Source of the DNA: Anaerolineae bacterium
Lineage (GTDB): Bacteria; Chloroflexota; Anaerolineae; UBA3071
Reading direction: 5' to 3'
Assembly (NCBI GenBank): GCA_029907105.1
Contig: JARYMM010000004.1
Span: 65,364-129,363 of the forward strand
Length of the DNA stretch: 64,000 nt
A program made the translations under genes and the position numbers. Shown piece after piece: positions 1 to 64,000 of this stretch. Position 1 is the stretch's first letter. Every line of letters begins with the position of its first letter. The notes under the pieces are model-generated. The model did no database searches and was not told where the DNA came from. It saw nothing but the letters and a program-made list of their open reading frames with translations.

Positions 1-20
1 ATAGGCCAGCCCTACTTGCT

Positions 21-767
21 TCAACGCAGCATGTGCTGCAAGTCTTCAACGTCTGTAACGAAAGTGAGCAAGCGCTGGATTGCTTCTGACACGCTATTGA
101 AGGAATAAACCAGGTGCTCACCTTCACTTGTTCTGATAGACAGTTCAACAGCTTCCACTCGTCTAGGAGCACTCGGATCTGAGCGCAGCGTCGTCTCGAC
201 CGATTGTCTCACAGCTTGACGAACAGGGTTCGTAATAGCGGTTGCCATCTCTGTCTGTTCTTCTTCAGAGAGCTGACAAAACCGTCGCCATGCCGCCGCT
301 GGCGTCAGCTTATCCTTCTCATCCCAGCGGAATGGGATCCTATACCGCTCAAGAACGTCAGCGATGTGATCAAAGGGAATGCGATGAGTCTCCACACCGA
401 AACTTCGTATGAATCTAAGCGACGCATCGGTCCATTCGCCTGCCAGCACGCCGATGGATTTGCGAATGGAGGGATAAGTGCGCCTGAGACTGTAATGAGC
501 AATGCACAAACGGCTCCCCTTGTCCCAGTTGTGCTTTTTGTAGCGCAAATACTTCGGCTCAATCAAGATAACAGGTTGGGCTGCGCTATCGCTGATTACC
601 GTGTCGATCTGGTGCTTGTTCCCCAGGTGATTGCGAAGAGCCGCAGACCGCACTGAATGGTCGAATGATTCAGCAACCTCACGGACAGCAGCAGCCAAAT
701 CTGCTTCAATGAGCTTCCCAATAGCTTCACCCAGCGCACTTCCAGGGTTTGTCACCCATCTCTCCAT
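21..767 (-). CDS. Putative restriction endonuclease, partner of the adjacent DNA methyltransferase; hypothetical
   Basis: 248-aa ORF, co-oriented, 15 bp downstream of the methyltransferase gene, in the same ~48% GC island; I recognise no catalytic motif by eye. Confidence 0.3.
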   Translation of the reverse strand: MERWVTNPGSALGEAIGKLIEADLAAAVREVAESFDHSVRSAALRNHLGNKHQIDTVISDSAAQPVILIEPKYLRYKKHNWDKGSRLCIAHYSLRRTYPSIRKSIGVLAGEWTDASLRFIRSFGVETHRIPFDHIADVLERYRIPFRWDEKDKLTPAAAWRRFCQLSEEEQTEMATAITNPVRQAVRQSVETTLRSDPSAPRRVEAVELSIRTSEGEHLVYSFNSVSEAIQRLLTFVTDVEDLQHMLR

Positions 768-782
768 CAGTTCTTGACCTCC

Positions 783-2168
783 TTATTTGACGAGTGTTAA
801 AAGGCTCTCTTTCAGCATGACTTTGTGGCGCTGGGGATTATGTCCCCACTTTCCACCCCGCTCTCTCAATTCTCGTATGCGGTAACCTCCAAAACCCACT
901 GCCAATCCTAATGCTCCTAAGTATTCTTCGGTCGGAATGTAAACCCCGTATGGTGCTGAGTCACCAAGCACGAGCACGAATTCGCTGCCTTTTTTCATGA
1001 CACGATAGACTTGCTTCAATACCTGAAACATATCGTTGAAGTAGCCCGCCACCATCAGATCATAGCTTTTCTTGCCCCCTTTGTGTAGCCGCATCTTTTC
1101 CAACTGGCGGATCTTGTCACTGAGTTCAGCATGAATTCTTGGGGCCAGTTCCTGTAATTCATGGCTTAGCGGATCATCGGGAAACGCAGAACGGCGGATT
1201 TGCGTTGTGGCCGCAATAATCAATTTGTCACGCACCTGGTCAGTAATGTCTCCCCACGACTGGGCCCACCCCAGAAAGTACATCTCTAACCTCGTCCTGT
1301 CGGCATAGTCGTAGTTATTAAGGTAAGGCGGTGAGGTAATGGCCAGATCCATGCTCTCGGATTCGACAGGATACGGCTGACGGGCATCCATCTGCAGTAA
1401 GCGACATTCGACCCGCTCATACTGCTGGCGTCGCTCTTGAACAACCGACAAGTCCTTGTACATCATCTGAACCTGATGGCAGAAGACTTCAATGGCGTCC
1501 CGTTCCTGCTTTTCATGGTATTTATTGGGGGCGATATACGGCCAACCAGTACCTGCCTTTGAAGCAGTCCGCAACGTATCCGTAAGCGCCAGTAAGAAGA
1601 AATCCCGCTCCTCATCGCTGCAATCCAGCCGCGAGATGGCATCTCGAATGAAATCCAATCTCTGTAGATTGACAGGCGAATAGCACTTGTGCACAAGGGC
1701 CGGATACCTGTCTACCGTCTCCATTTCGCCCAGCCTGGCCTGATGAAGATGGCGAATAAGCGTTAACATCGAACGTTGAAGCGACTGCATGTCATATTCC
1801 CAGAAACACTTGACCCTGGCTACCCACCAGACAAAGGGATGTGCCTCGATGCCAAGAGAATTGATCCCATGCTCTTTGGCGACGACAGAAGTTGTGCCAC
1901 AACCCACAAAAGGGTCAAGCAGCCAGTTGCCGGGAGCTAAGTTCTTGTCATCAATAAGCGCTTCAACCAATCTATAGCTGAATCCAGCGGGATATTTAAA
2001 CCAACGGTGAATCGGCGCCCGCAGATTATCCTGGAAAGTGCCAAGGCGTTCCGGTGAGACTCCAGCGGCAGACATATAAGCTCTGTAGAACTCAAACTTC
2101 AATTGCTCCCGCACGCAGCTCTGCAATTTGTCACTTTCTATCTTGTATTGGTGATCGTTCCCAGACAT
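783..2168 (-). CDS. DNA methyltransferase (amino-MTase, N6-adenine or N4-cytosine)
   Basis: DPFVGCGTT AdoMet-binding motif and SPPY catalytic motif; the start was chosen at MSGNDHQYK, preceded by an AGGAGG RBS; low GC compared with the flanks. Confidence 0.7.
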   Translation of the reverse strand: MSGNDHQYKIESDKLQSCVREQLKFEFYRAYMSAAGVSPERLGTFQDNLRAPIHRWFKYPAGFSYRLVEALIDDKNLAPGNWLLDPFVGCGTTSVVAKEHGINSLGIEAHPFVWWVARVKCFWEYDMQSLQRSMLTLIRHLHQARLGEMETVDRYPALVHKCYSPVNLQRLDFIRDAISRLDCSDEERDFFLLALTDTLRTASKAGTGWPYIAPNKYHEKQERDAIEVFCHQVQMMYKDLSVVQERRQQYERVECRLLQMDARQPYPVESESMDLAITSPPYLNNYDYADRTRLEMYFLGWAQSWGDITDQVRDKLIIAATTQIRRSAFPDDPLSHELQELAPRIHAELSDKIRQLEKMRLHKGGKKSYDLMVAGYFNDMFQVLKQVYRVMKKGSEFVLVLGDSAPYGVYIPTEEYLGALGLAVGFGGYRIRELRERGGKWGHNPQRHKVMLKESLLTLVK

Positions 2169-2239
2169 GGCCTTTCCTCCTGACCTATACCTCATCATGT
2201 GCGGTGCTGCCATTCTACCCGCCGGCAAAACAACACGAA

Positions 2240-2953
2240 CTAAGGCGAAGCGGCACTCTCCCGCCATAACTGCAAACGAAACCGCCACAGTTCGCGGAAG
2301 GCGCGGCTGATGACGTCCCAACGGGCCCCGGTCTGCGCGCCGGCCACACGGGGCAGATGGCTGACCGGCACCTCGGCGATGATGTAGCCGGCGCGTTTAG
2401 CGCGCACCAGGAATTCGGCGCTGAAGGTCGCCCCACGCGACTGGACGGTGGGCCCGACCTGCTCCCAGAGAGCGCGCGGGAAGAGCTTGAAGGCGCAGTC
2501 AATGTCGCGGGCCGTGTAGCCGAAAAGCAGGGTGACCAGCGCGCTCCAGCCCCAACCGTAGAGCACACGCAGGAAGGGATCGCGGCGCGGCGCGCGGTAG
2601 CCGACGACCATGTCCACCCGCTCCTTCTTCGCCAGCAGGCGGTCTATCTCCTCCAACCTGAACTGGCGATCAGAATCGGTGAAGAAGATCAGCTCTTTGC
2701 TGGCGTGGCTGAGGGCGGTGTACACGGCCGCGCCATATCCCTGGTTCACCGGGTGATGCACCGGCCTGACCTGCGCATGCTGCCGGGCCAGTTCCTCCAG
2801 CACCTCACCGGTGCGATCCTTGCTGCCGTCGTTGGCCACCACGATCTCGAAATCGGCGAAACGAGGCTGCATGACGGCCAGGACGTCGGCCACCATGCCG
2901 GCGATGTTCTCTTCCTCGTTATAGGCGGGCATACAAACGGATAAACCGGGCAT
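2240..2953 (-). CDS. Family 2 glycosyltransferase (polyprenol-phosphate sugar transferase-like)
   Basis: MPGLSVCMPAYNEEENI and DGSKDRT are GT2 hallmarks; the start was moved to the internal Met. Confidence 0.7.
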   Translation of the reverse strand: MPGLSVCMPAYNEEENIAGMVADVLAVMQPRFADFEIVVANDGSKDRTGEVLEELARQHAQVRPVHHPVNQGYGAAVYTALSHASKELIFFTDSDRQFRLEEIDRLLAKKERVDMVVGYRAPRRDPFLRVLYGWGWSALVTLLFGYTARDIDCAFKLFPRALWEQVGPTVQSRGATFSAEFLVRAKRAGYIIAEVPVSHLPRVAGAQTGARWDVISRAFRELWRFRLQLWRESAASP

Positions 2954-2954
2954 T

Positions 2955-3236
2955 CTATCGCTCCCCCTTTCCCTCTCCACCCTCTATCCTCACCTGACAG
3001 GCGGCGATGAGGCGCAACCTGGCCGCACGGGAGAGACGGCGCACAGCCGCCTCGCGGCGCCGGGCGCTGTTCCGATCCGGCTGCTGCTCGCAATAGACCA
3101 GGCGCACCGGGCGGCGGCCCCGCGTGTAGCGAGCACCTCGCCCATCATTGTGTGCGGCCAGCCTTTGCTCCACATCCACCGTCCAGCCGGTGTACAGTGT
3201 GCCATCGGCACATTCGACGATGTAGACGAAAGGCAT
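2955..3236 (-). CDS. GIY-YIG nuclease superfamily protein (UPF0213-like)
   Basis: FVYIVECADGTLYTGWTVDVEQRLAAHN motif; the start was chosen at MPFVY, because the annotated ORF extension overlaps tyrA. Confidence 0.6.
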   Translation of the reverse strand: MPFVYIVECADGTLYTGWTVDVEQRLAAHNDGRGARYTRGRRPVRLVYCEQQPDRNSARRREAAVRRLSRAARLRLIAACQVRIEGGEGKGER

Positions 3237-3244
3237 GGGAGGGA

Positions 3245-4204
3245 CTACGGCCTGCTGCGGCCGCCGAGACCGAACAGAGACTGGAAGAAACCGGGCGGCC
3301 TGGGCACCTCCGGCCTCTCCGCCTCCTCCCACAGGCCGCTGCTGCGCTGCCGCAGCCATTGCAGGCGTGCCTGCATCACCTCCTCGAAAGCCGCCTCCAC
3401 CTGTTCCACGCTGCCGGCGATGATCATCTCCTTCCATTCCTGCAACGCCGCCGTGTAGGCATCAATCCAGCGGACGATATTCTGGCGATTGTACAGGCAG
3501 GCATCGCGGAAGACGGCCGGCGTCTCCGAAGCAAACTGTGTGCTGCTCTCGTATTGGCCGCCGGCCAGCTTGCGCATGTCCCGCCAGGAGCCGCCGCCGG
3601 TGGTGCTGCGCAGCAGCACCGCGGCCAGGACGGCCGGCAGATGATCCACCGCCGCCATCAGCCCGTCGTGTTCGGCGGCGTCCAGGAAATAGGGCTGCGC
3701 GCCGAGCCGCTCCACCAGTCCCGAGGCCAGGCGCACGGCATCCGGCGCCGCCCTCGGCGAGGGGCAGAGACAGTAGAGCGCGTTCTTCAGGAGGTCGGCC
3801 GACGCTTCTTCGGCCCCCGCACCGGCAGCGCTGATCACCGGATCGCCACCCACGAAATGGACACCCTCGGGCAGAAGCTCCTCCGCCCACTGCAGGACGG
3901 GCGTCTTCAGGCTGGCTGTGTCGGTGACCAGACAGCCTTCCCTGAGATAGGGCGCGATGACCTGCAACGTGTCCCTGATGGCCGTCACCGGCAGGGCCAG
4001 GATGACGATGCTGGCCCCTTCGCAGGCATTGATGAGGTTCCAGTCGGTGCTGTCCACCGCCTTGCGCCTGCGCGCCTCGCCGGCCGCCTTCGGCTCTTTG
4101 TCGTGCCCAACGATGTCGTAGTTACGGGTGCCCTGGCTCAGCGCCAGGCCCACCGAGGTGCCCACGAGACCCAAACCCACAATGCTTATCTTGGTCTTGG
4201 CCAT
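3245..4204 (-). CDS. tyrA: Prephenate dehydrogenase
   Basis: N-terminal IVGLGLVGTSVGLAL Rossmann motif with the TyrA-like body. Confidence 0.75.
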   Translation of the reverse strand: MAKTKISIVGLGLVGTSVGLALSQGTRNYDIVGHDKEPKAAGEARRRKAVDSTDWNLINACEGASIVILALPVTAIRDTLQVIAPYLREGCLVTDTASLKTPVLQWAEELLPEGVHFVGGDPVISAAGAGAEEASADLLKNALYCLCPSPRAAPDAVRLASGLVERLGAQPYFLDAAEHDGLMAAVDHLPAVLAAVLLRSTTGGGSWRDMRKLAGGQYESSTQFASETPAVFRDACLYNRQNIVRWIDAYTAALQEWKEMIIAGSVEQVEAAFEEVMQARLQWLRQRSSGLWEEAERPEVPRPPGFFQSLFGLGGRSRP

Positions 4205-4280
4205 TGTCTACCTACCTCATTCAAGGTCCACAGCTCAAAACTGTGGGGCATAGCTTCTTTTGGATTTTGAACTTTCATCT

Positions 4281-4796
4281 TTAGCTATCGTCCACCGCCC
4301 GCAGCGCCGCCAGCCAGCCATCCAGCGGCGAAGGCAGGTCCGTCTGCTCCGTCCGCTGGTGGTAGCGGATCAGTTCCACCGTGGCCGGGGCACAGCCGGC
4401 AGCAGCGGCCAGCTCGGCCCCGCGCTGCGGATGGTGCAGTTGCAGCCAGAAGGGATAGCGCCAACTGGCCGGGTCGGGCGAGGCCAGGCGGCCCAGCCAG
4501 GCAGGACACAGCGCCTGCAGCAACACGGTGGCGACCCGATGCCAGAGGCGCACGCCCTCCGCCTTGGCCACGTCGTGCAGCAGGGCTGCCGCCAAAAGCT
4601 CCGGGGTGTCCTGACCCCGTTGCCGCAAGGCATGCAGCAGGTCCAGGCTGTGACGCTGATACTGCCTCGGCATACGCCGGAAGAGCTCCGCTGCCGGGAC
4701 AGGCAGGACATGCGCTGCCAAAGCTTGCTCTTCCGATCCCACCCGCGCCGTCAAAGCCCGCCCAAACTGCCGCACCCGATGCCACACCGCTGACAT
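4281..4796 (-). CDS. HD-domain phosphohydrolase
   Basis: LLHDVAK HD motif. Confidence 0.55.
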   Translation of the reverse strand: MSAVWHRVRQFGRALTARVGSEEQALAAHVLPVPAAELFRRMPRQYQRHSLDLLHALRQRGQDTPELLAAALLHDVAKAEGVRLWHRVATVLLQALCPAWLGRLASPDPASWRYPFWLQLHHPQRGAELAAAAGCAPATVELIRYHQRTEQTDLPSPLDGWLAALRAVDDS

Positions 4797-4799
4797 GCC

Positions 4800-5495
4800 T
4801 CAGGAAGTCAGAATCCGCCAGCAGCCATAGGGGCCGAAAATCCATCGGCACAGGGTGACGATGGGGGGAGACAGGATCCCGCTCAGAATGGAGATGGGCA
4901 GGAAATTGTCGGCGATGATCACCAATATCAGCAGGTTGGGCCCCAGAACCTGCCACCGCGCCCAGAGGTCGGCCCAGCGCTGCGCCCAACGCGTGCCCAC
5001 GGCGGTCAGCGCCCCCAGCAACACGCTATGGCCATCCAGCGGAAAGATGGGCAGCAGATTAAACACGGCCAGCCCGATGTTGATGCGGGCCAAAGCGGTG
5101 AGGATGTCCCAGCCCAATCCTTCGGGCAGCGCTCCCACCGGCAGCAGGCGCAAGGGCAAGGCGATCAGGATGGCCAGGAGGAGATTGGAAACGGGCCCGG
5201 CGACAGCCACCAGGCCGCCGCCCGTGCGCACATCGAGGCGCAGGTTGCGCGGGTTATAGGGCACGGGCTTGCCCCAGCCAATGCCGAAACCGGTCAGCGA
5301 GCTCAAAAGGATCATGATCGTGCCCAGCGGGTCCAGGTGCACCAGCGGGTTCAGAGACAGCCGCCCCATGCGCTGTGCCGTGTCGTCGCCCAGGCGAAAG
5401 GCAGCCCAGGCGTGGGCGAACTCGTGCACGTCAATGCAGATCAGCAGCGCGAGCAAAGAGATGATAATGCCCGGAACATCCAGGTTGGAAAACAT
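4800..5495 (-). CDS. Site-2 protease family (M50) zinc metalloprotease
   Basis: HEFAHA motif within a polytopic membrane protein. Confidence 0.7.
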   Translation of the reverse strand: MFSNLDVPGIIISLLALLICIDVHEFAHAWAAFRLGDDTAQRMGRLSLNPLVHLDPLGTIMILLSSLTGFGIGWGKPVPYNPRNLRLDVRTGGGLVAVAGPVSNLLLAILIALPLRLLPVGALPEGLGWDILTALARINIGLAVFNLLPIFPLDGHSVLLGALTAVGTRWAQRWADLWARWQVLGPNLLILVIIADNFLPISILSGILSPPIVTLCRWIFGPYGCWRILTS

Positions 5496-5535
5496 CCCAC
5501 CTCACCTCAGACGAGTGTGATGATACAACCATGAT

Positions 5536-5544
5536 ATTATAACA
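5536..5544 (-). promoter_or_regulatory. Extended -10 element (TGtTATAAT) upstream of the M50 protease gene
   Basis: The reverse complement of attataaca is TGTTATAAT, about 40 nt upstream of the start codon. Confidence 0.4.
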
Positions 5545-5812
5545 TAGGAAGGCTGTTTGAAGAAAACGGGAACAACAAAGAGGCCAGGCGGGGAAACGCA
5601 CAGGGGGGAGAAACGACAGGAGCGCCAGGGGCTGGCTATCCCCTGGCGCTCGTGGCGACGAGAGAACGCTTACATCTCTCGCCCTTAATTATAGCACGTC
5701 CGGCCCTGCTTTGCTTGACGCTTTTCCTGCGTCTTCCTTACGATTCCCCGCTGTTGGCGGGCAAGAAGTGCGCAACCGGCGGGGGATGTGATTTGCCCAC
5801 CCTGCCGAGATG

Positions 5813-5821
5813 TGCTATAAT
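5813..5821 (+). promoter_or_regulatory. Extended -10 element (TGcTATAAT) upstream of rpsO
   Basis: tgctataat is about 90 nt upstream of the rpsO GTG start. Confidence 0.4.
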
Positions 5822-5910
5822 TTTGTTCGGCAGGCTGGGGCATGCGCCCCGGTATTCCAGCGCTGTCCTGGCTGCCACAGACGAGAAACAGAGAAGAAAG
5901 GAACAAACCT

Positions 5911-6180
5911 GTGTCCCTCTCCAAAGAGGAAAAGGAAAGCATCATTCAGGAATACCGCACCCATCCTGCGGACACCGGCTCGCCGGAGGTCCAGGTAGCC
6001 CTGTTGACCACGCGCATCAACATGCTCACCGAGCACCTGAAGGCACACAAGCACGATGAGCATTCGCGGCGTGGGTTGCTCAAACTGGTAGGCCAGCGCC
6101 GCAGACACCTGGCCTATCTGCGCAAAGTGGATCACCAGCGTTACCTGGGCCTGATCCAGCGTCTGGGCCTGCGGAAGTAG
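5911..6180 (+). CDS. rpsO: 30S ribosomal protein S15
   Basis: [36 protein letters not shown] matches S15; GTG start after a purine-rich RBS. Confidence 0.9.
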
Positions 6181-6194
6181 GGCCATAAAGAATC

Positions 6195-6220
6195 CCGGTT
6201 CTGGAAAGGCCAGAAACCGG
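6195..6220 (+). terminator. Hairpin immediately after rpsO (candidate terminator, weak U-tract)
   Basis: ccggttctgg-aaagg-ccagaaaccgg. Confidence 0.35.
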
Positions 6221-6305
6221 CCACTGGACGGTCTGGCAGACGGCAAGAGGGGCAGGAATTGGAGAGCGGGACCAATTTCAAGGCGCAAAGCTCAAAATCC
6301 AAAGT

Positions 6306-6395
6306 CAGTAGATCACAGCGTGCTCTTGCTGGACTGTCAAGTCCAGCGGGAAGCGGCGGACTTGACAGTCCGCCGTGAGCCTTGGTGATCTACTG
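6306..6395 (+). promoter_or_regulatory. Long imperfect hairpin in the rpsO-pnp intercistronic leader
   Basis: cagtagatcac...ggactgtcaagtcc...ggacttgacagtcc...gtgatctactg forms nested inverted repeats. Confidence 0.4.
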
Positions 6396-6420
6396 AAAGT
6401 GCAAAACTCTGGGCATCGGT

Positions 6421-6476
6421 TCTTTTGGATTTTGAACCCTGATCTTTGGATTTTGGACTTTGATCTTTGGACTTGG
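6421..6476. repeat. Heptanucleotide tandem repeat (TTTTGGA-like, about 8 units)
   Basis: ttttgga ttttgaa ccctgat ctttgga ttttgga ctttgat ctttgga. Confidence 0.6.
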
Positions 6477-6635
6477 TAGTGGTCTCCAGTCCCTGACCTC
6501 TTGCCCGCCAGACACCCGCGACATTTGGTCGCGGGTGTGACGCGTCTGCTGGGCGCAGAGCGTCATCAGATCAGGCGGGGAGCCGGGCCTGGAATACCGG
6601 CTTCTGACTAGAACAAGAGGTAAGAGGACTTTACC

Positions 6636-8849
6636 ATGCAAAAGTACCAATTCCGCGCTCGCATCGGCGAGCATGACATCATCATCGAGACCGGCACGCT
6701 GGCCCAACAGGCTGGCGGTGCGGTCACCGTGCGCACGGGCGATAGCGTCGTTCTGGCCACGGCCACAGCCTCGCAGAAGCCCCGCGAGGAAGCAGACTTA
6801 TTCCCCCTCACTGTGGACTACGAGGAACGGCTCTATGCCGCCGGCCGCATCCCCGGCAGTTTCTTCCGCCGCGAAGGACGCCCCAGCGAGGCAGCCATCC
6901 TGCTTTGCCGCCTGGTGGACCGCCCGCTGCGTCCCCTTTTCCCCAAGGGATTCCGCAACGACGTCCAGATCATCCTCACCGCGCTTTCCGCCGATCAGGA
7001 TAACTACCTGGATATCCCGGCCATCATCGGGGCTTCGGCCGCACTGATGATTTCCGACATCCCCTTCGGCGGGCCCGTGGGGGCTGTGCGCGTGGGCTAC
7101 GTGGACGGCGAGTACATCTTCAACCCCACCGCCCAGCAGATGGAGCACAGCATCCTTGATCTGCGCATGGCGGGGACGGAAGATGCAGTCCTGATGGTGG
7201 AAGCGGGTGCCCACGAAGTGCCCGAGGACATGATCGTTGAGGCGCTCAAGCTGGGCCACCAGCAGATGCAGGACGTCATCCGGGTGCAGAAGCAGATGGC
7301 CGCCGAGGTGGGCAAGCCCAAGCTGCCCTTCGCCTCCGGCTTGCCTTCGGAGAAAGCACGGGCCGCCATGAGCCAGAGGGTGGGGGATCGTCTGGCCGAG
7401 ATCATCGGCAGCGAGGTGTCCAAGGAAGAGCGCAATGCTGCGCTGGACGCCCTGCGGGAGGAGTTAGTGGACGAGTTCGAAGATACCTTCGATCCCGAGG
7501 AGGGCAAGGTTGTCTTCGACGAAGTCCTCAGGCAGACCGTGCGCCGGCGCATCCTGGAGGAGGGGATTCGTCCTGACGGCCGGGACACCAAAACCATTCG
7601 CCCCATATCCTGCCAGGTGGGCATACTGCCGCGCACGCACGGCAGCGGCCTTTTCACCCGCGGGGAGACGCAGGTGCTGACCATCGCCACCCTGGGCACG
7701 CCCAGAGAGGCGCAGACCCTGGATACGCTGGCTCCCGAAGAGAGCAAGCGTTTCCTGCACCATTACAACTTCCCGCCCTATTCCACCGGCGAGACCTGGC
7801 CTCTGCGCGGCCCCAAGCGCCGCGAGATCGGGCACGGCGCGCTGGCAGAACGCGCCCTGGCCCCCATGATCCCGGACATGGACGAGTTCCCCTACACCAT
7901 CCGCCTGGTGTCAGAGGTCCTGTCCTCTAACGGCTCCACCTCGATGGCCTCCGTCTGTGGCAGCACCCTGGCCCTGATGGATGCCGGCGTGCCCATCAAG
8001 CAGCCGGTGGCCGGCATCGCCATGGGCCTGGTCATGGAGAACGGCCGCTACGCCATCCTCAGCGATATCCTGGGCATGGAAGACCACCTGGGGGACATGG
8101 ACTTCAAGGTCGCCGGCTCCCGCTACGGCATCACCGCCCTGCAGATGGATATCAAGGTCAGGGGGTTGAGCTACGAAATCCTGGAGCAGGCCCTGCACCA
8201 GGCACGGGAGGGTCGGTTGTACATCCTGGACAGGATGCTGGAGGTGCTGCCGGCCCCGCGGGCGACGATGTCGCCCTACGCGCCGAGTATCGTGACCATC
8301 CATGTGGACCCGGAAAAGATCGGCAAAATCATCGGCCCCGGAGGCAAGGTCATCCGCTCCATTCAGGAAGAGCACGATGTCAGGATAGACATCGAAGACG
8401 ACGGCTCCGTCTACATCGCCGGCACCAATGCCATCGCCAGCAAGGCGGCTATCGCCGAGATCGAGAAGCTGGTGGAAGAGCCGGAGGTGGGCAAGATTTA
8501 CACGGGCAAGGTGGTGCGCACGGAGAGCTTCGGGGCCTTCGTGGAAATCCTGCCCGGCGTCGAGGGCATGGTGCACATCTCGCAGTTGGCCGACTACCGG
8601 GTGCCCAGTGTAGAAGACGTGGTGCGGGTGGGGGACGAGATCATGGTCATGATCATTGACATTGATCCCGTTACGGGCAAGATTCGCCTCTCCCGCCAGG
8701 CTGTGCTGGAAGGGTGGACAGCAGAGGAAGCGCGTGAACGTGACCGCCGTCCTTCCGCAGGGCCACGCCTGCCCTCCCGTCCCCGCCTGGGCAACTTCTA
8801 CGAGGAAAACTCGAGAGCGGGTGGCCAACGGCCGCGTCGCAGGCGCTGA
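6636..8849 (+). CDS. pnp: Polynucleotide phosphorylase
   Basis: 737 aa; two RNase PH-like domains followed by KH/S1; classic rpsO-pnp linkage. Confidence 0.95.
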
Positions 8850-8857
8850 GATTCCCG

Positions 8858-9442
8858 ATGCCAGACGATAACCTCACGCTCAACGGCACATCGCAAGCCG
8901 GTCCCAAACCCAAATTGACCTGGCGCATGGGGATCATGCTCGTCCTGGGGGAGCTGCTGGAGACGGTCATCCCGGCGGTGCTTATCGCCCTGTTCATCCA
9001 CGCTTTCCTGGCCCAGGCGACGAGAGTGTACGGCCAGAGCATGGAGCCCAACCTGCACACCAACCAGCGGCTGATCGTGGAGAAAGTGTCCTATCACTTC
9101 CATGGCCCGCAGCGAGGCGACATCGTGGTGCTCAGGCGGCCCGACCAGAGCGAGGGCGACCTGCTGATCAAGCGCGTCGTGGGGTTGCCCGGCGAGGAGG
9201 TGAGCATCCGCGACGGCCGGGTGTACGTGGATGGCCTGCCGCTGGAAGAGCCGTATCTGGAATGGGACGGCGGGGGGAACTACGGCCCTGTGCGCGTGCC
9301 TCCCCTGCACGTCTTCGTGCTGGGCGACAACCGCGATGCTTCCAACGACAGCCGCGTCTTCGGCCCCGTGCACCGCGATGAGATCCTCGGCCGAGCCTGG
9401 CTCTCCTACTGGCCTCCAGACGAGATTGGCCTGGTGCAATAG
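8858..9442 (+). CDS. lepB: Signal peptidase I
   Basis: GQSMEP catalytic serine box, GDNRDASNDSR box, N-terminal TM segment. Confidence 0.85.
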   Translation: MPDDNLTLNGTSQAGPKPKLTWRMGIMLVLGELLETVIPAVLIALFIHAFLAQATRVYGQSMEPNLHTNQRLIVEKVSYHFHGPQRGDIVVLRRPDQSEGDLLIKRVVGLPGEEVSIRDGRVYVDGLPLEEPYLEWDGGGNYGPVRVPPLHVFVLGDNRDASNDSRVFGPVHRDEILGRAWLSYWPPDEIGLVQ

Positions 9443-9459
9443 CACAGCAGATCACACAC

Positions 9460-11232
9460 ATGAACACGCGCTGGAGCCCGCTGACCAAAGGCATCGTCGT
9501 CGTGAGCAGCCTGATCGTTGCCGTCTGGGTGCTCTTCCGCTTCAGCCGCCTGCTGCCGCCGTTGATCGTGGCCCTCATGCTGGCCTACCTGGTGAATCTG
9601 CCGGTCTCCTGGATCGTGCGCCGCACGCACTGGCCGCGCACGCCCCTGGCGGCCGGCTTTTTCGTCCTGCTGATCGTGCTGCTGATCCTGGCTCCGGTGC
9701 GCATCACGCCCCGCCTGGTGGAGCTGATCCGGGCGTTCAACGTGAACCTGCAGGGGGTGATCGCCGCCATTCAGCATCTGACGGCCGAACCCATCATCCT
9801 GTTCAATGTGGAGATCCCCACGTCAGACCTGGTGTCACGCGTGGCCAGTGCCCTGGCCGACCTGCTCTCCCCCTTCGCCAGCGGCGCCATCTCCTTTGCC
9901 TTCGGTGTCGCCTCCACCGTCGGCTGGCTGCTCTTCATCTTTGTCGTCTCCTTCTACATAGTCAAGGACGCGAGGAAGCTTGCCCATTATCTGGCGGAGC
10001 GCATCCCCCCGGGCTATGAGGAGGAGTTTCGGCGGCTGGGTCAGGAACTGGCCGAGATCTGGGATGGTTTTTTCCGCGGCAGCCTCATCGTGGGCGTGAT
10101 AGACTTCATCATCTTTTCCATCGTTCTCTCTATCATCGGCATGCCCAACGCCCTGATCCTGGCCTTGATCGCCGGCCTGTTCACCCTGATCCCCAACATC
10201 GGCCCGCTGCTGGCGGCCATTCCCGGCGTGTTGCTGGCCCTCTTCCAGGGCTCCTCCTACCTGCCGCTGAGCAAGTTCTGGTTTGCTTTCCTGGTGGGGA
10301 TGATCTATCTGGCCGTTTTCCAGGTGGAGAACCTCTACACCATCCCGCGAGTGGTCGGGCGGCGGGTGAGGTTGCACCCTGCCCTGGTCATCATCGGTGC
10401 CGTGGGCGGCGCGTTTCTGGGGGGACTGCTGGGGGTCCTCCTCGCCGCACCGGTCATCGGTTCCTTGCGCGTGATCGGCGGCTACATCTACCGCAAGCTC
10501 TTTGACCTGGAGCCTTTTGCCCTGCCTGCCGTGCCCGCCGGGGCATTGGAGGCACAGAAGCTGGGAATGATCGCCGGCCGGCCGGTGGAGGCGGTGCTTT
10601 TCGATCTGGATGGCACGCTGATCGAGACCGATGACGCCCTGGTGGAGCAATGGGCGAGGCGGCTGGACCGCGTGGCCTGGCTCTTCCCCGCGCGCAACAC
10701 CCAGCGGGCCGCCCGCCGCCTGGTGATGGCTGCCGAAAGACCGGTCAACGCCCTGGTCACCCTGCTCGACCGGCTGGGGCTGGACGATGAAGCGTTCAGG
10801 CTGGGCCGTTGGCTGCGCCGCTGGCAGCGCCGCGTGCCCCCCTCCGAGATCCGCCTGGTAGGCGGCGCTGAAGAGACACTGCGCGCCCTGAGCGGTCGCT
10901 ACCGCCTGGGCCTGGTCACCACCCGATCGCAGGCGGAAGTGGACTCGTTTCTGAGCCGCAGCGGGTTGAGCGAGCTGATGGAAGTGGTCGTCGCCGGCGA
11001 TACCAGCCCGCGGCTCAAGCCCCACCCGCAGCCGGTACAGAAGGCCGCCCAGCAACTGGAGGTAGATGTGGCCCGCTGTGTTGTGGTGGGCGATACAGGG
11101 GTAGATGTGCGGGCAGCCAAGGCCGCCGGGGCGCTGGCCGTGGGGGTGCTCAGCGGCTTCGGCGAACGCCGGGACCTGCGCCAGGCCGACCTGATCCTGG
11201 AGAGCGTGCGGGAGTTGGTGGAGTGGTTGTAA
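9460..11232 (+). CDS. AI-2E family transporter (PerM/UPF0118) fused to a C-terminal HAD hydrolase
   Basis: Polytopic N-terminal region; the C-terminus carries the LFDLDGTLIETDD HAD motif I and a GDTGVDV motif. Confidence 0.7.
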   Translation: MNTRWSPLTKGIVVVSSLIVAVWVLFRFSRLLPPLIVALMLAYLVNLPVSWIVRRTHWPRTPLAAGFFVLLIVLLILAPVRITPRLVELIRAFNVNLQGVIAAIQHLTAEPIILFNVEIPTSDLVSRVASALADLLSPFASGAISFAFGVASTVGWLLFIFVVSFYIVKDARKLAHYLAERIPPGYEEEFRRLGQELAEIWDGFFRGSLIVGVIDFIIFSIVLSIIGMPNALILALIAGLFTLIPNIGPLLAAIPGVLLALFQGSSYLPLSKFWFAFLVGMIYLAVFQVENLYTIPRVVGRRVRLHPALVIIGAVGGAFLGGLLGVLLAAPVIGSLRVIGGYIYRKLFDLEPFALPAVPAGALEAQKLGMIAGRPVEAVLFDLDGTLIETDDALVEQWARRLDRVAWLFPARNTQRAARRLVMAAERPVNALVTLLDRLGLDDEAFRLGRWLRRWQRRVPPSEIRLVGGAEETLRALSGRYRLGLVTTRSQAEVDSFLSRSGLSELMEVVVAGDTSPRLKPHPQPVQKAAQQLEVDVARCVVVGDTGVDVRAAKAAGALAVGVLSGFGERRDLRQADLILESVRELVEWL

Positions 11233-11311
11233 GTTCAGGGGAAAAAGGGAAAAGAGGGAAAGAAGGGGACTGAGGGAACTGGGGGTTGAAGTAAGAAGGC
11301 GAGGGATGGAA

Positions 11312-11345
11312 AACGCCGGGGCGAAAGCCTCGGCGTTCTTGATTC
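11312..11345. terminator. Bidirectional hairpin terminator between convergent genes
   Basis: aacgccggggcgaaagcctcggcgtt with a GAAA loop; followed by TTTTCC on the minus strand. Confidence 0.45.
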
Positions 11346-11460
11346 CAGCGGGGCAAAGACTCGAACATTCAGGCCGCAGCCCAAAGGTCCGACCCGAGGA
11401 GTCGAAAGCAGCAGCTCATTCGGAAACCTGGAACCTGCAACCCGGAACCTGGAACCCACA

Positions 11461-12348
11461 CTAGCCGGCCATCCGCTGCAACCATAGCGGCACCCACAGC
11501 TCGCCGATGTCCAGGAGGTTCAGCGTCAGCGCGCCGATCAGGATCAGCAGGCTGAAGGCGATGAGCGCGTAGTCCGCCGGCTTGTACTTCAGCTCCTTCA
11601 GCCAGGTGCGCGGCCCCGTGCCGAAGGCGCGCAGGTCCATGGCGTCAATGACCTCCTCGCCGCCCACCACCGAACCGATGGTGATGGGGATGAGCAAGGG
11701 GGCCATATTGCGTATCTGTCCGATCAGCCCTGCCCCCACCCGCTCCAGCTCGTAGCCGCGAGCCTTCTGCGCGTCCATGGTGACGGAGAAATCCCGCCCC
11801 AAGGAGGGGATGAAGCGGAAGGCCAGGTCCACAGCAAAGGCCAGCTTGTCGGGCAGCCCCAGCCGGCGGAAGGTGATGCCGTACTGCGCCGGGTGGATGG
11901 TGAACGGGATGACCACGGCCAGCAGGGCGAAGCTCATGATGCGCGTGAGCTGGCTGATCAGGTACATCACGCGCTCGGCGCTGAGACGGGGGCGGAGGGT
12001 GAGGCCGAGGACGCGGAAAGGCTCCGGCTGCCAAAGGAAATGCGTATCCACGTACACCCCAGCCTCACCCCGCCCCGTCAGCGCCGTGGCCAACGACAGG
12101 ACGGTGGCGATGATGCCGATCACCAGCCAGAAGCGGCGCGTCTCCCGCCAGCTCAGCCTGGCCAGCACGAACTGCGTGAGACCCAGCAGGAAGAAGAAGG
12201 CGATGAAGCGCAGGTCCCAGAACTGCATGATGGCCACCATGGCGCAGAGCAGGAAGATGATGCGCCCTCGCGGGTCCAGCTTCTGGATGACCGTATTCCG
12301 TTCCCTGTACTTCCAGGTGATCAGCATCCGCAGAACTCCAAAGCTCAA
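11461..12348 (-). CDS. ecfT: ECF transporter transmembrane T component
   Basis: CbiQ/EcfT-like 295-aa membrane protein downstream of the ECF ATPase gene and the putative S component. Confidence 0.75.
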   Translation of the reverse strand: MSFGVLRMLITWKYRERNTVIQKLDPRGRIIFLLCAMVAIMQFWDLRFIAFFFLLGLTQFVLARLSWRETRRFWLVIGIIATVLSLATALTGRGEAGVYVDTHFLWQPEPFRVLGLTLRPRLSAERVMYLISQLTRIMSFALLAVVIPFTIHPAQYGITFRRLGLPDKLAFAVDLAFRFIPSLGRDFSVTMDAQKARGYELERVGAGLIGQIRNMAPLLIPITIGSVVGGEEVIDAMDLRAFGTGPRTWLKELKYKPADYALIAFSLLILIGALTLNLLDIGELWVPLWLQRMAG

Positions 12349-12385
12349 AGTTCAAAGCTCAAAGGTTTGAACTTTGGATTTTGCT

Positions 12386-13498
12386 TTAGCGTCCCGCCCG
12401 TCCTCTGGCCTGCTGCCAGGCGGCGTACAACAGCGGGGTCAGGATGGCCGAGAAGAGGGTGTTGGGGCCGGCCGCCGGGATGAATTCGCCGACGAAGGCG
12501 GTCACGAAGCTGTAGCCGTTGACGAAGATGTCGGCGAAGGCGGCGAAGGCGAAGGCGATGATGATGCCCAGCGTGCCCCAGACGACGATGCGCCGTGTGT
12601 CCTCATCGGCCAGCCAGGCCGTGATCGCCCGCCGCCGGGTATAGAGGAAAGCCACCAGCACGGCTTGCAGCAGCGACCACACGATCAGCAGCCACGAGCC
12701 CCTGACGATGCCCAGGATAAGCATGAGCAGGGTGAGCAGCGCGGCCACGATGGACCAGTACTGCGGGACCAGGGCCAGCACGGCGGTGATGATCAGGATC
12801 ACCAGCATGATCCACCACCAACTGCGGAACTCTGTCGTCGCCTCGCCGGTCCAGGGATGGACGACGTTGGGGAAGACGATGGGCAGCAGCACGGCAATGG
12901 CCAGCACGACGGCGCAGACGAGGAAGATGAGGCGCACGTTGGCCCTGCGCTCGCGGGTGAAGTACATCGCCGCCAGGCCGGGGATGAGGCCCATCAGGCC
13001 ATTGGCCAGGTCCCAGACCGGGTAGACCCCCCAGCCGGTGAGGGCATCGCCCAGGATATTGCCCACGGCGCCGGCGAAGAAGCCCACCGCCGGGCCGAAG
13101 GCTACCCCGAAGAAGATGGGGATGGCCACCACAGGGCGCAGGGCCACCAGGCTCACCGAAGGCACGGGAATGGCATTGAAAGCCCAACTGAGCAACCCGT
13201 ACAGGGCTGCACCCAGGGCCATCATCACCACCTCCCGTGTCCCGATCTTCCAGTACTCGGGATCGGAGAAGAGGACGTAGATGATGTAGACGACGATGGC
13301 ACCGATGATCGTCCACACCAGCCAGCCGCCGAAGAAGCCCGTCTCGCCCCGCAGCGCGCTGTTGCTCACCCCCGCCAGTTGCTCGCCCATCGCCGTGCCC
13401 GTCTTGAGGGCGTTGACCACACCGCCCAGATAGAAGAGTATGGCGACGATGACGATGCCGATGATGAGAGGCAGGATCGGTTTGACGTACCTGTTCAT
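12386..13498 (-). CDS. Putative ECF transporter substrate-capture (S) component, unusually large (about 370 aa)
   Basis: Polytopic membrane protein between the ECF A and T genes; start chosen at MNRYVKP with a GGAGG RBS. Confidence 0.45.
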   Translation of the reverse strand: MNRYVKPILPLIIGIVIVAILFYLGGVVNALKTGTAMGEQLAGVSNSALRGETGFFGGWLVWTIIGAIVVYIIYVLFSDPEYWKIGTREVVMMALGAALYGLLSWAFNAIPVPSVSLVALRPVVAIPIFFGVAFGPAVGFFAGAVGNILGDALTGWGVYPVWDLANGLMGLIPGLAAMYFTRERRANVRLIFLVCAVVLAIAVLLPIVFPNVVHPWTGEATTEFRSWWWIMLVILIITAVLALVPQYWSIVAALLTLLMLILGIVRGSWLLIVWSLLQAVLVAFLYTRRRAITAWLADEDTRRIVVWGTLGIIIAFAFAAFADIFVNGYSFVTAFVGEFIPAAGPNTLFSAILTPLLYAAWQQARGRAGR

Positions 13499-13730
13499 GG
13501 CAATTCCTCCTTTGCCTGTATGAAAGGATAATCCCCTCGCTCCCGATGATCTGGCCACCCGGGCGGGAGCGAAACGCCCCGGTGTCAAGGAAACGGTTGT
13601 GCGATGCGCTATCACCCCCTTTCCGGCGAAGATTGTTCCCTGGGGACAGGAAGACACGGAGAGGGAGTGACAAGGAGTGTCTGCCTGTCTCCTTGCCTCC
13701 TTGTCCCCATGTCGCCCCCAGCGTCTTTGC

Positions 13731-15401
13731 TCACACGAGCGATGCTAAGGCCTCCGCGCGGTGGAAGCGCCCGGCCCTGGGCAGCAGCTTCAGGTTCAGA
13801 TCGAGCAGCGACGTGGGCACGATGCGGCAGCGCTGCAGCAGGGCCCGGTCGGCCAGCACCTGCTCCGGCGGCCCATCGGCGGCAATGCGCCCCTCGGCCA
13901 TCAAGATGACCCGATTGGCATAGCCGACGGCCAGGTCGAGGTCATGGGTGATGAACAGGATGGCCGAGAAGAGGTCCTCCCGCTCCGTCCGCAGGGCCAG
14001 GATGGAGTTCATGAAGTTGGTGTAGTTGCGGTAGTCCTGACCGGCCGTGGGCTCGTCCATGGCCAGGATCCTGGACTGCATGGCCAGAACGGCAGCGATG
14101 GTCACCCGCTTCTGCTGGCCGAAGCTCAGCGCCAGCGGGGGATACTCTTCCAACCCGCGCAGGTTAAGGATATCCATAGCCCGCTCCACGTTGGCCCGCA
14201 CGGTCTGCTCATCGAAGCGCAGGTTGCGTGGCCCGAAGGCCAGCTCCTCACGCACCGTGGGGGCGAAGAGCATATGCGTGGGGCTCTGGAAAACGTAGCC
14301 CAGCGTGCGGGCTACCTGCGCCGTGCTCATCCGCCGTGTGTCCTGCCCTTGCACCCGAACGGTGCCCTCCTGCGGCTTGAGCAGGCCGATGGCCTGCTTG
14401 ACCAGCGTCGTCTTGCCGGCGCCGTTAGGACCCAGCAGGGCGATGATGTCCCCCTGGCGAATGGTCAGCGAGACGTCGTGCAGCACCGGCTGCTCCGGCT
14501 CGTAGCCGAAGGAGACGTGGTCGAACTCCACCAGCGGCGGGCGACCGTCGTCGGGCGCCGGCGGCGGGAGCGGCGGCAGGTCCTCCTGCCTCTCCCGCGC
14601 CTGCTCCAGCACCATTGGCGCCGGCAGCTTCACCTCCCGATAGTCGGCGATGTCCAGAAAACCGGGCATGTCGCCGAAATAGCGTTGCTCCCCCTCGCTG
14701 AGGAAGAGCGCCTTGTCCGGCCTGGCCTTGAGCAAATCCTCCACACGGTGCTCGATAAGCAGCACCGTCTTGCCCTCGTCGGCCAGGCGACGGATGAGGG
14801 CCAGCGCCTCCTGCGAGGAGACCGGATCCAGCGAGGCCAACGGCTCATCCAGCAGAAGGATGTCCGGTTGCATGGCCAACACGCCGGCCAGAGCCACCTT
14901 CTGCTTCTCGCCGCCGGAAAGGTTGAAGGTCTCCCGGTCCCGCAGGTGGCTGAGGCCCAGATAGTCCAGCACCCACTCCACCCGTTCCAGGATCTCCTGG
15001 CGCGGCAGCCCCAGGTTCTCCAGACCGAAGGCCACCTCGTTGAGCACGTAGCTGCCCACGATCTGCTTTTCCGGGTCCTGCAGCACCGTGCCCACCATCT
15101 GCGAGATCTGCGCCAGCGGCAGCGATGCAGGGTCTTTGCCGAACAGGCGGATGGTGCCGGCAAGCTCCCCGCCCCTGTAGCTGCGGGGGATGAGGCCGTT
15201 GATGCAGCGCATGAGGGTCGTCTTGCCGCAGCCGCTGGCCCCGGCCACCAGGATCAGCTCACCCCGCTCCGCCTGGAAGGAAATGCCGCGCAGCGCCATC
15301 TCCTGGCGGGTGCGATATCGAAAGCGGAGGTCTTCAACCTGCAGGGGCAGATGCCCGTTTCTGTTCACCTCTCCCCACCCCAATCGGTTCCATGCCTCCA
15401 A
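13731..15401 (-). CDS. ecfA: ECF transporter ATPase, duplicated A-A' fusion
   Basis: Two Walker A motifs (GASGCGKTT and GPNGAGKTT) and two LSGGE signatures. Confidence 0.85.
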   Translation of the reverse strand: MEAWNRLGWGEVNRNGHLPLQVEDLRFRYRTRQEMALRGISFQAERGELILVAGASGCGKTTLMRCINGLIPRSYRGGELAGTIRLFGKDPASLPLAQISQMVGTVLQDPEKQIVGSYVLNEVAFGLENLGLPRQEILERVEWVLDYLGLSHLRDRETFNLSGGEKQKVALAGVLAMQPDILLLDEPLASLDPVSSQEALALIRRLADEGKTVLLIEHRVEDLLKARPDKALFLSEGEQRYFGDMPGFLDIADYREVKLPAPMVLEQARERQEDLPPLPPPAPDDGRPPLVEFDHVSFGYEPEQPVLHDVSLTIRQGDIIALLGPNGAGKTTLVKQAIGLLKPQEGTVRVQGQDTRRMSTAQVARTLGYVFQSPTHMLFAPTVREELAFGPRNLRFDEQTVRANVERAMDILNLRGLEEYPPLALSFGQQKRVTIAAVLAMQSRILAMDEPTAGQDYRNYTNFMNSILALRTEREDLFSAILFITHDLDLAVGYANRVILMAEGRIAADGPPEQVLADRALLQRCRIVPTSLLDLNLKLLPRAGRFHRAEALASLV

Positions 15402-15499
15402 GTGCTAAAACCCCGCCGGTGTACCGCCGTTGCGCCTCAAGGGTGAGACGGGTCGCCATGTGTCCATCCGGGCACCATAGGCGTGAGAACGGCGTCCTC

Positions 15500-15526
15500 G
15501 TAGGACAAGATGCCATCTTGTCCTAC
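15500..15526. repeat. Palindrome GTAGGACAAGATG-c-CATCTTGTCCTAC (family copy 3)
   Basis: A perfect 13-bp inverted repeat that shares its GTAGGACAA outer half with copies at 24052 and 33085. Confidence 0.5.
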
Positions 15527-16056
15527 GTCTCCAACGTCTTGCCGTAGGCGAAGAGATCGCCCGCCTGGTAGATGTCCATCTGCACGCGGGAGAAAGGCTC
15601 GGCCTGGTACTCCCTCTCGCCGTTGAGGCCGAGCCGCCCGGTCTCGAAGTCCACTTCCAGCTCGTCGCCGCTCTTGAACTCCCCGGCCATCTGCGAAAGC
15701 CCCGGCAGGGTGAGGATGGGGAAGCCGGAGTTGATAGCGTTGCGCTTGTAGATGGCGCCGAAGCTTTCGGCGATGAGGGCGGCGATGCCCAGGGCGCGGA
15801 AGCAGTCCACCGCCTGCTGGCGGCTGGAGCCGGCGCCGAAGTTGGCCCCGGCGAGGATGATGTCGCCGGGGCGGCACTTCTGGGCGAAATCCTCCCAGCC
15901 CTTGAGGTTGCCCAGCGCGTGCTGTCCCATCTCCGCCAGGTTGGTGATGTGCAGGTGGCGATTGTGGAAAATCATATCCGTGTCCACGTCGTTGTACATC
16001 TGGCCGTCAGGGCCGGTCAGCACCCAGATGCGGCCTCGGATTCGGGTGGGTTTCAT
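15523..16056 (-). CDS. leuD: 3-isopropylmalate dehydratase small subunit (LeuD/aconitase swivel family)
   Basis: 177 aa, GDIILAGANFGAGSSRQ motif; start at MKPTRI with a GGAGAG RBS. Confidence 0.75.
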   Translation of the reverse strand: MKPTRIRGRIWVLTGPDGQMYNDVDTDMIFHNRHLHITNLAEMGQHALGNLKGWEDFAQKCRPGDIILAGANFGAGSSRQQAVDCFRALGIAALIAESFGAIYKRNAINSGFPILTLPGLSQMAGEFKSGDELEVDFETGRLGLNGEREYQAEPFSRVQMDIYQAGDLFAYGKTLET

Positions 16057-16175
16057 GCCTAAATCTCTCCTGCAGTTCCCTGCTCGCGGCGGACGGCCAC
16101 GTCCGCCGCCACCCTGCTGGACATGACCGTCCAGCAGGAGCAAAGTCTGAGCCAGGAGCAAAGCCACCACGCAGG

Positions 16176-17420
16176 TCACCCCGGCACCACAATCTCGCCG
16201 CGCAGGGCGGCCCAGGCCGCCGTCAGCGGGCTGGCCAGGTACGTCTCCCCCGCCCCCTGCTTGCCGGGGAAGTTGCGGTTGCTCGTGCTCACCTGCACCT
16301 CCCCCTGCCCGGTCATGCCAATCTGCCCCGAGGCGCAGCCGCCGCAGCCAGGGTTGCTGACGATGAAGCCGGCCTCGAAGAGCGTCTCCAGCACCCCCTC
16401 GCGCAGCAGCCGCGCATACACCTGGCGGGTGGCCGGCACCACCGAGGCTGTGACCCAGGGGGCGATGTGCTCTCCCTTCACCACCTCGGCCACGGCGACG
16501 AAATCCTCAAAACGGCCATTGGTGCAGGAGCCGAGGAAGACGGAGTCGATGCGCGTGCCGGCCAGCTCCCGCACCGGCCGCACATTGGCCGGGCTGGGCG
16601 GACAGGCCACCAGCGGCTCCAGGTTGCTGATGTCCACCTCCACCACCTGGCAGTATTCAGCATCTGGGTCGGCGTACACGCCGCTCACCTCTCGCCCTGC
16701 CCGCTCCCGGCAGAAGGCCAGCACCTCCTTGGAAGGCGGGACGAAGCCGATGATGCCGCCCATCTCCGTGATCTGGCTGGCCAGGGTGATGCGGCCGGCC
16801 AGGTCGAGGGCTTCGATGGCCGGGCCGGTGAACTCGACGGCCTTGCCCAGCGCCCCGCTGGAGCCGAGCTCCCGCAGCACGGCCAGCGTCAGGTCGCGCG
16901 CCGTGCAGGGCGGGTGCAGCTCTCCCTTGATCACCACCTGCATCGTCGGCGGCACCTCGAACCAGGTCTTGCCCGTCTTGAAGGCGAAGGCGATGTCCTG
17001 ATCGCCCATGCCCTGGCCGAAGGCGCCGATAGCGCCCAAAATGTTGAGGTGCGAATCGGTGCCCACGAAGGTGCAGCCGGGATAGGCCAGCCCTTCCTCG
17101 ATGGCCACGTGCGAGCCGATGCCGGCGTCCACGTCGTAGACCCTGATCCCCTGCTCCCGCGCCCAGAGGCGGCAGAGGTGCTGGTTGCTGGCGTAGGGGA
17201 TGGTCTTGGCCGGGACGACGCAGTCGAAGGTGAAGAAGGTCTTGCTGGCGTCGGCGACGGGGCTGTTGCCGTAGTGGGTGCGGTAGTTCTGCACCACGTT
17301 GGCCCCGGCGAAATCGCGCGCCGTGCGCACGTCCAGCTCCATCCAGACGATGCGTCCCGGCGCCGCCTCCTCATCGCTGTGAGCCTGAATGATTTTTTCG
17401 ATGACGGTTTGTCCAGGCAT
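16176..17420 (-). CDS. leuC: 3-isopropylmalate dehydratase large subunit (aconitase family)
   Basis: VGTDSHL and GSCTNGR aconitase motifs, three cluster-ligand cysteines. Confidence 0.85.
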   Translation of the reverse strand: MPGQTVIEKIIQAHSDEEAAPGRIVWMELDVRTARDFAGANVVQNYRTHYGNSPVADASKTFFTFDCVVPAKTIPYASNQHLCRLWAREQGIRVYDVDAGIGSHVAIEEGLAYPGCTFVGTDSHLNILGAIGAFGQGMGDQDIAFAFKTGKTWFEVPPTMQVVIKGELHPPCTARDLTLAVLRELGSSGALGKAVEFTGPAIEALDLAGRITLASQITEMGGIIGFVPPSKEVLAFCRERAGREVSGVYADPDAEYCQVVEVDISNLEPLVACPPSPANVRPVRELAGTRIDSVFLGSCTNGRFEDFVAVAEVVKGEHIAPWVTASVVPATRQVYARLLREGVLETLFEAGFIVSNPGCGGCASGQIGMTGQGEVQVSTSNRNFPGKQGAGETYLASPLTAAWAALRGEIVVPG

Positions 17421-17423
17421 ACT

Positions 17424-17768
17424 TCATCCTTTCTGCGTTGTCTTCTTCCAGCCGCCCAGCAGCCGGCCCATCTCGGCCACCAGGCTGGCGGCATGTTGAT
17501 ATTGGCCGGGCCTGAGCCATCCCCAGCGCGCCGAGAGCCGCAGGTACAGCCGCACCTTGTCCAGGGCTGCGTCGGCCTGCTCGATCTTGGCCAGGCGGGC
17601 TTTGCCCCGGCAGTTGTTCGCCTCGATGATCAGCTCCTGGAAGTCCAGCGCCGCATCCAGCAACCGCCTGGTGACCATGAAGCGCTGGCTGCGGGGGAAA
17701 TTGTTGGTCACCGGCATCAGCCAGGTGATGAAATCGAAGGTGCGCGTGAAGAGCGGCATTTGCTCCAT
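17424..17768 (-). CDS. avd: DGR accessory variability determinant (Avd, four-helix-bundle protein)
   Basis: 114 aa; NFPRSQRFMVTRRLLDAALDFQELIIEANN pattern typical of Avd and TIGR02436; directly downstream of the DGR reverse transcriptase. Confidence 0.7.
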   Translation of the reverse strand: MEQMPLFTRTFDFITWLMPVTNNFPRSQRFMVTRRLLDAALDFQELIIEANNCRGKARLAKIEQADAALDKVRLYLRLSARWGWLRPGQYQHAASLVAEMGRLLGGWKKTTQKG

Positions 17769-17774
17769 GAAACG

Positions 17775-18851
17775 TTATCCTCTTGGCGTCTGGATGACCA
17801 GGCTCCCCAGCACCGCCCGCCGCAGCCCTTTGGTATCGCCGTAGCGGGCGTGGTTAATCCACCCCTGCACCGAAGCTGTCACCCGATCCAGGCTGATCTC
17901 CCCGGCGGCATAATCCTGCAGCAATCCCTTGAGCCGCCGGCGGTAGGCAATCCCTTTGCGCCGCTTCAGCCGTCGCTGCTGGGGGAAAACGACAAAGCCC
18001 AGGAAAGGGATGCCCTGTCCCACCGGCCGAACCTGAGCGCGTGTCTCGTGGATAGTCAGCCGCAGCCGGGCTAGTCGCTCCACGGTGGCTTCTTTCCAGG
18101 CCCACATTTCTCGCTTATCGTCACCGAAGAGCAGGAAATCGTCCACATAGCGCAGATAGGCCGGGCAGCGCAGTTCTCGCTTGACGAAGTGGTCGAAGGG
18201 ATTGAGATAGCAGTTGGCCCAGAACCGGGAGGTGAGGTTGCCGATGGGCAGGCCTCGCGGCCGGTGTATGGCCAGCAGATCGTCGTCGGGAAAGTAAACC
18301 ATCTGGTACTCTTCCGAGAGCACTCCGATGCCGCTTTCCAGGATGCGATCCACGAGCCACATGATGCCGGGGTCGGCGACCTTGTGCGCCAGAAGCTCCC
18401 GTAGGATAGCATGATCTATCGAGGGGAAGAACTGGCGCACGTCGCATTGCAGCACGTAGCGATGGCGGCGGGCGAACTGCTGGCAGCGATCGAGCGCTCG
18501 ATGCGTTCCTTTGCCCACGCGGTTGGCGTAGCTCTCCTCGATGAAGCTGTGCTCGAAGAGCGGTTCGATGACCTGGCACAGGGCATGGTGGACGACGCGG
18601 TCACGAAATGGCGCGGCGGAGATGAGACGGCGCTTGGGTTCGTGGATGTGGAAACTGCGGTAGGGGCCGGGGCGATATGTCTGCGTCGCCAGTTCCTCCT
18701 GCAACTGGATGAGGTTGTCTTCCAGGTGGTACTCGAAGCTGGCGGCAGGAGGCCGGCCTCGCTTGCCTTTGGACGCCCGGCGATAAGCGCACAACAGGTT
18801 GTCCCAGACATAGACCTGGGCCAGACTCGGAGGGAGAAGTGTCGTCGTCAT
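17775..18851 (-). CDS. DGR reverse transcriptase
   Basis: 358 aa from [12 protein letters not shown]; [11 protein letters not shown] (YxDD) catalytic motif and an [14 protein letters not shown] motif; the upstream in-frame extension of the ORF is the TR, not protein. Confidence 0.85.
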
Positions 18852-18977
18852 GGCGCATCTGGTCTTGAACTCAGACGGAGAGAAAACACCGGCGGCCCGT
18901 TCCAGGGACGCGCCCAGGGAACGGGCCGCCGGGCGGGATATGACCCCCGCCCACGTGTATTCGCCCGGCCCTGTAGC

Positions 18978-19050
18978 CCTCACCCTCCCCCCAACCCCCT
19001 CCCTCTCCCAACTTTGGGAGAGGGAGGGGGTTGAGGGGGAGGGAGAGGGG
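18978..19050. repeat. GC-rich imperfect palindrome in the TR-to-RT spacer
   Basis: ccctcaccctccccccaaccccctccctctccca-actt-tgggagagggagggggttgagggggagggagagggg. Confidence 0.55.
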
Positions 19051-19319
19051 CAGGGCGCGGCCAGGGCACGACCGCGCTGACTCTCTGAGCCTCGGTGACG
19101 AAGCGTCTTACCCAGTGCCGCGTCACATTTCCGGCAATCCGACGATGGGCTTATCCTGCTGGCGGCGAGCTGCCAATTCCGCCGGACGTGACCATCCGAC
19201 GAGAGCAGACGAGTACAGCTCACCCACTGCTCCGGCAGGACCGCCAGGTCCCGCCGCCTTTCCGCCGGACGTGGCCGTCCAGCGGGAGCTTGATTAGTGC
19301 GCCAGGAGCCCCCTGCGCT

Positions 19320-19452
19320 GGAGAGCCATGAGACCGCCACCACCCGAAACCCGTTGTTGTCGTTGCGGTTGTTCGGGTTGTTCCTGTTGCGATAGGCGCA
19401 GCGGACGTTTCTGCGATTGTTGTTCCACGTGCCGCCACGTAGCACCCGCGGC
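19320..19452 (-). repeat. DGR template repeat (TR)
   Basis: About 133 bp that match the VR except at template adenines; coding-strand AAC-rich (translates as [37 protein letters not shown]). Confidence 0.85.
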
Positions 19453-19559
19453 AGTTTCCGGTCGGCCCTACGTTCCCCCGTTGGCACGTACCAGGGGAAC
19501 GCACGACCCATGATACCGCAGCTAGCGCCAAAGCGCAAATTTCGCTGCTCGCGCGCGCT

Positions 19560-19580
19560 GAGGGGGGCACAGCCCCCCTC
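19560..19580. repeat. GC hairpin downstream of the VR (gagggggg-cacag-cccccctc)
   Basis: An 8-bp G/C stem about 65 nt 3' of the VR end on the coding strand. Confidence 0.4.
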
Positions 19581-19646
19581 AGACTCCCCCCACAGAGATC
19601 AGGGACTCAGAGTTCCAGAGACCAGAGACTCCAGAGGCCAGAGGGG

Positions 19647-19781
19647 GGAGAGTCAGGAGACCGCCACCACCCGAAACCCGAAGTTGTCGTTGCGGTAGCC
19701 CGGGAAGTACCCGTCGCGAAAGGCGCAGCGGACGTCCCTGCGATCGTCGTACCACGCGCCGCCACGAAGCACGCGCGGCGC
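19647..19781 (-). repeat. DGR variable repeat (VR) at the 3' end of the target gene
   Basis: Aligns to the TR with 18 substitutions, all at TR adenines; the 3'-terminal about 28 nt (IMH-like) is near-identical to the TR. Confidence 0.85.
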
Positions 19782-22529
19782 ATCTCCTTCAACGTCCTGA
19801 AGTTTCCGCTCCTTTTGAACGTAGCCCTGGTAATCGCCCACCCATTGCGTCAGACACCATTCCCAGACGTTGCCGCTCATGTCCAGCACACCATAGGGAC
19901 TGGCTCCGGCGGGAAAGAGGCCCACGGCGCTGGTCGTGCCGATGCCCGTGTCGCCCATGTTGCACTTGCTCTCGTCGAACTCGCCTTTCCAAGGGTAGAT
20001 GCGGCCATCGGTGCCCCGGGCGGCCTTTTCCCACTCTGCTTCCGTCGGCAGGCGGATGACGGTTCCCGGTTTCAGGTTCCAGGTTTCAGGTTTTCCCTCC
20101 CGCCAAATCCGCAATCCGCATTCCGCATTCCGCAATCTCTCCGTGAGCCAGCGACAGAAGGCCAAGGCTTCGTACCAGGTGACGCCGACGACGGGGTGGT
20201 TGGGCAGGTCGAAGACGCCGCCGTATTTCTCCGGCCCGGTGCGCTCACCCCGCCACTGGAGGCCGGCCTGTGTCCACCAGTCTTTGTTGCGGTAGCCATC
20301 GGGATCGTCCACAAACGCCTGGAATTGCTCGTTGGTGATGGGGTAGCGGGAGATGAGGTAGTCGTAGGGCAGGGGGTGCTCGTGCTGCGGCAGTTCATTA
20401 TCCCAGGCCTCCGGGTCGTGCTTCTTGTCGCTGCCCATGGTGAACGGGCCGGCGGGGACGGGGCACCAGAGGATGTCGGGCAACCCCTCCCCCAACCCCT
20501 CCCCGACACGGGGAGGGGAGAAGAGGCCCACGCCAGGACGGGGGTCGTCCAGGCGGGCCAGCACCTGTCCGGCTTCAACCCGCGCCGGCACTGAGACCCC
20601 CTCCAGATGGCGCTCGACAAAATCGGCCAGTTGTCGGGCCAGTTGCTGACGAGCAGTGTCATACCAGCCCACCCGATGCGGGGGGATTTCCAGCAACGCC
20701 CGGCCCGCCCAGGCCAGGCCAAAGGCCCGCCGGTCACCTGCCTCCGCCAATTCAGCTAACTCTTCAAGCAGGAAGCGGCGGGCCTGCTGTGGCCATTGCA
20801 GCAGGTAACCCGCCATCAGCAAGAACACCTCTAGCCACCAACTGCGCCCTGCGTGTTCCCGCAAGAAGCCAGTCCAGGCCTCACCGCGGCCGCGCAGGTT
20901 GTCCACCAGGTAGTTGGCCGCCAGGAACTCCTGCACGGTCAGGTGGTCGCCAAAGCTATATCCACCTTCGTGCTGATAGAGGATCCCGCTGCGCTCGGCC
21001 ATCAGGCTCAGGAACTCTGCCGCTTCCTTCTCCGCATCCCGCCGCCGTTCCAGGTTCAGGTATTCTTGCATGAAGGGGGCCAGGATGCGCCGCACCAGAT
21101 CCTGTTCATCCACCACGACCAGGGCATCTTGCTTCCGACGGGAGGCCTGCTCCGGCTCGGCAAGCTCGTGGGTCTGATAGGCAGCATAGGCCAGGTAGAG
21201 ACGGCGGTCTTCGGCCGGCCAACGGGCGTCGCGCAGGGAAGGCACTGCCTCAGCCCCCTCTTCTTCATGCAGCCGCTCCCCCAGGAGCACACTGACGTAG
21301 GCATGATATAACTCGGCCCGTTGCTCGGGCAATTGCCGGCCGGCATAGTGAATAATGGTCGCTGTCCAGACCATCAATGGGGTCTTGACCATTTCCTGCA
21401 ACAGGTCGGAGCTTTTGATACGCTCGACGAGCAGCCGGGCGCGCTCGGCGGCCACGTCCGGATCGGGCTCCAGGCCGGCATAGAGGCGCCTGGCAATGAA
21501 TTGCCACTGGGCCGGCGTCAGGTCACGCACCGTGGCCAGGTCAAAGCGCTCGTTGAGCTGGGCTCCGGCGTAGGCGGCCACCCGTGCGGTGACCAGGTAA
21601 CGGTTGCCCGGCCAGTCGTCGGCCAGACGTTCGATGATCTGCCGCACGAGGGCGCGGTGATCAGGGTCAGCCACCTCGTCCAGTGCATCGAGCAGCAGCC
21701 AGCAACGGCCAGCCCGGATCTGCGCCGAGAGGAAACCGTGCGGCACCTTGTCCGGGTGCCAGCGTTGGAAGTGATCGTCCACGAAACGCAGCAGGCCCTG
21801 CACATCGCGATGATATGTGTGAGGGCTCGTCTGGCAGGCGTGCTCGAAGTTGCGCAAGGCTACGAAGACCGGCAAGGGCAGGGGCGAGACGGTCAGGCCG
21901 AGTTCAGCTCGAGCCAAATCGGGCTCGGCGCAGGCCAATACGGTGGCCACCAGGCGCAAGACGGTGGTCTTGCCGCAGCCGGCCTGGCCGATGATGGCCA
22001 GGTTGCCACTCAGAGCCAGCATCTCGGCCAGGGAGATGTCGCGGCGGGCCTCGTCTCTGCTCTCTTTCTTCTCCACACCCAGAGGCGAGACCGGGCGGCC
22101 CGGTTGCCAGTCGAAACGCAAAGGGGTATAGATGCCCTCTTCGCCAAGCAAGGGAAAGCGGTCGGCCGCGCCCTTGAACTCGGAAAGCTGCTTGTAAGGC
22201 CTTGTCTCCACCAGACCGCAGGCGGAGCGCATCGTCTCCAGATAGGTGGCGACGATCGCCTCGTCATCTTCAGCAGGGCCACCGGCTGGAGGCAAGACCG
22301 ATTGCTCCAATTCTTTCAAGCGGTCTTCCAACTCTCGAATGGTTGCTTCCTCGTTTTCGATCTGATTCTGCAGGTGCAAAGGCACCATACCGGCTCCGAA
22401 GCGAGCAGCATCCAACTCCAGCTTCCGCAAGTTGCGCTCGTGCTGGGCCAGCAGTCGCTGCAGGTGCTTCTGCTCCTCAGTGATCGGATCTTCGAGGCGC
22501 GATGGTCTGAGAGTGGTCTGTGCAGACAT
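19653..22529 (-). CDS. DGR target protein: N-terminal coiled-coil, STAND (NACHT-like) NTPase, C-terminal FGE-sulfatase/C-type-lectin-fold domain carrying the VR
   Basis: Walker A GQAGCGKTT; FGE-type fold ending in RGGAWYDDRRDVRCAFRDGYFPGYRNDNFGFRVV; start at MSAQTTL with a GGAGAGGG RBS. Confidence 0.8.
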   Translation of the reverse strand: MSAQTTLRPSRLEDPITEEQKHLQRLLAQHERNLRKLELDAARFGAGMVPLHLQNQIENEEATIRELEDRLKELEQSVLPPAGGPAEDDEAIVATYLETMRSACGLVETRPYKQLSEFKGAADRFPLLGEEGIYTPLRFDWQPGRPVSPLGVEKKESRDEARRDISLAEMLALSGNLAIIGQAGCGKTTVLRLVATVLACAEPDLARAELGLTVSPLPLPVFVALRNFEHACQTSPHTYHRDVQGLLRFVDDHFQRWHPDKVPHGFLSAQIRAGRCWLLLDALDEVADPDHRALVRQIIERLADDWPGNRYLVTARVAAYAGAQLNERFDLATVRDLTPAQWQFIARRLYAGLEPDPDVAAERARLLVERIKSSDLLQEMVKTPLMVWTATIIHYAGRQLPEQRAELYHAYVSVLLGERLHEEEGAEAVPSLRDARWPAEDRRLYLAYAAYQTHELAEPEQASRRKQDALVVVDEQDLVRRILAPFMQEYLNLERRRDAEKEAAEFLSLMAERSGILYQHEGGYSFGDHLTVQEFLAANYLVDNLRGRGEAWTGFLREHAGRSWWLEVFLLMAGYLLQWPQQARRFLLEELAELAEAGDRRAFGLAWAGRALLEIPPHRVGWYDTARQQLARQLADFVERHLEGVSVPARVEAGQVLARLDDPRPGVGLFSPPRVGEGLGEGLPDILWCPVPAGPFTMGSDKKHDPEAWDNELPQHEHPLPYDYLISRYPITNEQFQAFVDDPDGYRNKDWWTQAGLQWRGERTGPEKYGGVFDLPNHPVVGVTWYEALAFCRWLTERLRNAECGLRIWREGKPETWNLKPGTVIRLPTEAEWEKAARGTDGRIYPWKGEFDESKCNMGDTGIGTTSAVGLFPAGASPYGVLDMSGNVWEWCLTQWVGDYQGYVQKERKLQDVEGDAPRVLRGGAWYDDRRDVRCAFRDGYFPGYRNDNFGFRVVAVS
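20061..20138. repeat. In-frame heptanucleotide repeat block inside the target gene
   Basis: ggttccc ggtttca ggttcca ggtttca ... cgcaatc cgcattc cgcattc cgcaatc; encodes NAECGLRIWREGKPETWNLKPG within the FGE domain. Confidence 0.6.
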
Positions 22530-22712
22530 GATACCCTCTCCTGCTCGCGGCGGACGGCCACGTCCGCCGCCTCCCTGCTTCCCCTGGTGCATAGCATAGC
22601 CAGAACCCTGAAGCCGTCGGGCTGAAAGAGCAAAGCCCTTCGGGCTAGCTGCTTTCAGCCCCGCAGGGGCTTGGCCCTCTCAGCGCGGGGCTTGCAGCCC
22701 CGCCTTCTTCAG

Positions 22713-23285
22713 CTACCCCAGCTTTGCCGACGGCTGTTTCTTCAGCCGCAAATCGCGCAAGGTCTCGAAGCTCATGAAGTCGGCCTTGTTGATGAGGGTG
22801 GCCTCGGCGGTGCGCGTCATCTTGTCCCCCTCGCCGGCATGGGCGGCGATCATGTGCAGCACTTCCTCAGGCAGGCCGAACTCGGCAGCCAACGCCGCGC
22901 CGGAGAAGGGATGGCGCAGGAACTGGCCGTGGCGAGACTGCACGGTCAGGCCATCCTCGCCGCGCTCGTACTCCAGCAGCTTGCCGATGTCATGCAACAG
23001 GCCCCCAGCCAGCAGATAATCCACATTCAGCGGCACCCGGTCGCCGTAGATTTCATCGAACACCTCCGCCGCCCGCAGCGCCGTCAGCGTCACCGCCCGC
23101 ACATGCTCGATGTAGCTGGCCGGGCAGGGGTTGATGAGCAGGGTGAAGGGCATCTCCGCCAAGGCCGCCAGCGTCCAGCCGCTGCGCGCCAGCGCCGCCT
23201 CCCATACCTGCAACGTCTTCTCCCGCAACCCGGCATCCTGGATGAGATCGAACTCGGGAATCAGGGCCAGCAATTCTTCTCTCAT
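22713..23285 (-). CDS. HD-domain phosphohydrolase
   Basis: GGLLHDIGK HD motif. Confidence 0.6.
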   Translation of the reverse strand: MREELLALIPEFDLIQDAGLREKTLQVWEAALARSGWTLAALAEMPFTLLINPCPASYIEHVRAVTLTALRAAEVFDEIYGDRVPLNVDYLLAGGLLHDIGKLLEYERGEDGLTVQSRHGQFLRHPFSGAALAAEFGLPEEVLHMIAAHAGEGDKMTRTAEATLINKADFMSFETLRDLRLKKQPSAKLG

Positions 23286-23330
23286 ATCATCCTCTCCCTG
23301 GTTTGAAGTTTGGTGTTTGAAGTTGAAGGT

Positions 23331-23708
23331 TTAGCTCCGTCCGACCAGATAGACGCCGGCGCAGATCACCAGCACCCCCAGCCAGCGCAGCAGGGGCACG
23401 TCCTCCTTCAGCACCGCCCAGGAGAGCAGCACCACCAGGACGTAGCCCAGGCTGATGGCCGGATAGACATAGCTCAGCGCCAGGCGGGAGAGCAGCACCA
23501 GCCACAGCAGGGCGCTCAGGCCGTAGGCGGCAATGCCCGCCAGCACGTAGCCATTGCTCAGGGCCCGGCCCATGGTGGCCAGGAAGCGGTCGGACTGGAA
23601 GGTGACGACCCCCACCACGGTCATCCCCTTTTTCATGGCCAGTTGGCCGAGGACGTTGAGCAGCACGGTGATCGCCAGCAGGAGGAGGTCTTTGGCGTCT
23701 GCCTTCAT
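23331..23708 (-). CDS. Small EamA/SMR-like four-TM membrane protein (ArnE/ArnF-like)
   Basis: 125 aa from MKADAKD with four predicted TM helices; the longer ORF needs a TTG start. Confidence 0.5.
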   Translation of the reverse strand: MKADAKDLLLLAITVLLNVLGQLAMKKGMTVVGVVTFQSDRFLATMGRALSNGYVLAGIAAYGLSALLWLVLLSRLALSYVYPAISLGYVLVVLLSWAVLKEDVPLLRWLGVLVICAGVYLVGRS

Positions 23709-23885
23709 ATTCTCTCCCTCATCGAAATTATACCCCACTTCCGGAGCGCAAGCAACTCTCAAACCGCCCAACATCAGCGCCGGCAGTCTTGCTCTTGTTT
23801 TTACCTGCCTTCCTTGGCCCTCTGCAAGGGCCGGCCAGGCCAAGAAAGGGCCAGGACAAGTTCTCGCGCCACCATGCAGGTAGGG

Positions 23886-23950
23886 GATGCTTCGCTGGAG
23901 TCGGCCGGGCAATGAAGTTTGACGCCTGAAACCCGCTCAGCATGACAGGT
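23886..23950. other. Conserved bipartite element, copy 1 (GATGCTTCGCTGG...CAATGA...ACCCGCTCAGCATGACAGGT)
   Basis: The same blocks, in the same order, occur again at 46216-46313. Confidence 0.5.
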
Positions 23951-24051
23951 ACGGTTGTAGTATTAAATGCAGAGCTACCGGGCGCCGAGACCGCAGTCGT
24001 CATAGCCTAACGGGCCACCCTGAAGCATGAAAAAGTCCCACCTGTGCGGTT

Positions 24052-24081
24052 AGTAGGACAACTGCTCGCAGTTGTCCTACT
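24052..24081. repeat. Palindrome AGTAGGACAACTGC-tc-GCAGTTGTCCTACT (family copy 1)
   Basis: Perfect 14-bp inverted repeat, preceded by the shared flank ccacctgtgcggtt. Confidence 0.55.
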
Positions 24082-24210
24082 ACCTCGAAAATAGATGCCT
24101 GGACCATTATTCGTCCCTGGTGGTGTCCGCAGGGACGTGACAACTACTCTGCGCAGTTGACGCCTCGGCCTGAAATGAGTATACTTGTGCTCAGGCGAAG
24201 GAGAGATGTC

Positions 24211-27072
24211 ATGAGCGACCGAACAAGCCGCATGGCGAGATGGCTTCTGGTGATGGCGCTGGTGTGTGGCAGCCTGGGCGCCCCGCGCGCCGCGGCCGCC
24301 CAGGAGAGCACCGACCTCGTCCAGCAGATACTGGCGCAGATGTCCACCGCCGACAGGGTGGGACAGCTTTTCCTGGTCTCCTTCGCCGGCACCGACGTGG
24401 GACCCAACTCCGACATCGCCCAACTCATCCGCGACTACCGTGTGGGCGGCGTGGTGCTTTCGGCTTCCAACGGCAACTACCGCAACGAAGGGGATACGCC
24501 AGCCCAGGTCGCCCAGTTGACGAACGCCCTGCAGACCTGGGCCTTCAGCCAGCCGCTGCCCCCTGCCTCCGCCGAAAGCGAGATAGAAGTGATCACTCCT
24601 ACTCAGGCGGTGGAAAGCCTCCCCATCCCCCTGTTCGTGGCCATCGTCCAGGAAGGCGACGGCTTCCCCTACAGCCAGCTCTTCAACGGCTTCACCCCCC
24701 TGCCCAGCAACATGGCCATCGGCGCCACCTGGAACCCGGCCAACGCCCAGGCCGTGGGCCAGCTCGTGGGCCGCGAGCTGGCCGCCGTGGGCGTCAACCT
24801 GCTCCTGGGCCCATCCCTGGATGTGCTCGACAACCCGCGGCCCGGCGGCAAGGGCGACCTGGGCACCCGCACCTTCGGCGGCGACCCCTACTGGGTGGGC
24901 AAGCTGGGCCAGGCCTACATCCGGGGCGTGCATGAAGGCTCCGGCGGGCGCGTGGCCACGGTGGCCAAACACTTCCCCGGCCAGGGCGGCAGCGACCGCC
25001 GCCCCGACGACGAGGTGGCCACGGTCCAGAAATCCTTGCAGCAACTGCGCTCGGTGGAGCTGGCCCCCTTTGCCGCCGTGGTGCGCGGCGCCGAAAGCGG
25101 CGACTGGTCCGGCAGCGCCGAAGGGCTGATGTCCTCGCATATCCGCTACCGCGGCTTCCAGGGCAACATCCGCCAACTGACCCCGCCCATCAGCCTGGCC
25201 CCGCAGTTGCAGGACCTGATGGCTCTGCCCGAATTCGCTGCCTGGCGCGCTCAGGGCGGCCTGCTGGTCACCGACGGCCTGGGCGTGCCCGCCGTGCGCC
25301 GCCACTACGACCCCCAACTGCAAAAGTTCCCCCACCGGCAGATCGCCCAGGAAGCTTTCCTGGCCGGGAATGACCTGCTGCAGCTAGCGCAGTTCTCCCT
25401 CACCGGTGCCTGGCCCGACCAGTTCACCAACATCAAGGAGACCATCCAGTTCTTCCGCGAGAAGTACGAAAGCGACCCCGACTTCCAGCGGCGGGTGGAC
25501 ACGGCCGTAGCCCGCATCCTCACCCTCAAGCTGCGCCTCTACCCCCAGTTGGATTGGCCGAGCACCCAGGTCTCACTGGAGACGCTGAGCCAGGTGATCA
25601 ACCGGGGCCAGGCGGACATGGCGCGGGTGGCCCGCCAGGCCATCACGCTGATCTATCCCGGGCTGGAGGAACTGGCCGACCGGCTGCCCAGCGCGCCGCT
25701 GGCGGATGAGAACATCCTCATATTCACAGAAGCCCGGCAGGTGAGCGAATGCGCCGACTGCCCCGCCTTCCCCCTCATCCCGCCCACTGCTCTGGAAGAG
25801 ATCATGCTGCGCCTCTACGGGCCGCAGGCCAGCGGCCAGGTGGACCCCGAACGGGTCCGCAGCCTCACCTTCGGCCAGCTCAAAGCCTTTCTGCGCGGCG
25901 AGTTGGACGAGGCCGCCGCCCGGGAGATGGAGACACTGATCGGAGAGGCGGAATGGGTCCTCTTCGCCATGCTCGACCTCAACCAGGAAGAGTATCCCGA
26001 TTCCGATGCCCTGAAGCAGTTCCTGCGCCTGCGCTCCGACAGCCTGCGCGGCAAGAACCTGGTGGCCATGGCTTACAACGCCCCCTATTTCCTGGACACG
26101 ACCGAAATCAGCAAACTGACAGCCTATTACGGCGTCTACGCCAAAACGCCGCCGTTCCTGGAAGCTGCGGTGCGTGCCCTGTTCCGCGAATTCACCCCCG
26201 CCGGCGCACCGCCGGTCAGCGTGGCCGGCATCAATTATGACCTGCTCAAACGCACCGAGCCAAACCCTGACCAGATCATCCAGGTCATGCTGGCCAGCGA
26301 GGTTACAGGTGAGGACCTGACGGCAGCGGTAGACGTGAAAGTGGGGGGCACGTTGCGCCTGCGCACCAGCGTCATCCTCGACCGTAACGGCCATCCGGTA
26401 CCCGATGGCACACCGGTGGAGTTCAAATTGCTCTATCCCGTCGAGGCCCTGGAACTGCCCCGCCAGGTACAGACAACCGTGGAAGGCGTGGCCGAGGTCA
26501 GCGTGACCCTGGAGCGCAGCGGCGAGCTGTGGGTCTCGGCCAGCAGCCCGCCAGCGCAGCAGTCCACGACGCTGGTGGTGAACATCCAGGGCGACGAGCC
26601 GGCCACCATCGCCACCGTGGTGCCCACCGACACGCCCACGCCGACGACCACGCCGACAGCGACACCGACGGCGACGCCGACGGCCACCCCCACGGTAACG
26701 CCTACGCCGACCCTCACGCCCGTGCCCACGCCCGCCTCTGCCGTCGAGCCCCCGCCAGTGCCTCCGCGCCGCGTCAATCTCACTGCCCTCGTGCTCGGCC
26801 TGATGGCCTCGGCCATCGCCGCCGCCATCGGCTACCTGCTGTCCATGAGCATGCAGCTCGCGCCCATCCGCCTGCTGGCTTCTGCCCTGTGGGGGTTGAT
26901 CGGGGGACTGGCCGCCTACGTGCTGTATGGCCTGGGCTGGCTGCCCGGCGCGAGCTGGCTGCAACGGGGAATGGGGCCGTGGGGGGCAGCGGTCGTCGCC
27001 TTTATCGGCGGCTCGTTGCCCTTGCTCGTGCGTGGCTTCCAGGCCGCCCGCGCGGCGACGAAACGTTCGTGA
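24211..27072 (+). CDS. Glycoside hydrolase family 3 (beta-N-acetylhexosaminidase-like) with a Pro/Thr linker and a C-terminal membrane anchor
   Basis: Signal peptide, KHFPGQGGSDRRPDD GH3 motif, TPTPTTTPTATPTATPTATP linker, C-terminal TM helices; AAGGAGAG RBS. Confidence 0.7.
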   Translation: MSDRTSRMARWLLVMALVCGSLGAPRAAAAQESTDLVQQILAQMSTADRVGQLFLVSFAGTDVGPNSDIAQLIRDYRVGGVVLSASNGNYRNEGDTPAQVAQLTNALQTWAFSQPLPPASAESEIEVITPTQAVESLPIPLFVAIVQEGDGFPYSQLFNGFTPLPSNMAIGATWNPANAQAVGQLVGRELAAVGVNLLLGPSLDVLDNPRPGGKGDLGTRTFGGDPYWVGKLGQAYIRGVHEGSGGRVATVAKHFPGQGGSDRRPDDEVATVQKSLQQLRSVELAPFAAVVRGAESGDWSGSAEGLMSSHIRYRGFQGNIRQLTPPISLAPQLQDLMALPEFAAWRAQGGLLVTDGLGVPAVRRHYDPQLQKFPHRQIAQEAFLAGNDLLQLAQFSLTGAWPDQFTNIKETIQFFREKYESDPDFQRRVDTAVARILTLKLRLYPQLDWPSTQVSLETLSQVINRGQADMARVARQAITLIYPGLEELADRLPSAPLADENILIFTEARQVSECADCPAFPLIPPTALEEIMLRLYGPQASGQVDPERVRSLTFGQLKAFLRGELDEAAAREMETLIGEAEWVLFAMLDLNQEEYPDSDALKQFLRLRSDSLRGKNLVAMAYNAPYFLDTTEISKLTAYYGVYAKTPPFLEAAVRALFREFTPAGAPPVSVAGINYDLLKRTEPNPDQIIQVMLASEVTGEDLTAAVDVKVGGTLRLRTSVILDRNGHPVPDGTPVEFKLLYPVEALELPRQVQTTVEGVAEVSVTLERSGELWVSASSPPAQQSTTLVVNIQGDEPATIATVVPTDTPTPTTTPTATPTATPTATPTVTPTPTLTPVPTPASAVEPPPVPPRRVNLTALVLGLMASAIAAAIGYLLSMSMQLAPIRLLASALWGLIGGLAAYVLYGLGWLPGASWLQRGMGPWGAAVVAFIGGSLPLLVRGFQAARAATKRS

Positions 27073-27073
27073 T

Positions 27074-28147
27074 TCAGGGGGAAGCAGGCGGCGTCTGCGT
27101 GGCCAGCACCGCCGGAGGATTGATTTCCACCCCCGGAGAAGATTCCGGGGACAAGGGGGGCGCGAAGAGGGTGACCAGGAGGGCCACGGCGGCCAGGCCG
27201 ACGGTGACGGCGATCAGCCAGCGGTTGGCCTGCACCGCCTGGGCCCACTCGCCGCGGCCGAACACGGCAAGTTCAGCGCCGGGTGACGAGGGCGGCGCAC
27301 TGAACAGCATGGCCTCCCATTCGGCCACCGAGGACGGGCGCTGATCCGGGTGCATGGCCATGGCCTGCAACAGGGCTCGCTCGGTCTGGGGGGAGATGTC
27401 GGGATTCAGCTCCCGCGGCGGGATGAGGCTGCCGGGGCGGAGGAAACGCTCCCGGGCATCGGCCGGCGGCGTGCCGGTTAACAGATGATAGAGGGTCGCC
27501 CCCAGGGAGTAGATGTCGGAGCGGACATCTGTGTGGCCGGTATCGCCGCCATATTGCTCCAGGGGCGTGTACTGTGCCGTGCCTCGCCCCTGCACCACGG
27601 TCACCGTGCGGCTGTCGTCGGGCAACAACAGCTTGACCAGCCCGAAGTCCACCAGCTTGAGCTGGCCGCGGGGCGTCAATTTGATGTTGGAAGGCTTGAT
27701 GTCGCGGTGCAGGACCGGCGGCTCCTGGCTGTGCAGGTATTGCAGCGCATCGCTCAGTTGCCGGGCCCATTCCAGCACCGTCTTTTCGGCCAGGAACTTG
27801 CCCTGCCGGCGGGCTTCGTTCAGGATCTCCCGCAGGTCGGGGCCGGGCACGTAATCCATCACCAGGTATTCGCGGCCCTCGTGGGAGAAATAGTCGGAGA
27901 CCTTGGGCAGCGTGGGGTGATCGAGACGGGCCAGGATGCTGGCCTCACGATAAAATTGCTCGCGGGTCTGCTCCAATATCTCAGGGGTGGCGCTCAGGTC
28001 GGGCAGGATCTCTTTCAGAGCGCATTCCCGCCCTTTGAGGCGCAGGTCCTCGGCCCGGTACACCGCCCCCATGCCCCCCTGGCCGATCAATTCGATGATT
28101 TTGTAGCGAGATCGCAGCACGGTTCCGCTGGGCAATGGTGTGTTCAT
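27074..28147 (-). CDS. Ser/Thr protein kinase with a C-terminal TM segment
   Basis: [11 protein letters not shown] glycine loop, HRDIKPSNI catalytic loop, DFG motif. Confidence 0.85.
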
Positions 28148-28200
28148 GGTAGCGAATTATGACCCAGGTTTGGCTTCTTGTCAAATGGAGGTGAAAACCC

Positions 28201-28851
28201 ATGGCGCAGGTTCGTGAGAGCGCGATGTTGATTTTGCAGCAGGGCGCAGGCACCGGGCGGCGCTGGTCGTTGGGACAGGGGACGCTCACCATTGGCCGCG
28301 GCGAGGATTGCGACATCACCCTGCCCGATCGGCACGTCTCCCGCCACCACGCCCGCATCTCCTGGGCCGATGGCCGTTACGTGGTGGAGGACCTGGGCAG
28401 CAAGAACGGCACCCACGTCAACGGCCGCGAACTGAAAGCGGCGCGGGTTCTGGAAGACGGCGACGAGATCCAGATCGCCCTGCGCTTCAAGCTGGCCTTC
28501 GTGGATGCCGGAGCCACAGCCCCGCTGACCTTCTCCGAGGCCGAAGCCAGGGGGCTGCGCCTGGACGAGCCCACACACCAGGTCTACGTCGGCAGCCACC
28601 TGCTGGACCCGCCCCTCTCTCCTGCCCAGTACCGGCTGCTCAAACTTCTGGTAGACGCCAGAGGGGGCATCGTCAGCCGCGAGGCGGTCGTGCACGCCGT
28701 CTGGCCGGAAGCCCTGGAAGAGGGGGTATCGGAGCAGGCCATTGACGCCCTGGTGCGCCGCCTGCGCGAGCGGCTGGCCGAACTGGACGACGAGCATCAG
28801 TACGTGGTCACCGTACGCGGCCATGGCTTCCGCTTCGAGCAGGCCCCTTAG
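28201..28851 (+). CDS. FHA-domain protein fused to an OmpR/PhoB-type winged-helix DNA-binding domain
   Basis: N-terminal FHA ([22 protein letters not shown]...[10 protein letters not shown]); C-terminal trans_reg_C-like ([10 protein letters not shown]...[11 protein letters not shown]). Confidence 0.7.
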
Positions 28852-28862
28852 CGAGGACACCG

Positions 28863-31800
28863 ATGGCCCGCACCCAAACCCTGATCCGCTCCCTGCTCAC
28901 GGCCCTGGGCGTGGCCCTGGCCATTGCCGGTCAGTGGGCCCTGCTCCAGGCCCGGCAGCCGGGGAGCCGCCTGACCTGGCCCCTGGGCGCCGCCCTCCTG
29001 GCCCTGGGTGCGCTGCTCTTCGCCTTCACCGCGACGGATATTCCCCTGGGTGAGCAGAGGAAGCGGAAGGGACAAAAACCTTCCGCTTTTCCGCTGACGA
29101 TCCGCCTTCCGCACCTGCCCTCCTCGTGGGCCCTGCCGGCCGACCTCCTGGCCGTGCTCCTCATCACGGCCATCGCCGCCGCCGCCCGCTTCTACCGCAT
29201 CGCCGAAACCCCGGCCGGCCTGTGGCTGGACGAGACCGACATCGCCAAACAGGCCCTGGAAATCGTCAACGGCCTGCGCCCCAGGCCGTGGCAGGTGGCC
29301 CGCCTGGAGGTGCCCTGGCTGTACCACTACTACGTCGCCCTCTTCTACAAACTGCTCGGCCCCGGCTATCTCACGGTCAAGCTCCCCCATCTTATCAGCA
29401 GCACCCTCACCGCGCCGGTGCTCTACCTGCTGGCCCGCCAGTTCCTCGACCGGCCCATCGCCTTTCTCAGCGCTCTGCTCTGGGCCACCATGCGCTGGTC
29501 GGTCAACATGAGCCGCTGGGGGCACGCCAACACCCTCACCCTCTTCTGGATCTGCACCGTGTTCTTCCTGCTGTGGCGAGCCCAGGCCACCGGCAAGTGG
29601 CGCTGGTGGGTCCTCGGCGGCCTGGCCCTGGGGCTGAGCCAGTACGCCTACCAGAGCACGCGCGCCCTCGTCGCCATCGTCGCCGTCTTCCTGATCTACC
29701 GCGCCCTGTGCCCACGCCGCTACTTCCGCCGCCTCTGGCCGCAGATCCTGCTCTTCTGGCTGCTCTTCGCCCTCGTCTATGCCCCTCTGGCCTGGACCTA
29801 CATCCAGAATCCCGAGCTGTTCCTGGAGCGCAGCCGGGCCATCAGCATCTTCAACCCCCTCTTCACCCGCGACCCGTGGGCGACGCTCAAAGAAAACATC
29901 GGCAAATATGCCGGCGTCTTCCACTTCCGTGGCGATCACAATGGCCGGCACAACATCCCCGGCCAACCCATGCTCGACCCCATCACCGGCGTGCTGGCCG
30001 TCCTGGGCCTGGCCCTGACCCTGCGCCGCCCGCAGCGCCCGCACCACGCGCTGCTGCTGCTCTGGGTCCTGCCCTTCCTTGCCGTGGGCATCCTCACCAC
30101 CGAAGCGCCCAACACCTTCCGCATCTACGCCCTCACCCCGGCCATCGCCCTCCTGGCCGGCCTGGCCCTGCAAGCAATCAGAGATTGGATACTGGGTATC
30201 GGGCATTGGTCATTGGAGGATGTCGCCTCGATATCCAATATCCGATACCTGCCACTGGCCATCCTGCTCACCGTCGCTATTGCCGCTGCCGCCTACCTGA
30301 ATCTCGCCCTGTACTTCAACGTCCAGGCCACCCACCCGGCCGTCGTCGGCATGTTCAACGTCGGCCCCACCCGCGTCGGCCAGTACATCGCCACCCTGCC
30401 CGACGACACCACCATTTACCTGGACCGCGAGTTCTGGGCCTTCTCGCCCATCGAGGTCATCAACCCCGGCCGCCCGCTCACCCGCCTCAAGGCCCCCGAT
30501 CATGTCCCGCCACCGCCCGCCCAGAACGCTCCCGTCGCCTACATCCTGGGCACCTATGGCCAGTTGCTCGTGCCTTGCCTCCAGAGCCTCTATCCCGACG
30601 CCCTGGTGGAACCCGGCCTGGGCCCTAACGATCAACCCATCTTCACCGGCGTGCGGCTGAGCGGCGAGACAGTTGCCCGCAAGGGGCTGCGCGGCACCTG
30701 GTGGGCCGGCCTGGAACCTGGCGGCCAGCCCGCCGCGAGCGGGGTGACGCCGCTCGATCCCCTGCCCATCACCCCGCCGGCCACCGCTGACCTGCGCGGC
30801 GGCCTCTACCTGCCGAAGCCCGGAACCTATGGCCTGCGCATGGAAGGAGCCGACCGCCTGCGCCTGACCCTTGCCGGCCGCACGGCGCTGGAGGCCCCCG
30901 CCCAGCCCGTCTCCCTCACCCTGCCCGGCGGGCTCGTTTCCGCCCATCTCGAGCTCACCGTCGCCGGTCCGGCGGCCCCGCGCCTCCTCTGGCGCCCGCC
31001 CGGCGCCGGCGATTGGGAACCCATCCCCGGGCAGAACTGGTATCCCCTGGACATCCCCGAAGGCGGCCTGCTGGCGCTCTCCTTCGAAGGCGGCGGCCTG
31101 CGCACGCCGCCCGTGCGCATCACGTCCGATGCCTGGCTCTACGCCGACAACGCCGGCGACCTGGCCACGGCAGCCATGCGCTGGCTCGGCCGCCTGCATA
31201 TCCCCGAGGCCGGCCTCTACCAGTTCGGCCTGTCGTCCGATGATGCCTCGCGGCTGTGGATAGATGACCAGCTCGTCGTGGACAACTGGGGACTGCACGG
31301 GGCTGGCTGGATGGACCGCCCGGCCGAGCTCACCGCCGGCTGGCACGGGGTGCGCATAGACTACATTGACAACGGCGGCAGCCACTGGTTCGAGGTCCGC
31401 TGGACGCCGCCGGGGCAGTCGCCCGGCCGCCTGCCGGCGGAACTCCTGAGCTGGAGCGAGGACGACCTGGCCCAGGCCCTGACGCCGCCGGAGAACCCGC
31501 CCCCTGTGCTGCGCGTCCTCAATGCTGCAGGTGAACCCGTGGGCACCGTGCCCATCGCCGCCGCCCGCCTGGGCGACCCCAAGTTCAATCAACCCATCGG
31601 CGACGCCAACTTCCAGAGCTGGCCCATGAAGCTGCAGAGCACGATGTACGACCACGGCATCGGCGTCTACGGGCCGGGGGAAATGGACTTCGACCTGGGA
31701 GGGGGCTACCTGCGCTTCCAGGGCCTGGTGGGGGTGGATACCGATACCTACGGCGACGCCCACACCCAGGTGCAGATCATCGGCGACGGCCGCGTCCTCT

Positions 31801-31964
31801 GGGACAGCGGCCAGATCCACCCCTGGGACCCTCCCACCCCCTTCGACGTGGATGTGAGCGGCGTGCAGCGCCTGACCCTGAAACAGATCGAGGAGGGGCA
31901 CTTCGAGGGTCGCGGCGACGCCGTGGATTGGGTGAACCCCGTCCTACGCAAACCTGAAACCTGA
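28863..31964 (+). CDS. GT-C family glycosyltransferase (PMT/ArnT-like) with C-terminal PA14 and NPCBM-like domains
   Basis: Polytopic N-terminal half with a WLDETD DE motif; a PA14-like segment (GLYQFGLSSDDASRLWIDDQLVVDNWG); an NPCBM-like C-terminus (DHGIGVYGPGEMDFDLGGGY...VQIIGDGRVLWDSGQI). Confidence 0.65.
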   Translation: MARTQTLIRSLLTALGVALAIAGQWALLQARQPGSRLTWPLGAALLALGALLFAFTATDIPLGEQRKRKGQKPSAFPLTIRLPHLPSSWALPADLLAVLLITAIAAAARFYRIAETPAGLWLDETDIAKQALEIVNGLRPRPWQVARLEVPWLYHYYVALFYKLLGPGYLTVKLPHLISSTLTAPVLYLLARQFLDRPIAFLSALLWATMRWSVNMSRWGHANTLTLFWICTVFFLLWRAQATGKWRWWVLGGLALGLSQYAYQSTRALVAIVAVFLIYRALCPRRYFRRLWPQILLFWLLFALVYAPLAWTYIQNPELFLERSRAISIFNPLFTRDPWATLKENIGKYAGVFHFRGDHNGRHNIPGQPMLDPITGVLAVLGLALTLRRPQRPHHALLLLWVLPFLAVGILTTEAPNTFRIYALTPAIALLAGLALQAIRDWILGIGHWSLEDVASISNIRYLPLAILLTVAIAAAAYLNLALYFNVQATHPAVVGMFNVGPTRVGQYIATLPDDTTIYLDREFWAFSPIEVINPGRPLTRLKAPDHVPPPPAQNAPVAYILGTYGQLLVPCLQSLYPDALVEPGLGPNDQPIFTGVRLSGETVARKGLRGTWWAGLEPGGQPAASGVTPLDPLPITPPATADLRGGLYLPKPGTYGLRMEGADRLRLTLAGRTALEAPAQPVSLTLPGGLVSAHLELTVAGPAAPRLLWRPPGAGDWEPIPGQNWYPLDIPEGGLLALSFEGGGLRTPPVRITSDAWLYADNAGDLATAAMRWLGRLHIPEAGLYQFGLSSDDASRLWIDDQLVVDNWGLHGAGWMDRPAELTAGWHGVRIDYIDNGGSHWFEVRWTPPGQSPGRLPAELLSWSEDDLAQALTPPENPPPVLRVLNAAGEPVGTVPIAAARLGDPKFNQPIGDANFQSWPMKLQSTMYDHGIGVYGPGEMDFDLGGGYLRFQGLVGVDTDTYGDAHTQVQIIGDGRVLWDSGQIHPWDPPTPFDVDVSGVQRLTLKQIEEGHFEGRGDAVDWVNPVLRKPET

Positions 31965-31986
31965 AACCTGGAACCCGAAACCCGTC

Positions 31987-33012
31987 TCACCGTCGCCGTC
32001 CGCGCAACGAGGCGGCCAGCTCCCGCAGCGGGGCCAGGGCCTCTTCGCTCAGCCCGGTATCCGCCAACGCCGCCAGCGCCTGCTGGTGTGCTTCTTCGGC
32101 CATGCGCCGGGCAGTGCCTTCGGCGTCCACCTCTGCCAGCAACGCCAGCACGGAGGGAACGTCCTCCGCCGTGAGCTGTGGTTGGCGATAGAGGGTGCGC
32201 AGCCGCTCGCCTGCCGCGCTGCCCAGGGCGTAGACCACGGGCAGCGTTTTCTTTTTCTCCACGATGTCGCTGGCCGCCGGCTTGCCGGTGAGCGCCTCGT
32301 CGCCCCAGATGCCCAGGATGTCGTCCTCGATCTGGAAGGCGATGCCCAGCCTCTGGCCAAAGCGCTGAAAGCTCTCCACTGTATGCGCTGGCGCACCGGC
32401 CAGCAGCGCCCCCAGCCCGGTGGAAAGCCCCATCAGCGCCGCTGTCTTGCCCTCGATCATGGCCAGATACTCGTCCACGCTCACATCCAGCCGCGCCTCG
32501 AAGCTCATGTCCAGGTATTGCCCTTCGGTCAGCGCCACGCACGTGTCGTCGAAGGCGCGCATCGCCGCCAGCACACGCTCAGGGGGCACATCGTGCTCGG
32601 CCAGCCGTCCCAGCGTGCGGTGGGCCAGGGCGAAGAGGGCATCCCCCACGTTCACCGCCTGGGGCACGCCCCACAGCGCCCAGACGGTTGGCCGGCCGCG
32701 CCGCGTGGGGCTGCGGTCCTCGATGTCGTCGTGCACCAGCGAGAAGTTGTGCAGGATCTCGATGGCTGCCGCCGCCGGCAACGCCACCTGCACATCCCCC
32801 CTGGCCGCCGCGCAGGCCAGCAGGCAGAGCAGAGGCCGCAGCCGCTTGCCGCCCTCTCCCACCCGCGGCCGAAACCCCTCGTCCAACCAGCCCAGGTGAT
32901 ACTGCATCATGCCGTGGTGTCCGGCCAGCGCCACGCAGGGCGTCTGCAATGCTCGCTGCAATGTCTCTTCGATCAACGGCAAGTAGCGGGCCATTCTCTC
33001 TTGAATGCTCAT
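31987..33012 (-). CDS. Polyprenyl diphosphate synthase (trans-isoprenyl diphosphate synthase)
   Basis: LVHDDIED and DDILGIWGDE aspartate-rich motifs; start at MSIQERMARYLP. Confidence 0.8.
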   Translation of the reverse strand: MSIQERMARYLPLIEETLQRALQTPCVALAGHHGMMQYHLGWLDEGFRPRVGEGGKRLRPLLCLLACAAARGDVQVALPAAAAIEILHNFSLVHDDIEDRSPTRRGRPTVWALWGVPQAVNVGDALFALAHRTLGRLAEHDVPPERVLAAMRAFDDTCVALTEGQYLDMSFEARLDVSVDEYLAMIEGKTAALMGLSTGLGALLAGAPAHTVESFQRFGQRLGIAFQIEDDILGIWGDEALTGKPAASDIVEKKKTLPVVYALGSAAGERLRTLYRQPQLTAEDVPSVLALLAEVDAEGTARRMAEEAHQQALAALADTGLSEEALAPLRELAASLRGRRR

Positions 33013-33084
33013 CCTGTGTGCTCCCAGGCATCCTTTAGTACCTGACCAGTGAAATTCTTGCCACCTGTGCGGTTGGCAGGCAGT

Positions 33085-33114
33085 AGTAGGACAACTGCGA
33101 GCAGTTGTCCTACT
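33085..33114. repeat. Palindrome AGTAGGACAACTGC-ga-GCAGTTGTCCTACT (family copy 2)
   Basis: Same palindrome and ccacctgtgcggtt flank as at 24038-24081. Confidence 0.55.
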
Positions 33115-33271
33115 CTGGCACATTGTAGCACGATGCAGCACAGAAGCCAAGTTGCCGTTTTCTCTTTTGCCCCAAAGCAGGTATAATGAGAGAGGGTTCC
33201 AGGTTCCAGGTTGACAGGTTTCAGGGTGGCTTCGAGCCGGCAGCCTTGAGCCACCCGTGGAGGTAGGGAAC

Positions 33272-34891
33272 ATGCGAACGATTGAACTCGACGGCGAGTC
33301 GCTGACCATCGAGGACGTGGTGATGGTAGCACGGGCAGCGCCGGGGACGGTGGCCTTGCGCCTGACCGACGAGGCACAAGGAAAAGTGCAACGGGCGCGG
33401 GAGGCCGTGGAGCATTTCGTCGCCCGCGGCGACGTGATCTACGGCATCACCACCGGCTTCGGCGCCTTCCAGGACAAGGTCATCCCCCCCGATCAGGTGC
33501 GCCAATTGCAGCGCAACATCCTTATGAGCCACGCCGTGGGCGTGGGCGAGCCTTTCTCTACGGAGGTGGTGCGGGCGATGATGCTGGTGCGGGCCAACAC
33601 GCTGGCCAAGGGGCATTCCGGCATCCGCCTGACCACGTTGCAGACGTTATTGGCCATGCTGGAGCGCGGCGTGCATCCGGTCGTGCCCACGCAGGGCTCC
33701 CTGGGGGCCAGCGGCGACCTGGCTCCCCTGGCCCACATGGCCCTGGTGCTCATCGGCGAGGGAGAGGCTGACTACGAAGGGGAACGGTTGCCGGGACGGG
33801 AGGCACTGCGGCGCGCCGGGCTGGAGCCGGTCACCCTGGAGGCCAAGGAGGGATTGGCGCTGACCAACGGCACGGCGCTGATGGCCGGCCTGGGCGCGCT
33901 GCTGGTGGTGGAGGCAGAGCGGACAGCACGGGTGGCGGACATCGCCGGCTGTCTCAGCCTGGAGGCGCTCTACGGCACCACGGTGGCCTTCGACCCCCGC
34001 ATCCACGCCGCCCGCCCCCATCCGCGCCAGGTGGAATGCGCCGAACGGCTGCGCCGCCTGCTGGCAGGATCCACTTTTGTGCGGGATGGCCAACTCGTCA
34101 CGCATCACGCATCACGCATCACGCCTGGCGGCAGCAGGCCACGAAGTGACGAGGCTCCCCGCGATCCCCAGGACGCCTACACCCTCCGCTGCATTCCTCA
34201 GGTGCACGGGGCCTGTCACGATGCCATCAAGTACGCCCGCTGGGTGGTGGACATCGAACTGAACAGCGCCACCGATAACCCCCTCATCTTCTTCGACGAC
34301 GAGGGAAGGCCAGAGTGTCTTTCCGGCGGCAACTTCCACGGCGAGCCGCTGGCCATCGCCTTCGACTACCTGAGCCTGGCGCTGACCGAGCTGGGCAACA
34401 TGGCCGAACGCCGCCTGACCCGTCTGACCGACGGCAGCAGCAACCGCCACGTGCTGCCCGACTTTCTGACCCGGCACGGCGGCCTCAACTCCGGCTTCAT
34501 GCTCACGCAGTACACGGCCGCCGCGCTGGCCTCGGAGAACAAAGCCCTGGTGCATCCGGCCAGCGCCGACACCATCCCCACCTCGGCCAACATGGAGGAT
34601 CACGTCTCCAACGGGCCGGCGGCGGCCCGTCAGGCACGGCGCATCCTGCGCAACCTGAACTACATCCTGGCCATCGAGCTGTTGGCCGCCGCCCAGGGCA
34701 TTGACTTCCGCCGCCAGGTGCTGGGCGCGCAGGCGCGATTGGGTCAAGGCACGGCCGCCGCCTACCAACTCGTGCGCCAGCGTGTGCCATTTCTGGAACG
34801 GGACGCCATCATGTACCCCTACATCGAAGCGGTGCACGACCTGGTCGTCAGCGGCGAACTGGTGGCCGCGGTGGAAGCAGCGCTGGCATAG
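33272..34891 (+). CDS. hutH: Histidine ammonia-lyase
   Basis: GSLGASGDLAPLAH MIO-forming motif; GGAGG RBS. Confidence 0.85.
   Translation: MRTIELDGESLTIEDVVMVARAAPGTVALRLTDEAQGKVQRAREAVEHFVARGDVIYGITTGFGAFQDKVIPPDQVRQLQRNILMSHAVGVGEPFSTEVVRAMMLVRANTLAKGHSGIRLTTLQTLLAMLERGVHPVVPTQGSLGASGDLAPLAHMALVLIGEGEADYEGERLPGREALRRAGLEPVTLEAKEGLALTNGTALMAGLGALLVVEAERTARVADIAGCLSLEALYGTTVAFDPRIHAARPHPRQVECAERLRRLLAGSTFVRDGQLVTHHASRITPGGSRPRSDEAPRDPQDAYTLRCIPQVHGACHDAIKYARWVVDIELNSATDNPLIFFDDEGRPECLSGGNFHGEPLAIAFDYLSLALTELGNMAERRLTRLTDGSSNRHVLPDFLTRHGGLNSGFMLTQYTAAALASENKALVHPASADTIPTSANMEDHVSNGPAAARQARRILRNLNYILAIELLAAAQGIDFRRQVLGAQARLGQGTAAAYQLVRQRVPFLERDAIMYPYIEAVHDLVVSGELVAAVEAALA
34098..34124. repeat. 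Heptanucleotide tandem repeat (TCACGCA, about 3.9 units) inside the hutH coding sequence
   Basis: tcacgca tcacgca tcacgca tcacgcc, encoding THHASRITP. Confidence 0.6.
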
Positions 34892-34918
34892 TCGGCGATT
34901 GCCTGGCCTGACAAAAAG

Positions 34919-34927
34919 TGGTATAAT
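34919..34927 (+). promoter_or_regulatory. Extended -10 (TGgTATAAT) upstream of the coiled-coil protein gene
   Basis: gtggtataatc; followed by a ccgtc-gaaa-gacgg hairpin. Confidence 0.4.
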
Positions 34928-35042
34928 CACCCGTCGAAAGACGGCTGGGCAGCACCGCACTTATGAGAGCCTATCCGAAAACGTTCCTGGCCAGTCTCCT
35001 GACCGGCCAGGGTTGGGAGACCGTGCCCAACAGCTTTGAAAG

Positions 35043-36281
35043 ATGGCTTCTACTATAGCTCACACAAGGAATACGGACATGGACACAACACAATTGACCC
35101 AGATGGTCACCTGGCTGGACGAGGAACTGCGCCGCGAGCGGGCCGAGGTCACCAAACTGCAGCAACTGGTGGAGCGGCAGTTGGGCGAACTTGCCGAACA
35201 GTCGCGGCAGATCAAAGAGCTGGAGGGCCGTCTGGCCAGCACCCAGGCCCAACTCGTCAAGTTCAGCCAACTGGAACAGGCCCTGCAGCAGCTCAAGACC
35301 GAAGTGGTGCTCATGCTGGACAGCCAAAGCGAGGAGCAACTCAAGGCCCAGCGGGAGCTGGAGCAGCGCCGCCTGGCCGACCGCGAGGCGCTGTCGAAAG
35401 GGATTGCCGAAATACGTAAGGAACTGCCGCGCATCGCTCGCCTGGAAGAAGCACTCTCCGTGCGGGAAGCAGAAGACCGCCGCCTGGGCGAACTGCTGAT
35501 GGCCCTGCGCCACGAGGTGACGGCCATGGGCAAGGATTTCGACGAACGTGCCCGCAACCTGACCTACCTGGCGGAACAGCGCGCCTACGACAACAAGCGC
35601 ATCGCCGGCTTGCAGGAGGAGAGCCTGACCCTGCTCAAGCGCACGGAGGAGCACGACAGCAAGCTCACGTCGCTGGAGGATGCCGCCCAGCGCCACGAGC
35701 GCCACATCCAGGAACTCCTGCAGCTCGCCCAGGAACTGAAACGGCAACAGGCCCAGTGGCTGGAGAGCCAGTTGCTGGCCGAAGAGCAGCGAAAACGGGA
35801 GATGCAGGAGTGGCGGCAGGAAGTGAGTGTGCAGCGCGAGGACATGAAGCGTCTGTTGGCCCGCACGGAGGAGTTCGGCAAGGTCGCCGAAGCCGGGCGA
35901 CAGGCCCTGGCCACCCTGGATACCTTCAAGGAACAATTGCGGCGCGATCAGAACCAGGTGGCAGAGTTGCAGCGGCTGGCCGAGGAGCGGCAGCGCAAAG
36001 AGTTGGAGGAATGGCAGGCGGAGGAAGAGAAGCGTTGGAAGAAGCACGAATTGCAGTGGGAGCATCAGTGGAAGGAGCAATATCAACGACACAATGCGCT
36101 GCTGACACGCATCGCCGCGCTGGAAGAGGAGATCAAGGGCCTGTATCCTCAGTTGGCCGGTCTCTGGCGCTTGCAGGAGGTGTACGGTGCCCATCGCCTG
36201 GCCGAGGTGCAGCGCTGGCAAAGCGAGCTGGAGAAGGCCGTTGACGAAAGGAACAAGTTGACGCGCCAGCGCGGCAAGTAG
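35043..36281 (+). CDS. Hypothetical coiled-coil protein
   Basis: 412 aa, almost entirely heptad-like E/Q/R/L-rich sequence, no TM; the start may be the internal MDTTQL. Confidence 0.5.
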   Translation: MASTIAHTRNTDMDTTQLTQMVTWLDEELRRERAEVTKLQQLVERQLGELAEQSRQIKELEGRLASTQAQLVKFSQLEQALQQLKTEVVLMLDSQSEEQLKAQRELEQRRLADREALSKGIAEIRKELPRIARLEEALSVREAEDRRLGELLMALRHEVTAMGKDFDERARNLTYLAEQRAYDNKRIAGLQEESLTLLKRTEEHDSKLTSLEDAAQRHERHIQELLQLAQELKRQQAQWLESQLLAEEQRKREMQEWRQEVSVQREDMKRLLARTEEFGKVAEAGRQALATLDTFKEQLRRDQNQVAELQRLAEERQRKELEEWQAEEEKRWKKHELQWEHQWKEQYQRHNALLTRIAALEEEIKGLYPQLAGLWRLQEVYGAHRLAEVQRWQSELEKAVDERNKLTRQRGK

Positions 36282-36380
36282 AGCAAGAATCACAGGCTCA
36301 GAAACCCGCCTTCTCGGAGAAATGAGACTCTGACCAATCTCATCAGTTGGCTTGCCTTGAGCCGGGTTTGGAAGGAGAAT

Positions 36381-36600
36381 ATGTGGATGGAACGCTTTGA
36401 GGAATTCCGCGACCAGATCCTGCCCATACTGTTGCCCTGTGGGGTCAGGAAGAATGATGCCATATACCTGCACCACATCCTGGACGCCATAGATCGGATA
36501 AGGGAATACACCGCAGGTGTCTCAGCGGTCTGATCTTCCGCTTTTAAGACAGCAGTTGACGCGCGTTCTGGCAATGCTGGAAAAATGGGAGTGAACCATC
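36381..36600 (+). pseudogene. Degraded MntA/HepT (nucleotidyltransferase/DUF86) toxin-antitoxin remnant
   Basis: 50-codon ORF with an AGGAG RBS; ILPILLPCGV resembles an MntA N-terminus and IYLHHILDAIDRIREYTAG a HepT N-terminus; a HepT-like C-terminal end (DLPLLRQQLTRVLAMLEKWE) sits in another frame; about 52% GC. Confidence 0.4.
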
Positions 36601-36601
36601 G

Positions 36602-38524
36602 GTGCGCGTTATCGGCACGGCAGGACACGTAGATCACGGCAAATCAAGCCTGGTGCTGGCCCTCACGGGCATTGACCCCGACCGCCTGCCCGAGGAAAAA
36701 GCCCGCGAGATGACCATTGACCTGGGCTTTGCCTGGCTGACGCTGCCCGGCGGCGAGGCCGTGGGCATCGTGGACGTGCCGGGCCATATTGACTTCATCA
36801 AGAACATGCTGGCCGGCGTCGGCTCCATTGACGCGGCCCTCTTCGTCGTCGCCGCCGACGAAGGGGTCATGCCCCAGACGCGGGAGCACCTGGCCATCCT
36901 CGACCTCATGCAGGTGCCCGCCGGCGTGGTGGCCCTCACCAAGACAGACCTGATCCGGGAGCCCGAGTGGCTGGAACTGGTGGCCGAAGAGGTGAGCGAC
37001 CTGCTGGCCTCCACGCCGCTGGCCGGGGCGCCCATCGTGCCGGTGTCCGCCCGCACGGGAGAGGGCCTGCCGCAGTTGCTGCAGGCGCTGGAAGACGTGC
37101 TGCAGAACGCTCCCCCGCGCCGCGACCTGGGGCGGCCGCGCCTGCCCATAGACCGCGTCTTCACCGTGGCCGGCTTCGGCACCGTGGTCACCGGCACCCT
37201 CAGCGACGGCTGCCTGGAGTTGGGCCAGGAAGTAGAGATCGTGCCCGGCGACCTGCGGGCGCGCATCCGCGGCCTGCAGACGCACAAGCAGCAGATCGAG
37301 CGCGCCGTGCCCGGCAGCCGCGTGGCCATCAACCTCAGCGGCGTGCGCACCGAGCAACTCCAACGCGGCCAGGTGGTCACCCTGCCCGGCCTGCTGCGCC
37401 CTACACAGCTTGTGGACCTGCGCCTGCGCCTGCTGGCCGACTCTCCCGCTCCGTTCAAACACAACCAGGAGGTGGACTTCTTCTCCGGCGCGGCGGAGGT
37501 GGTGGCCCGCGCCCGCCTGCTCGATGCCGAGGCCATCCCGCCCGGCGGCCAGGGCTGGGTGCAACTCCGCCTGCGCCAGCCGGTGGCCGTGGCTGCCGGC
37601 GACCGCTTCATCCTGCGGCAACCTTCGCCCAGCCGCACGCTGGGCGGCGGCCAGGTGGTCAACCCTCACCCCAGACGACGGCATCGCCGCTTCCGCCCTG
37701 AGGTCATCGCCCACCTGGAAACCCTGGCCCGCGGCCAGCCCACGGACATCCTGCTGCAAAGGTTACAGGAGCGCGAACCGGCCGGCGCACGGGAGATCGT
37801 CTCCGCCAGCGGCCTGGAGGAAGACGTTGCCCTGGCTGCCCTGGACGAACTGCTGTCCACAGGGCAGGCCTTCTTCCTGAGCCCGAATGAGGCAGCGGTG
37901 TCGGCGGCGCAGGCTGTGGCCGGCAACCGCTACCTGGTCTCGGCGGCCGGGTGGCGACGGTTTACGGAGCAACTGCAAGGCGTGCTGGCCGATTATCACC
38001 GCCAATACCCCCTGCGCCTGGGCATGCCGCGCGAGGAACTGAAGAGCCGTTTGCAGCCCCGTCGTCCCTGGCCTGGCCGCCTGTTCAACGAGGCGATGAG
38101 CCGGGCCGCAGCCGAGGGGCTCATCGCCGAAACGGAAGGCGCGGTGCGCATGGCTGAGCACGCGGTGCGCTTCACGCCAGAGCAACAGCGAGAGGCGGAT
38201 GCACTGCTCGCCCGCTTCCGTGCCCAGCCCTACGCGCCCCCCACCGTGGCCGAGGCCACGGCCAGCGTCGGCCCCGAGGTGTTGCAGGCCCTGATCGAAT
38301 CGAACACCCTCACTCGCATCAGCGAAGAGGTGCTCTTCCTGACCGAGACCTACGAGAAGATGGTGGCGCGGATCATGGCCCATCTGCAAAGCGAGGGGAG
38401 CATCACCGTGGCCCAGGTGCGGGACATGTTCGGCACCAGCCGCAAGTACGCGCTGCCGCTCATGGAGCACCTGGACGAACGGCGGCTGACACGGCGGGTC
38501 GGCGACCAACGAGTGTTGCGTTGA
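36602..38524 (+). CDS. selB: Selenocysteine-specific elongation factor
   Basis: GHVDHGKSSL G1 motif, EF-Tu-like domains and a C-terminal winged-helix extension (640 aa); GTG start. Confidence 0.8.
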   Translation: MRVIGTAGHVDHGKSSLVLALTGIDPDRLPEEKAREMTIDLGFAWLTLPGGEAVGIVDVPGHIDFIKNMLAGVGSIDAALFVVAADEGVMPQTREHLAILDLMQVPAGVVALTKTDLIREPEWLELVAEEVSDLLASTPLAGAPIVPVSARTGEGLPQLLQALEDVLQNAPPRRDLGRPRLPIDRVFTVAGFGTVVTGTLSDGCLELGQEVEIVPGDLRARIRGLQTHKQQIERAVPGSRVAINLSGVRTEQLQRGQVVTLPGLLRPTQLVDLRLRLLADSPAPFKHNQEVDFFSGAAEVVARARLLDAEAIPPGGQGWVQLRLRQPVAVAAGDRFILRQPSPSRTLGGGQVVNPHPRRRHRRFRPEVIAHLETLARGQPTDILLQRLQEREPAGAREIVSASGLEEDVALAALDELLSTGQAFFLSPNEAAVSAAQAVAGNRYLVSAAGWRRFTEQLQGVLADYHRQYPLRLGMPREELKSRLQPRRPWPGRLFNEAMSRAAAEGLIAETEGAVRMAEHAVRFTPEQQREADALLARFRAQPYAPPTVAEATASVGPEVLQALIESNTLTRISEEVLFLTETYEKMVARIMAHLQSEGSITVAQVRDMFGTSRKYALPLMEHLDERRLTRRVGDQRVLR

Positions 38525-39339
38525 GCGAACTCTCGGCGGCGGCGATTGAGAGCGCCCTGACCACTGCCTGGCTGGGGCGGCCGGTGCATCACTTCATCCA
38601 ACTCGGCTCGACCAACGACCTGGCCCGCGAGCTGGCCCGCCGCGGCGCAGCCGAGGGCACGCTGGTCATCGCTGAGGAGCAAACGGCCGGCAAAGGCCGG
38701 CTGGGGCGAAGCTGGTGGGCGCCGCCGGGCTCCTGCCTGCTGCTTTCGCTGATCTTCCGCCCGCCGCTGGCCCCGGCGCAGGCGCAGCGGCTGACCATGA
38801 TCGCCGGGCTGGCCTGCGCGGAGGCGGTGGAGGCACAGACGGGCCTGCGCCCCGGCCTCAAGTGGCCCAATGACCTGGTGCTGGCGGAGCGCAAGCTGGC
38901 CGGCATCCTGACTGAACTGGAGACAGCCGGGGAACGGCTGGACTTCGCCGTGGTGGGCCTGGGCCTGAACGTCAACGTGGATTTTCGGCAACAGGCCACG
39001 GATGCGGAACTGCGAGATAGTGCCATCGGCCTCCTGCAGGTACTGGGGCGGCCGGTGGACCGCCTGGCCTTGCTCAACGAGCTGCTGGTGCGGCTGGAGC
39101 AGCGTTACGAACGGCTGCGCGCCGGGCAGTCGCCGCATGCCGAGTGGGCGGCGTGCCTGGTCACGCTGGGCCAGGCCGTGCGAGTTGTAACCCCCTCCCC
39201 AGCCCTCCCCCCTACAGGGGGAGGCGTACTGGAGGGTCAGGCGGTGGGCGTGGACGCCGACGGCGCGTTGCTGCTGCGCCTGGCCGATGGGCGCACGGAG
39301 CGGGTGCTGGCCGGGGATGTAACGTTGCACCGGGGTTGA
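38521..39339 (+). CDS. birA: Biotin--protein ligase, group I (no DNA-binding domain)
   Basis: GKGRLGRSWWAPPGSCLLLS motif; the start codon is uncertain (TTG). Confidence 0.7.
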   Translation: MSELSAAAIESALTTAWLGRPVHHFIQLGSTNDLARELARRGAAEGTLVIAEEQTAGKGRLGRSWWAPPGSCLLLSLIFRPPLAPAQAQRLTMIAGLACAEAVEAQTGLRPGLKWPNDLVLAERKLAGILTELETAGERLDFAVVGLGLNVNVDFRQQATDAELRDSAIGLLQVLGRPVDRLALLNELLVRLEQRYERLRAGQSPHAEWAACLVTLGQAVRVVTPSPALPPTGGGVLEGQAVGVDADGALLLRLADGRTERVLAGDVTLHRG

Positions 39340-39342
39340 GAG

Positions 39343-40569
39343 ATGGGTGTCGAGTTTCGCTGGGAAGAAGGGGAATATCGGACGCCGCTGGTGTCGCCTC
39401 CGCCACCGCGGCGGTGGCCGCGCCGCCTGCTGTTGATCGTCGGCTGCCTCCTGCTGCTGGCCCTGGCCGTCGCCGGGGTGGTCCTCTGGAACCGCGCCCA
39501 GGCTGGCCTGCGCGCCGCCCGCTCCGACCTGCAGGCCGTCGTGGACGCCGAACTGGCCGCGCTGCAGCGCGGCGACCAGGAAGTCTACCTCTCCCTGCAG
39601 GATTTCAACAACCGGCAATGGTACCGCTTCCAGGAAATTTACCTGAAGGGCCTGCAGCAGGCCGGGGAGGATGAGGTCAGCAAGCAGATCGGTGCCCTGC
39701 GCATCGTGGACCTGGACCTGGCCGGGGACTCGGCCTGGGTGGAAGTCGAGTACGAACTGGAGGGCGTGCCCTACCGCCGCGTGCAGTTCTACCGCCTGAC
39801 CGCCGGCCACTGGCGGCGCACGGCCCCCGACGAGCGCTATTGGGGCGAGCGTAGAGAAGCGGAGACCACGCATGTGCGCTTCATCTACCGTCAGCGGGAA
39901 GAGGAGATCATACAGTCGGTGCGCGAGGAGGCGGAGCGCTTCTACCAGCAGGCCTGTGCCGACTTTGGCCTTCCCGTCTACGGGCAGCAGGTGACCTTCG
40001 AGTTCCAACCGGTGGCTAAGACGAGCCCGGCGTTGACCTCGCGGGGGTATTTCTTCGTTCCCTCGCCCTTGCTGCTGGGGGTGCGCGCCGACGGTCAGCC
40101 GGACGGCGAATTGCTGGCCGGCCTGGCCCACAGCATAGCGCTGCACCTGGCCGTCGAAAAGTCCGGCTTCTACGTGCAGCAGCCCGGCCCTGGCGGCAAC
40201 TGGGTGCTGCTCAACGGCATCGTGGCCAGGGAGGTGGAGCAGCGGTATTCAGGCGCGGCGCTGCCGGCCCAATGGCAGCAATGGCTGCAGGAGGCGGCCG
40301 CCCAGAACGATCTGCCACCGCTGAGTTCGCTCTGGCCGCCATACGAGTTTGACAGCGAGCGCGAGGGCGGTCTGGCCTTCGCCCAGGCAGAGAGCGCCGT
40401 GGCCTACGCCGTGGAGCGGGGCGGCCGCACGGTGCTGCCCGCCCTGCTGGACGCCCTGGGCCGCAAGCTGCCGGCCGAAGAGACCTTCCAGGCCGCCTTG
40501 GACATGAGCCTGGCCGACTTCGAGGCCGGCTGGCGGGAATTCGTGCTGAATAGTTACCCAACGAGGTGA
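39343..40569 (+). CDS. Hypothetical membrane-anchored protein
   Basis: N-terminal TM segment followed by a 350-aa soluble region with no motif I recognise. Confidence 0.4.
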   Translation: MGVEFRWEEGEYRTPLVSPPPPRRWPRRLLLIVGCLLLLALAVAGVVLWNRAQAGLRAARSDLQAVVDAELAALQRGDQEVYLSLQDFNNRQWYRFQEIYLKGLQQAGEDEVSKQIGALRIVDLDLAGDSAWVEVEYELEGVPYRRVQFYRLTAGHWRRTAPDERYWGERREAETTHVRFIYRQREEEIIQSVREEAERFYQQACADFGLPVYGQQVTFEFQPVAKTSPALTSRGYFFVPSPLLLGVRADGQPDGELLAGLAHSIALHLAVEKSGFYVQQPGPGGNWVLLNGIVAREVEQRYSGAALPAQWQQWLQEAAAQNDLPPLSSLWPPYEFDSEREGGLAFAQAESAVAYAVERGGRTVLPALLDALGRKLPAEETFQAALDMSLADFEAGWREFVLNSYPTR

Positions 40570-40576
40570 AAACGTA

Positions 40577-41140
40577 TTGAGGCGAGAAGAGGCCTGGCAG
40601 CTCGTGAACGAGCACACGCACAACCAAAACCTCGTTCGCCACATGCTGGCGGTGGAGGCGGCGATGCGCGCCTACGCCCGCCACTTCGGCGAGGACGAGG
40701 AACTGTGGGGCATCGTCGGCCTGGTGCACGATTTCGACTACGAACAACACCCCACGGCCGAGGAGCATCCCTACGTCGGCGCGGCCATCCTGCGCCAGCG
40801 CGGCTGGCCCGAGGAGATCGTGAACGCCGTGTTGTCGCATGGCAGCTACACCCAGGTCCCCCGCGACACTCCGCTCAAGAAGGCGCTGTTCGCCGTGGAC
40901 GAGCTGACCGGCCTGATCACGGCCGTGGCCCTGGTGCGCCCCAGCAAAGACATCCGCGACGTCACCGTCAAGTCGGTGCGCAACAAGTGGAAGGACAAAG
41001 CCTTCGCTGCCGCCGTCAACCGCCAGGAGATCGAAGAGGGCGCGGCCGAGCTGGGCGTCGAACTGTGGGAGCACGTGGGCATCGTTCTGGAGGCCATGAA
41101 GGGCATCGCCGAGGAGTTGGGACTGGCCGGCGCGGGCTGA
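40577..41140 (+). CDS. HD/HDIG-domain phosphohydrolase
   Basis: LVHDFDYEQHP HD motif. Confidence 0.6.
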   Translation: MRREEAWQLVNEHTHNQNLVRHMLAVEAAMRAYARHFGEDEELWGIVGLVHDFDYEQHPTAEEHPYVGAAILRQRGWPEEIVNAVLSHGSYTQVPRDTPLKKALFAVDELTGLITAVALVRPSKDIRDVTVKSVRNKWKDKAFAAAVNRQEIEEGAAELGVELWEHVGIVLEAMKGIAEELGLAGAG

Positions 41141-41201
41141 CGAGCGTGCGCCCGGTGTCAGCCTGCCGTCAGATGATGGTCATGCATCTCCAGCCGCCGC
41201 A

Positions 41202-41210
41202 TGGTATGAT
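41202..41210 (+). promoter_or_regulatory. Extended -10 (TGgTATGAT) for the small membrane protein gene
   Basis: catggtatgatg; the transcript would start with a ggaagtc-cgctga-gacttcc hairpin. Confidence 0.35.
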
Positions 41211-41265
41211 GCGTGTGGAAGTCCGCTGAGACTTCCGCAATTCATCCGTGAGGAGGCAAGGCACG

Positions 41266-41469
41266 ATGAGACAACGTCAGGGGTGTTTGCAAGGGCTGCT
41301 GGAGATGTTCATGCTGACCGCCGCCTTCGACTGGCTGGAGAAGCGCTTTGGCTTCGGGCGAGGCTGCTCGTGCACCGGCTTCGGCTGCGGGATCATCCTC
41401 CTGATCGCCTTCCTGGTGCTGGCCTGCGGCATCATCACCGGCACCGACTGGTTCCACCTCGGCTTCTAG
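41266..41469 (+). CDS. Small Cys-rich membrane protein (hypothetical, 67 aa)
   Basis: GAGGAGG RBS 9 nt upstream of the ATG; GRGCSCTGFGCG followed by a TM helix. Confidence 0.45.
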   Translation: MRQRQGCLQGLLEMFMLTAAFDWLEKRFGFGRGCSCTGFGCGIILLIAFLVLACGIITGTDWFHLGF

Positions 41470-41498
41470 CAGACGCATGACACCTGGGAGGGCAGGTT

Positions 41499-43085
41499 AT
41501 GCAGCTCGGCCAACTGATCGCCGCCCTGCCCGACGTGGGCCAGGCCCTCGTCACCGACGAGGCACTGGCCATGGACATCACCGCCATCACCGCCGACTCG
41601 CGCCGGGCACAGCCCGGCGCTCTGTTCGTCGCCTACGCCGGCGTCAGCGTTGACGGACACGATTTCATAGACCAGGCGGTGGCGGCAGGGGCAGCGGCTG
41701 TTGTGGGAGAGAGGGAATGGAAGGAAATAAGGGGAATGAGGGGGGGCACCTCTTTTCCCTCGTTTCCTTCCTTCCCTTACGTTCGCGTCGGCGACGGCCG
41801 CCAGGCGCTGGCCTATCTTTGCGCCGCCTGGCATGGCTTCCCGGCTCGCCGTCTGAAGGTGATCGGCGTCACCGGCACCGATGGCAAGACGACGGTGACC
41901 TTTCTCATCCACGCTGTGCTCACCGCCGCCGGTCACCGCACGGGCATGATCAGCACCGTCAGCGCGCGCATCGGCGAGCGGAGCCTGGATACGGGCCTGC
42001 ACACCACCACCCCTGATGCGCCGGAGGTGCAGGCTTACCTGGCGCAGATGGTCGCCGCCGCCAGCGAGTACGCCGTGCTGGAAGCGACATCGCACGGGCT
42101 GGCGCAGCAGCGGGTGGCCGCCTGTGACTTCGATGTCGCCGTGGTCACCAACATCACCCACGAGCATCTGGACTTCCACGGCTCGCCCGAGGCCTATCTC
42201 GCGGCCAAGGCCATGCTCTTCGAGAGCCTGAGCCGCAGCCAGCGCAAGCCGGGCGTGCCCAAAGTCGCCATCCTCAATGCCGACGACAGCTCCTTCCAGC
42301 GGCTGCGCCGCATCCCCGCCGATGTCCAGATCACCTATGGCTTAAGCGAAAGCGCCGATGTCCGGGCCACTGATATCCGCTATAGCCCCTCCGCTACTCG
42401 CTTCACCGTCCAGGCGCACTCGGCAGTGAGCAAGATACGCGCCTCCAGCTTCCAGCTTCAGACATCGCTTATAGGTGAATATAACGTCTACAACTGTCTG
42501 GCCGCGGCGGCCGTGGGGCTCTCGCAGGGCCTCACAGCGGAGGCCATCCAAAACGGCATCGCCAGCGTCAAAGGTGTCGTCGGGCGCATGGAGCGTATTG
42601 ACGAAGGGCAGGATTTCCTGGCCATCGTGGACTTCGCCCACACGCCGCGGGCGCTGGAGGTGGCCCTGGAGACTGTGCGCCGCCTGGCCGAAGGGCGGGT
42701 GATCGTCGTCTTTGGCTGCGCGGGGTTGCGGGACGTGCAGAAGCGCCCCTGGATGGGGCGCATCGCCGGGCGGCTGGCCGACCGGGTGGTCATCACGGCC
42801 GAGGACCCTCGCACGGAGCCGCTGGAGGAGATCATGGCCCAGATTGCCGCCGGCTGCCAGGAGGCGGGAAGGCGGGAAAGCCAGGACTACTGGCGTATCG
42901 GCAACCGGGCGGAGGCCATCCGCTTTGCTGTCCACATGGCCCGGCCCGGCGATGTGCTCCTCGTCACCGGCAAAGGGCACGAGCAGTCCATGTGTCTGGG
43001 CAACACCGAGTATCCCTGGAGCGACCACGCCGCCCTGGGCGCCGCGCTGCGCGGGGAAAGGCTTCCTGAGTCTCTGGCCTGGTAG
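41499..43085 (+). CDS. murE: UDP-N-acetylmuramoyl-L-alanyl-D-glutamate--2,6-diaminopimelate ligase
   Basis: VIGVTGTDGKTT P-loop and Mur ligase body. Confidence 0.9.
   Translation: MQLGQLIAALPDVGQALVTDEALAMDITAITADSRRAQPGALFVAYAGVSVDGHDFIDQAVAAGAAAVVGEREWKEIRGMRGGTSFPSFPSFPYVRVGDGRQALAYLCAAWHGFPARRLKVIGVTGTDGKTTVTFLIHAVLTAAGHRTGMISTVSARIGERSLDTGLHTTTPDAPEVQAYLAQMVAAASEYAVLEATSHGLAQQRVAACDFDVAVVTNITHEHLDFHGSPEAYLAAKAMLFESLSRSQRKPGVPKVAILNADDSSFQRLRRIPADVQITYGLSESADVRATDIRYSPSATRFTVQAHSAVSKIRASSFQLQTSLIGEYNVYNCLAAAAVGLSQGLTAEAIQNGIASVKGVVGRMERIDEGQDFLAIVDFAHTPRALEVALETVRRLAEGRVIVVFGCAGLRDVQKRPWMGRIAGRLADRVVITAEDPRTEPLEEIMAQIAAGCQEAGRRESQDYWRIGNRAEAIRFAVHMARPGDVLLVTGKGHEQSMCLGNTEYPWSDHAALGAALRGERLPESLAW
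41709..41787. repeat. Palindromic purine/pyrimidine-rich insertion inside murE, in frame
   Basis: gggaatggaaggaaataagggg...cctcttttccctcgtttccttccttccc encodes EREWKEIRGMRGGTSFPSFPSFP; a related string occurs at 49190-49245. Confidence 0.55.
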
Positions 43086-43107
43086 GGCAACAGGCGCCAA
43101 ACGCGAT

Positions 43108-43136
43108 TTGACAAAAAGCCCAAATGGTGGTAGACT
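43108..43136 (+). promoter_or_regulatory. Sigma70-type promoter for tRNA-Leu (TTGACA, 17-nt spacer, TGgTAGACT)
   Basis: Perfect -35 hexamer, 17-nt spacer, extended -10; the tRNA begins 10 nt downstream. Confidence 0.55.
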
Positions 43137-43146
43137 ATGGATGCGA

Positions 43147-43233
43147 GCCGAAGTGGCGGAATTGGCAGACGCGCACGGTTCAGGGCCGTGTGGGCTTACG
43201 CCCATGTGGGTTCAACTCCCACCTTCGGCACCA
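43147..43233 (+). tRNA. tRNA-Leu (anticodon CAG), CCA encoded
   Basis: Cloverleaf with a long variable arm; anticodon loop ttCAGgg; close to the E. coli tRNA-Leu(CAG) pattern. Confidence 0.85.
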
Positions 43234-43239
43234 GGTCAG

Positions 43240-43275
43240 AAATCCCAGGTCGGTCAGCGAGCTGGGATTTGTTGT
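43240..43275 (+). terminator. Hairpin after tRNA-Leu
   Basis: agaaatcccag-loop-ctgggattt followed by gttgtc. Confidence 0.4.
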
Positions 43276-43340
43276 CATAGGGCCAGGGGCGAGGAGCGGC
43301 ACGGCCCGCCGATTCGCCTGTGCATTGCGGAGACAGCCTG

Positions 43341-43760
43341 ATGACTCCACCCGGGCGCCGGTACCAGTCACTTCCGAGGGCATCACAGCTTATCTTGCTG
43401 GTGTCTCTGGCGCTTTGTCTGCTCTTTGCTCTGCAGATCATCGGCCAGGTTCGTGACCGCCGGCAGATGCAGGCCGCGTTGCAAGAAGCGGAACAGGAAC
43501 TGGCGCAGGCCCAGGAAATAGAGAGACGGCTGCTCGAAGAAGCGCAGAACAGGGAGATCGAACTGGAGCGTGCGGCACGTGAGGAAGTCTCCGGGGCCCT
43601 CTCCGATGAAACGATCATCGCCCCCCAATCGGCCCCGGCTCAGCGGCCAGAAAATGCCGAACCGCCCCGGCCACAGGCCGAACTGACTCCCTGGCAGCAG
43701 TGGTGGAACCTCTTCTTCCCGGCTGCCGAAGGAGAGCCCCTCGGAAAACCCTCGCCGTGA
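43341..43760 (+). CDS. Septum-formation-initiator-like protein (FtsB/DivIC-like)
   Basis: N-terminal TM followed by a coiled-coil (QMQAALQEAEQELAQAQEIERRLLEE) and a Pro-rich tail; placed downstream of murE. Confidence 0.45.
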   Translation: MTPPGRRYQSLPRASQLILLVSLALCLLFALQIIGQVRDRRQMQAALQEAEQELAQAQEIERRLLEEAQNREIELERAAREEVSGALSDETIIAPQSAPAQRPENAEPPRPQAELTPWQQWWNLFFPAAEGEPLGKPSP

Positions 43761-43859
43761 ACAGGGGCAGGCCGGCCAGAAGCAGCGGCACTGTCCTGTG
43801 CACACCTGGCAGGCGGGTGTATTTCACTTTAGTGGCGAGAGCGAGAGCCAGCCTGGCCT

Positions 43860-43992
43860 GTGTCATTGCGAGGCGCGCCCCCATTCGCTGCGCTCAGGGC
43901 ATGGTTTGCGCCGAAGCCTGCCCTGAGCTTTGCCGAAGGGCAATCTCCCACTGGCTGGCAGGAGATTGCTTCGCCTTCGGCTCGCAATGACA
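43860..43992. other. Candidate structured element with a three-stem fold, flanked by 12-bp inverted repeats TGTCATTGCGAG/CTCGCAATGACA
   Basis: Closing inverted repeat, then gctcagggca/tgccctgagc (10 bp), then a long irregular hairpin gccgaagggcaatctcc...ggagattgcttcgccttcggc; direct repeats tgcacacctggcag lie about 50 nt on either side. Confidence 0.4.
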
Positions 43993-44030
43993 TTTCCAAA
44001 AAACTGAAATGCACACCTGGCAGCCGCCGT

Positions 44031-44059
44031 TTGACGAGCAGCGGCAATCGGAGTATAAT
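44031..44059 (+). promoter_or_regulatory. Sigma70 consensus promoter for the tRNA-fMet/tRNA-Met pair (TTGACG, 17-nt spacer, TATAAT)
   Basis: ttgacgagcagcggcaatcggagtataat. Confidence 0.6.
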
Positions 44060-44069
44060 TGAATAACAA

Positions 44070-44141
<72 letters not shown>

Positions 44142-44146
44142 TCAAT

Positions 44147-44219
44147 GGCGGCGTAGCTCAGTTGGTAGAGCACGGAGCTCATAATTCCGGTGTCCCCAGT
44201 TCGAGCCTGGGCGCCGCCA
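44147..44219 (+). tRNA. Elongator tRNA-Met (anticodon CAT)
   Basis: GGCGGCGTAGCTCAGTTGGTAGAGCAC... elongator Met pattern; CCA not encoded. Confidence 0.75.
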
Positions 44220-44328
44220 TGCTACATTGAAGAGCCCCTCCATACAGCGGAGGGGCTTTCTCTTTGCCATTTGACGAAGAAGGCAGTTCGTGGCATACTG
44301 GGTTACACCATACGGGGAGAGACGGAGG

Positions 44329-45177
44329 ATGTCCAGGTTTCTGACCCAGGTACATCGGGCGACGGCGGCCGATGTCCCGCGTGTGCTGATGCTGCTGGAA
44401 AGTGCGCTGCGGCAGTACCTCTCCTTCGGCCGAGAGGACCTGCCCTACTTTCTGGCCCAAAACAAGGTGTGGCTGGCCGATGCCGCCGATACCCTGTGGG
44501 GGTTTGTGTGTATCACCTCCCGTGCTTCATCCCTGGCCGACCTGCGCGCTTTGGCCCTGATCAACGGCTGGCGGGTGGATACGGGACTGCAAACGCTGCT
44601 GACACCGGCCATCGGCGACCTGCGCGTCCAGGGCACAACTGCCCTGGTTTGCCTGGGCAGCGCAGCCTGGCTCGTGCCGCCGCTGCAGCGGGCCGGCTTT
44701 CGCCTGGTGGACAGAATCGTCTACCTGGAACGGCCGGCGGCAACCGCCTGGCCTCCCTCCGAGCCTCGGGCATCGCTACGTCCCATCGGCCAGGCCGACC
44801 TGGACACGCTCATCGCTCTGGACCACAGCGCTTTCACCACCCTGTGGCATTTCGATCGCGGCCACTTCATGGAGCTGCTGGTCACCTCCAGCCGTTCGGT
44901 GATCGCCGAGAGCGCAGGCCAGGCCGTGGGCTACGCCATCAGCTACGTGCTGGGAGAGATCGGCTTCATCGTCCGGCTGGCCGTGCACCCCGATTATCAG
45001 GGACAGGGGGTCGGCAGCCAGCTCCTCGCCGATGCCCTGCACCACTGCCGGCAGGCCGGCGCAGTCACCATCAGGCTGAACACCCAGGAGAGCAATATCG
45101 CCTCCCACCGTCTCTACGGCCACTTCGGCTTCCAGCGCACGGGACGGCGCGTGCCCGTTCTGGTGAAAGAGCTGTGA
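44329..45177 (+). CDS. GNAT family N-acetyltransferase (tandem GNAT folds)
   Basis: QGQGVGSQLL acetyl-CoA-binding motif; GGAGG RBS; the listed longer ORF runs through the tRNA genes and was rejected. Confidence 0.65.
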   Translation: MSRFLTQVHRATAADVPRVLMLLESALRQYLSFGREDLPYFLAQNKVWLADAADTLWGFVCITSRASSLADLRALALINGWRVDTGLQTLLTPAIGDLRVQGTTALVCLGSAAWLVPPLQRAGFRLVDRIVYLERPAATAWPPSEPRASLRPIGQADLDTLIALDHSAFTTLWHFDRGHFMELLVTSSRSVIAESAGQAVGYAISYVLGEIGFIVRLAVHPDYQGQGVGSQLLADALHHCRQAGAVTIRLNTQESNIASHRLYGHFGFQRTGRRVPVLVKEL

Positions 45178-45782
45178 TTGAGGCCATCGTCTTTGACTTC
45201 GGAGGGGTCTTCACCCGCAATGAGCGCTCGCAAGCGCGGTTGCGAGAGTTTGATGCCCTGCTGGGCTGGCCACCGGGGACGATGCAGCAGCGTCTTTTCG
45301 CCGGCGAAGCCTGGGAACTGGCCTCCATTGGCGCCATCTCGCCGGAAGAGCACTGGGCACGCGTGGGCCGCGAGCTGGAAAGCCGCCTGCCGCCGGATTT
45401 CCGTCACTTCCGGGGCAATCCCTTCCACCTGGAAGAGATCAACGACCAGGTCGTCGCCCTGGCCCAACGGCTGCGCCGCCGCTATCGCCTGGCCCTTTGC
45501 TCCAACGCCCTGGCCAGCCTGGCCGACCTGCTGGAGGCGATGCCGCAGATCAAGGCCCTGTTCGAGGTCATCGTCATCTCGGCGCTGGTAGGGCTGCGCA
45601 AACCCGACCCGCGCATCCTTGAGCTGACCGCCGAGCTCCTGGGACTGCCGCTCGGTGCCTGCCTGCTCGTGGATGACAGGGAACGCAACGTGCGCGCCGC
45701 CGAAGCGGCGGGCATGCCTGCCGTGCTCTTCCAATCGGCCACCCAGCTAGAGGCAGCTCTGCGCATTCACCTGCAGCTTTGA
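45174..45782 (+). CDS. HAD family hydrolase (subfamily IA)
   Basis: IVFDFGGV motif I and LLVDDRERNV motif; GTG start overlaps the GNAT stop (GTGA). Confidence 0.65.
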   Translation: MIEAIVFDFGGVFTRNERSQARLREFDALLGWPPGTMQQRLFAGEAWELASIGAISPEEHWARVGRELESRLPPDFRHFRGNPFHLEEINDQVVALAQRLRRRYRLALCSNALASLADLLEAMPQIKALFEVIVISALVGLRKPDPRILELTAELLGLPLGACLLVDDRERNVRAAEAAGMPAVLFQSATQLEAALRIHLQL

Positions 45783-45847
45783 AAGTCTCAAGTTCCAGGG
45801 TTCCAGGTTTCTACCGAATCGTGTGCTTGTTTCCCAAGGAGGTTGGC

Positions 45848-46036
45848 ATGCGCCCGCGCTATCGCAGTTTGCTCTTCACCATCGCCCTGGTCATCGCCCT
45901 CTATCTCGTCTGGCGCAAAGTGCACTTCGTATTCATCATACCTTTGACCCCCTGGCAGTTCGCCCTGTTGCTGTTGGTCATCGCCGTAGTCATCTTCCTG
46001 CTGCTGGATCACCTCGTCAACCGCACGCGAAGGTGA
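45848..46036 (+). CDS. Small two-TM hypothetical membrane protein
   Basis: AGGAGG RBS followed by ATG; 62 aa. Confidence 0.4.
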   Translation: MRPRYRSLLFTIALVIALYLVWRKVHFVFIIPLTPWQFALLLLVIAVVIFLLLDHLVNRTRR

Positions 46037-46215
46037 CTATCTCATGGGTTTCCTTGGGCTGTGAGAACTGGCAAGTATCCCGTGTTCACCCCCTGGCTGT
46101 CATGCTGAACGGGTCTTACACCCCGTCTCGCCGGCGGGCATACCCTGGGCAGCAGCCCCGTACGCATACAAGCGCAGACCACCAGTGAAGCATCTGGGCC
46201 CTTATAGACGCAGGA

Positions 46216-46313
46216 GATGCTTCGCTGGCCAACGCACTCCAATGACTGTCAGGCGCCAGAGATGGTTACCTGTCAGCAAGGTTGGCTCCCAGACCCGCTC
46301 AGCATGACCAGGT
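46216..46313. other. Conserved bipartite element, copy 2
   Basis: GATGCTTCGCTGG, CAATGA-N7-GCGCC and ACCCGCTCAGCATGACCAGGT blocks, as at 23886-23950. Confidence 0.5.
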
Positions 46314-46405
46314 GAGGCTCCCGGATACTTGCCAATTCGGTCAGCCAAGGGGCAGCGCGGGGGAAAACAATGTGTCACCTGACTGACTCGAGTAGAGAAC
46401 ATCCC

Positions 46406-47752
46406 ATGACCCCATTGCGCCTCACAGACGAAGAACAGGCCCTGCTCGATGGCGCCGAAGGCCCCGGCGTGCAGCGGGCTATGGGCATCGTAATCACCCT
46501 GGGCCGCATCTACGGCGCGGCGGAGCTCGTGCCCATCGCCAGCGCCCACATTTCCGGCGTCAGCTACAAGAACCTGGGCCAGGCGGGCCTGGAATTCCTC
46601 CATCGCTGGGCCGAGGAGGGGGCACAGGCGCGGGTGGACACCTGGCTTAACCCCATGGGCATGGAGGCCGCTCGCTGGCGCGAGCTGGGCTTCCCCGCCG
46701 ATTTCGCCGAGCCGCAGCTTGCCGTCGTCGAGGCTTTTCGCCGTATGGGTGTGACGCCCACGCTGAGCTGCACGCCCTACCTGCTGCCGGGACATGTGCC
46801 GCGGCGCGGGCAGCATCTGGCCTGGGCCGAGTCTTCCGCCGTCGTCTTCGCCAACAGCGTCCTCGGCGCACGCACCAACCGCGAGGGCGGCCCCAGCGCC
46901 CTGGCGGCGGCCATCGTCGGGCGCACGGCCAGCTACAGCTATCACCTGGAGGAAAATCGGCGGGCGACGCATGTGGTGGAGGTGTGCTGCCCGCTGCACG
47001 ACCCGGCCGACTTCGGCGCTCTGGGCCAGATCGTCGGCCAACGGGTGGGCGACGGTGTGCCCTATTTCGCCGACCTGGCCCGCTGGCTGCCCCCGCTGCC
47101 CCAGGACATCACCGCAGGCGGCGAGGCCGTGGACCGGCTGAAGACATTGGGCGCTGCGCTGGCCGCTTATGGCGCGGTGGCGCTTTTCCACATCGCCGGA
47201 TACACGCCAGAAGCGGCGGAGACAGGCGAAGCGTTGCTGCGCGCCGAGGCCGAACGGATCGTCGTGGACGGTTTGGAAGAGGCTTACGCGGCCATGAATG
47301 AGGCGAGCGTGCTGGAGATTGACCTGGTGAGCATTGGCTGCCCGCACGCCAGCCTGGCCGAGATCGCCCAGGTAGCCGAGTTCGTGCGCGGCCGGCAGTT
47401 GCGGACGCGCCTGTGGGTGACCACAGCCCGCCAGACGCAGGAGCAGGCGGCGGCCGAAGGCTGGGTGCAAGTCATCGAAGCGGCAGGCGGCCGCGTGGTG
47501 GCCGACACCTGTACCGTCGTCGCCCCCTTGCAGACTCTGGGCATCCGCAGCCTGGCCACCAACGCCGCCAAAACCGCCTGTTATGCGCCATCCCACTCCG
47601 GCGTGCGGGTGCGTTTCGGCTCGCTGGAGCAGTGCCTGGAAGCCGCGCTCACGGGGCAGTGGAAGAAAACCGCGCCTATGACTGCGTCTGGGGATTATGG
47701 CCCTGCCAGGCGCAGTGGCTCCCCTAATCGCTCCATCGAAGGCTGCCGATAG
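46406..47752 (+). CDS. Aconitase X catalytic subunit family (DUF521)
   Basis: Start at MTPLRLTDEEQALLDG; long AcnX-like body; the 3' end overlaps the convergent gene by about 58 bp. Confidence 0.6.
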   Translation: MTPLRLTDEEQALLDGAEGPGVQRAMGIVITLGRIYGAAELVPIASAHISGVSYKNLGQAGLEFLHRWAEEGAQARVDTWLNPMGMEAARWRELGFPADFAEPQLAVVEAFRRMGVTPTLSCTPYLLPGHVPRRGQHLAWAESSAVVFANSVLGARTNREGGPSALAAAIVGRTASYSYHLEENRRATHVVEVCCPLHDPADFGALGQIVGQRVGDGVPYFADLARWLPPLPQDITAGGEAVDRLKTLGAALAAYGAVALFHIAGYTPEAAETGEALLRAEAERIVVDGLEEAYAAMNEASVLEIDLVSIGCPHASLAEIAQVAEFVRGRQLRTRLWVTTARQTQEQAAAEGWVQVIEAAGGRVVADTCTVVAPLQTLGIRSLATNAAKTACYAPSHSGVRVRFGSLEQCLEAALTGQWKKTAPMTASGDYGPARRSGSPNRSIEGCR

Positions 47753-49704
47753 AAGCCGACGAGCAAGGTATACGGCGCGGGCCCCAGCGCTGCTGGCAAT
47801 TCCAGCCGATGGACGTCCAACAGCGTCTCGCCCGGCTGCCAGAGCGACGTGGGGTAGTACACACCGCCGGGCAGGTGATCGGACTGCGCCACCTTCTCCC
47901 CCTGCGCATCCAGCAGATGCACGAAGCTGGTGTAATCCCCGTCCAGGGGGCGCAGCGGCTGCCAGTGCAGCGCCACCTCCAGCACGCTGCCCCCCTCCAG
48001 AGGCGAGCGCAGATCGTAGCCCAGCAACTGTATGGCCCCGCCCACGGCCAGCCCCGATGATCTGCCAGGCGGCCCGCTGGCGGCAGGCCCCACCACCTCT
48101 ACCAGATTCCGCACCGGCCGCAGGGCGAACTTCACCTCCAGCCCCGGCATGGGCTTGATGAGATACACCGGCCGGCCGGTCGAAAGCGCCCGCTCTACCA
48201 CCTGTCCCACGTTAGCCCACCCCGGCTCGCCCACGATGCGCGGGAACAGGCCCGTGATGTCGGGCCGCACGCCCTCCACCTGCTGCAGGTACCAGAGGGG
48301 CATCATCTCATCGCGGTCGTTGCTGATCAAGATAGCCTCCGCCGGCGGTGGCGCAGCCAGGATGGCCTGCCAGCGGTCACGCCCGGCGCTGTCCCCACTG
48401 CGGTCAACGAGGGAAAGGTTGTGCAGCAGCAGGGCGATGGGCAGGGTCAGCGATAGCAAGACAATCGCTGCAGATAGCACACTCGGAATTGTATATTTGA
48501 GATGGCGACCTGCGACCTGCGACCTGCCACCTGCCCCCACCGCTTCAGCTATCGCACCAATGCCGACGCCCATCCAGCAGGCCCAGATGAGCGCGGGAGC
48601 GATGAAGAACACATGGATGTCGCCGATGCCATAGAAGAGATTGAAGAGCAACAGGGCCAGGAAGCTGAGGCCGGTGAGCGCTAATAGCTGTCCGCGTCGT
48701 CCGGCGACCAGGCGCGCCAGCCCTACGAGGCCCAGGACGATGCCCGCCCAGCCGAACTGGCGCCACAGGAGCTCCCCGGCCAGCGCGAGCCGCGCCGCTG
48801 CGGCCGCGGGAGGGAGCAACTCGCCGACGAAGACGCGGCCCAGGACGAAGTCCAGGAAGCCACGCAGTCTGTGATCGTAAAGCTGTAAGGAATGCCCGGC
48901 GCTGAGCGGCACGGTGAGGTATGGCGTGTGCGGGGCACGCAGGGGGATGTACAGGTAGAGCAGCAGGGGCAAGAGACAGGAGGCAAGAAGCAAGAGGCAA
49001 GAAGCAGGAGGCAAGAGGCAAGAAGCAAGGGAGGAGGGGCGAGAGGCAAGGGATGAAGGGCGAGAAGCGAGGCGCCGCCGGGTCAGCCAGAGGAAAAGCA
49101 GGACTGCGGGAGCCAGTAACAACATGGTGCGATGGTGCGTCAGCCCCAAACCGTATATCAAGGCCACCACGGCCAGACGGCCCAATGCCCCCTCAGCCCC
49201 CTCCTTTCCCTCGTTTCCTCTGTCTCCTTCCTTCCACCACAGCAACAGCCAGAGCCCCCCGGCCACAAATGCCGCGTGCAGCGTGTAGATCTCGGCAATC
49301 ACCGCCTGCGACCAGAAAGTCTCGGAGCAGGCGAAAGCCAGGGCGGCGACAGCCGCGGCCAGGAGGCGAGGCAATGTGGGCAGTCTGGGCGTCGCCTCTC
49401 GCAGCAGCCGCCTGGCCAGCAGGTAGGTCAGCGCCACGGCCACGCCGCCCCACAGCGCCGAGAAGAGGTTCATTCGCCAGGCCACGTCGCCCCAGGGGAT
49501 GATGTGCGTCCACAGCCAGCCCAACATGAGGTAGAGGGGGTAGCCGGTGGGGTGGGCGATGCCGCCCAGGTAGGCAGCGAACTGCAGTTCTCCGCTGTCG
49601 CCGCCCAGCAGGCCAGGGGCCAGCGTGCGCAGGTAGAGGCCGAAGGCGGCCAGGCCCAGCAGAGCGGCAAGGGTTCGGTTCAAACGAGATATGGGATTGA
49701 CCAT
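47695..49704 (-). CDS. DUF2723/TMEM260-like GT-C family membrane glycosyltransferase
   Basis: GGDSGE and PTGYPLY motifs near the N-terminus; polytopic; contains repeat-encoded low-complexity inserts. Confidence 0.6.
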   Translation of the reverse strand: MVNPISRLNRTLAALLGLAAFGLYLRTLAPGLLGGDSGELQFAAYLGGIAHPTGYPLYLMLGWLWTHIIPWGDVAWRMNLFSALWGGVAVALTYLLARRLLREATPRLPTLPRLLAAAVAALAFACSETFWSQAVIAEIYTLHAAFVAGGLWLLLWWKEGDRGNEGKEGAEGALGRLAVVALIYGLGLTHHRTMLLLAPAVLLFLWLTRRRLASRPSSLASRPSSLASCLLPPASCLLLLASCLLPLLLYLYIPLRAPHTPYLTVPLSAGHSLQLYDHRLRGFLDFVLGRVFVGELLPPAAAAARLALAGELLWRQFGWAGIVLGLVGLARLVAGRRGQLLALTGLSFLALLLFNLFYGIGDIHVFFIAPALIWACWMGVGIGAIAEAVGAGGRSQVAGRHLKYTIPSVLSAAIVLLSLTLPIALLLHNLSLVDRSGDSAGRDRWQAILAAPPPAEAILISNDRDEMMPLWYLQQVEGVRPDITGLFPRIVGEPGWANVGQVVERALSTGRPVYLIKPMPGLEVKFALRPVRNLVEVVGPAASGPPGRSSGLAVGGAIQLLGYDLRSPLEGGSVLEVALHWQPLRPLDGDYTSFVHLLDAQGEKVAQSDHLPGGVYYPTSLWQPGETLLDVHRLELPAALGPAPYTLLVGFYRQPSMERLGEPLRLAGP
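48505..48532. repeat. Heptanucleotide tandem repeat (GCGACCT, 4 units) in a coding region
   Basis: gcgacct gcgacct gcgacct gccacct. Confidence 0.55.
48965..49070. repeat. Purine-rich tandem repeat (GGCAAGARG-like units) encoding a LASRPSSLASRPSSLASCLL low-complexity segment
   Basis: ggcaagaagcaagag gcaagaagcaggag gcaagaggcaagaag ... Confidence 0.55.
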
Positions 49705-49827
49705 AGTGGCGCTTTTGGACGCTTTGCTGCATCTCGGTATATCGGTACATTGGTAGATGGTAAATTGGGAACAGATTCGCGAACTTGCCAGTCCCTATAC
49801 CAAGTCACCAGTCTACCAATCTACCAA

Positions 49828-52743
49828 CTACCTCTCCACCCTCACCCAATCCACCGCTGCGGCCAGCGGACGGCGGTCCGGGTTGCGGCCCAGCCGCAGC
49901 CAGGCATTGGGGGCAGCTACCAGCTCCAGCGCTGTGCCCGGCGCGGCGCCCTTGACGCCGATAAGGGCATGGGCCTGTCCCACAGCGCCGCGCAGGTCAC
50001 CCTGCGCGCCCAGGCTGTGCAGGGCGGCGACGGCCTCGGCGGTGACATGCTGACCGGCATCGTCCTTCGTGGCCACGACGACGATGCGCCCCTCGGGGAT
50101 CTGGGCCACGAACTCCGCCAGCCGCTGTGCCTCGTACTCGTTGGCCCAGGTGTCGAAGCCCCGCTTGTCCAACAGGCGGCCCGTGCGGGCGTCGAGCACA
50201 GCCACGTTGTAGCCCCGCCGTCCCGCCGAACCGTCGGTCTTGGCCCCGGCCTCGTCGTAGAGGGAGATGTAGGCGTGATCGGCGGCGGCCTCGATCTCGA
50301 TGTCCACCGGCGTCGCCACCCCCGTGGCGCCGATGGCCGTCTGGCCCGGAAGCACGTCCCGCGGGCGTTCCACCCGACCAAAGCGCAGCTTCAGCCGGTT
50401 GAGGCCCGATCGCACAGCCGCTGCCGGCAGCGGCACGTCCAGCACCTGCCAGCCCTCGGACAGAAGCTGCGGCTGGTCCAGCGGCTGGCCGTTCAGGAAT
50501 ACCTGCAGCGATTGCGGTGTGGCCCCAGGGTAACTGAAGGGAGCGATGCGCAGGCCCAGGCGGTAGTCGGCAAGCTCCCGCAGGGGGAAGAAAATCTCCG
50601 CCTCTGCGGCCGCCCAGTTGGCCGTCTCGCCGAAGATAACCTCGTCGTCGTGCCAGCCGGCGCCGCGATTCGGCCAGGCCGCCTGCGTGCCCAGGTCTAT
50701 CTCCAGCGGAAAGGTGAGCATCGGCTGTAGCACGCGGTAGGCGCGCACGCCGTCCTGGTCGTAGAAGGGCTCGCTCTCCAGCGGCAGCACCTGGCGGGCG
50801 TACTGCCAGGTGCGGGCGTAGGTGTCCTGATAGGGCCAGCGGCCGGGGATGGGCGGCAGCACGACCAGATAGCGCACGTCGTAAAGCTGCATCAACCCGG
50901 CGGCCTGGGCGCGGGCCGCCGCATCGGTCTCCGCATCGGGCTCACGATACATCTCCACATCGGCCAGCGCCCGGAAGAGCGGGACGCGGCGGAAATACTC
51001 CATTTTGAACGAGGGGGCGCGGGCGATGTTGCCGCCGATGATGGGCTTGCCGTGCACGGTCTGATATATCTGGAGTTGCGTGCGCTCGGAGCCGAGGGGG
51101 CCGAAAGAAGTACGCCAGCCCAGCGGCAGGTGCATCACGGCGAATTCCCCCGGCTCGGCGGCGATCTGCTCGTACACCGGGGGCACGCGGGCGTCGGTCA
51201 GCGGCGTTGGAACGGCTGCGTGCTCGAACAGGATGACAAGGGAAAAGAGGGACACGAAGAGTGCCCTCCGCCTCCCTGTTCTCCCCGTCGCCTCAGCCCC
51301 CGGTGCCTTAGCCCTAAGCAATTGCAGCAGGAAGTATGTGCCGAAGCCCGCAAGTACTGCTAACCCCAACATCAAGAGCACGCTGTTGCGATTGGGGGCG
51401 CGGTTGGCCTGCACGATGGGAATATAGTGCAGCAGGGCATAGGGCAAGGGGAAGGTGGCCTCCAGCCCGTCCAGGTCGAAACGATAGCGGCCGTTGATCT
51501 GGAGAAGCGGCCCCAGGCAAAAGAGCCCGAAGAGAAGCGCTGTCCAGCCCCAGACCCGCACCTGCTGCCGGTAGCGGAGCAGGCCCAGCAAGGCCAGCGC
51601 CAGCGTGGCGTAGCCCAGAAAGACCGTGTTGACGTCGGCAAAACGCGCCGTGCCCTCTTCCACAGCCCGCAGCTCGCGCACCCAATCGCCGCCCCACAGC
51701 GGATGCAACGCCGTCGGCGTGACCATCCCCACCAGGTCAGCCGACAGCTTGACCGCCTCGCCCCACCCTTCCAGCGCATATTCCCCTGTGGCGAACTGGC
51801 GCACGATGGGAACCAGCACAGGCGCCCAAAGCACGGCCACAGTCACGCCAATGACCATCAGCCCCCAAACGGGCTTCAGGTTCCATCGCCGAACGCCGAA
51901 CGCCAAACGCCGAACGTTGAACGCCAGCACAAGCAGGGTGAAGATGCCCAGGAAGACGCCGAAGATCATCTCTGCCAGGACGGCCAGGGTGAAAAAGAGT
52001 CCGGCCAGCAATGCGTTGCGCACCAGGCACTGGCGCTTGTCAGCGCGGACGGTCTTGAGCAAATAGAGGGCATAGAAGGGCAGCCACTGGGTGGTCACCA
52101 TGTCGTAATGGCCCAGCGCAGCGTAGACGGCGCGGTTGGCGGCGAAGGCATAAACCAAACCGGCCGTCATAGCTGCCAGACTGCTGATCAAGGGGTTAAG
52201 GGATAAGGGATAGGGGGCAGGCGCTGCCCTACACGCCGTTTCCCCTGGCCCATAACCCCTAACCCTTAGCCCATAACCCCTATCCCCTGCCACAAGAAGA
52301 TAGCGGACAAGCAGGAAAGCCCCATAGCCGCTGAGCACGGTGGACAGGATGAGGGTGGCGTTGCTCGCCGCCGGCAGGCTCATCACCATCTGCAGGGGCA
52401 AGGCAATAAGGGCATTGAAGAAGTTATAGGTATGCAGGATCAGGTCAATGCCCAGGGGGAAGAAGAGCAGGTCCGTGTGCAAGGGGCTGGTGTGCAGGTC
52501 AATCACCGCCCGTTTGAACCACCAGATGTTCCAGACGAAGGTGTATTCGTCGAAGGCCCAGGTGGCACTGCCGGGCACATGGGTGGCGAAATGGGCGATC
52601 AGAGGGTAGCTGAGAAGCAGGGCCAGGACCAGAAAGAGGGCCAGGACAGCGAGGTGAAGCACTTTGCCGTCGGCCAGAGTTAACGCCTGCTTCCCCCGCC
52701 CTGTCCCAGCGAAGGGGGGACAATCATCTTTGCGCTCGGGCAT
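49828..52743 (-). CDS. Large GT-C-like polytopic membrane protein with a C-terminal soluble domain (putative glycosyltransferase)
   Basis: AFDEY DE-type motif in the first loop; more than 10 TM helices; a 500-aa extracytoplasmic C-terminal region. Confidence 0.5.
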   Translation of the reverse strand: MPERKDDCPPFAGTGRGKQALTLADGKVLHLAVLALFLVLALLLSYPLIAHFATHVPGSATWAFDEYTFVWNIWWFKRAVIDLHTSPLHTDLLFFPLGIDLILHTYNFFNALIALPLQMVMSLPAASNATLILSTVLSGYGAFLLVRYLLVAGDRGYGLRVRGYGPGETACRAAPAPYPLSLNPLISSLAAMTAGLVYAFAANRAVYAALGHYDMVTTQWLPFYALYLLKTVRADKRQCLVRNALLAGLFFTLAVLAEMIFGVFLGIFTLLVLAFNVRRLAFGVRRWNLKPVWGLMVIGVTVAVLWAPVLVPIVRQFATGEYALEGWGEAVKLSADLVGMVTPTALHPLWGGDWVRELRAVEEGTARFADVNTVFLGYATLALALLGLLRYRQQVRVWGWTALLFGLFCLGPLLQINGRYRFDLDGLEATFPLPYALLHYIPIVQANRAPNRNSVLLMLGLAVLAGFGTYFLLQLLRAKAPGAEATGRTGRRRALFVSLFSLVILFEHAAVPTPLTDARVPPVYEQIAAEPGEFAVMHLPLGWRTSFGPLGSERTQLQIYQTVHGKPIIGGNIARAPSFKMEYFRRVPLFRALADVEMYREPDAETDAAARAQAAGLMQLYDVRYLVVLPPIPGRWPYQDTYARTWQYARQVLPLESEPFYDQDGVRAYRVLQPMLTFPLEIDLGTQAAWPNRGAGWHDDEVIFGETANWAAAEAEIFFPLRELADYRLGLRIAPFSYPGATPQSLQVFLNGQPLDQPQLLSEGWQVLDVPLPAAAVRSGLNRLKLRFGRVERPRDVLPGQTAIGATGVATPVDIEIEAAADHAYISLYDEAGAKTDGSAGRRGYNVAVLDARTGRLLDKRGFDTWANEYEAQRLAEFVAQIPEGRIVVVATKDDAGQHVTAEAVAALHSLGAQGDLRGAVGQAHALIGVKGAAPGTALELVAAPNAWLRLGRNPDRRPLAAAVDWVRVER
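52192..52288. repeat. Palindromic insertion (gggttaagggataagggataggggg ... cccataacccctaaccc ... cccataacccctatcccc), in frame in the GT-C gene
   Basis: Inverted repeat arms with tandem 18-bp subunits; encodes GYGLRVRGYGPGETACRAAPAPYPLSLNP. Confidence 0.5.
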
Positions 52744-53455
52744 AGCGCCTCCTCAGCCGCCACACGGCGGCAAAGGCATCTACGATCTCGGACAGGGTGG
52801 TGTTAGACTGGCCTCGCTTGCGGTTGACGAATACCGTGGGGATTTCAGCAAAGCGCGCCCCCGCCTTGTGCAGCCGCAGGGCCGTCTCGCTGAGCACGAT
52901 GTATCCCGTCGTCTGAATGCTATCCAGGTCCAGGGCCTCCAACACCTCCCGCCGGTAACAGCGAAAGCCGTTGGTGTAGTCAGCGATGGGCACGCCCAGC
53001 ATCGTCCGGGCGAAGAGATTGGCCAGCCGGCTGAAGATGCGCCGCCGCAGCCCCCAGTCCACGATCCGGCTGTCCCGCAGGTAACGCGAACCGATCACCA
53101 CGTCCGCCTGCCGGGCTTTGTCCAAGAGCTCCGGGATGTAGCGCGGATGGTGCGAGAAGTCAGCATCCATCTCCAAGATCAGCGGGGCCTCCGTCTCCTG
53201 CAGGGCGTATCTGAAGCCGGCAAGGCAGGCCGAGCCGCGCCCGCCTTTGCCCGAGCGATGGATGACCTGCACCTCCGCCATCTGCGCGGCCAGCTCATCG
53301 GCCACCTGCCCGGTGCCGTCGGGGGAGTTGTCGTCCACGATGACGATGCGCAGCCGGCGCGGCAGGCGCAGGATCTCCTCGACCAGCGGCCGCAGGTTGT
53401 CTTTTTCATTGTAGGTGGGGATGACGATGACCGCCTCTGTTCCTTCTCCGCCCAT
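52724..53455 (-). CDS. Polyprenol-phosphate mannose synthase-like GT2 (Ppm1/DPM1-like)
   Basis: VIVIPTYNEKDN and VDDNSPDGT motifs. Confidence 0.75.
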   Translation of the reverse strand: MGGEGTEAVIVIPTYNEKDNLRPLVEEILRLPRRLRIVIVDDNSPDGTGQVADELAAQMAEVQVIHRSGKGGRGSACLAGFRYALQETEAPLILEMDADFSHHPRYIPELLDKARQADVVIGSRYLRDSRIVDWGLRRRIFSRLANLFARTMLGVPIADYTNGFRCYRREVLEALDLDSIQTTGYIVLSETALRLHKAGARFAEIPTVFVNRKRGQSNTTLSEIVDAFAAVWRLRRRYARAQR

Positions 53456-53458
53456 TTA

Positions 53459-54682
53459 TCACTTGCCGCCAAGAATCGTATGAAAGGCTTCCACCATGCG
53501 TTCCAGGTCTTCCTGGCTCAGGTACTGATGACAGCCCACATAGAAGGCATGAAGCCCCAGATAGTCAGCATGGGGCAATTTGCCCTCATATTGGCTCTTC
53601 AGATGGGCGTAAGCACGCTGCTGCGTAGGGATGGAGCCGAAGAGCGGCCTGGTTTCCACCCCCAGGGCCTCCAGCGCGGCGCGCAGATAGCGGCGAGAGA
53701 TGAGGTCGGGCCTCTTGATCACGATGGGGTAGGCCAGATAGGAGACATCCTCAGAGTAAGGCGGCAGTTGCAGCACGTCTTCATGCACGGCCAGATGTTC
53801 GTTCAGGAACCTCACGTTCTCCTGCCGCCTCTGAATGATCCAATCTGCCTTCTTCAGTTGAACCAACCCCAAAGCCGCCTGGAACTCCATCAGCTTGAAA
53901 TTGTAGCCGATCAGATCGTGGGCGAAGCGGGGATCGTAGTCTTCCGTCCCCTCATACCCGGCAAGCTGCGGGCAGTACCCCTGATCGCGGGTACACACCA
54001 GGCAGTCGCAGGCCCGGCCCTGTGCTTTGATCTGCCGCACCAGACGGTTGATCTCCGCATCATCGGTGGTCAGAGCGCCCATCTCCCCGGCCTGGATGTT
54101 GTGGGCGATGTAGAAAGAAAACGCCGCGGCCAGGGAAAGCGCGCCCGTGCGCCGGCCACCGTACCAACTGCCGTGAGCCTGTGCCGAATCCTCCAAGACA
54201 ATCAGACCGTATTCTGCGGCAATCTGATTGATCTCGTCCATATGTGCCGGAAAGCCCATCAGGTGCACCGGCAAAATGATGGCGTACTGCTCCCGGTCGG
54301 CAGCATGCTGCAGAAGGACGTGGATATTCTCTGGCGTGATGTTGAACGTATGCGGATCCACGTCCACGTACACCGGCTCGAAGCCCACGTTGCTGATGGC
54401 GCTGCTGGTGGCGATATAGGTCAGCGGCGAGGTGATCACCCTGGTGCCTGCGGGCAGCCCTTTCAGATGTTTGAGGGCAACCAAACCGGCCATCAGTGCA
54501 CCCGAACCGGAACTGGTGGCCACACTGAATTTCGTGCCCACGTAACGAGCCCATTCCCTCTCGAAATGAGCGACCTTGGGACCTTCAGAGAGCCTGTCCG
54601 AGGCCAGGACTTCCAGGATAGACTCTCTCTCCTCCTCTCCCAACTGAAAATCGCCCACGCGAATCAGCTTTGGCTTTTCCAT
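53459..54682 (-). CDS. DegT/DnrJ/EryC1/StrS family PLP-dependent sugar aminotransferase
   Basis: Start at MEKPKLIRVG; ATSSGSGAL and related motifs; 407 aa. Confidence 0.75.
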   Translation of the reverse strand: MEKPKLIRVGDFQLGEEERESILEVLASDRLSEGPKVAHFEREWARYVGTKFSVATSSGSGALMAGLVALKHLKGLPAGTRVITSPLTYIATSSAISNVGFEPVYVDVDPHTFNITPENIHVLLQHAADREQYAIILPVHLMGFPAHMDEINQIAAEYGLIVLEDSAQAHGSWYGGRRTGALSLAAAFSFYIAHNIQAGEMGALTTDDAEINRLVRQIKAQGRACDCLVCTRDQGYCPQLAGYEGTEDYDPRFAHDLIGYNFKLMEFQAALGLVQLKKADWIIQRRQENVRFLNEHLAVHEDVLQLPPYSEDVSYLAYPIVIKRPDLISRRYLRAALEALGVETRPLFGSIPTQQRAYAHLKSQYEGKLPHADYLGLHAFYVGCHQYLSQEDLERMVEAFHTILGGK

Positions 54683-54976
54683 ATCCTCTCCTGGAGTGCT
54701 TTCACTGCCGTAGTATACACCCGAACAGCACACAAAGCAAGCCCGCCACCAGCGGCCAAAAGCTGCTCCTTCCCCGGTAGTTCGGTCACCATGCTTGAAA
54801 AAAGAAACGTCAAGGTGTGACATACCACCTTGACGTTTGCGCCCAGATGAACGCAGGCGACGGACACCAACGCACATGCAAGGCACACACCTCACCGCGT
54901 CGCCCGCAAAACGGAGTAACAGGCTGCTGGAAGCTATGGACCTGTCGGCAGTTGACGCCTGCAGGTTTTCCCTTTT

Positions 54977-55297
54977 CTAGGCAGGAGGTTCTTCTTCCTG
55001 CTCCTCAGAGAACAGGAAGAGCCGGAACTTATTGAGCAGACCGATGACCAGACTTCCCACTAGGGCAATCGCCAGGAGGTACACCTCAAAGGTCAGCCTA
55101 GGAGTGAATTCCAGGCCCAGCACAGGGATGAGTTGCGTTCCAACCCAATGGATTGGTACGCTGAAGATCAGGCTCCAAGCACCTCTTTCGAAGGCCGGGC
55201 GTTCGCGAGCCACACCGAGGGAATAGAGCACTTGCACGAACAGAAAACCTGGAACAACGTATTGGGCTACGTTAAGCGCTTGGCTCACATCTGACAT
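54977..55297 (-). CDS. Small hypothetical membrane protein
   Basis: 106 aa, 3 TM, in a low-GC segment. Confidence 0.35.
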   Translation of the reverse strand: MSDVSQALNVAQYVVPGFLFVQVLYSLGVARERPAFERGAWSLIFSVPIHWVGTQLIPVLGLEFTPRLTFEVYLLAIALVGSLVIGLLNKFRLFLFSEEQEEEPPA

Positions 55298-55401
55298 TCC
55301 GTTCTCCTCCTAATGCTCACACCGAGAACAATCAGGGCCTACCTCAGTGCTTTCAGTACCATCTGGCGCTTTCAGCGATTGAATCCTGCGCTCCAAGTAA
55401 G

Positions 55402-55905
55402 CTACCTACGCTCCTCAAAAACGGCCCGTAAGTGCTCCTCGAGGGCAGCCAGTTTCCCGGCCAGGCTGCCATCAATGAACTGGTCTTTGGCCTCGACCAC
55501 AAAGCCACCAATGAGCGAGGGGTCAACCTCCAGATGCAAGAGAAACTCCTGGCCGAAACGTTCCCTGAGCCGCTCTTTGAGGATAGCTCGCTCCTCTTGG
55601 CTCAGGGGCACAGCGCTCCTGACGCGGGCCACCGTCCCGGCTGCCTGTGCTTGCTGCCTGGCTATCCGCTGGAACTCCATAGCCGAGAAGACTATCGAAA
55701 GCACGGGCAACGTTGCGGCTGGTTCCTCACGTGCTACCCGTCTGAGTTCTCTGGCCAAGCCGTCCAGCAGTTCCACCTGCTCCAAGGACACCAGATCCTG
55801 TTCACGCAACCGCCGGCCGATAGCCTCCAAATGGTCAAGCCAGGCCTCCGTGCCCATGGAACTACCTGACGGCTTCGGCACTTCCGTCAGCATTGCTTCT
55901 CTCAT
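55402..55905 (-). CDS. atpH: F-type ATP synthase subunit delta
   Basis: OSCP/delta-like 167 aa directly after the b subunit gene. Confidence 0.7.
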   Translation of the reverse strand: MREAMLTEVPKPSGSSMGTEAWLDHLEAIGRRLREQDLVSLEQVELLDGLARELRRVAREEPAATLPVLSIVFSAMEFQRIARQQAQAAGTVARVRSAVPLSQEERAILKERLRERFGQEFLLHLEVDPSLIGGFVVEAKDQFIDGSLAGKLAALEEHLRAVFEERR

Positions 55906-56438
55906 TCGAGTTCACCCACCTCTGCCAGCTCTGCCAGAAACTCGCTGATCAAGCGACGCTGCGTCGCTTCATCCACCATGGTCTGCGCAACCATCTTGCG
56001 CGTAGCCAGCATAACCAGGTCCACCGCCTGTCTGGACAACTCGGCCATAGCTTGCTGGCGCTGGGCCTCGAACTCCTCGCGCTCCTTGGCTATGCATTGG
56101 CGTGCTTCTTCCTCCGCCTTAGCCAAGATACCCTCCTTGAGTTCTTCGGCTTCCTGCGCTGCCCTATTGAGGATCGCCCGCCTTTCCCTCTCTGCGTACT
56201 CGATCCTCTGTTGATATACTGCCTCGGCTTCCGTCGCCCTCTTGTCAGCTATTTGGGCATCCTCTATGCCTTTCTTGATGCGTGCCGAACGCTCATCAAG
56301 CATCGCCAGAAAGCGCTTGAAGAGGAACTTGTAAAGCGCGGCGAACAGAATGATGAGATTAAGGAGTTGGGCTAACAGATACGTAAAGTTGATACCTAAC
56401 GGTGCTCCTCCCTCCAAGCTGCCACCTCCCTCATCCAA
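55902..56438 (-). CDS. atpF: F-type ATP synthase subunit b
   Basis: N-terminal TM followed by a long charged helix. Confidence 0.75.
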   Translation of the reverse strand: MDEGGGSLEGGAPLGINFTYLLAQLLNLIILFAALYKFLFKRFLAMLDERSARIKKGIEDAQIADKRATEAEAVYQQRIEYAERERRAILNRAAQEAEELKEGILAKAEEEARQCIAKEREEFEAQRQQAMAELSRQAVDLVMLATRKMVAQTMVDEATQRRLISEFLAELAEVGELE

Positions 56439-56649
56439 CGAACTTGATGGCTAAGGCCACAACCAGGGCATAGATAGCGATAGCCTCGGTCAGAGCCAAC
56501 GCCAGGATCAGGTTAGCGCTGATTGACGGCCCGGCCTCAGGGTTGCGCCCCAGCGATCTCATTGCCTCGGTCGAGAACCGACCGATCATTGCCGCTGGCA
56601 CCATGGCTCCCAAGACAATGGTGATCGCTGCCAGTAAGTTTCTGTCCAT
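56431..56649 (-). CDS. atpE: F-type ATP synthase subunit c
   Basis: Two-helix hairpin with LTEAIAIYALVVAL ion-binding glutamate. Confidence 0.85.
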   Translation of the reverse strand: MDRNLLAAITIVLGAMVPAAMIGRFSTEAMRSLGRNPEAGPSISANLILALALTEAIAIYALVVALAIKFVG

Positions 56650-56702
56650 TCTTTCATTCTCCTTTCATAGCTTATCATAAATGGCTTATGACCTGCCGCT
56701 TG

Positions 56703-57569
56703 TTAATGGTGAGTGGTGGCCATCCTCAGAAAGACCAGTGTCAGTGTGGCGAAGATAAAGGCCTGAATGAAGCCAACGAAGAGCTCCAGGAACACAAAAA
56801 TCAAGGTGACAGGATAGGGAATGATGGCCAATTGCCTGAAGATTTGGAAGAAGAGCATGGCGGTGACGATGAGCAGCACTTCGCCAGCGAAGATGTTCCC
56901 GAAGAGCCGGAAGGAAAAGGAAAGCAGCTTGGTCAATTCATCGAAGATCTCCAGCACTCCGATGAAGGCATCAATGACCGCATTCATCAACGTTATGAGC
57001 AGACCCTTGCGCGGTCGCAAACCCACCAGGCTCTTGAAGAAGTCCACAAAGCCGCTCACCCTGACAAACCGACTAACGTAGCGGAAGAAACCCTGGAGCC
57101 TGATGCCATAGATCTGAGTACCAAACACGGAGAACAGGGCCAGAGCAAGCGTGGTATTCAGATCAGTGTTGGCGGAACGAAGGAGGGGAACATAGACCTC
57201 CTCGCCATGATGGTGACCCAAGATGAAGATGCTGCCGAAGCCCGGCAAGATGGCTCCTAACCAGTTGGACAACAGGATGAAGAAGAAAATAGTGGCAGAA
57301 AAAGGGAAGAAAATGCGAGCCTTGTCGCCGGTCCTGGCTTGAGCCACGCTCTTGTAAAACATCTCCAGGACCGTCTCGACAACGTTCTGAAAGCCAGTGG
57401 GGATAAGCTTCATTCTCCTACCGGCAAGGATCGATACGACAATGAGAATGATCATTGTCAGCCAACTGGCGATCATGGAGTTGGTCACAGGGAAACCCAG
57501 GATCTGGAAGACCTTCTCCGCCTCAAGGGTGATCCCAGGCGTGTCCGTTATTGACCCGATTCCAAACAT
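56703..57569 (-). CDS. atpB: F-type ATP synthase subunit a
   Basis: Conserved LSFSFRLFGNIFAGE arginine region; start chosen at MFGIG. Confidence 0.8.
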   Translation of the reverse strand: MFGIGSITDTPGITLEAEKVFQILGFPVTNSMIASWLTMIILIVVSILAGRRMKLIPTGFQNVVETVLEMFYKSVAQARTGDKARIFFPFSATIFFFILLSNWLGAILPGFGSIFILGHHHGEEVYVPLLRSANTDLNTTLALALFSVFGTQIYGIRLQGFFRYVSRFVRVSGFVDFFKSLVGLRPRKGLLITLMNAVIDAFIGVLEIFDELTKLLSFSFRLFGNIFAGEVLLIVTAMLFFQIFRQLAIIPYPVTLIFVFLELFVGFIQAFIFATLTLVFLRMATTHH

Positions 57570-58039
57570 CACGAATCCCCCTTCTTGCCTTCCTCCCTCA
57601 GTTGCCTCGCAAGCAAAAAAGACAAACGATGGATGCCCACCAAGCCAACTACAATCCCAAGAACCGTAAGGAACAGGGTGACCCAGGGGCGAGTCTGCAA
57701 TCTGCCATCGAGCCACAGGCCTAGGAAGAGACCCATCAGGACCGGAGCGACCACCATTAGCCCGGAGCAGGTGACGAACGCCAGAGAACGCAGGATGGCC
57801 CTCGTGGGTATCTCCGCCTTCTGTTTGGCAGCCTCCTGCTCCGCAACTGGGGAAACCAAACGATAACTGCCTACGATAGCAACCAGAGTCCCGACAGCTA
57901 TGAGAACCAGGGTGGCCACAGGAGTGATCCCTAGCCTGCTATCAACCCACAAGCCCAGGAAGAGACAAGCAAGGATCGAGGCGACCACCATCACCCCCAC
58001 CTGTGTAGCGAGGCTTACAGAGCGGAGAATCTCGTACAT
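57569..58039 (-). CDS. atpZ: ATP synthase protein I-like (AtpZ/AtpI), tandemly duplicated
   Basis: Two roughly 70-aa repeats (ILACLFLGLWVDSRLG... and VLMGLFLGLWLDGRLQ...); first gene of the atp cluster. Confidence 0.55.
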   Translation of the reverse strand: MYEILRSVSLATQVGVMVVASILACLFLGLWVDSRLGITPVATLVLIAVGTLVAIVGSYRLVSPVAEQEAAKQKAEIPTRAILRSLAFVTCSGLMVVAPVLMGLFLGLWLDGRLQTRPWVTLFLTVLGIVVGLVGIHRLSFLLARQLREEGKKGDS

Positions 58040-58113
58040 CAGGGTTCCCCAGTCAACTCACCATTCAAGAACAGTATACCACATCCACCTTTGGGAGGCA
58101 AATGAACGATGCC

Positions 58114-59583
58114 TCAAATTGCAAGCAGCCGGGCCACACCTTGCGCCAACTGGATGAATGGCTGCGGGAAGACTCCTATCCCCAGTACCACAGCCATGCA
58201 GACCAGCAGTGCCACGCGCAACTCCGGCGCGGCAGGGATAGGGGCCGCCTCCTTGGGAGGAAGGAAGAACCCCTGCCGCACGACGTTAAAGTAGTAGTAC
58301 AGCGAGATGACGCCATTGAGCACCCCAATGGCGGCCAGCAGGTAGGACTGCGTGCGGATGGCTGAGGCAAAGATGAGCACTTTGCCGAAGAAGCCGGCGG
58401 TGGGCGGGATGCCCACCAGTGACAGGAAGAAGACCACCATTCCTGCCGCCAGCCACGGCGAGCGGCGCATCAATCCCGCATAATCCTCGATCTCATCGGA
58501 GCCGGTGGCATTGGAAAAGGCAATGACCACGGCGAACAGCCCCAGGTTGGCGAACAGGTAGACCAACAGGTAGAGCAGCACACCCTGCAGGCCGTAGTTG
58601 TCGGCCCCCAGGCAAGCCAAACCGATAAGGATGTATCCCGCCTGGGCGATGCTGGAGTAGGCGATCATGCGCTTGATGTTCTTCTGCACGATGGCCACCA
58701 CGTTGCCCAGAGTCATGGTCACGATGGAGATAGCCGCCAGCAGCGCTGTCCAGTCAGCCTCGAACTGCGGCAAACCGATGATCAGTACGCGCAGCAACAC
58801 GGCGAAGCCGGCCGCCTTCGGCCCGACGGACAGGAAGGCGGTGACCGGCGTGGGAGCGCCCTCGTAGGCGTCGGGTGCCCACTGGTGGAAGGGCACGGCG
58901 GCGATCTTGAAGCCCAGGCCGGCGAAGAGCAAAACCATGGCCGCAAACACTACCCAGTGCAGCTCGCTCATGCTCGCCGGATCGCTGAAGAACTCGGCGA
59001 TGCCGCGCAGGTCTGTCGTGCCGGTGATGCCGTAGAACAACGACATGCCATAAAGCATCGCCGCCGAGACGATGGCCCCGTATAGGAAGTATTTGATGGC
59101 CGCCTCGTTGGACTTGGCATCGCCTCGCAGGTAACCGGTGAGCACGTACGAAGTGACGCTTAGCAGCTCGACGGAGATGTAGATGAGCACCAGGTTGGTG
59201 GCGGCCGCCATCAAGGCGATACCTAGCGCGGCAAAAAGCAGGAAAGCGTAAAACTCGCCGCGATACGGGGTCTTGCCGCGCACAAACTCCACCGAGAAAA
59301 CGACCACCAGGGCGGCGACCAGGACGGCCATAAGGCAGATGAACATCGCCAGAGCGTCCACATCGAGCATGGTCGCCAGCGCCGAAACGCCACCGCCCAG
59401 CCCCCTCCAGACGACGATCACCGCCGCCAGCGCACCACCGAGCCCGACCAGGGTCAGATAAGGCAGCCAGTCTTTCTTGCCCTCGTCATCCTTCCAGATC
59501 ATGTCCAGGAGCAGGATACCCAGACCTCCGGCCAAGAGGACGAGTTCCGGTGAAAGCAAGGCGAGCGTCTTTGCAAGCGTCAA
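58114..59583 (-). CDS. nuoN: NADH-quinone oxidoreductase subunit N
   Basis: 489-aa antiporter-like subunit; last gene of the nuoKLMN run. Confidence 0.8.
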   Translation of the reverse strand: MTLAKTLALLSPELVLLAGGLGILLLDMIWKDDEGKKDWLPYLTLVGLGGALAAVIVVWRGLGGGVSALATMLDVDALAMFICLMAVLVAALVVVFSVEFVRGKTPYRGEFYAFLLFAALGIALMAAATNLVLIYISVELLSVTSYVLTGYLRGDAKSNEAAIKYFLYGAIVSAAMLYGMSLFYGITGTTDLRGIAEFFSDPASMSELHWVVFAAMVLLFAGLGFKIAAVPFHQWAPDAYEGAPTPVTAFLSVGPKAAGFAVLLRVLIIGLPQFEADWTALLAAISIVTMTLGNVVAIVQKNIKRMIAYSSIAQAGYILIGLACLGADNYGLQGVLLYLLVYLFANLGLFAVVIAFSNATGSDEIEDYAGLMRRSPWLAAGMVVFFLSLVGIPPTAGFFGKVLIFASAIRTQSYLLAAIGVLNGVISLYYYFNVVRQGFFLPPKEAAPIPAAPELRVALLVCMAVVLGIGVFPQPFIQLAQGVARLLAI

Positions 59584-59771
59584 GGGCTAACCTCCGAAAT
59601 CAAACGAATGACCAATGACCAACGCCATCCACTACATCCCGCTCGTCTTTTGTCCTTGGTCGTTGGTCACCAGCCAGTTTGCGGTGCAAACGTGGGGCAG
59701 ATTTCCCAGTCTGTCCTTGAAGCAGGCTAGAAAGCCTGCTCCACATCCCATTACGCACCGCCGCGTACGGG

Positions 59772-61292
59772 CTACAGTTTGGCCAACAACGCAGTCGTGG
59801 CGTCGTTGAGCAGGTTGACGATGAAGGCGGGGTAGACGCCAATGGCAAACATAAAAAGCACCAACGGCCACATGGTCACTTTCTCGAAGGTGGCCATGTC
59901 CACCAGCTTGCCGCCCCAGCGTTCCTCGTTGAACGTGCCCAGGAACATGTACTGGATGATCTTCCACAGGATGTAGCCGGCCGTCACCACGATGCCCACA
60001 GCGCCGATGACAGCGTAGATAGGAATGATATCGAAGGCCCCGCGGAAGACCATGAACTCCGCCCAGAAGCCGGCCAGCCCCGGCAGACCCAAGGAGGCGA
60101 AGCCAGTCACGGCGAAGATGCCGTAGTAGGTGGGCAGTTTGCTGGCCAGCCCGCCGAAGGCTTTCAACTCTCGCGTGTGCGCCTGTTCGTAGATGATGCC
60201 CACGAGGAAGAACAAGCCGCCGGTGATGATACCGTGGTTGAACATCTGCAAAACCGCCCCATTCAAAGCGATGGCCGCGCTCGTTTCCTTCCCCGGCATC
60301 CGCAGCGCAAAGGCCGCCGCGGCGATACCCAACATCACGTAGCCCATGTGGCTCACCGAGGAATAGGCGATGAGACGCTTGAGGTCCCATTGGGCCATGC
60401 AAACGAAGGCCCCGTAGACAATGCTGATCACAGCCAGGATGCCGACGACCCAGGCATAGTAACTGAAGGCTTCGGAGAAGATTGGCAAGGCGATACGTAC
60501 CATACCGTAGGCCCCCAGCTTCAGCAGGATGCCCGCCAGGATCACACTGCCGGCTGTGGGGGCCTCCGTATGGGCATCAGGCAGCCAGGTGTGGAAGGGG
60601 AAGGAAGGCACCTTGATAGCGAAGCCGACGAAGAAGGCCCAAAAGGCCAGGCTCACCGGGACAATGTTGGCGGCGAAGGGACGTATCAGATGAAACTTCT
60701 CTGTGGCTTCGAGGATATCGAAACTGCCCACATTGAAGTAGACGTAGAGAATGGCCAGCAGCATGGCAACGCTGCCGATCAGCGTGTAGAGGAAGAACTT
60801 GATCGCCGCGTATTCCCGTCGCGCCCCGCCCCAGATGCCGATGAGAAAATACATGGGCACCAGGCCGATCTCCCAGAAAACGTAGAAGAGCACGAAGTCC
60901 AGAGACATGAAGACGCCGTACATGCCCATCTGCAGCAGCAGAAAGAACAGGTAGTACTCTTTGACCTGCTTCTTGATGGTGTAGGCGGAGTAGAAGTGAG
61001 ACAGCGTGCTCAAGAGCGAGGTCAGGAAGACCAGGGGCACGCTGATTCCGTCCACCCCCACATGGTAGCGGATCTTCAGTACGGGGATCCAGTTGTAGAT
61101 CTCCTCGAACTGCATCCCGCCTGCCGAGCGCGTGTAAGCGATCCACAGGTAGATGGATAGCGCCAGGGGAATGAAGCTGAGGACAATGGAAAACCAGCGG
61201 ATCAGTTGCTCCTTCTCCTTGGGTATGAGCCAAACGACGATTGCTCCCAGCAAGGGAAAGAATAGGATCACGGTCAGAAGCGGAAAGCCCAT
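59772..61292 (-). CDS. nuoM: NADH-quinone oxidoreductase subunit M
   Basis: 506-aa antiporter-like subunit. Confidence 0.85.
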   Translation of the reverse strand: MGFPLLTVILFFPLLGAIVVWLIPKEKEQLIRWFSIVLSFIPLALSIYLWIAYTRSAGGMQFEEIYNWIPVLKIRYHVGVDGISVPLVFLTSLLSTLSHFYSAYTIKKQVKEYYLFFLLLQMGMYGVFMSLDFVLFYVFWEIGLVPMYFLIGIWGGARREYAAIKFFLYTLIGSVAMLLAILYVYFNVGSFDILEATEKFHLIRPFAANIVPVSLAFWAFFVGFAIKVPSFPFHTWLPDAHTEAPTAGSVILAGILLKLGAYGMVRIALPIFSEAFSYYAWVVGILAVISIVYGAFVCMAQWDLKRLIAYSSVSHMGYVMLGIAAAAFALRMPGKETSAAIALNGAVLQMFNHGIITGGLFFLVGIIYEQAHTRELKAFGGLASKLPTYYGIFAVTGFASLGLPGLAGFWAEFMVFRGAFDIIPIYAVIGAVGIVVTAGYILWKIIQYMFLGTFNEERWGGKLVDMATFEKVTMWPLVLFMFAIGVYPAFIVNLLNDATTALLAKL

Positions 61293-61343
61293 GTTGTTTC
61301 CTCCTTGGAACTTAGTTCTATGTCTTCTTCTCGCTATCGCCTG

Positions 61344-63578
61344 TTACCGCAGCAGATACACGGCCACCAACAGGATCAAGGCCGCGACAACCACCAGGGC
61401 GTAGTTCTGCACCCGGCCGGTCTGGATGAGCCGGAAGGCCCGGCCCACCCGTTCGGTGAACCAGCCGCTGAAGTTCACCAACCCGTCTACGATGTGCAGG
61501 TCAATCCAATCCCAGGCCGCTGACAGCGCCGCGCCGGTCCGTCCGACCAGGTTCACCGCGCTGTCAATGATGGGCATGTCCACGAAGTGGAAAAGGGCGA
61601 CGGACAGGGCCACTCCCACCTTCCCTGCCAGGTTGACTGCTCCATCAATGACTGGCAGATCAAAGAAACGATATAGCCCAGAAGCGAGAGCTGCGCCCCC
61701 TCTGCCCACAGCGTTGACCAGGGGATCAATCACCCAGCGGTTGTCGAACTTAAAGAAAAGCTCGGCCAGGCCAATGGCACCCCGCACCACGGTAGCCTGG
61801 TACAATTCGTCGAAGTAGTACTTGTTCTTGAGCACCGTGTGCACCGGCCCCAGCGCTTTCACCAGCGGATCGGGCTGGCCTTTGGCCAACGGTTTGCGCC
61901 CGTACACCAGCCAGCCGAAGAAGAGGCCGGACACGGCCAGCACTGCCGAGAGCAACATCACCGGCACACTGAGCGGCGTGGCCGCAAACTCGTGCCCCAC
62001 GAAGTGATGGAACCAGTTGCGCCCGTGGCCGATGATCTCCTCCGGAATGCCGGCAAAGCCCAGCGTCAGGGCGAAGAAAGCCAGCAGCATCAGCGGCACA
62101 GTCATGCTGTGCGGCGTCTCATGAGCGTGCTCAGCGTGGTGGCTGCGCGGCTGGCCCAGGAAGGTCAGACTGATCTGCCGGCCGGTATAGAAAGCAGTCA
62201 AGAAAGCAGCAATGGTCAGCAGCAGCCAGACGTAGAAAGGCCAGGAGACCACGCCCTCGTGCATGAACCCTTCCCAGGCGTGGGCCAGGATCTCATCTTT
62301 GCTCCAGAAGCCGGCAGTGATGAGAGGGAAGCCGGAAAGGGCAAAGGCGCCGGCGACAAAGGTCCAGAAGGTGATAGGCATCTTCTGGCGCAAGCCGCCC
62401 ATGTGCATCATGTCCTGCTCGTGATGGCAGCCGATGATCACCGAGCCGGAGCCCAGAAAGAGCAGCGCCTTGAAGAAGGAATGGGTGATCAGGTGAAAGG
62501 CGCCGGCCACGTAGGCGCCAATGCCCAACGCGGCGATCATGTAGCCGAGCTGGCTGATGGTGGAGTAGGCCAGCACCTTCTTGATGTCGTTCTGGGCCAC
62601 GGCGATGGTGGAGGCAAACAAGGCCGTGAAGGCCCCGATGAAGGCCACCACACCGACCTGCGGCCCATGCTCCACCGCAGCGAACAGCGGGAACATGCGC
62701 GCCACCAGGTACACACCAGCCGAGACCATGGTCGCCGCATGGATGAGCGCCGAGACGGGGGTGGGGCCCTCCATGGCGTCAGGAAGCCAGACGTGCAGCG
62801 GGAACTGCGCCGACTTGCCCACCGCCCCGCCGAAGATGAGGATGGCGATAACCGTGGCCACCGGCAACGTCCCCACCAGCGGCAGCGTTACCTGCGCCTC
62901 CGCCAGCATGTGCAAGGTCTCGTGCGAGAAAATGTGCTCGAAGGTCAGGTTGCCCACGCGGGAATAGAGGAAAAGCATGCCCAGCAGCATGATCACGTCG
63001 CCAATGCGGGTGGTGATGAAGGCCTTCAGCCCCGCCTGCTTGGGCGTGATCTGCCTGGGGTCGGGGTATTTCTTCTCAAACCAGAAGCCGATGAGCAGGT
63101 ACGAACAGAGCCCCATGATTTCCCAGAAAATAAAGAGCAACAGCAGGTTATCGGCGAGGATCAGCCCCAGCATCCCCGTGGCGAAGAGGGAGATGTAGGC
63201 GAAGAAACGGGAGTAGCGGGGATCCACGTGCTCAGTGCCGTACCCCATGTAGCCCACGGAGTAGATGAAGATCATCAGGCAGACAAAGGGCACCATGAAG
63301 AGCATGATCGCCGTCAGCGGGTCAATCATCACCCCCGTCTCGAACCAGGTGTTCCCCGTGGGGAACCAATCAAAGGTCAGCCGGACGGGATGTTCGCCGA
63401 AGTGCGGCGTGAAGACAGCAGTAAAGAAGGTAAGCCAGCCGAGGATCCAGGAGAGGCCAATGCCGCCGATGGCCAGGCTGTGGCTCAGTTTCTTGTTGGG
63501 ATTGGCCCCCAGCACGATAAGCACGAAGGCCGTGAAAGGAAACAGAGGGATGAGCCAGAGAAGATTGAACATGAACAT
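61344..63578 (-). CDS. nuoL: NADH-quinone oxidoreductase subunit L, unusually long (744 aa) with a repeated lateral-helix motif
   Basis: Antiporter-like core plus a C-terminus with four ID-x2-VN-x2-G units and then the RLIQTGRVQNYAL terminal motif. Confidence 0.85.
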   Translation of the reverse strand: MFMFNLLWLIPLFPFTAFVLIVLGANPNKKLSHSLAIGGIGLSWILGWLTFFTAVFTPHFGEHPVRLTFDWFPTGNTWFETGVMIDPLTAIMLFMVPFVCLMIFIYSVGYMGYGTEHVDPRYSRFFAYISLFATGMLGLILADNLLLLFIFWEIMGLCSYLLIGFWFEKKYPDPRQITPKQAGLKAFITTRIGDVIMLLGMLFLYSRVGNLTFEHIFSHETLHMLAEAQVTLPLVGTLPVATVIAILIFGGAVGKSAQFPLHVWLPDAMEGPTPVSALIHAATMVSAGVYLVARMFPLFAAVEHGPQVGVVAFIGAFTALFASTIAVAQNDIKKVLAYSTISQLGYMIAALGIGAYVAGAFHLITHSFFKALLFLGSGSVIIGCHHEQDMMHMGGLRQKMPITFWTFVAGAFALSGFPLITAGFWSKDEILAHAWEGFMHEGVVSWPFYVWLLLTIAAFLTAFYTGRQISLTFLGQPRSHHAEHAHETPHSMTVPLMLLAFFALTLGFAGIPEEIIGHGRNWFHHFVGHEFAATPLSVPVMLLSAVLAVSGLFFGWLVYGRKPLAKGQPDPLVKALGPVHTVLKNKYYFDELYQATVVRGAIGLAELFFKFDNRWVIDPLVNAVGRGGAALASGLYRFFDLPVIDGAVNLAGKVGVALSVALFHFVDMPIIDSAVNLVGRTGAALSAAWDWIDLHIVDGLVNFSGWFTERVGRAFRLIQTGRVQNYALVVVAALILLVAVYLLR

Positions 63579-63579
63579 C

Positions 63580-63897
63580 CTATCCTCTCAACAAATCAAT
63601 TTCCTCGACGTTCACGGTGTCCCGCGAGCGGTAGATGGCAATGACCAAAGCCAGGCCGACGGCCACCTCGGCGGCGGCCACGGTCATCACGAAGATGGCG
63701 AAGAGCTGCCCGGTCAGCATCTGCGGCCGGACATAGCGCCAGAAGGCCACCAGGTTGATGTTCACGGCGTTGAGCATGAGCTCGATGCCCATCAGGATGC
63801 CGATGGCATTGCGCCGCGCCAGCGCCCCGTACAGGCCGATACAGAACAAGGCGGCGGCGACGATAAGATACCACGCTAAGGGGATTACCATTTCCAT
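63580..63897 (-). CDS. nuoK: NADH-quinone oxidoreductase subunit K
   Basis: 105 aa, 3 TM, conserved EVAVGLAL. Confidence 0.85.
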
Positions 63898-64000
63898 CCG
63901 CTCCCATTTGACAAATGCGATTTTCTGTGCTATACTTTTGTTTGGAACCGGGTGACCTGGTGAATCCCTGGCACACCACCAGGGTGTAAGCAGGTTGTGT

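Follow-up and report, generated by a model that had tools for sequence, protein, structure and literature searches.

Rickettsia palindromic elements (RPEs), as summarized in PMC10969869 from Ogata et al. 2000, are dispersed families of ~100-150 bp, in each of which a consensus can be recognised and the encoded peptide is conserved. The hairpin that we describe here, within murE of an uncultured Anaerolineae bacterium (Chloroflexota), resembles RPEs as that summary presents them in being palindromic, in frame in a housekeeping gene, translated, located at a site that the protein fold tolerates, and selfish or neutral in appearance. It differs from RPEs so presented in that no dispersed consensus copy was found, in its size of 68 nt, in its 9-nt tandem units and their copy-number variation, in seeming half ancestral, and in its host, which is not Rickettsia. 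Bacterial MITEs and REPs (Correia, ERIC, Nezha; GTAG/CGTC-tagged REPs, PMC3733652) are likewise small and hairpin-forming, but the murE hairpin lacks a terminal tag or flanking direct repeats, is single-copy in the window, and is intragenic. The coding palindromes of Nematomorpha mitochondria (PMC6649704) are also inverted repeats in protein genes with both arms translated. Those repeats, however, are up to 284 bp long, perfect, and mitochondrial, with arms that code conserved regions, whereas the murE stem is short, imperfect, bacterial, built of tandem units, and placed in a variable loop. Inverted repeats created by template switching (PMC8604942, PMC5941160; bioRxiv 10.1101/2023.04.19.537475) are attributed in their abstracts to fold-back copying by the polymerase from adjacent sequence, with homogenisation of the arms, and we propose a similar origin for murE; slippage of 9-nt tandem units, affecting both arms of a hairpin that is itself coding, would be an added layer absent from those abstracts. 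Finally, in-frame coding VNTRs and minisatellite-like loci share with the murE arms a unit length that is a multiple of 3 nt, copy numbers that differ among close relatives, and a reading frame that is kept. Unlike them, murE has two facing complementary arrays that form a hairpin, and its product is an essential cytoplasmic enzyme rather than that of a surface or contingency gene. The murE hairpin is thus a variant within known kinds of sequence: RPEs, coding palindromes, and coding repeat arrays.

The host gene, murE (UDP-MurNAc-L-Ala-D-Glu:meso-DAP ligase; 41499..43085, plus strand), lies in a 64-kb stretch of DNA, all of which was analysed and which we call the window. Its 528-aa ORF contains all three Mur-ligase domains (Mur_ligase, Mur_ligase_M and Mur_ligase_C by Pfam), and the protein is a 100% match to one from an NCBI Anaerolineae MAG (P0001). 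Positions 41711..41778 of the plus strand fold into a 68-nt imperfect hairpin comprising a 31-nt purine-rich arm, a 7-nt loop and a 30-nt pyrimidine-rich arm (dG -49 to -51 kcal/mol, z -4.9 to -6.4). An inverted-repeat search placed the arms at 41714-41741 and 41749-41776 (28 nt, 79% complementary, 7-nt loop), and RNAfold on 41700-41795 returned -50.9 kcal/mol (z = -4.93), with 0 of 200 shuffles equally stable; the in-frame palindrome that an earlier note on this DNA had claimed in murE is indeed there. It ranks third among the hairpin outliers of the window. The strongest of these, at 18961-19060 (dG -95), was considered as another in-frame insert and rejected, as it belongs to a diversity-generating retroelement (17775-22592), where it separates the template repeat from the reverse-transcriptase domain and sits within a spurious ORF extension.

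Both arms are tandem arrays of 9-nt (3-codon) units according to TRF. The purine-rich arm (41711..41741, plus strand) reads GAATGGAAG / GAAATAAGG / GGAATGAGG and encodes EWK-EIR-GMR (period 9, 3.3 copies, 41713-41743); the loop GGGGCAC (41742..41748, plus strand) falls inside the codons of G82-G83-T84; and the pyrimidine-rich arm (41749..41778, plus strand) follows the consensus CCTCGTTTC, encoding SFP-SFP-SFP (period 9, 2.1 copies, 41749-41767), with codon-phased units TCTTTTCCC / TCGTTTCCT / TCCTTCCCT. The complete hairpin-encoded peptide is EREWKEIRGMRGGTSFPSFPSFP. Because the unit spans three codons in both arms, slippage would leave the reading frame unbroken, and the frame is intact in all variants observed among at least 12 orthologues. 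In the AlphaFold model of MurE (mean pLDDT 84) a helix at residues 74-79 is followed by coil at 80-93 and a strand at 94-97, with pLDDT <50 at residues 82-87. The extra residues are therefore predicted to form a low-confidence coil between helix and strand, in keeping with the suggestion that the segment occupies a tolerated loop. The hairpin is flanked by GTTGTGGGA on its 5' side and ACGTTCGCG on its 3' side; no flanking direct repeat, target-site duplication or defined ends are visible in this sequence, and both ends lack a GTAG or CGTC tag. GTAG-type palindromes do occur in the window at 15499, 24051 and 33085, with sequences unlike that of the murE hairpin. No Rfam family reached the gathering threshold for the hairpin, for which only generic microRNA-precursor look-alikes were returned, far below threshold. 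Across the 64-kb window the same thresholds yielded three tRNAs and nothing else.

We ruled out an assembly artefact because independent assemblies from NCBI, ENA, JGI and Logan have hairpins at this site, with differing sequences. We also rejected the idea that such segments are tolerated because purine and pyrimidine arms are free of stop codons: 4 of 6 frames are open in the hairpin, against a genomic mean of 3.84 in 79-nt windows.

How much of the hairpin is actually additional sequence bears directly on its origin. Between the anchors AAAVVG and GRQALA, the window MurE has 41 residues where 28 are usual in a protein alignment of 85 loci. Measured against that usual loop, the net insertion would be ~13 codons (residues ~78-90, RGMRGGTSFPSFP; 41730..41768, plus strand), with an uncertainty of about 2 codons in its boundaries. 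The two best-matching solved homologues are both shorter at the hairpin site, and against the best of them, the only aligned homologue with a single clean gap there, the gain is ~8 residues; the ~20 added residues proposed earlier were too many. Because only ~39 of the 68 nt in the hairpin span are extra, insertion of a whole palindrome is unlikely, and with it the proposal of a single inserted 79-bp miniature element. From the alignment, the extra codons appear to be mainly the pyrimidine arm and the apex. The outer purine arm encodes a short helix, and hairpin-less relatives use similar purine-rich codons at the homologous helix (GAG AGA AAA ATG AGG GAG CTG AGA and similar AGR/GAR/AAR codons). 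What these relatives present is not a clean empty site, as they retain the purine-rich helix codons of the outer arm, and we infer that this arm is probably ancestral helix-coding sequence. Because relatives vary in the four residues that follow GER, the homology rests on position, length and codon style rather than on strong identity.

From the genome collection the best 80 murE loci were retained, with a best MurE match of 75% and the source species not among them. The hairpin segment is absent from ~70 other Anaerolineae MurE loci, which, with the shorter solved homologues, supports the claim that it is lineage-specific. Where hairpins do occur at this site, their lengths differ from that in the window by -18 nt (L001), +9 nt (L003) and +18 nt (L093), all multiples of 9. 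Steps that equal the 9-nt repeat unit are a signature of slippage, not of transposition. The two arms are not always coupled in unit number: L093 has 3 purine units facing 5 pyrimidine units (5.3 copies by TRF). In other relatives the hairpin is nested, decayed or deleted. Among members of the clade to which the window belongs, murE remains intact in L088, which has a deletion at the hairpin site, in L089, which retains the extra length with the fold lost (z +0.9), and in L090, which has no fold (z -0.2). Lineage by lineage, the pyrimidine arm complements its own purine arm, and the arms share no common consensus; in clade B, for example, CTGAGGG units stand opposite CCCTCAG units. On a neighbour-joining tree of MurE, hairpins appear at three separate places with hairpin-less neighbours.

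Taken together, these observations give roughly an even chance that the hairpin is a coding palindromic minisatellite that formed in place and did not arrive whole. Under such an origin, the starting point would have been a stretch of purine-rich codons (GAG AGG GAA ...) for a short surface helix of MurE, with a permissive loop between this helix and the strand PYVRV. A replication template switch (fold-back copying) would have written the reverse complement of the purine stretch just 3' of it, producing the pyrimidine arm and its SFP repeats. Replication slippage would then gain or lose whole 9-nt units, with the arms re-pairing in a new register. Occasional arm-to-arm copying or compensating changes could preserve the stem in some lineages, with decay or deletion elsewhere. 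The ~13 extra residues would form a disordered coil at the surface, tolerated by the enzyme, and the hairpin itself would have no required function. Template switching between inverted repeats is, according to the accounts in PMC8604942 and PMC5941160, an established route to creating and homogenising repeat arms, and the ancestral helix, by its position, its length and its purine-rich codons, fits such an event, as does the complementarity of each lineage's arm to its own partner. The observations that count against formation in place include two sequence matches of the pyrimidine arm, one of 95% over 20 nt in another gene of the window and one an exact 23-mer in another metagenome, as well as the atypical codon usage of the hairpin, the mobile palindromes of related genomes and the unusual conservation of the rare purine codons in the outer arm, all described below. 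On balance, a tolerated, self-made passenger seems a better description of the hairpin than either a jumping element or a regulator.

Both of those matches belong to the evidence for a mobile source, which we consider a real though minority possibility: an RPE- or MITE-like palindrome, or a mobile family of purine tracts, would have entered the murE loop, either ancestrally or repeatedly at a preferred site, and survived there as an in-frame surface loop. One argument for it comes from a sister species (L004-L006), which has a truly dispersed palindrome family, GTCAGCGGAraaGCGGAAAG..., that is MITE/REP-like in having clean filled and empty sites. An 87-nt copy lies in frame inside murE of L006 only and is absent from its two close relatives; it has GGCAGC at both flanks and sits elsewhere in the gene than the window hairpin. 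An 88-nt copy at the murE stop codon is present in L005 and L006 and missing from L004, and additional copies lie directly 3' of TGA stop codons. Coding sequence of the window also contains a relative of this dispersed GTCAGCGGAAAAGCGGAA family, in the form of an in-frame purine-to-pyrimidine hairpin (29040..29100, plus strand; dG -40.6 for the surrounding 111 nt). It encodes EQRKRKGQKPSAFPLT, close to the N-terminal end of a membrane protein with PMT_2, PA14 and NPCBM domains (Pfam). The earlier suspicion that comparable in-frame palindromes exist elsewhere was well founded, since they occur in further genes of the window and of relatives. Two lie in the gene for an ILEI-domain protein, both on the minus strand: one (GRTGRRRALFVSLFSL, 51236..51296; dG -48.7 for 117 nt) is unalignable with the L001 orthologue, and the other (52191..52290) is made of 7-nt CCCCTAA units and their complement, with unrelated sequence at that place in L001.

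The closest counterpart of the murE arm in the window is an in-frame purine tract without a partner arm, WKEGDRGNEGKEGAEG, in a TMEM260-like/DUF2723 gene (49190..49245, minus strand), the L001 orthologue of which differs in sequence and length. No other tract matches the pyrimidine arm of murE as well; the earlier description of a near-identical arm correctly located the tract and overstated the likeness, which is 95% over 20 nt (49200-49219) and 71% over 51 nt. Related purine-rich runs do exist, as had been noted, at 11236-11300 and 51238-51262, with 12-15-nt words in common with the murE hairpin. The first of these (11236..11300, plus strand; repeat family D9) is an intergenic tract of 9-nt units, GGGAAAAGA..., that begins directly 3' of a stop codon and is similar to other purine tracts of the window and to the purine arm of the L091 murE hairpin (z 8.0 against mononucleotide shuffles). 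Several pairs of tracts, murE arms included, are more alike than composition predicts, with z of 4-8 against mononucleotide shuffles, a null that is lenient for sequences made of runs. The match between the L091 purine arm and 11262-11290 is suggestive, being significant against mononucleotide shuffles only and failing BLAST at E <= 0.05 in 1.4 Mb. The exact 23-nt match to the pyrimidine arm lies on an unrelated contig, in the intergenic space between rmlD and a glycosyltransferase gene, and was the only hit apart from one murE orthologue in a scan of JGI metagenomes. The codon usage of the hairpin is foreign to murE (GC3 of 0.63 against 0.84, and 3 of the 5 AGG codons in the gene), which would be compatible with import of an element as well. 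The recurrence of hairpins at one site in non-sister lineages could reflect target preference, and purine/pyrimidine palindromes are ~5-fold denser in loci of this clade than in loci of other Anaerolineae (1.25 Mb) by a crude count on non-random loci.

By contrast, BLAST with the window hairpin and all orthologous hairpins against the 64-kb window and 1.4 Mb of related loci recovered nothing beyond the 20-nt match, and the scan of JGI metagenomes found no second near-complete copy. The missing target-site duplication and defined ends, a net gain of 39 nt that falls short of the 68-nt palindrome, an outer purine arm that appears ancestral, variation in 9-nt units, and arm sequences that are each lineage's own with no shared consensus all speak against a mobile source.

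It is also conceivable, if improbable, that a mutational process active specifically in this clade keeps writing hairpin-forming arrays, made of short purine units and their complements, into loop-coding parts of ordinary genes, essential genes included. Either replication that is prone to template switching or an unrecognised enzyme that targets purine-rich repeats of 7-9 nt could be the agent, and in a stronger version of the process the stems may be in use, for example as co-translational pause sites. If such a process is real, chosen protein loops would become fast-evolving and variable in length, and the same murE site would have been hit repeatedly in separate lineages.

We assign a small probability to selection on the nucleic-acid structure itself, whether as an mRNA stem at which ribosomes pause after one folding unit of domain 1 and before the next, as a determinant of mRNA stability or processing, or as a DNA cruciform or protein-binding site. 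A stable stem does persist at the same codons, with lineage-specific sequences, in lineages down to 59-63% protein identity. One clean compensatory pair (n=1; A41722/T41768 to G/C in L003) and two further covarying outer pairs are seen among the hairpins of relatives. Moreover, conservation of the rare purine codons in the outer arm exceeds the gene average: among identical residues in four relatives, 36 of 37 codons (97%) are identical, compared with 78% in the rest of the gene, which is not predicted by pure neutrality. In the pyrimidine arm, however, only 57% of codons are identical against the same 78%, and this faster drift at synonymous third positions breaks stem pairs. Because the hairpin interiors are lineage-specific and unalignable, the consensus fold from MAFFT and RNAalifold is limited to 12 outer pairs. 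The stem has been lost or has decayed in L088, L089 and L090 of the same clade (z from -1.5 to +0.9) with murE intact, it is missing from most Anaerolineae, the unit numbers of its arms vary independently (L093), and it matches no Rfam family. Similar hairpins also lie at arbitrary sites in unrelated genes, where they cannot be aligned from one genome to another at 87% identity.

That the peptide was selected, for example as a charged and then proline-rich interaction loop, with the DNA complementarity incidental, is very improbable: an E/K/R/G then S/F/P pattern recurs at the site in several lineages and the reading frame is kept in every case, but folding z of -5 to -7 is unexpected from amino-acid choice alone, the loop is predicted to be disordered, highly variable in length and sequence, and dispensable in close relatives, and the rare codons serve purine/pyrimidine purity rather than protein need.

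If the hairpin did form in place, it would be a clear bacterial case of replication errors growing a new loop in an essential enzyme, by fold-back copying and then 3-codon slippage, with the frame never broken. Inverted repeats are commonly held to be incompatible with coding sequence, and yet they can last there for a long time. In practical terms, proteins that contain such segments seem more divergent than they are, and the segments can cause errors in alignment and in metagenomic genome assembly; they could also be used as strain markers. The finding would extend the idea of selfish DNA within genes from Rickettsia to free-living Chloroflexota, by way of simple-repeat dynamics rather than transposition.

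The murE gene (41499-43085, plus strand) is intact, encoding 528 aa with all three Mur-ligase Pfam domains, and an identical protein is found in a MAG that NCBI labels Anaerolineae bacterium; three tRNA genes (43147-43230, 44070-44141 and 44147-44219) lie just 3' of it. Within murE, and in frame, is a 68-nt hairpin with an imperfect stem (41711-41778) that encodes EREWKEIRGMRGGTSFPSFPSFP. A repeat search pairs its arms, 41714-41741 and 41749-41776, with 79% complementarity across a 7-nt loop. The predicted fold (dG -50.9 kcal/mol, z -4.9) was matched by 0 shuffles and ranks third among hairpin outliers in a sliding-window scan of the full 64 kb, bearing out the palindromic repeat that the earlier note had seen in frame in this gene. 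Each arm is a tandem array of 9-nt units, detected by TRF with period 9 on both the purine side (3.3 copies, 41713-41743) and the pyrimidine side (2.1 copies, 41749-41767), and read in codons as (EWK)(EIR)(GMR), an apex (GGT), then (SFP)(SFP)(SFP). Purine units each contain one T, which gives rise to the hydrophobic residue and falls at evenly spaced unpaired positions of the stem. Codon usage in the hairpin is foreign to murE: GC3 is 0.63 versus 0.84 for the gene, 3 of the 5 AGG codons in murE are found here, and GGA, ATA, TCT, TTT and CCT are used as well.

How much of this segment is extra was judged from an N-terminal alignment of MurE from 85 loci, with the loop measured between the anchors AAAVVG and GRQALA. 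Most Anaerolineae MurE have a loop of 28 residues (e.g. AERKMRELRVPLVVV), versus 41 in the window, so that extra, lineage-specific length is confirmed; the net gain, however, is 13 residues (39 nt) and the hairpin 68 nt, not the 79 bp and roughly 20 residues first proposed. Relatives without the hairpin carry similarly purine-rich codons at the homologous position (e.g. GAG AGA AAA ATG AGG GAG CTG AGA in L020; GAA AGA AAG ATT AGA GGG in L038). In the AlphaFold model of MurE (mean pLDDT 84), residues 74-79 (EWKEIR) are predicted as a short helix, 80-93 as coil and 94-97 as a strand, with pLDDT <50 at 82-87. The two solved homologues that match best have fewer residues in the SFP-repeat stretch, the nearest lacking about 8 there. 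Because the gain is smaller than the hairpin span, and given these codons, the predicted helix and the shorter homologues, the simplest reading is that the outer purine arm is ancestral helix-coding sequence, and that the gained part is the apex plus the pyrimidine arm, a reverse complement of the ancestral purine stretch.

DNA for the relatives came from exact-sequence protein look-ups, one genome-collection scan, whose returns did not include the source species, and one metagenome scan. Within the window's subclade, loop length differs from that of the window in 9-nt steps (L001 -18 nt, L003 +9, L093 +18). The arms do not strictly co-vary in length, since L093 has five pyrimidine units and only three purine units. 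In the sister-species loci L004-L006, and in L008, the hairpin measures 120-123 nt and has a further palindrome nested inside it (dG -53 to -62). Three further members of the window's clade have intact murE: L088 with a short loop, L089 with the extra length kept and the fold lost (z +0.9), and L090 with no fold (z -0.2); loops of usual length have folding z-scores of about 0. The site also bears a hairpin in L007 and L091, which share 63% identity with the window, and in L037, which shares 59%. Arm sequences are distinct at each of these loci, and each pyrimidine arm is complementary to the purine arm of the same locus; clade B has CCCTCAG units opposite CTGAGGG units. On a neighbour-joining MurE tree, which is approximate and omits the gap-rich portion of the variable loop, three hairpin-bearing groups are split apart by hairpin-less lineages, a scattered distribution that needs multiple gains or multiple losses.

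Best supported is an origin of the hairpin in place, to which we give an even chance. Template switching would have produced an inverted duplication of a purine-rich coding stretch, slippage in 3-codon units would afterwards have changed its length, and a disordered, permissive loop would tolerate the product, which may at times be repaired and at times decay or be deleted. Inverted-repeat template switching is an established mechanism (PMC8604942, PMC5941160). The hairpin also resembles in-frame coding tandem repeats and the palindromes known from mitochondrial coding sequence of Nematomorpha (PMC6649704).

Insertion of a mobile element of the Rickettsia palindromic element or MITE kind, as first suggested, seems to us somewhat unlikely. 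As in the Rickettsia elements (PMC10969869), palindromic DNA is translated within a housekeeping gene; unlike them, the murE hairpin lacks clean empty sites and shows no dispersed consensus in the sequence searched. No direct repeats flank it, and the window plus 1.4 Mb of related loci hold no second copy: the pyrimidine arm thought to recur almost identically at 49195-49245 reduces to a 20-nt, 95% match at 49200-49219, the best found. A degenerate 23-mer fitting both arms hits the JGI metagenomes at just two places, murE of L093 and a tract of contig L094. On the other side, window purine tracts (11236-11300, 49190-49245 and 51238-51262) and the arms of other lineages resemble one another more than mononucleotide shuffles do (z 4-8). 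Moreover, real mobility is seen in the sister species, though of a different palindrome, a dispersed family of ~67-88 bp with arms built from GCGGAAAG units (L006 4523-4599 and 5244-5314; L005 10896-10972 and 8036-8102; L004 5732, 8670 and 9891). Filled and empty sites are clean: L006 has an 87-nt copy in frame within murE that L005 and L004 lack, and in both L005 and L006, but not in L004, an 88-nt copy takes the place of the murE C-terminus and stop codon. Further copies form a subfamily immediately 3' of TGA stop codons, with ATGA at the bounds, and one family member lies inside window coding sequence (29040-29100).

Selection for a nucleic-acid structure we regard as improbable. There is one clean compensatory change, A41722/T41768 (in gapless arm pairing) to G/C in L003, and RNAalifold retains just 12 outer pairs, with covariation at 2. 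Among four close relatives, in pairwise comparisons that are not independent, identical residues use identical codons in 36/37 cases for the outer purine arm and 20/35 for the pyrimidine arm, versus 78% elsewhere in murE. Such drift of the pyrimidine arm speaks against pairing being under strong selection; neutrality alone would not predict how well the rare purine codons of the outer arm are conserved. That selection acts on the encoded peptide is very improbable.

Other palindromes occur in the window. A perfect one, (A)GTAGGACAACTGC-n4-GCAGTTGTCCTAC(T), has three apparently intergenic copies (15499-15527, 24051-24082 and 33085-33114) and ends in GTAG, the tag described for REP elements (PMC3733652). 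A large intergenic hairpin at 6301-6400 (dG -59 kcal/mol, z -5.4) is built around a perfect 14-bp core, GGACTGTCAAGTCC...GGACTTGACAGTCC, matches no Rfam family, and has TTTTGGATTTTGAAC repeats nearby (4246-4282 and 6411-6468). The strongest hairpin of the window, 18961-19060 (dG -95 kcal/mol; a pyrimidine then a purine arm of 12-nt units), lies within a diversity-generating retroelement on the minus strand (17775-22592), between the template repeat and the reverse-transcriptase domain. That domain lies in ORF 17775-19538 (minus strand), whose first ~300 codons are probably non-coding. The 133-nt variable (19647-19779) and template (19320-19452) repeats are 84% identical, with 19/21 mismatches at template adenines, and the target gene (19653-22592, minus strand) encodes a NACHT/STAND NTPase with a C-terminal FGE-sulfatase (C-type-lectin fold) domain. 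Palindromes similar to the 18961-19060 hairpin, CCCCTCCCCTCTCC...GGAGAGGGGAGGGG, are found upstream of murE in two Thermoflexus-like loci, L016 and L019, and occur in L062.

The window abounds in 7-nt and 9-nt tandem repeats. Those of 7-nt period are unusually numerous, within genes and between them (11425-11456, 12339-12364, 20068-20137, 31950-31982, 34098-34124, 48505-48534, 48962-49072, 51887-51926 and 52249-52288), with units AACCTGG, GGTTTCA, AATCCGC, TCACGCA, GCGACCT, GCAAGAA, CGCCGAA and CCCCTAA; at the 48962-49072 array, L001 and the window differ by 42 nt. These 7-nt repeats are reminiscent of the STRR heptamer repeats of cyanobacteria. On the unrelated metagenome contig L094, units resembling GGGAAANGA make up a purine tract (5796-5845) that runs from the rmlD stop codon towards a glycosyltransferase gene. 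This tract matches the murE pyrimidine arm, taken as its reverse complement, exactly over 23 nt, and CTTGCAT heptamer repeats come after it. An ILEI-domain gene holds two in-frame purine-to-pyrimidine hairpins (51236-51296 and 52191-52290), and a TMEM260-like gene has a purine tract without a partner arm; when the window is compared with L001 (genes ~87% identical), these segments are unalignable or unequal in length. In birA (biotin-protein ligase, 38521-39339), a nested coding hairpin occupies the loop between VRVxTPSP and GGxVLEG: its outer stem, CCCCCTCCCC...GGGGGAGG, is present in the window, L001 and L003-L006 alike, and a long inner purine/pyrimidine palindrome in L001 (5850-5990), L003 and L004 and not in the window, L005 or L006. 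Coding purine/pyrimidine hairpins are a general phenomenon in these genomes.

What the first reader, a model, noticed from the sequence alone, without database searches (positions are those of the whole stretch)
61344..61790. NuoL about 100 aa longer than usual, with four ID-x2-VN-x2-G lateral-helix units instead of one
The C-terminal region reads VIDPLVNAVGRGG..., VIDGAVNLAGKVG..., IIDSAVNLVGRTG..., IVDGLVNFSGWFTERVGRAFRLIQTGRVQNYAL. As far as I recall, canonical NuoL has a single VDGxVNxxG start to the amphipathic coupling helix HL that lies along NuoM and NuoN. Three extra roughly 26-residue units (about 39 A each) would lengthen this rod considerably, as in complex I variants that carry additional antiporter-like subunits. 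Only one nuoM is present here (nuoK-L-M-N, with an odd 188-bp gap before nuoN), so any extra subunits would be encoded elsewhere.
Basis: partly seen in the sequence, partly recalled or inferred. Interest (0 to 1): 0.55.

Follow-up and report, generated by a model that had tools for sequence, protein, structure and literature searches.

The report
NuoL with tandemly repeated lateral helix
The outermost proton-pump subunit of this bacterium's respiratory complex I has a membrane-surface connecting helix about 2.6 times the usual length, made of three extra copies of a 26-27-residue module, yet the operon encodes only the usual three pump subunits, so what the extra length binds is unknown.

Summary
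NuoL (window 61344-63578, minus strand, 744 aa) has four h-h-D-x-x-V-N-x-x-G motifs at residues 616, 643, 670 and 696. They define three extra 27/27/26-aa units plus the canonical terminal unit. Deleting the three units in silico gives a gap-free alignment to the tails of solved NuoL/NdhF structures, so the 80 residues sit inside the lateral helix HL, at the kink that contacts NuoM in E. coli.

This unit is the same module that occurs once in "2M" complex I, which carries a second NuoM. However, unit number does not track pump genes:
- The window has 3 extra units and one nuoM. An 88%-identical relative has 2, differing by a clean in-register 27-aa indel.
- Other relatives carry 1-5 extra units, mostly with L-M-N operons.
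- Every L-M-M-N operon examined has at least one extra unit.

The units are under purifying selection (dN/dS 0.15-0.2). AlphaFold predicts them helical, but with low confidence.

My reading: this is a real, modular, recombination-driven lengthening of HL, over-length for the subunits encoded here. Whether it binds extra pump subunits (several NuoM copies, or genes elsewhere) or lies as a spare amphipathic brace is unresolved. It is a new variant of a known kind, of moderate to high interest.

The parts
63580..63897 (-). nuoK (105 aa)
   Evidence: Pfam PF00420, E 1.6e-30
61344..63578 (-). nuoL, 744 aa including the stop codon
   Evidence: NF005141 equivalog 654.9 bits, TIGR01974, PF00361 and PF00662. 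All top Foldseek hits are NuoL/NdhF/ND5 chains.
61899..61967 (-). TM15 (aa 538-560), the distal anchor of the lateral helix
   Evidence: AF2 helix 538-560. Kyte-Doolittle 19-mer maximum 2.29.
61734..61820 (-). First canonical HL segment (aa 587-615), YYFDELY...FKFDNRW
   Evidence: Aligns to solved NdhF1 residues 578-602 and to P. denitrificans NuoL.
61653..61733 (-). Extra HL unit U1 (aa 616-642, 27 aa)
   Evidence: Unit HMM hit, 41.0 bits. Its I-D-P-L-V-N start corresponds by my sequence comparison to E. coli D563-P564-L565-N566, the HL kink that contacts NuoM (PMC3274701).
61572..61652 (-). Extra HL unit U2 (aa 643-669, 27 aa)
   Evidence: Unit HMM hit, 34.9 bits. In the 88%-identical orthologue L001, one 27-aa unit's worth spanning the U1/U2 junction is missing.
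61494..61571 (-). Extra HL unit U3 (aa 670-695, 26 aa)
   Evidence: Unit HMM hit, 38.7 bits.
61413..61493 (-). Canonical terminal HL unit (aa 696-722), IVDGLVN...LIQTGR
   Evidence: Aligns to NdhF1 residues 604-630.
61347..61412 (-). TM16 (aa 723-744), the proximal anchor
   Evidence: AF2 helix 721-743. Kyte-Doolittle 19-mer maximum 2.60.
59772..61292 (-). nuoM (506 aa), the only M-type gene. AAGGAGG Shine-Dalgarno sequence and ATG start.
   Evidence: TIGR01972 563 bits. phmmer of L/M/N against all window ORFs finds only three antiporter-like genes. RBS read.
59584..59771 (-). 188-nt nuoM-nuoN spacer with a 7-bp hairpin GCAGGCT/AGCCTGC and a GGAGG Shine-Dalgarno sequence before a TTG start
   Evidence: Sequence read. 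Function not tested.
58114..59583 (-). nuoN (489 aa)
   Evidence: TIGR01770 416.6 bits.

Best explanation
This is a genuine NuoL whose lateral helix HL has been lengthened by tandem duplication of its own building block. The block is a 26-27-residue unit: a kink or docking motif (h-h-D-x-h-V-N-x-x-G), then about 20 residues of amphipathic helix rich in small residues, ending in an invariant Asp and often a D-x-P joint.

Shown:
- The array sits exactly at the HL kink.
- Arrays grow and shrink by in-register recombination.
- The units are kept by purifying selection.
- Their number is not matched by nuoM genes in the operon.

Inferred:
- The units form a segmented amphipathic rod on the cytoplasmic membrane surface between TM15 and TM16.
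- In this organism the rod is over-length for the encoded L-M-N arm. If straight, it is about 120 A longer.
- The surplus units most likely act as additional membrane-surface brace or docking segments and do not report three separately encoded pump subunits.
- An over-long HL may leave the arm able to accept an extra M-type subunit. One sub-lineage (L083/L003) carries an M2 gene with an unchanged 2-extra-unit HL.
For: Position and canonical context:
- In-silico deletion of residues 616-695 aligns gap-free to solved tails: 6hum_F 547-649, 8qby_L 584-695, 8e9g_L 503-624.
- E. coli P564/L565/N566 form the HL kink that touches NuoM (PMC3274701).

Repeat and structure prediction:
- The repeat is significant.
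- In 162 distinct units, D3 is 100%, N7 89%, G10 85%, S/A17 98% and D24 100% conserved.
- AF2 predicts helix throughout, with breaks at 616 and 639-643 in the full-length model and at the D-x-P joints in the tail-only model. No compact fold is predicted (pTM 0.21).
- The hydrophobic-moment phase jumps about 160-180 degrees at each unit boundary, as it does at the canonical kink.
- Unit hydropathy (0.86-1.64) is below that of the TM helices (2.1-2.6).

Evolution:
- dN/dS of the extra units is 0.153 against L001 and 0.162 against L084. The core gives 0.074 and 0.195.
- Window and L001 differ by a clean 27-aa in-register indel.
- Among 121 close homologues, 12, 83, 20, 5 and 1 carry 1, 2, 3, 4 and 5 extra units.

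Gene content:
- Operons with 2-4 extra units are L-M-N: L001, L002, L084, L086, L087, L088.
- HL span is quantised at 48-50, 73-79, about 101, 127-130 and 150 aa.
- L083 and L003 have 2 extra units and carry M2. Their M1 nests inside the 1M clade and their M2 falls in the old Chloroflexi M2 clade.
Against: - Strict conservation of the docking-type motif and of unit length is what a rod pitched to real partner subunits would also show.
- Every 2M operon seen has at least one extra unit, which favours the view that units track subunits.
- No geometry is known that places 80 surplus helical residues between fixed anchors.
- AF2 confidence in residues 630-720 is only 46-60, and model coordinates could not be inspected.
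- The rest of the genome could not be searched for orphan antiporter-like genes.
Confidence: 0.45

Rival explanations
1. Ruler model. The single NuoM protein occupies several tandem positions (L-M-M-M-M-N here). Each HL unit docks one copy, so HL length sets the number of pump modules and the H+/2e- ratio.
For: - Each unit reproduces the kink motif that touches NuoM in E. coli.
- Unit length and HL span are quantised in steps of 26-27 aa across phyla.
- The units are under purifying selection.
- All 2M operons have at least one extra unit.
- This model explains copy-number change between close relatives without any gene gain or loss.
- nuoM has the best translation-initiation context of the three genes, AAGGAGG with ATG. 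This is weak evidence.
- AF2 gives no self-packed fold for the array.
Against: - No complex I with one gene product in several positions is known.
- The 2M lineages keep two diverged M paralogues, which suggests position-specific interfaces.
- Seven pump sites per 2 e- exceed what NADH- or ferredoxin-to-menaquinone can drive at a normal proton-motive force. This is an inference from standard redox potentials.
- L083 has 2 extra units and two M genes, so the counts still do not match.
Confidence: 0.15
2. First reader's reading. Additional antiporter-like subunits (nuoM/mrpD-like) encoded elsewhere in the genome fill the extra positions.
For: - The module is the same as the HL insertion of 2M complex I (PMC9040806).
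- The L083/L003 sub-lineage does carry an M2 gene.
Against: - No further antiporter-like ORF occurs in the 64-kb window or in about 20-kb loci around eight relatives with 2-4 surplus units.
- In all 34 L-M-M-N loci the second M is inside the operon.
- Copy number differs between 88%-identical orthologues with identical operon layout.
Confidence: 0.15
3. The long rod reaches beyond its own L-M-N module. Either TM16 anchors further along the arm (NuoK/J/A/H), or the helix bridges to a neighbouring complex as a dimer or supercomplex.
For: - One surplus unit with L-M-N occurs in several phyla.
- One or two units (40-80 A) could still be accommodated along the proximal arm. This is an inference from the known arm length.
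Against: - Three to five units (120-200 A) would overshoot the arm.
- No partner is conserved. nuo-atp synteny is general in Chloroflexota, including the 2M loci, and is not specific to long HL.
Confidence: 0.1
4. The units are not a surface helix but fold into something else, such as transmembrane hairpins or an LRR-like solenoid.
For: - U2 is borderline hydrophobic (Kyte-Doolittle 1.64).
- The unit array matched RI-type 28-aa leucine-rich repeats, sharing the pattern hDxxxNxxGxxGaxALaxxL (P0122, E 1.4e-11).
Against: - Odd and even unit numbers both occur, which would flip the topology of TM16 if the units crossed the membrane.
- The hydrophobic pattern of the LRR strand, LxxLxLxxN, is not met.
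- AF2 predicts helix only.
- The homologous canonical unit is helical in solved structures.
Confidence: 0.04

Closest known systems
NuoL of '2M' complex I (Chadwick et al. 2018, ISME J; cited in PMC7117926, PMC6606698, PMC9040806)
   Same: - A ~26-28-aa insertion in the C-terminal lateral helix, at the same place and with the same architecture (kink motif plus amphipathic helix).
- Chloroflexi 2M examples read ...VDRG|VIDGVVDGTGRLGLWLGRAFSRYFDIP|VITGTGD....
   Different: - 2M complexes have exactly one extra unit, with a second nuoM between nuoM1 and nuoN (33 of 34 L-M-M-N loci here).
- The window has three extra units and one nuoM.
NuoL of Complex_I_1/_2 of 'Ca. Manganitrophaceae' (PMC9040806)
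   Same: An HL insertion of about 26 aa is present although the operon has no extra pumping subunit. The authors suggest readiness for, or transition toward or away from, extra subunits.
   Different: That case is a single insertion in Nitrospirota. Here there are tandem arrays of 2-5 units with copy-number variation, in Anaerolineae-type Chloroflexota.
Canonical NuoL/Nqo12/ND5/NdhF (E. coli 3RKO, T. thermophilus 4HE8, T. elongatus 6HUM)
   Same: - The core antiporter fold, TM15-HL-TM16 architecture and kink motif are shared.
- The best sequence match is cyanobacterial NdhF1 (E 1e-130).
   Different: The canonical HL span from the D of YFDELY to the Q of QTG is 48-50 aa. Here it is 129 aa.
MrpA / MrpD2 lateral helices (Mrp antiporter, 'green' complex I)
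   Same: A C-terminal amphipathic helix straps neighbouring antiporter-like subunits together.
   Different: The window protein scores far below the cut-offs of the MrpA models (for example NF009288, 290 bits against 1104) and sits in a nuo operon.

Membership tests
NuoL (NADH-quinone oxidoreductase subunit L) | Sequence passes curated NuoL models | tested here: met
   NF005141 equivalog 654.9 bits (cut-off 556). TIGR01974 620.8 bits (cut-off 407.5). PF00361 and PF00662 also match.
NuoL (NADH-quinone oxidoreductase subunit L) | Antiporter-like fold with a C-terminal TM15 - lateral helix - TM16 extension | tested here: met
   All top Foldseek hits are NuoL/NdhF/ND5 chains with target-normalised TM-score about 0.8. 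AF2 helices 538-560, 588-716 and 721-743. The tail aligns to solved tails once the insert is removed.
NuoL (NADH-quinone oxidoreductase subunit L) | Operon context nuoK-L-M-N | tested here: met
   Orthologous loci read nuoA(BCD)H(I)JK-L-M-N.
2M complex I | Second nuoM gene between nuoM and nuoN | tested here: not met
   There is one nuoM, and only three antiporter-like ORFs in the 64 kb.
2M complex I | About 26-aa insertion lengthening the NuoL lateral helix | tested here: met
   Present three times (27, 27 and 26 aa) at the position where 2M NuoL has one.
2M complex I | Extra pumping subunit physically present in the complex | not testable with these tools
   Needs proteomics or a structure, or at least the complete genome.
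Mrp antiporter MrpA / 'green' complex I MrpD pair | MrpA/MrpD-type sequence replacing NuoL | tested here: not met
   MrpA models score 250-290 bits against cut-offs of 937-1117.
RI-type leucine-rich repeat | LxxLxLxxN strand motif with a 28-29-aa beta-alpha unit | tested here: not met
   Only the helical half of the pattern is shared. AF2 predicts no strands.

The most novel reading that the evidence does not exclude
The lateral helix acts as a molecular ruler. Each 26-27-aa unit docks one copy of the single NuoM protein, so this enzyme would carry L + 4 M + N (six antiporter-like modules). Unequal crossing-over in nuoL would then re-gear the H+/2e- ratio between close relatives without any change in gene content. 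L-M-N operons with surplus units would be the homomeric precursors of 2M operons.
Probability: 0.15. Interest if true: 0.9.

Novelty: new variant of a known kind. Interest (0 to 1): 0.58.

Why it matters
The role of helix HL (piston, tie-rod or assembly clamp) has been debated since 2010. Published examples of a longer HL are single insertions, read as room for one extra NuoM.

This lineage of Anaerolineae-type Chloroflexota varies HL from 1 to 5 extra units while keeping an L-M-N operon. If the surplus units bind further pump modules, complex I stoichiometry would be far more plastic than thought, and could be tuned by a repeat array. If they do not, a conserved docking-type module has a second, unknown job on the membrane surface.

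Either way it gives a natural length series for testing what HL does.

Tried and rejected
- TRF on the DNA found no tandem repeat. The units are only 45-53% identical in DNA, so they are neither recent nor an assembly artefact.
- An exact-protein look-up of the window NuoL found no record.
- Chadwick et al. 2018 is not in the held library. Its content is cited only through papers that quote it.
- The search of 1.84 billion representatives with the 80-aa array gave 15 hits: NuoL proteins and short fragments, plus spurious repeat proteins of RI-LRR and IPT/TIG type. It was not useful for estimating prevalence.
- Both AlphaFold runs gave low confidence in the array, and coordinates cannot be inspected, so rod and folded geometries were not separated.
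- My regex for HL span gave false values of 230 and 241 aa for L122 and L142. On inspection both have one extra unit.
- L085 appeared to be L-M-M-N, but this is a frameshifted nuoM.
- I considered that nuo-atp gene adjacency might explain the long HL. I rejected this because the same synteny occurs at 2M loci with one extra unit.
- I considered the units as transmembrane segments. I rejected this on hydropathy and on the parity argument.

Full report
**What is there**

The minus strand of window 58114-63897 carries nuoK (63580-63897), nuoL (61344-63578, 744 aa), nuoM (59772-61292, 506 aa) and nuoN (58114-59583, 489 aa). ATP synthase Fo genes follow. Family assignments are secure:
- NuoL passes the NCBIfam equivalog NF005141 (654.9 bits, cut-off 556) and TIGR01974.
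- NuoM passes TIGR01972 and NuoN passes TIGR01770.
- The Pfam domains agree.
- An AlphaFold model of NuoL (mean pLDDT 80) finds only NuoL/NdhF/ND5 chains in the PDB.
- No other antiporter-like ORF exists in the 64 kb.

**Checking the observation**

The motif h-h-D-x-x-h-N-x-x-[GAS] occurs at residues 616, 643, 670 and 696, and nowhere else in NuoL or in 74,267 aa of other window ORFs. It delimits three extra units of 27, 27 and 26 aa (U1-U3) and the terminal unit that leads into ...LIQTGRVQNY and TM16.
- The extra units are 42-48% identical to each other in protein and 45-53% in DNA.
- The lag-27 self-comparison score is 69. The best lag in 2000 shuffles averaged -21.7 (sd 9.4, maximum 19).
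- TRF sees nothing at the DNA level, so this is an old, diverged repeat and not an assembly artefact.

**Where the extra length sits**

Against solved structures, the best match is cyanobacterial NdhF1 (6hum_F). It aligns to residues 4-608 and again to 692-737, leaving about 83 residues unmatched.

When residues 616-695 are removed in silico, the tail aligns colinearly and without gaps to 6hum_F 547-649, 8qby_L 584-695, 6tjv_F and 8e9g_L. The insert is therefore inside the lateral helix HL, between its first segment (YYFDELY...FDNRW) and its terminal unit.

That junction corresponds to E. coli D563-P564-L565-N566. This is the "kink region" of HL whose residues L565 and N566 lie closest to NuoM in 3RKO (PMC3274701). 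U1 begins I-D-P-L-V-N.

Both AlphaFold runs predict helix throughout:
- The full-length model has helices 588-615, 617-638, 644-716 and TM16 at 721-743, with pLDDT of only 46-60 over residues 630-720.
- The tail-only model has breaks at the D-x-P joints, pLDDT 53, pTM 0.21 and no compact fold.

Two sequence analyses agree with a segmented amphipathic helix and argue against transmembrane segments:
- The hydrophobic-moment phase jumps by about 160-180 degrees at each unit boundary, just as between the two canonical segments. Each boundary therefore behaves like the canonical kink.
- Unit hydropathy is below that of the TM helices.

**Relatives**

Hundreds of NuoL proteins of 680-790 aa, named Anaerolineae, Anaerolineales or Chloroflexota where named at all, share the array. 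With a unit HMM, 121 close homologues carry 1, 2, 3, 4 or 5 extra units in 12, 83, 20, 5 and 1 cases.

In 162 distinct units, D3 and D24 are invariant, N7 is 89% conserved, G10 85% and S/A17 98%. No solved structure has more than one unit.

The extra units evolve under purifying selection. dN/dS is 0.153 against the 88%-identical orthologue L001 and 0.162 against L084, which is comparable to the terminal unit, TM16 and the core.

Window and L001 differ by a clean 27-aa in-register indel that joins the head of U1 to the tail of U2. That is the signature of unequal crossing-over. P0094 has two nearly identical adjacent units.

**Does unit number track pump subunits?**

I measured the HL span (D of YFDELY to Q of QTG) and the run of antiporter-like genes after nuoL in 80 GTDB loci, 80 metagenome loci and eight looked-up contigs.

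The span is quantised:

| HL span (aa) | Extra units |
|---|---|
| 48-50 | 0 |
| 73-79 | 1 |
| about 101 | 2 |
| 127-130 (window = 129) | 3 |
| 150 | 4 |

Gene content against unit number:
- L-M-M-N (2M) loci come from Thermoflexus, Anaerolineaceae, Acidobacteria and Verrucomicrobia. All have at least one extra unit: 33 have one, L083 has two, and none has zero. This matches the published 26-aa insertion of 2M complex I (PMC9040806, PMC6606698, PMC7117926).
- The converse fails. L-M-N loci have zero (11), one (about 35), two (L001, L085, L088), three (window, L084, L086, L087) or four (L002) extra units.
- The L-M-N loci with one extra unit span Caldilineaceae, Ignavibacteria, Bacteroidota, Zixibacteria, Omnitrophota, Actinomycetes and Bacillota.
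- In an NJ tree, the M2 of L083/L003 falls in the old Chloroflexi M2 clade, while their M1 nests inside the one-M multi-unit clade. An M2 gene therefore came or went without any change in HL length.
- Three loci (L008, L096, L104) lengthen the first HL segment by a 22-23-aa hydrophilic insert that is not a repeat.

**Interpretation**

Shown:
- The array is a modular, recombination-driven and selected lengthening of HL.
- It is built from the same module that occurs once in 2M complex I.
- Its copy number is decoupled from the number of nuoM genes in the operon.

Inferred:
- The array is a segmented amphipathic rod on the cytoplasmic membrane surface. If straight, it is about 120 A longer than an L-M-N arm needs (80 residues x 1.5 A).

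I consider it most likely (about 0.45) that the surplus units do not correspond to three separately encoded pump subunits and serve as extra surface or docking segments. The rivals remain live:
- Several copies of the single NuoM measured out by HL, the ruler model (about 0.15).
- Anchoring further along the arm, or bridging to another complex (about 0.1).
- A non-rod fold (about 0.04).

Evidence favouring real partners: the conserved kink motif, the strict 26-27-aa quantisation across phyla, and the lack of a self-packed fold in AlphaFold.

Evidence favouring no extra pump subunits:
- Copy number varies between near-identical operons.
- In 2M lineages the extra gene is kept in the operon as a diverged paralogue.
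- Seven pump sites per 2 e- would exceed what NADH- or ferredoxin-to-menaquinone can drive at a normal proton-motive force. This is my inference from standard potentials.

**Novelty**

A longer HL is known from 2M complex I, and HL insertions without an extra subunit have been noted in "Ca. Manganitrophaceae" (PMC9040806). I found no paper in the held library describing tandem arrays of HL units, their copy-number variation, or their occurrence in one-M operons. Chadwick et al. 2018 itself could not be read. I therefore rate this a new variant of a known kind.

Noticed in passing
window 55402-58039 (minus strand); loci L001, L011, L014, L017, L084-L088 and others: nuoN is followed directly by ATP synthase Fo-type genes (atpI-like, a, c, b, delta). 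The same nuo-atp adjacency occurs in many Chloroflexota loci, both 2M and one-M. An H+-pyrophosphatase gene lies nearby in L084 and L087.
   Followed up: partly
window 59584-59771: The 188-nt nuoM-nuoN spacer holds a 7-bp hairpin (GCAGGCT-TTCT-AGCCTGC, about 59722-59739) and a GGAGG Shine-Dalgarno sequence before the TTG start of nuoN. The orthologous spacers are 92 nt (L001) and 104 nt (L084). It may be an mRNA processing or stability element.
   Followed up: no
L001 7833-8573: In the 88%-identical orthologous operon, a 246-aa nucleotidyltransferase + HEPN gene (toxin-antitoxin-like) is inserted between nuoL and nuoM.
   Followed up: no
L008, L096, L104 (NuoL tails): Another way to lengthen HL: a 22-23-aa hydrophilic insert (for example AQKEGPAGKTGTADSVRVQGG) inside the first HL segment, in addition to one repeat unit, in L-M-N operons.
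   Followed up: no
L083 13791-15275; L003 5385-6869: Within the one-M, multi-unit NuoL clade, two relatives carry an M2 gene of the old Chloroflexi M2 type while keeping two extra HL units. In L003 no nuoN follows M2 on the contig.
   Followed up: partly
P0122, P0135 (hits to window aa 616-695): The HL unit array matches RI-type 28-aa leucine-rich repeats of eukaryote-like NLR proteins (E 1.4e-11, 7 stretches), sharing the pattern hDxxxNxxGxxGaxALaxxL. I judge this to be convergent periodic similarity, not homology.
   Followed up: partly
window NuoL aa 478-490 (about nt 62109-62147): A His-rich loop, RSHHAEHAHETPH, is conserved across the family consensus (HHAEHAHETP) and resembles HHAHDHAHESP in the P. 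denitrificans NuoL structure 8qby_L.
   Followed up: no
L038-L043, L051-L053 and similar: Many Acidobacteria and Verrucomicrobia 2M loci have a degenerate HL unit that lacks the IDGxVN motif (for example DRWIWGGAV...LDxxVVNxGFDxGC). The kink motif is therefore not universal among extended HLs.
   Followed up: no
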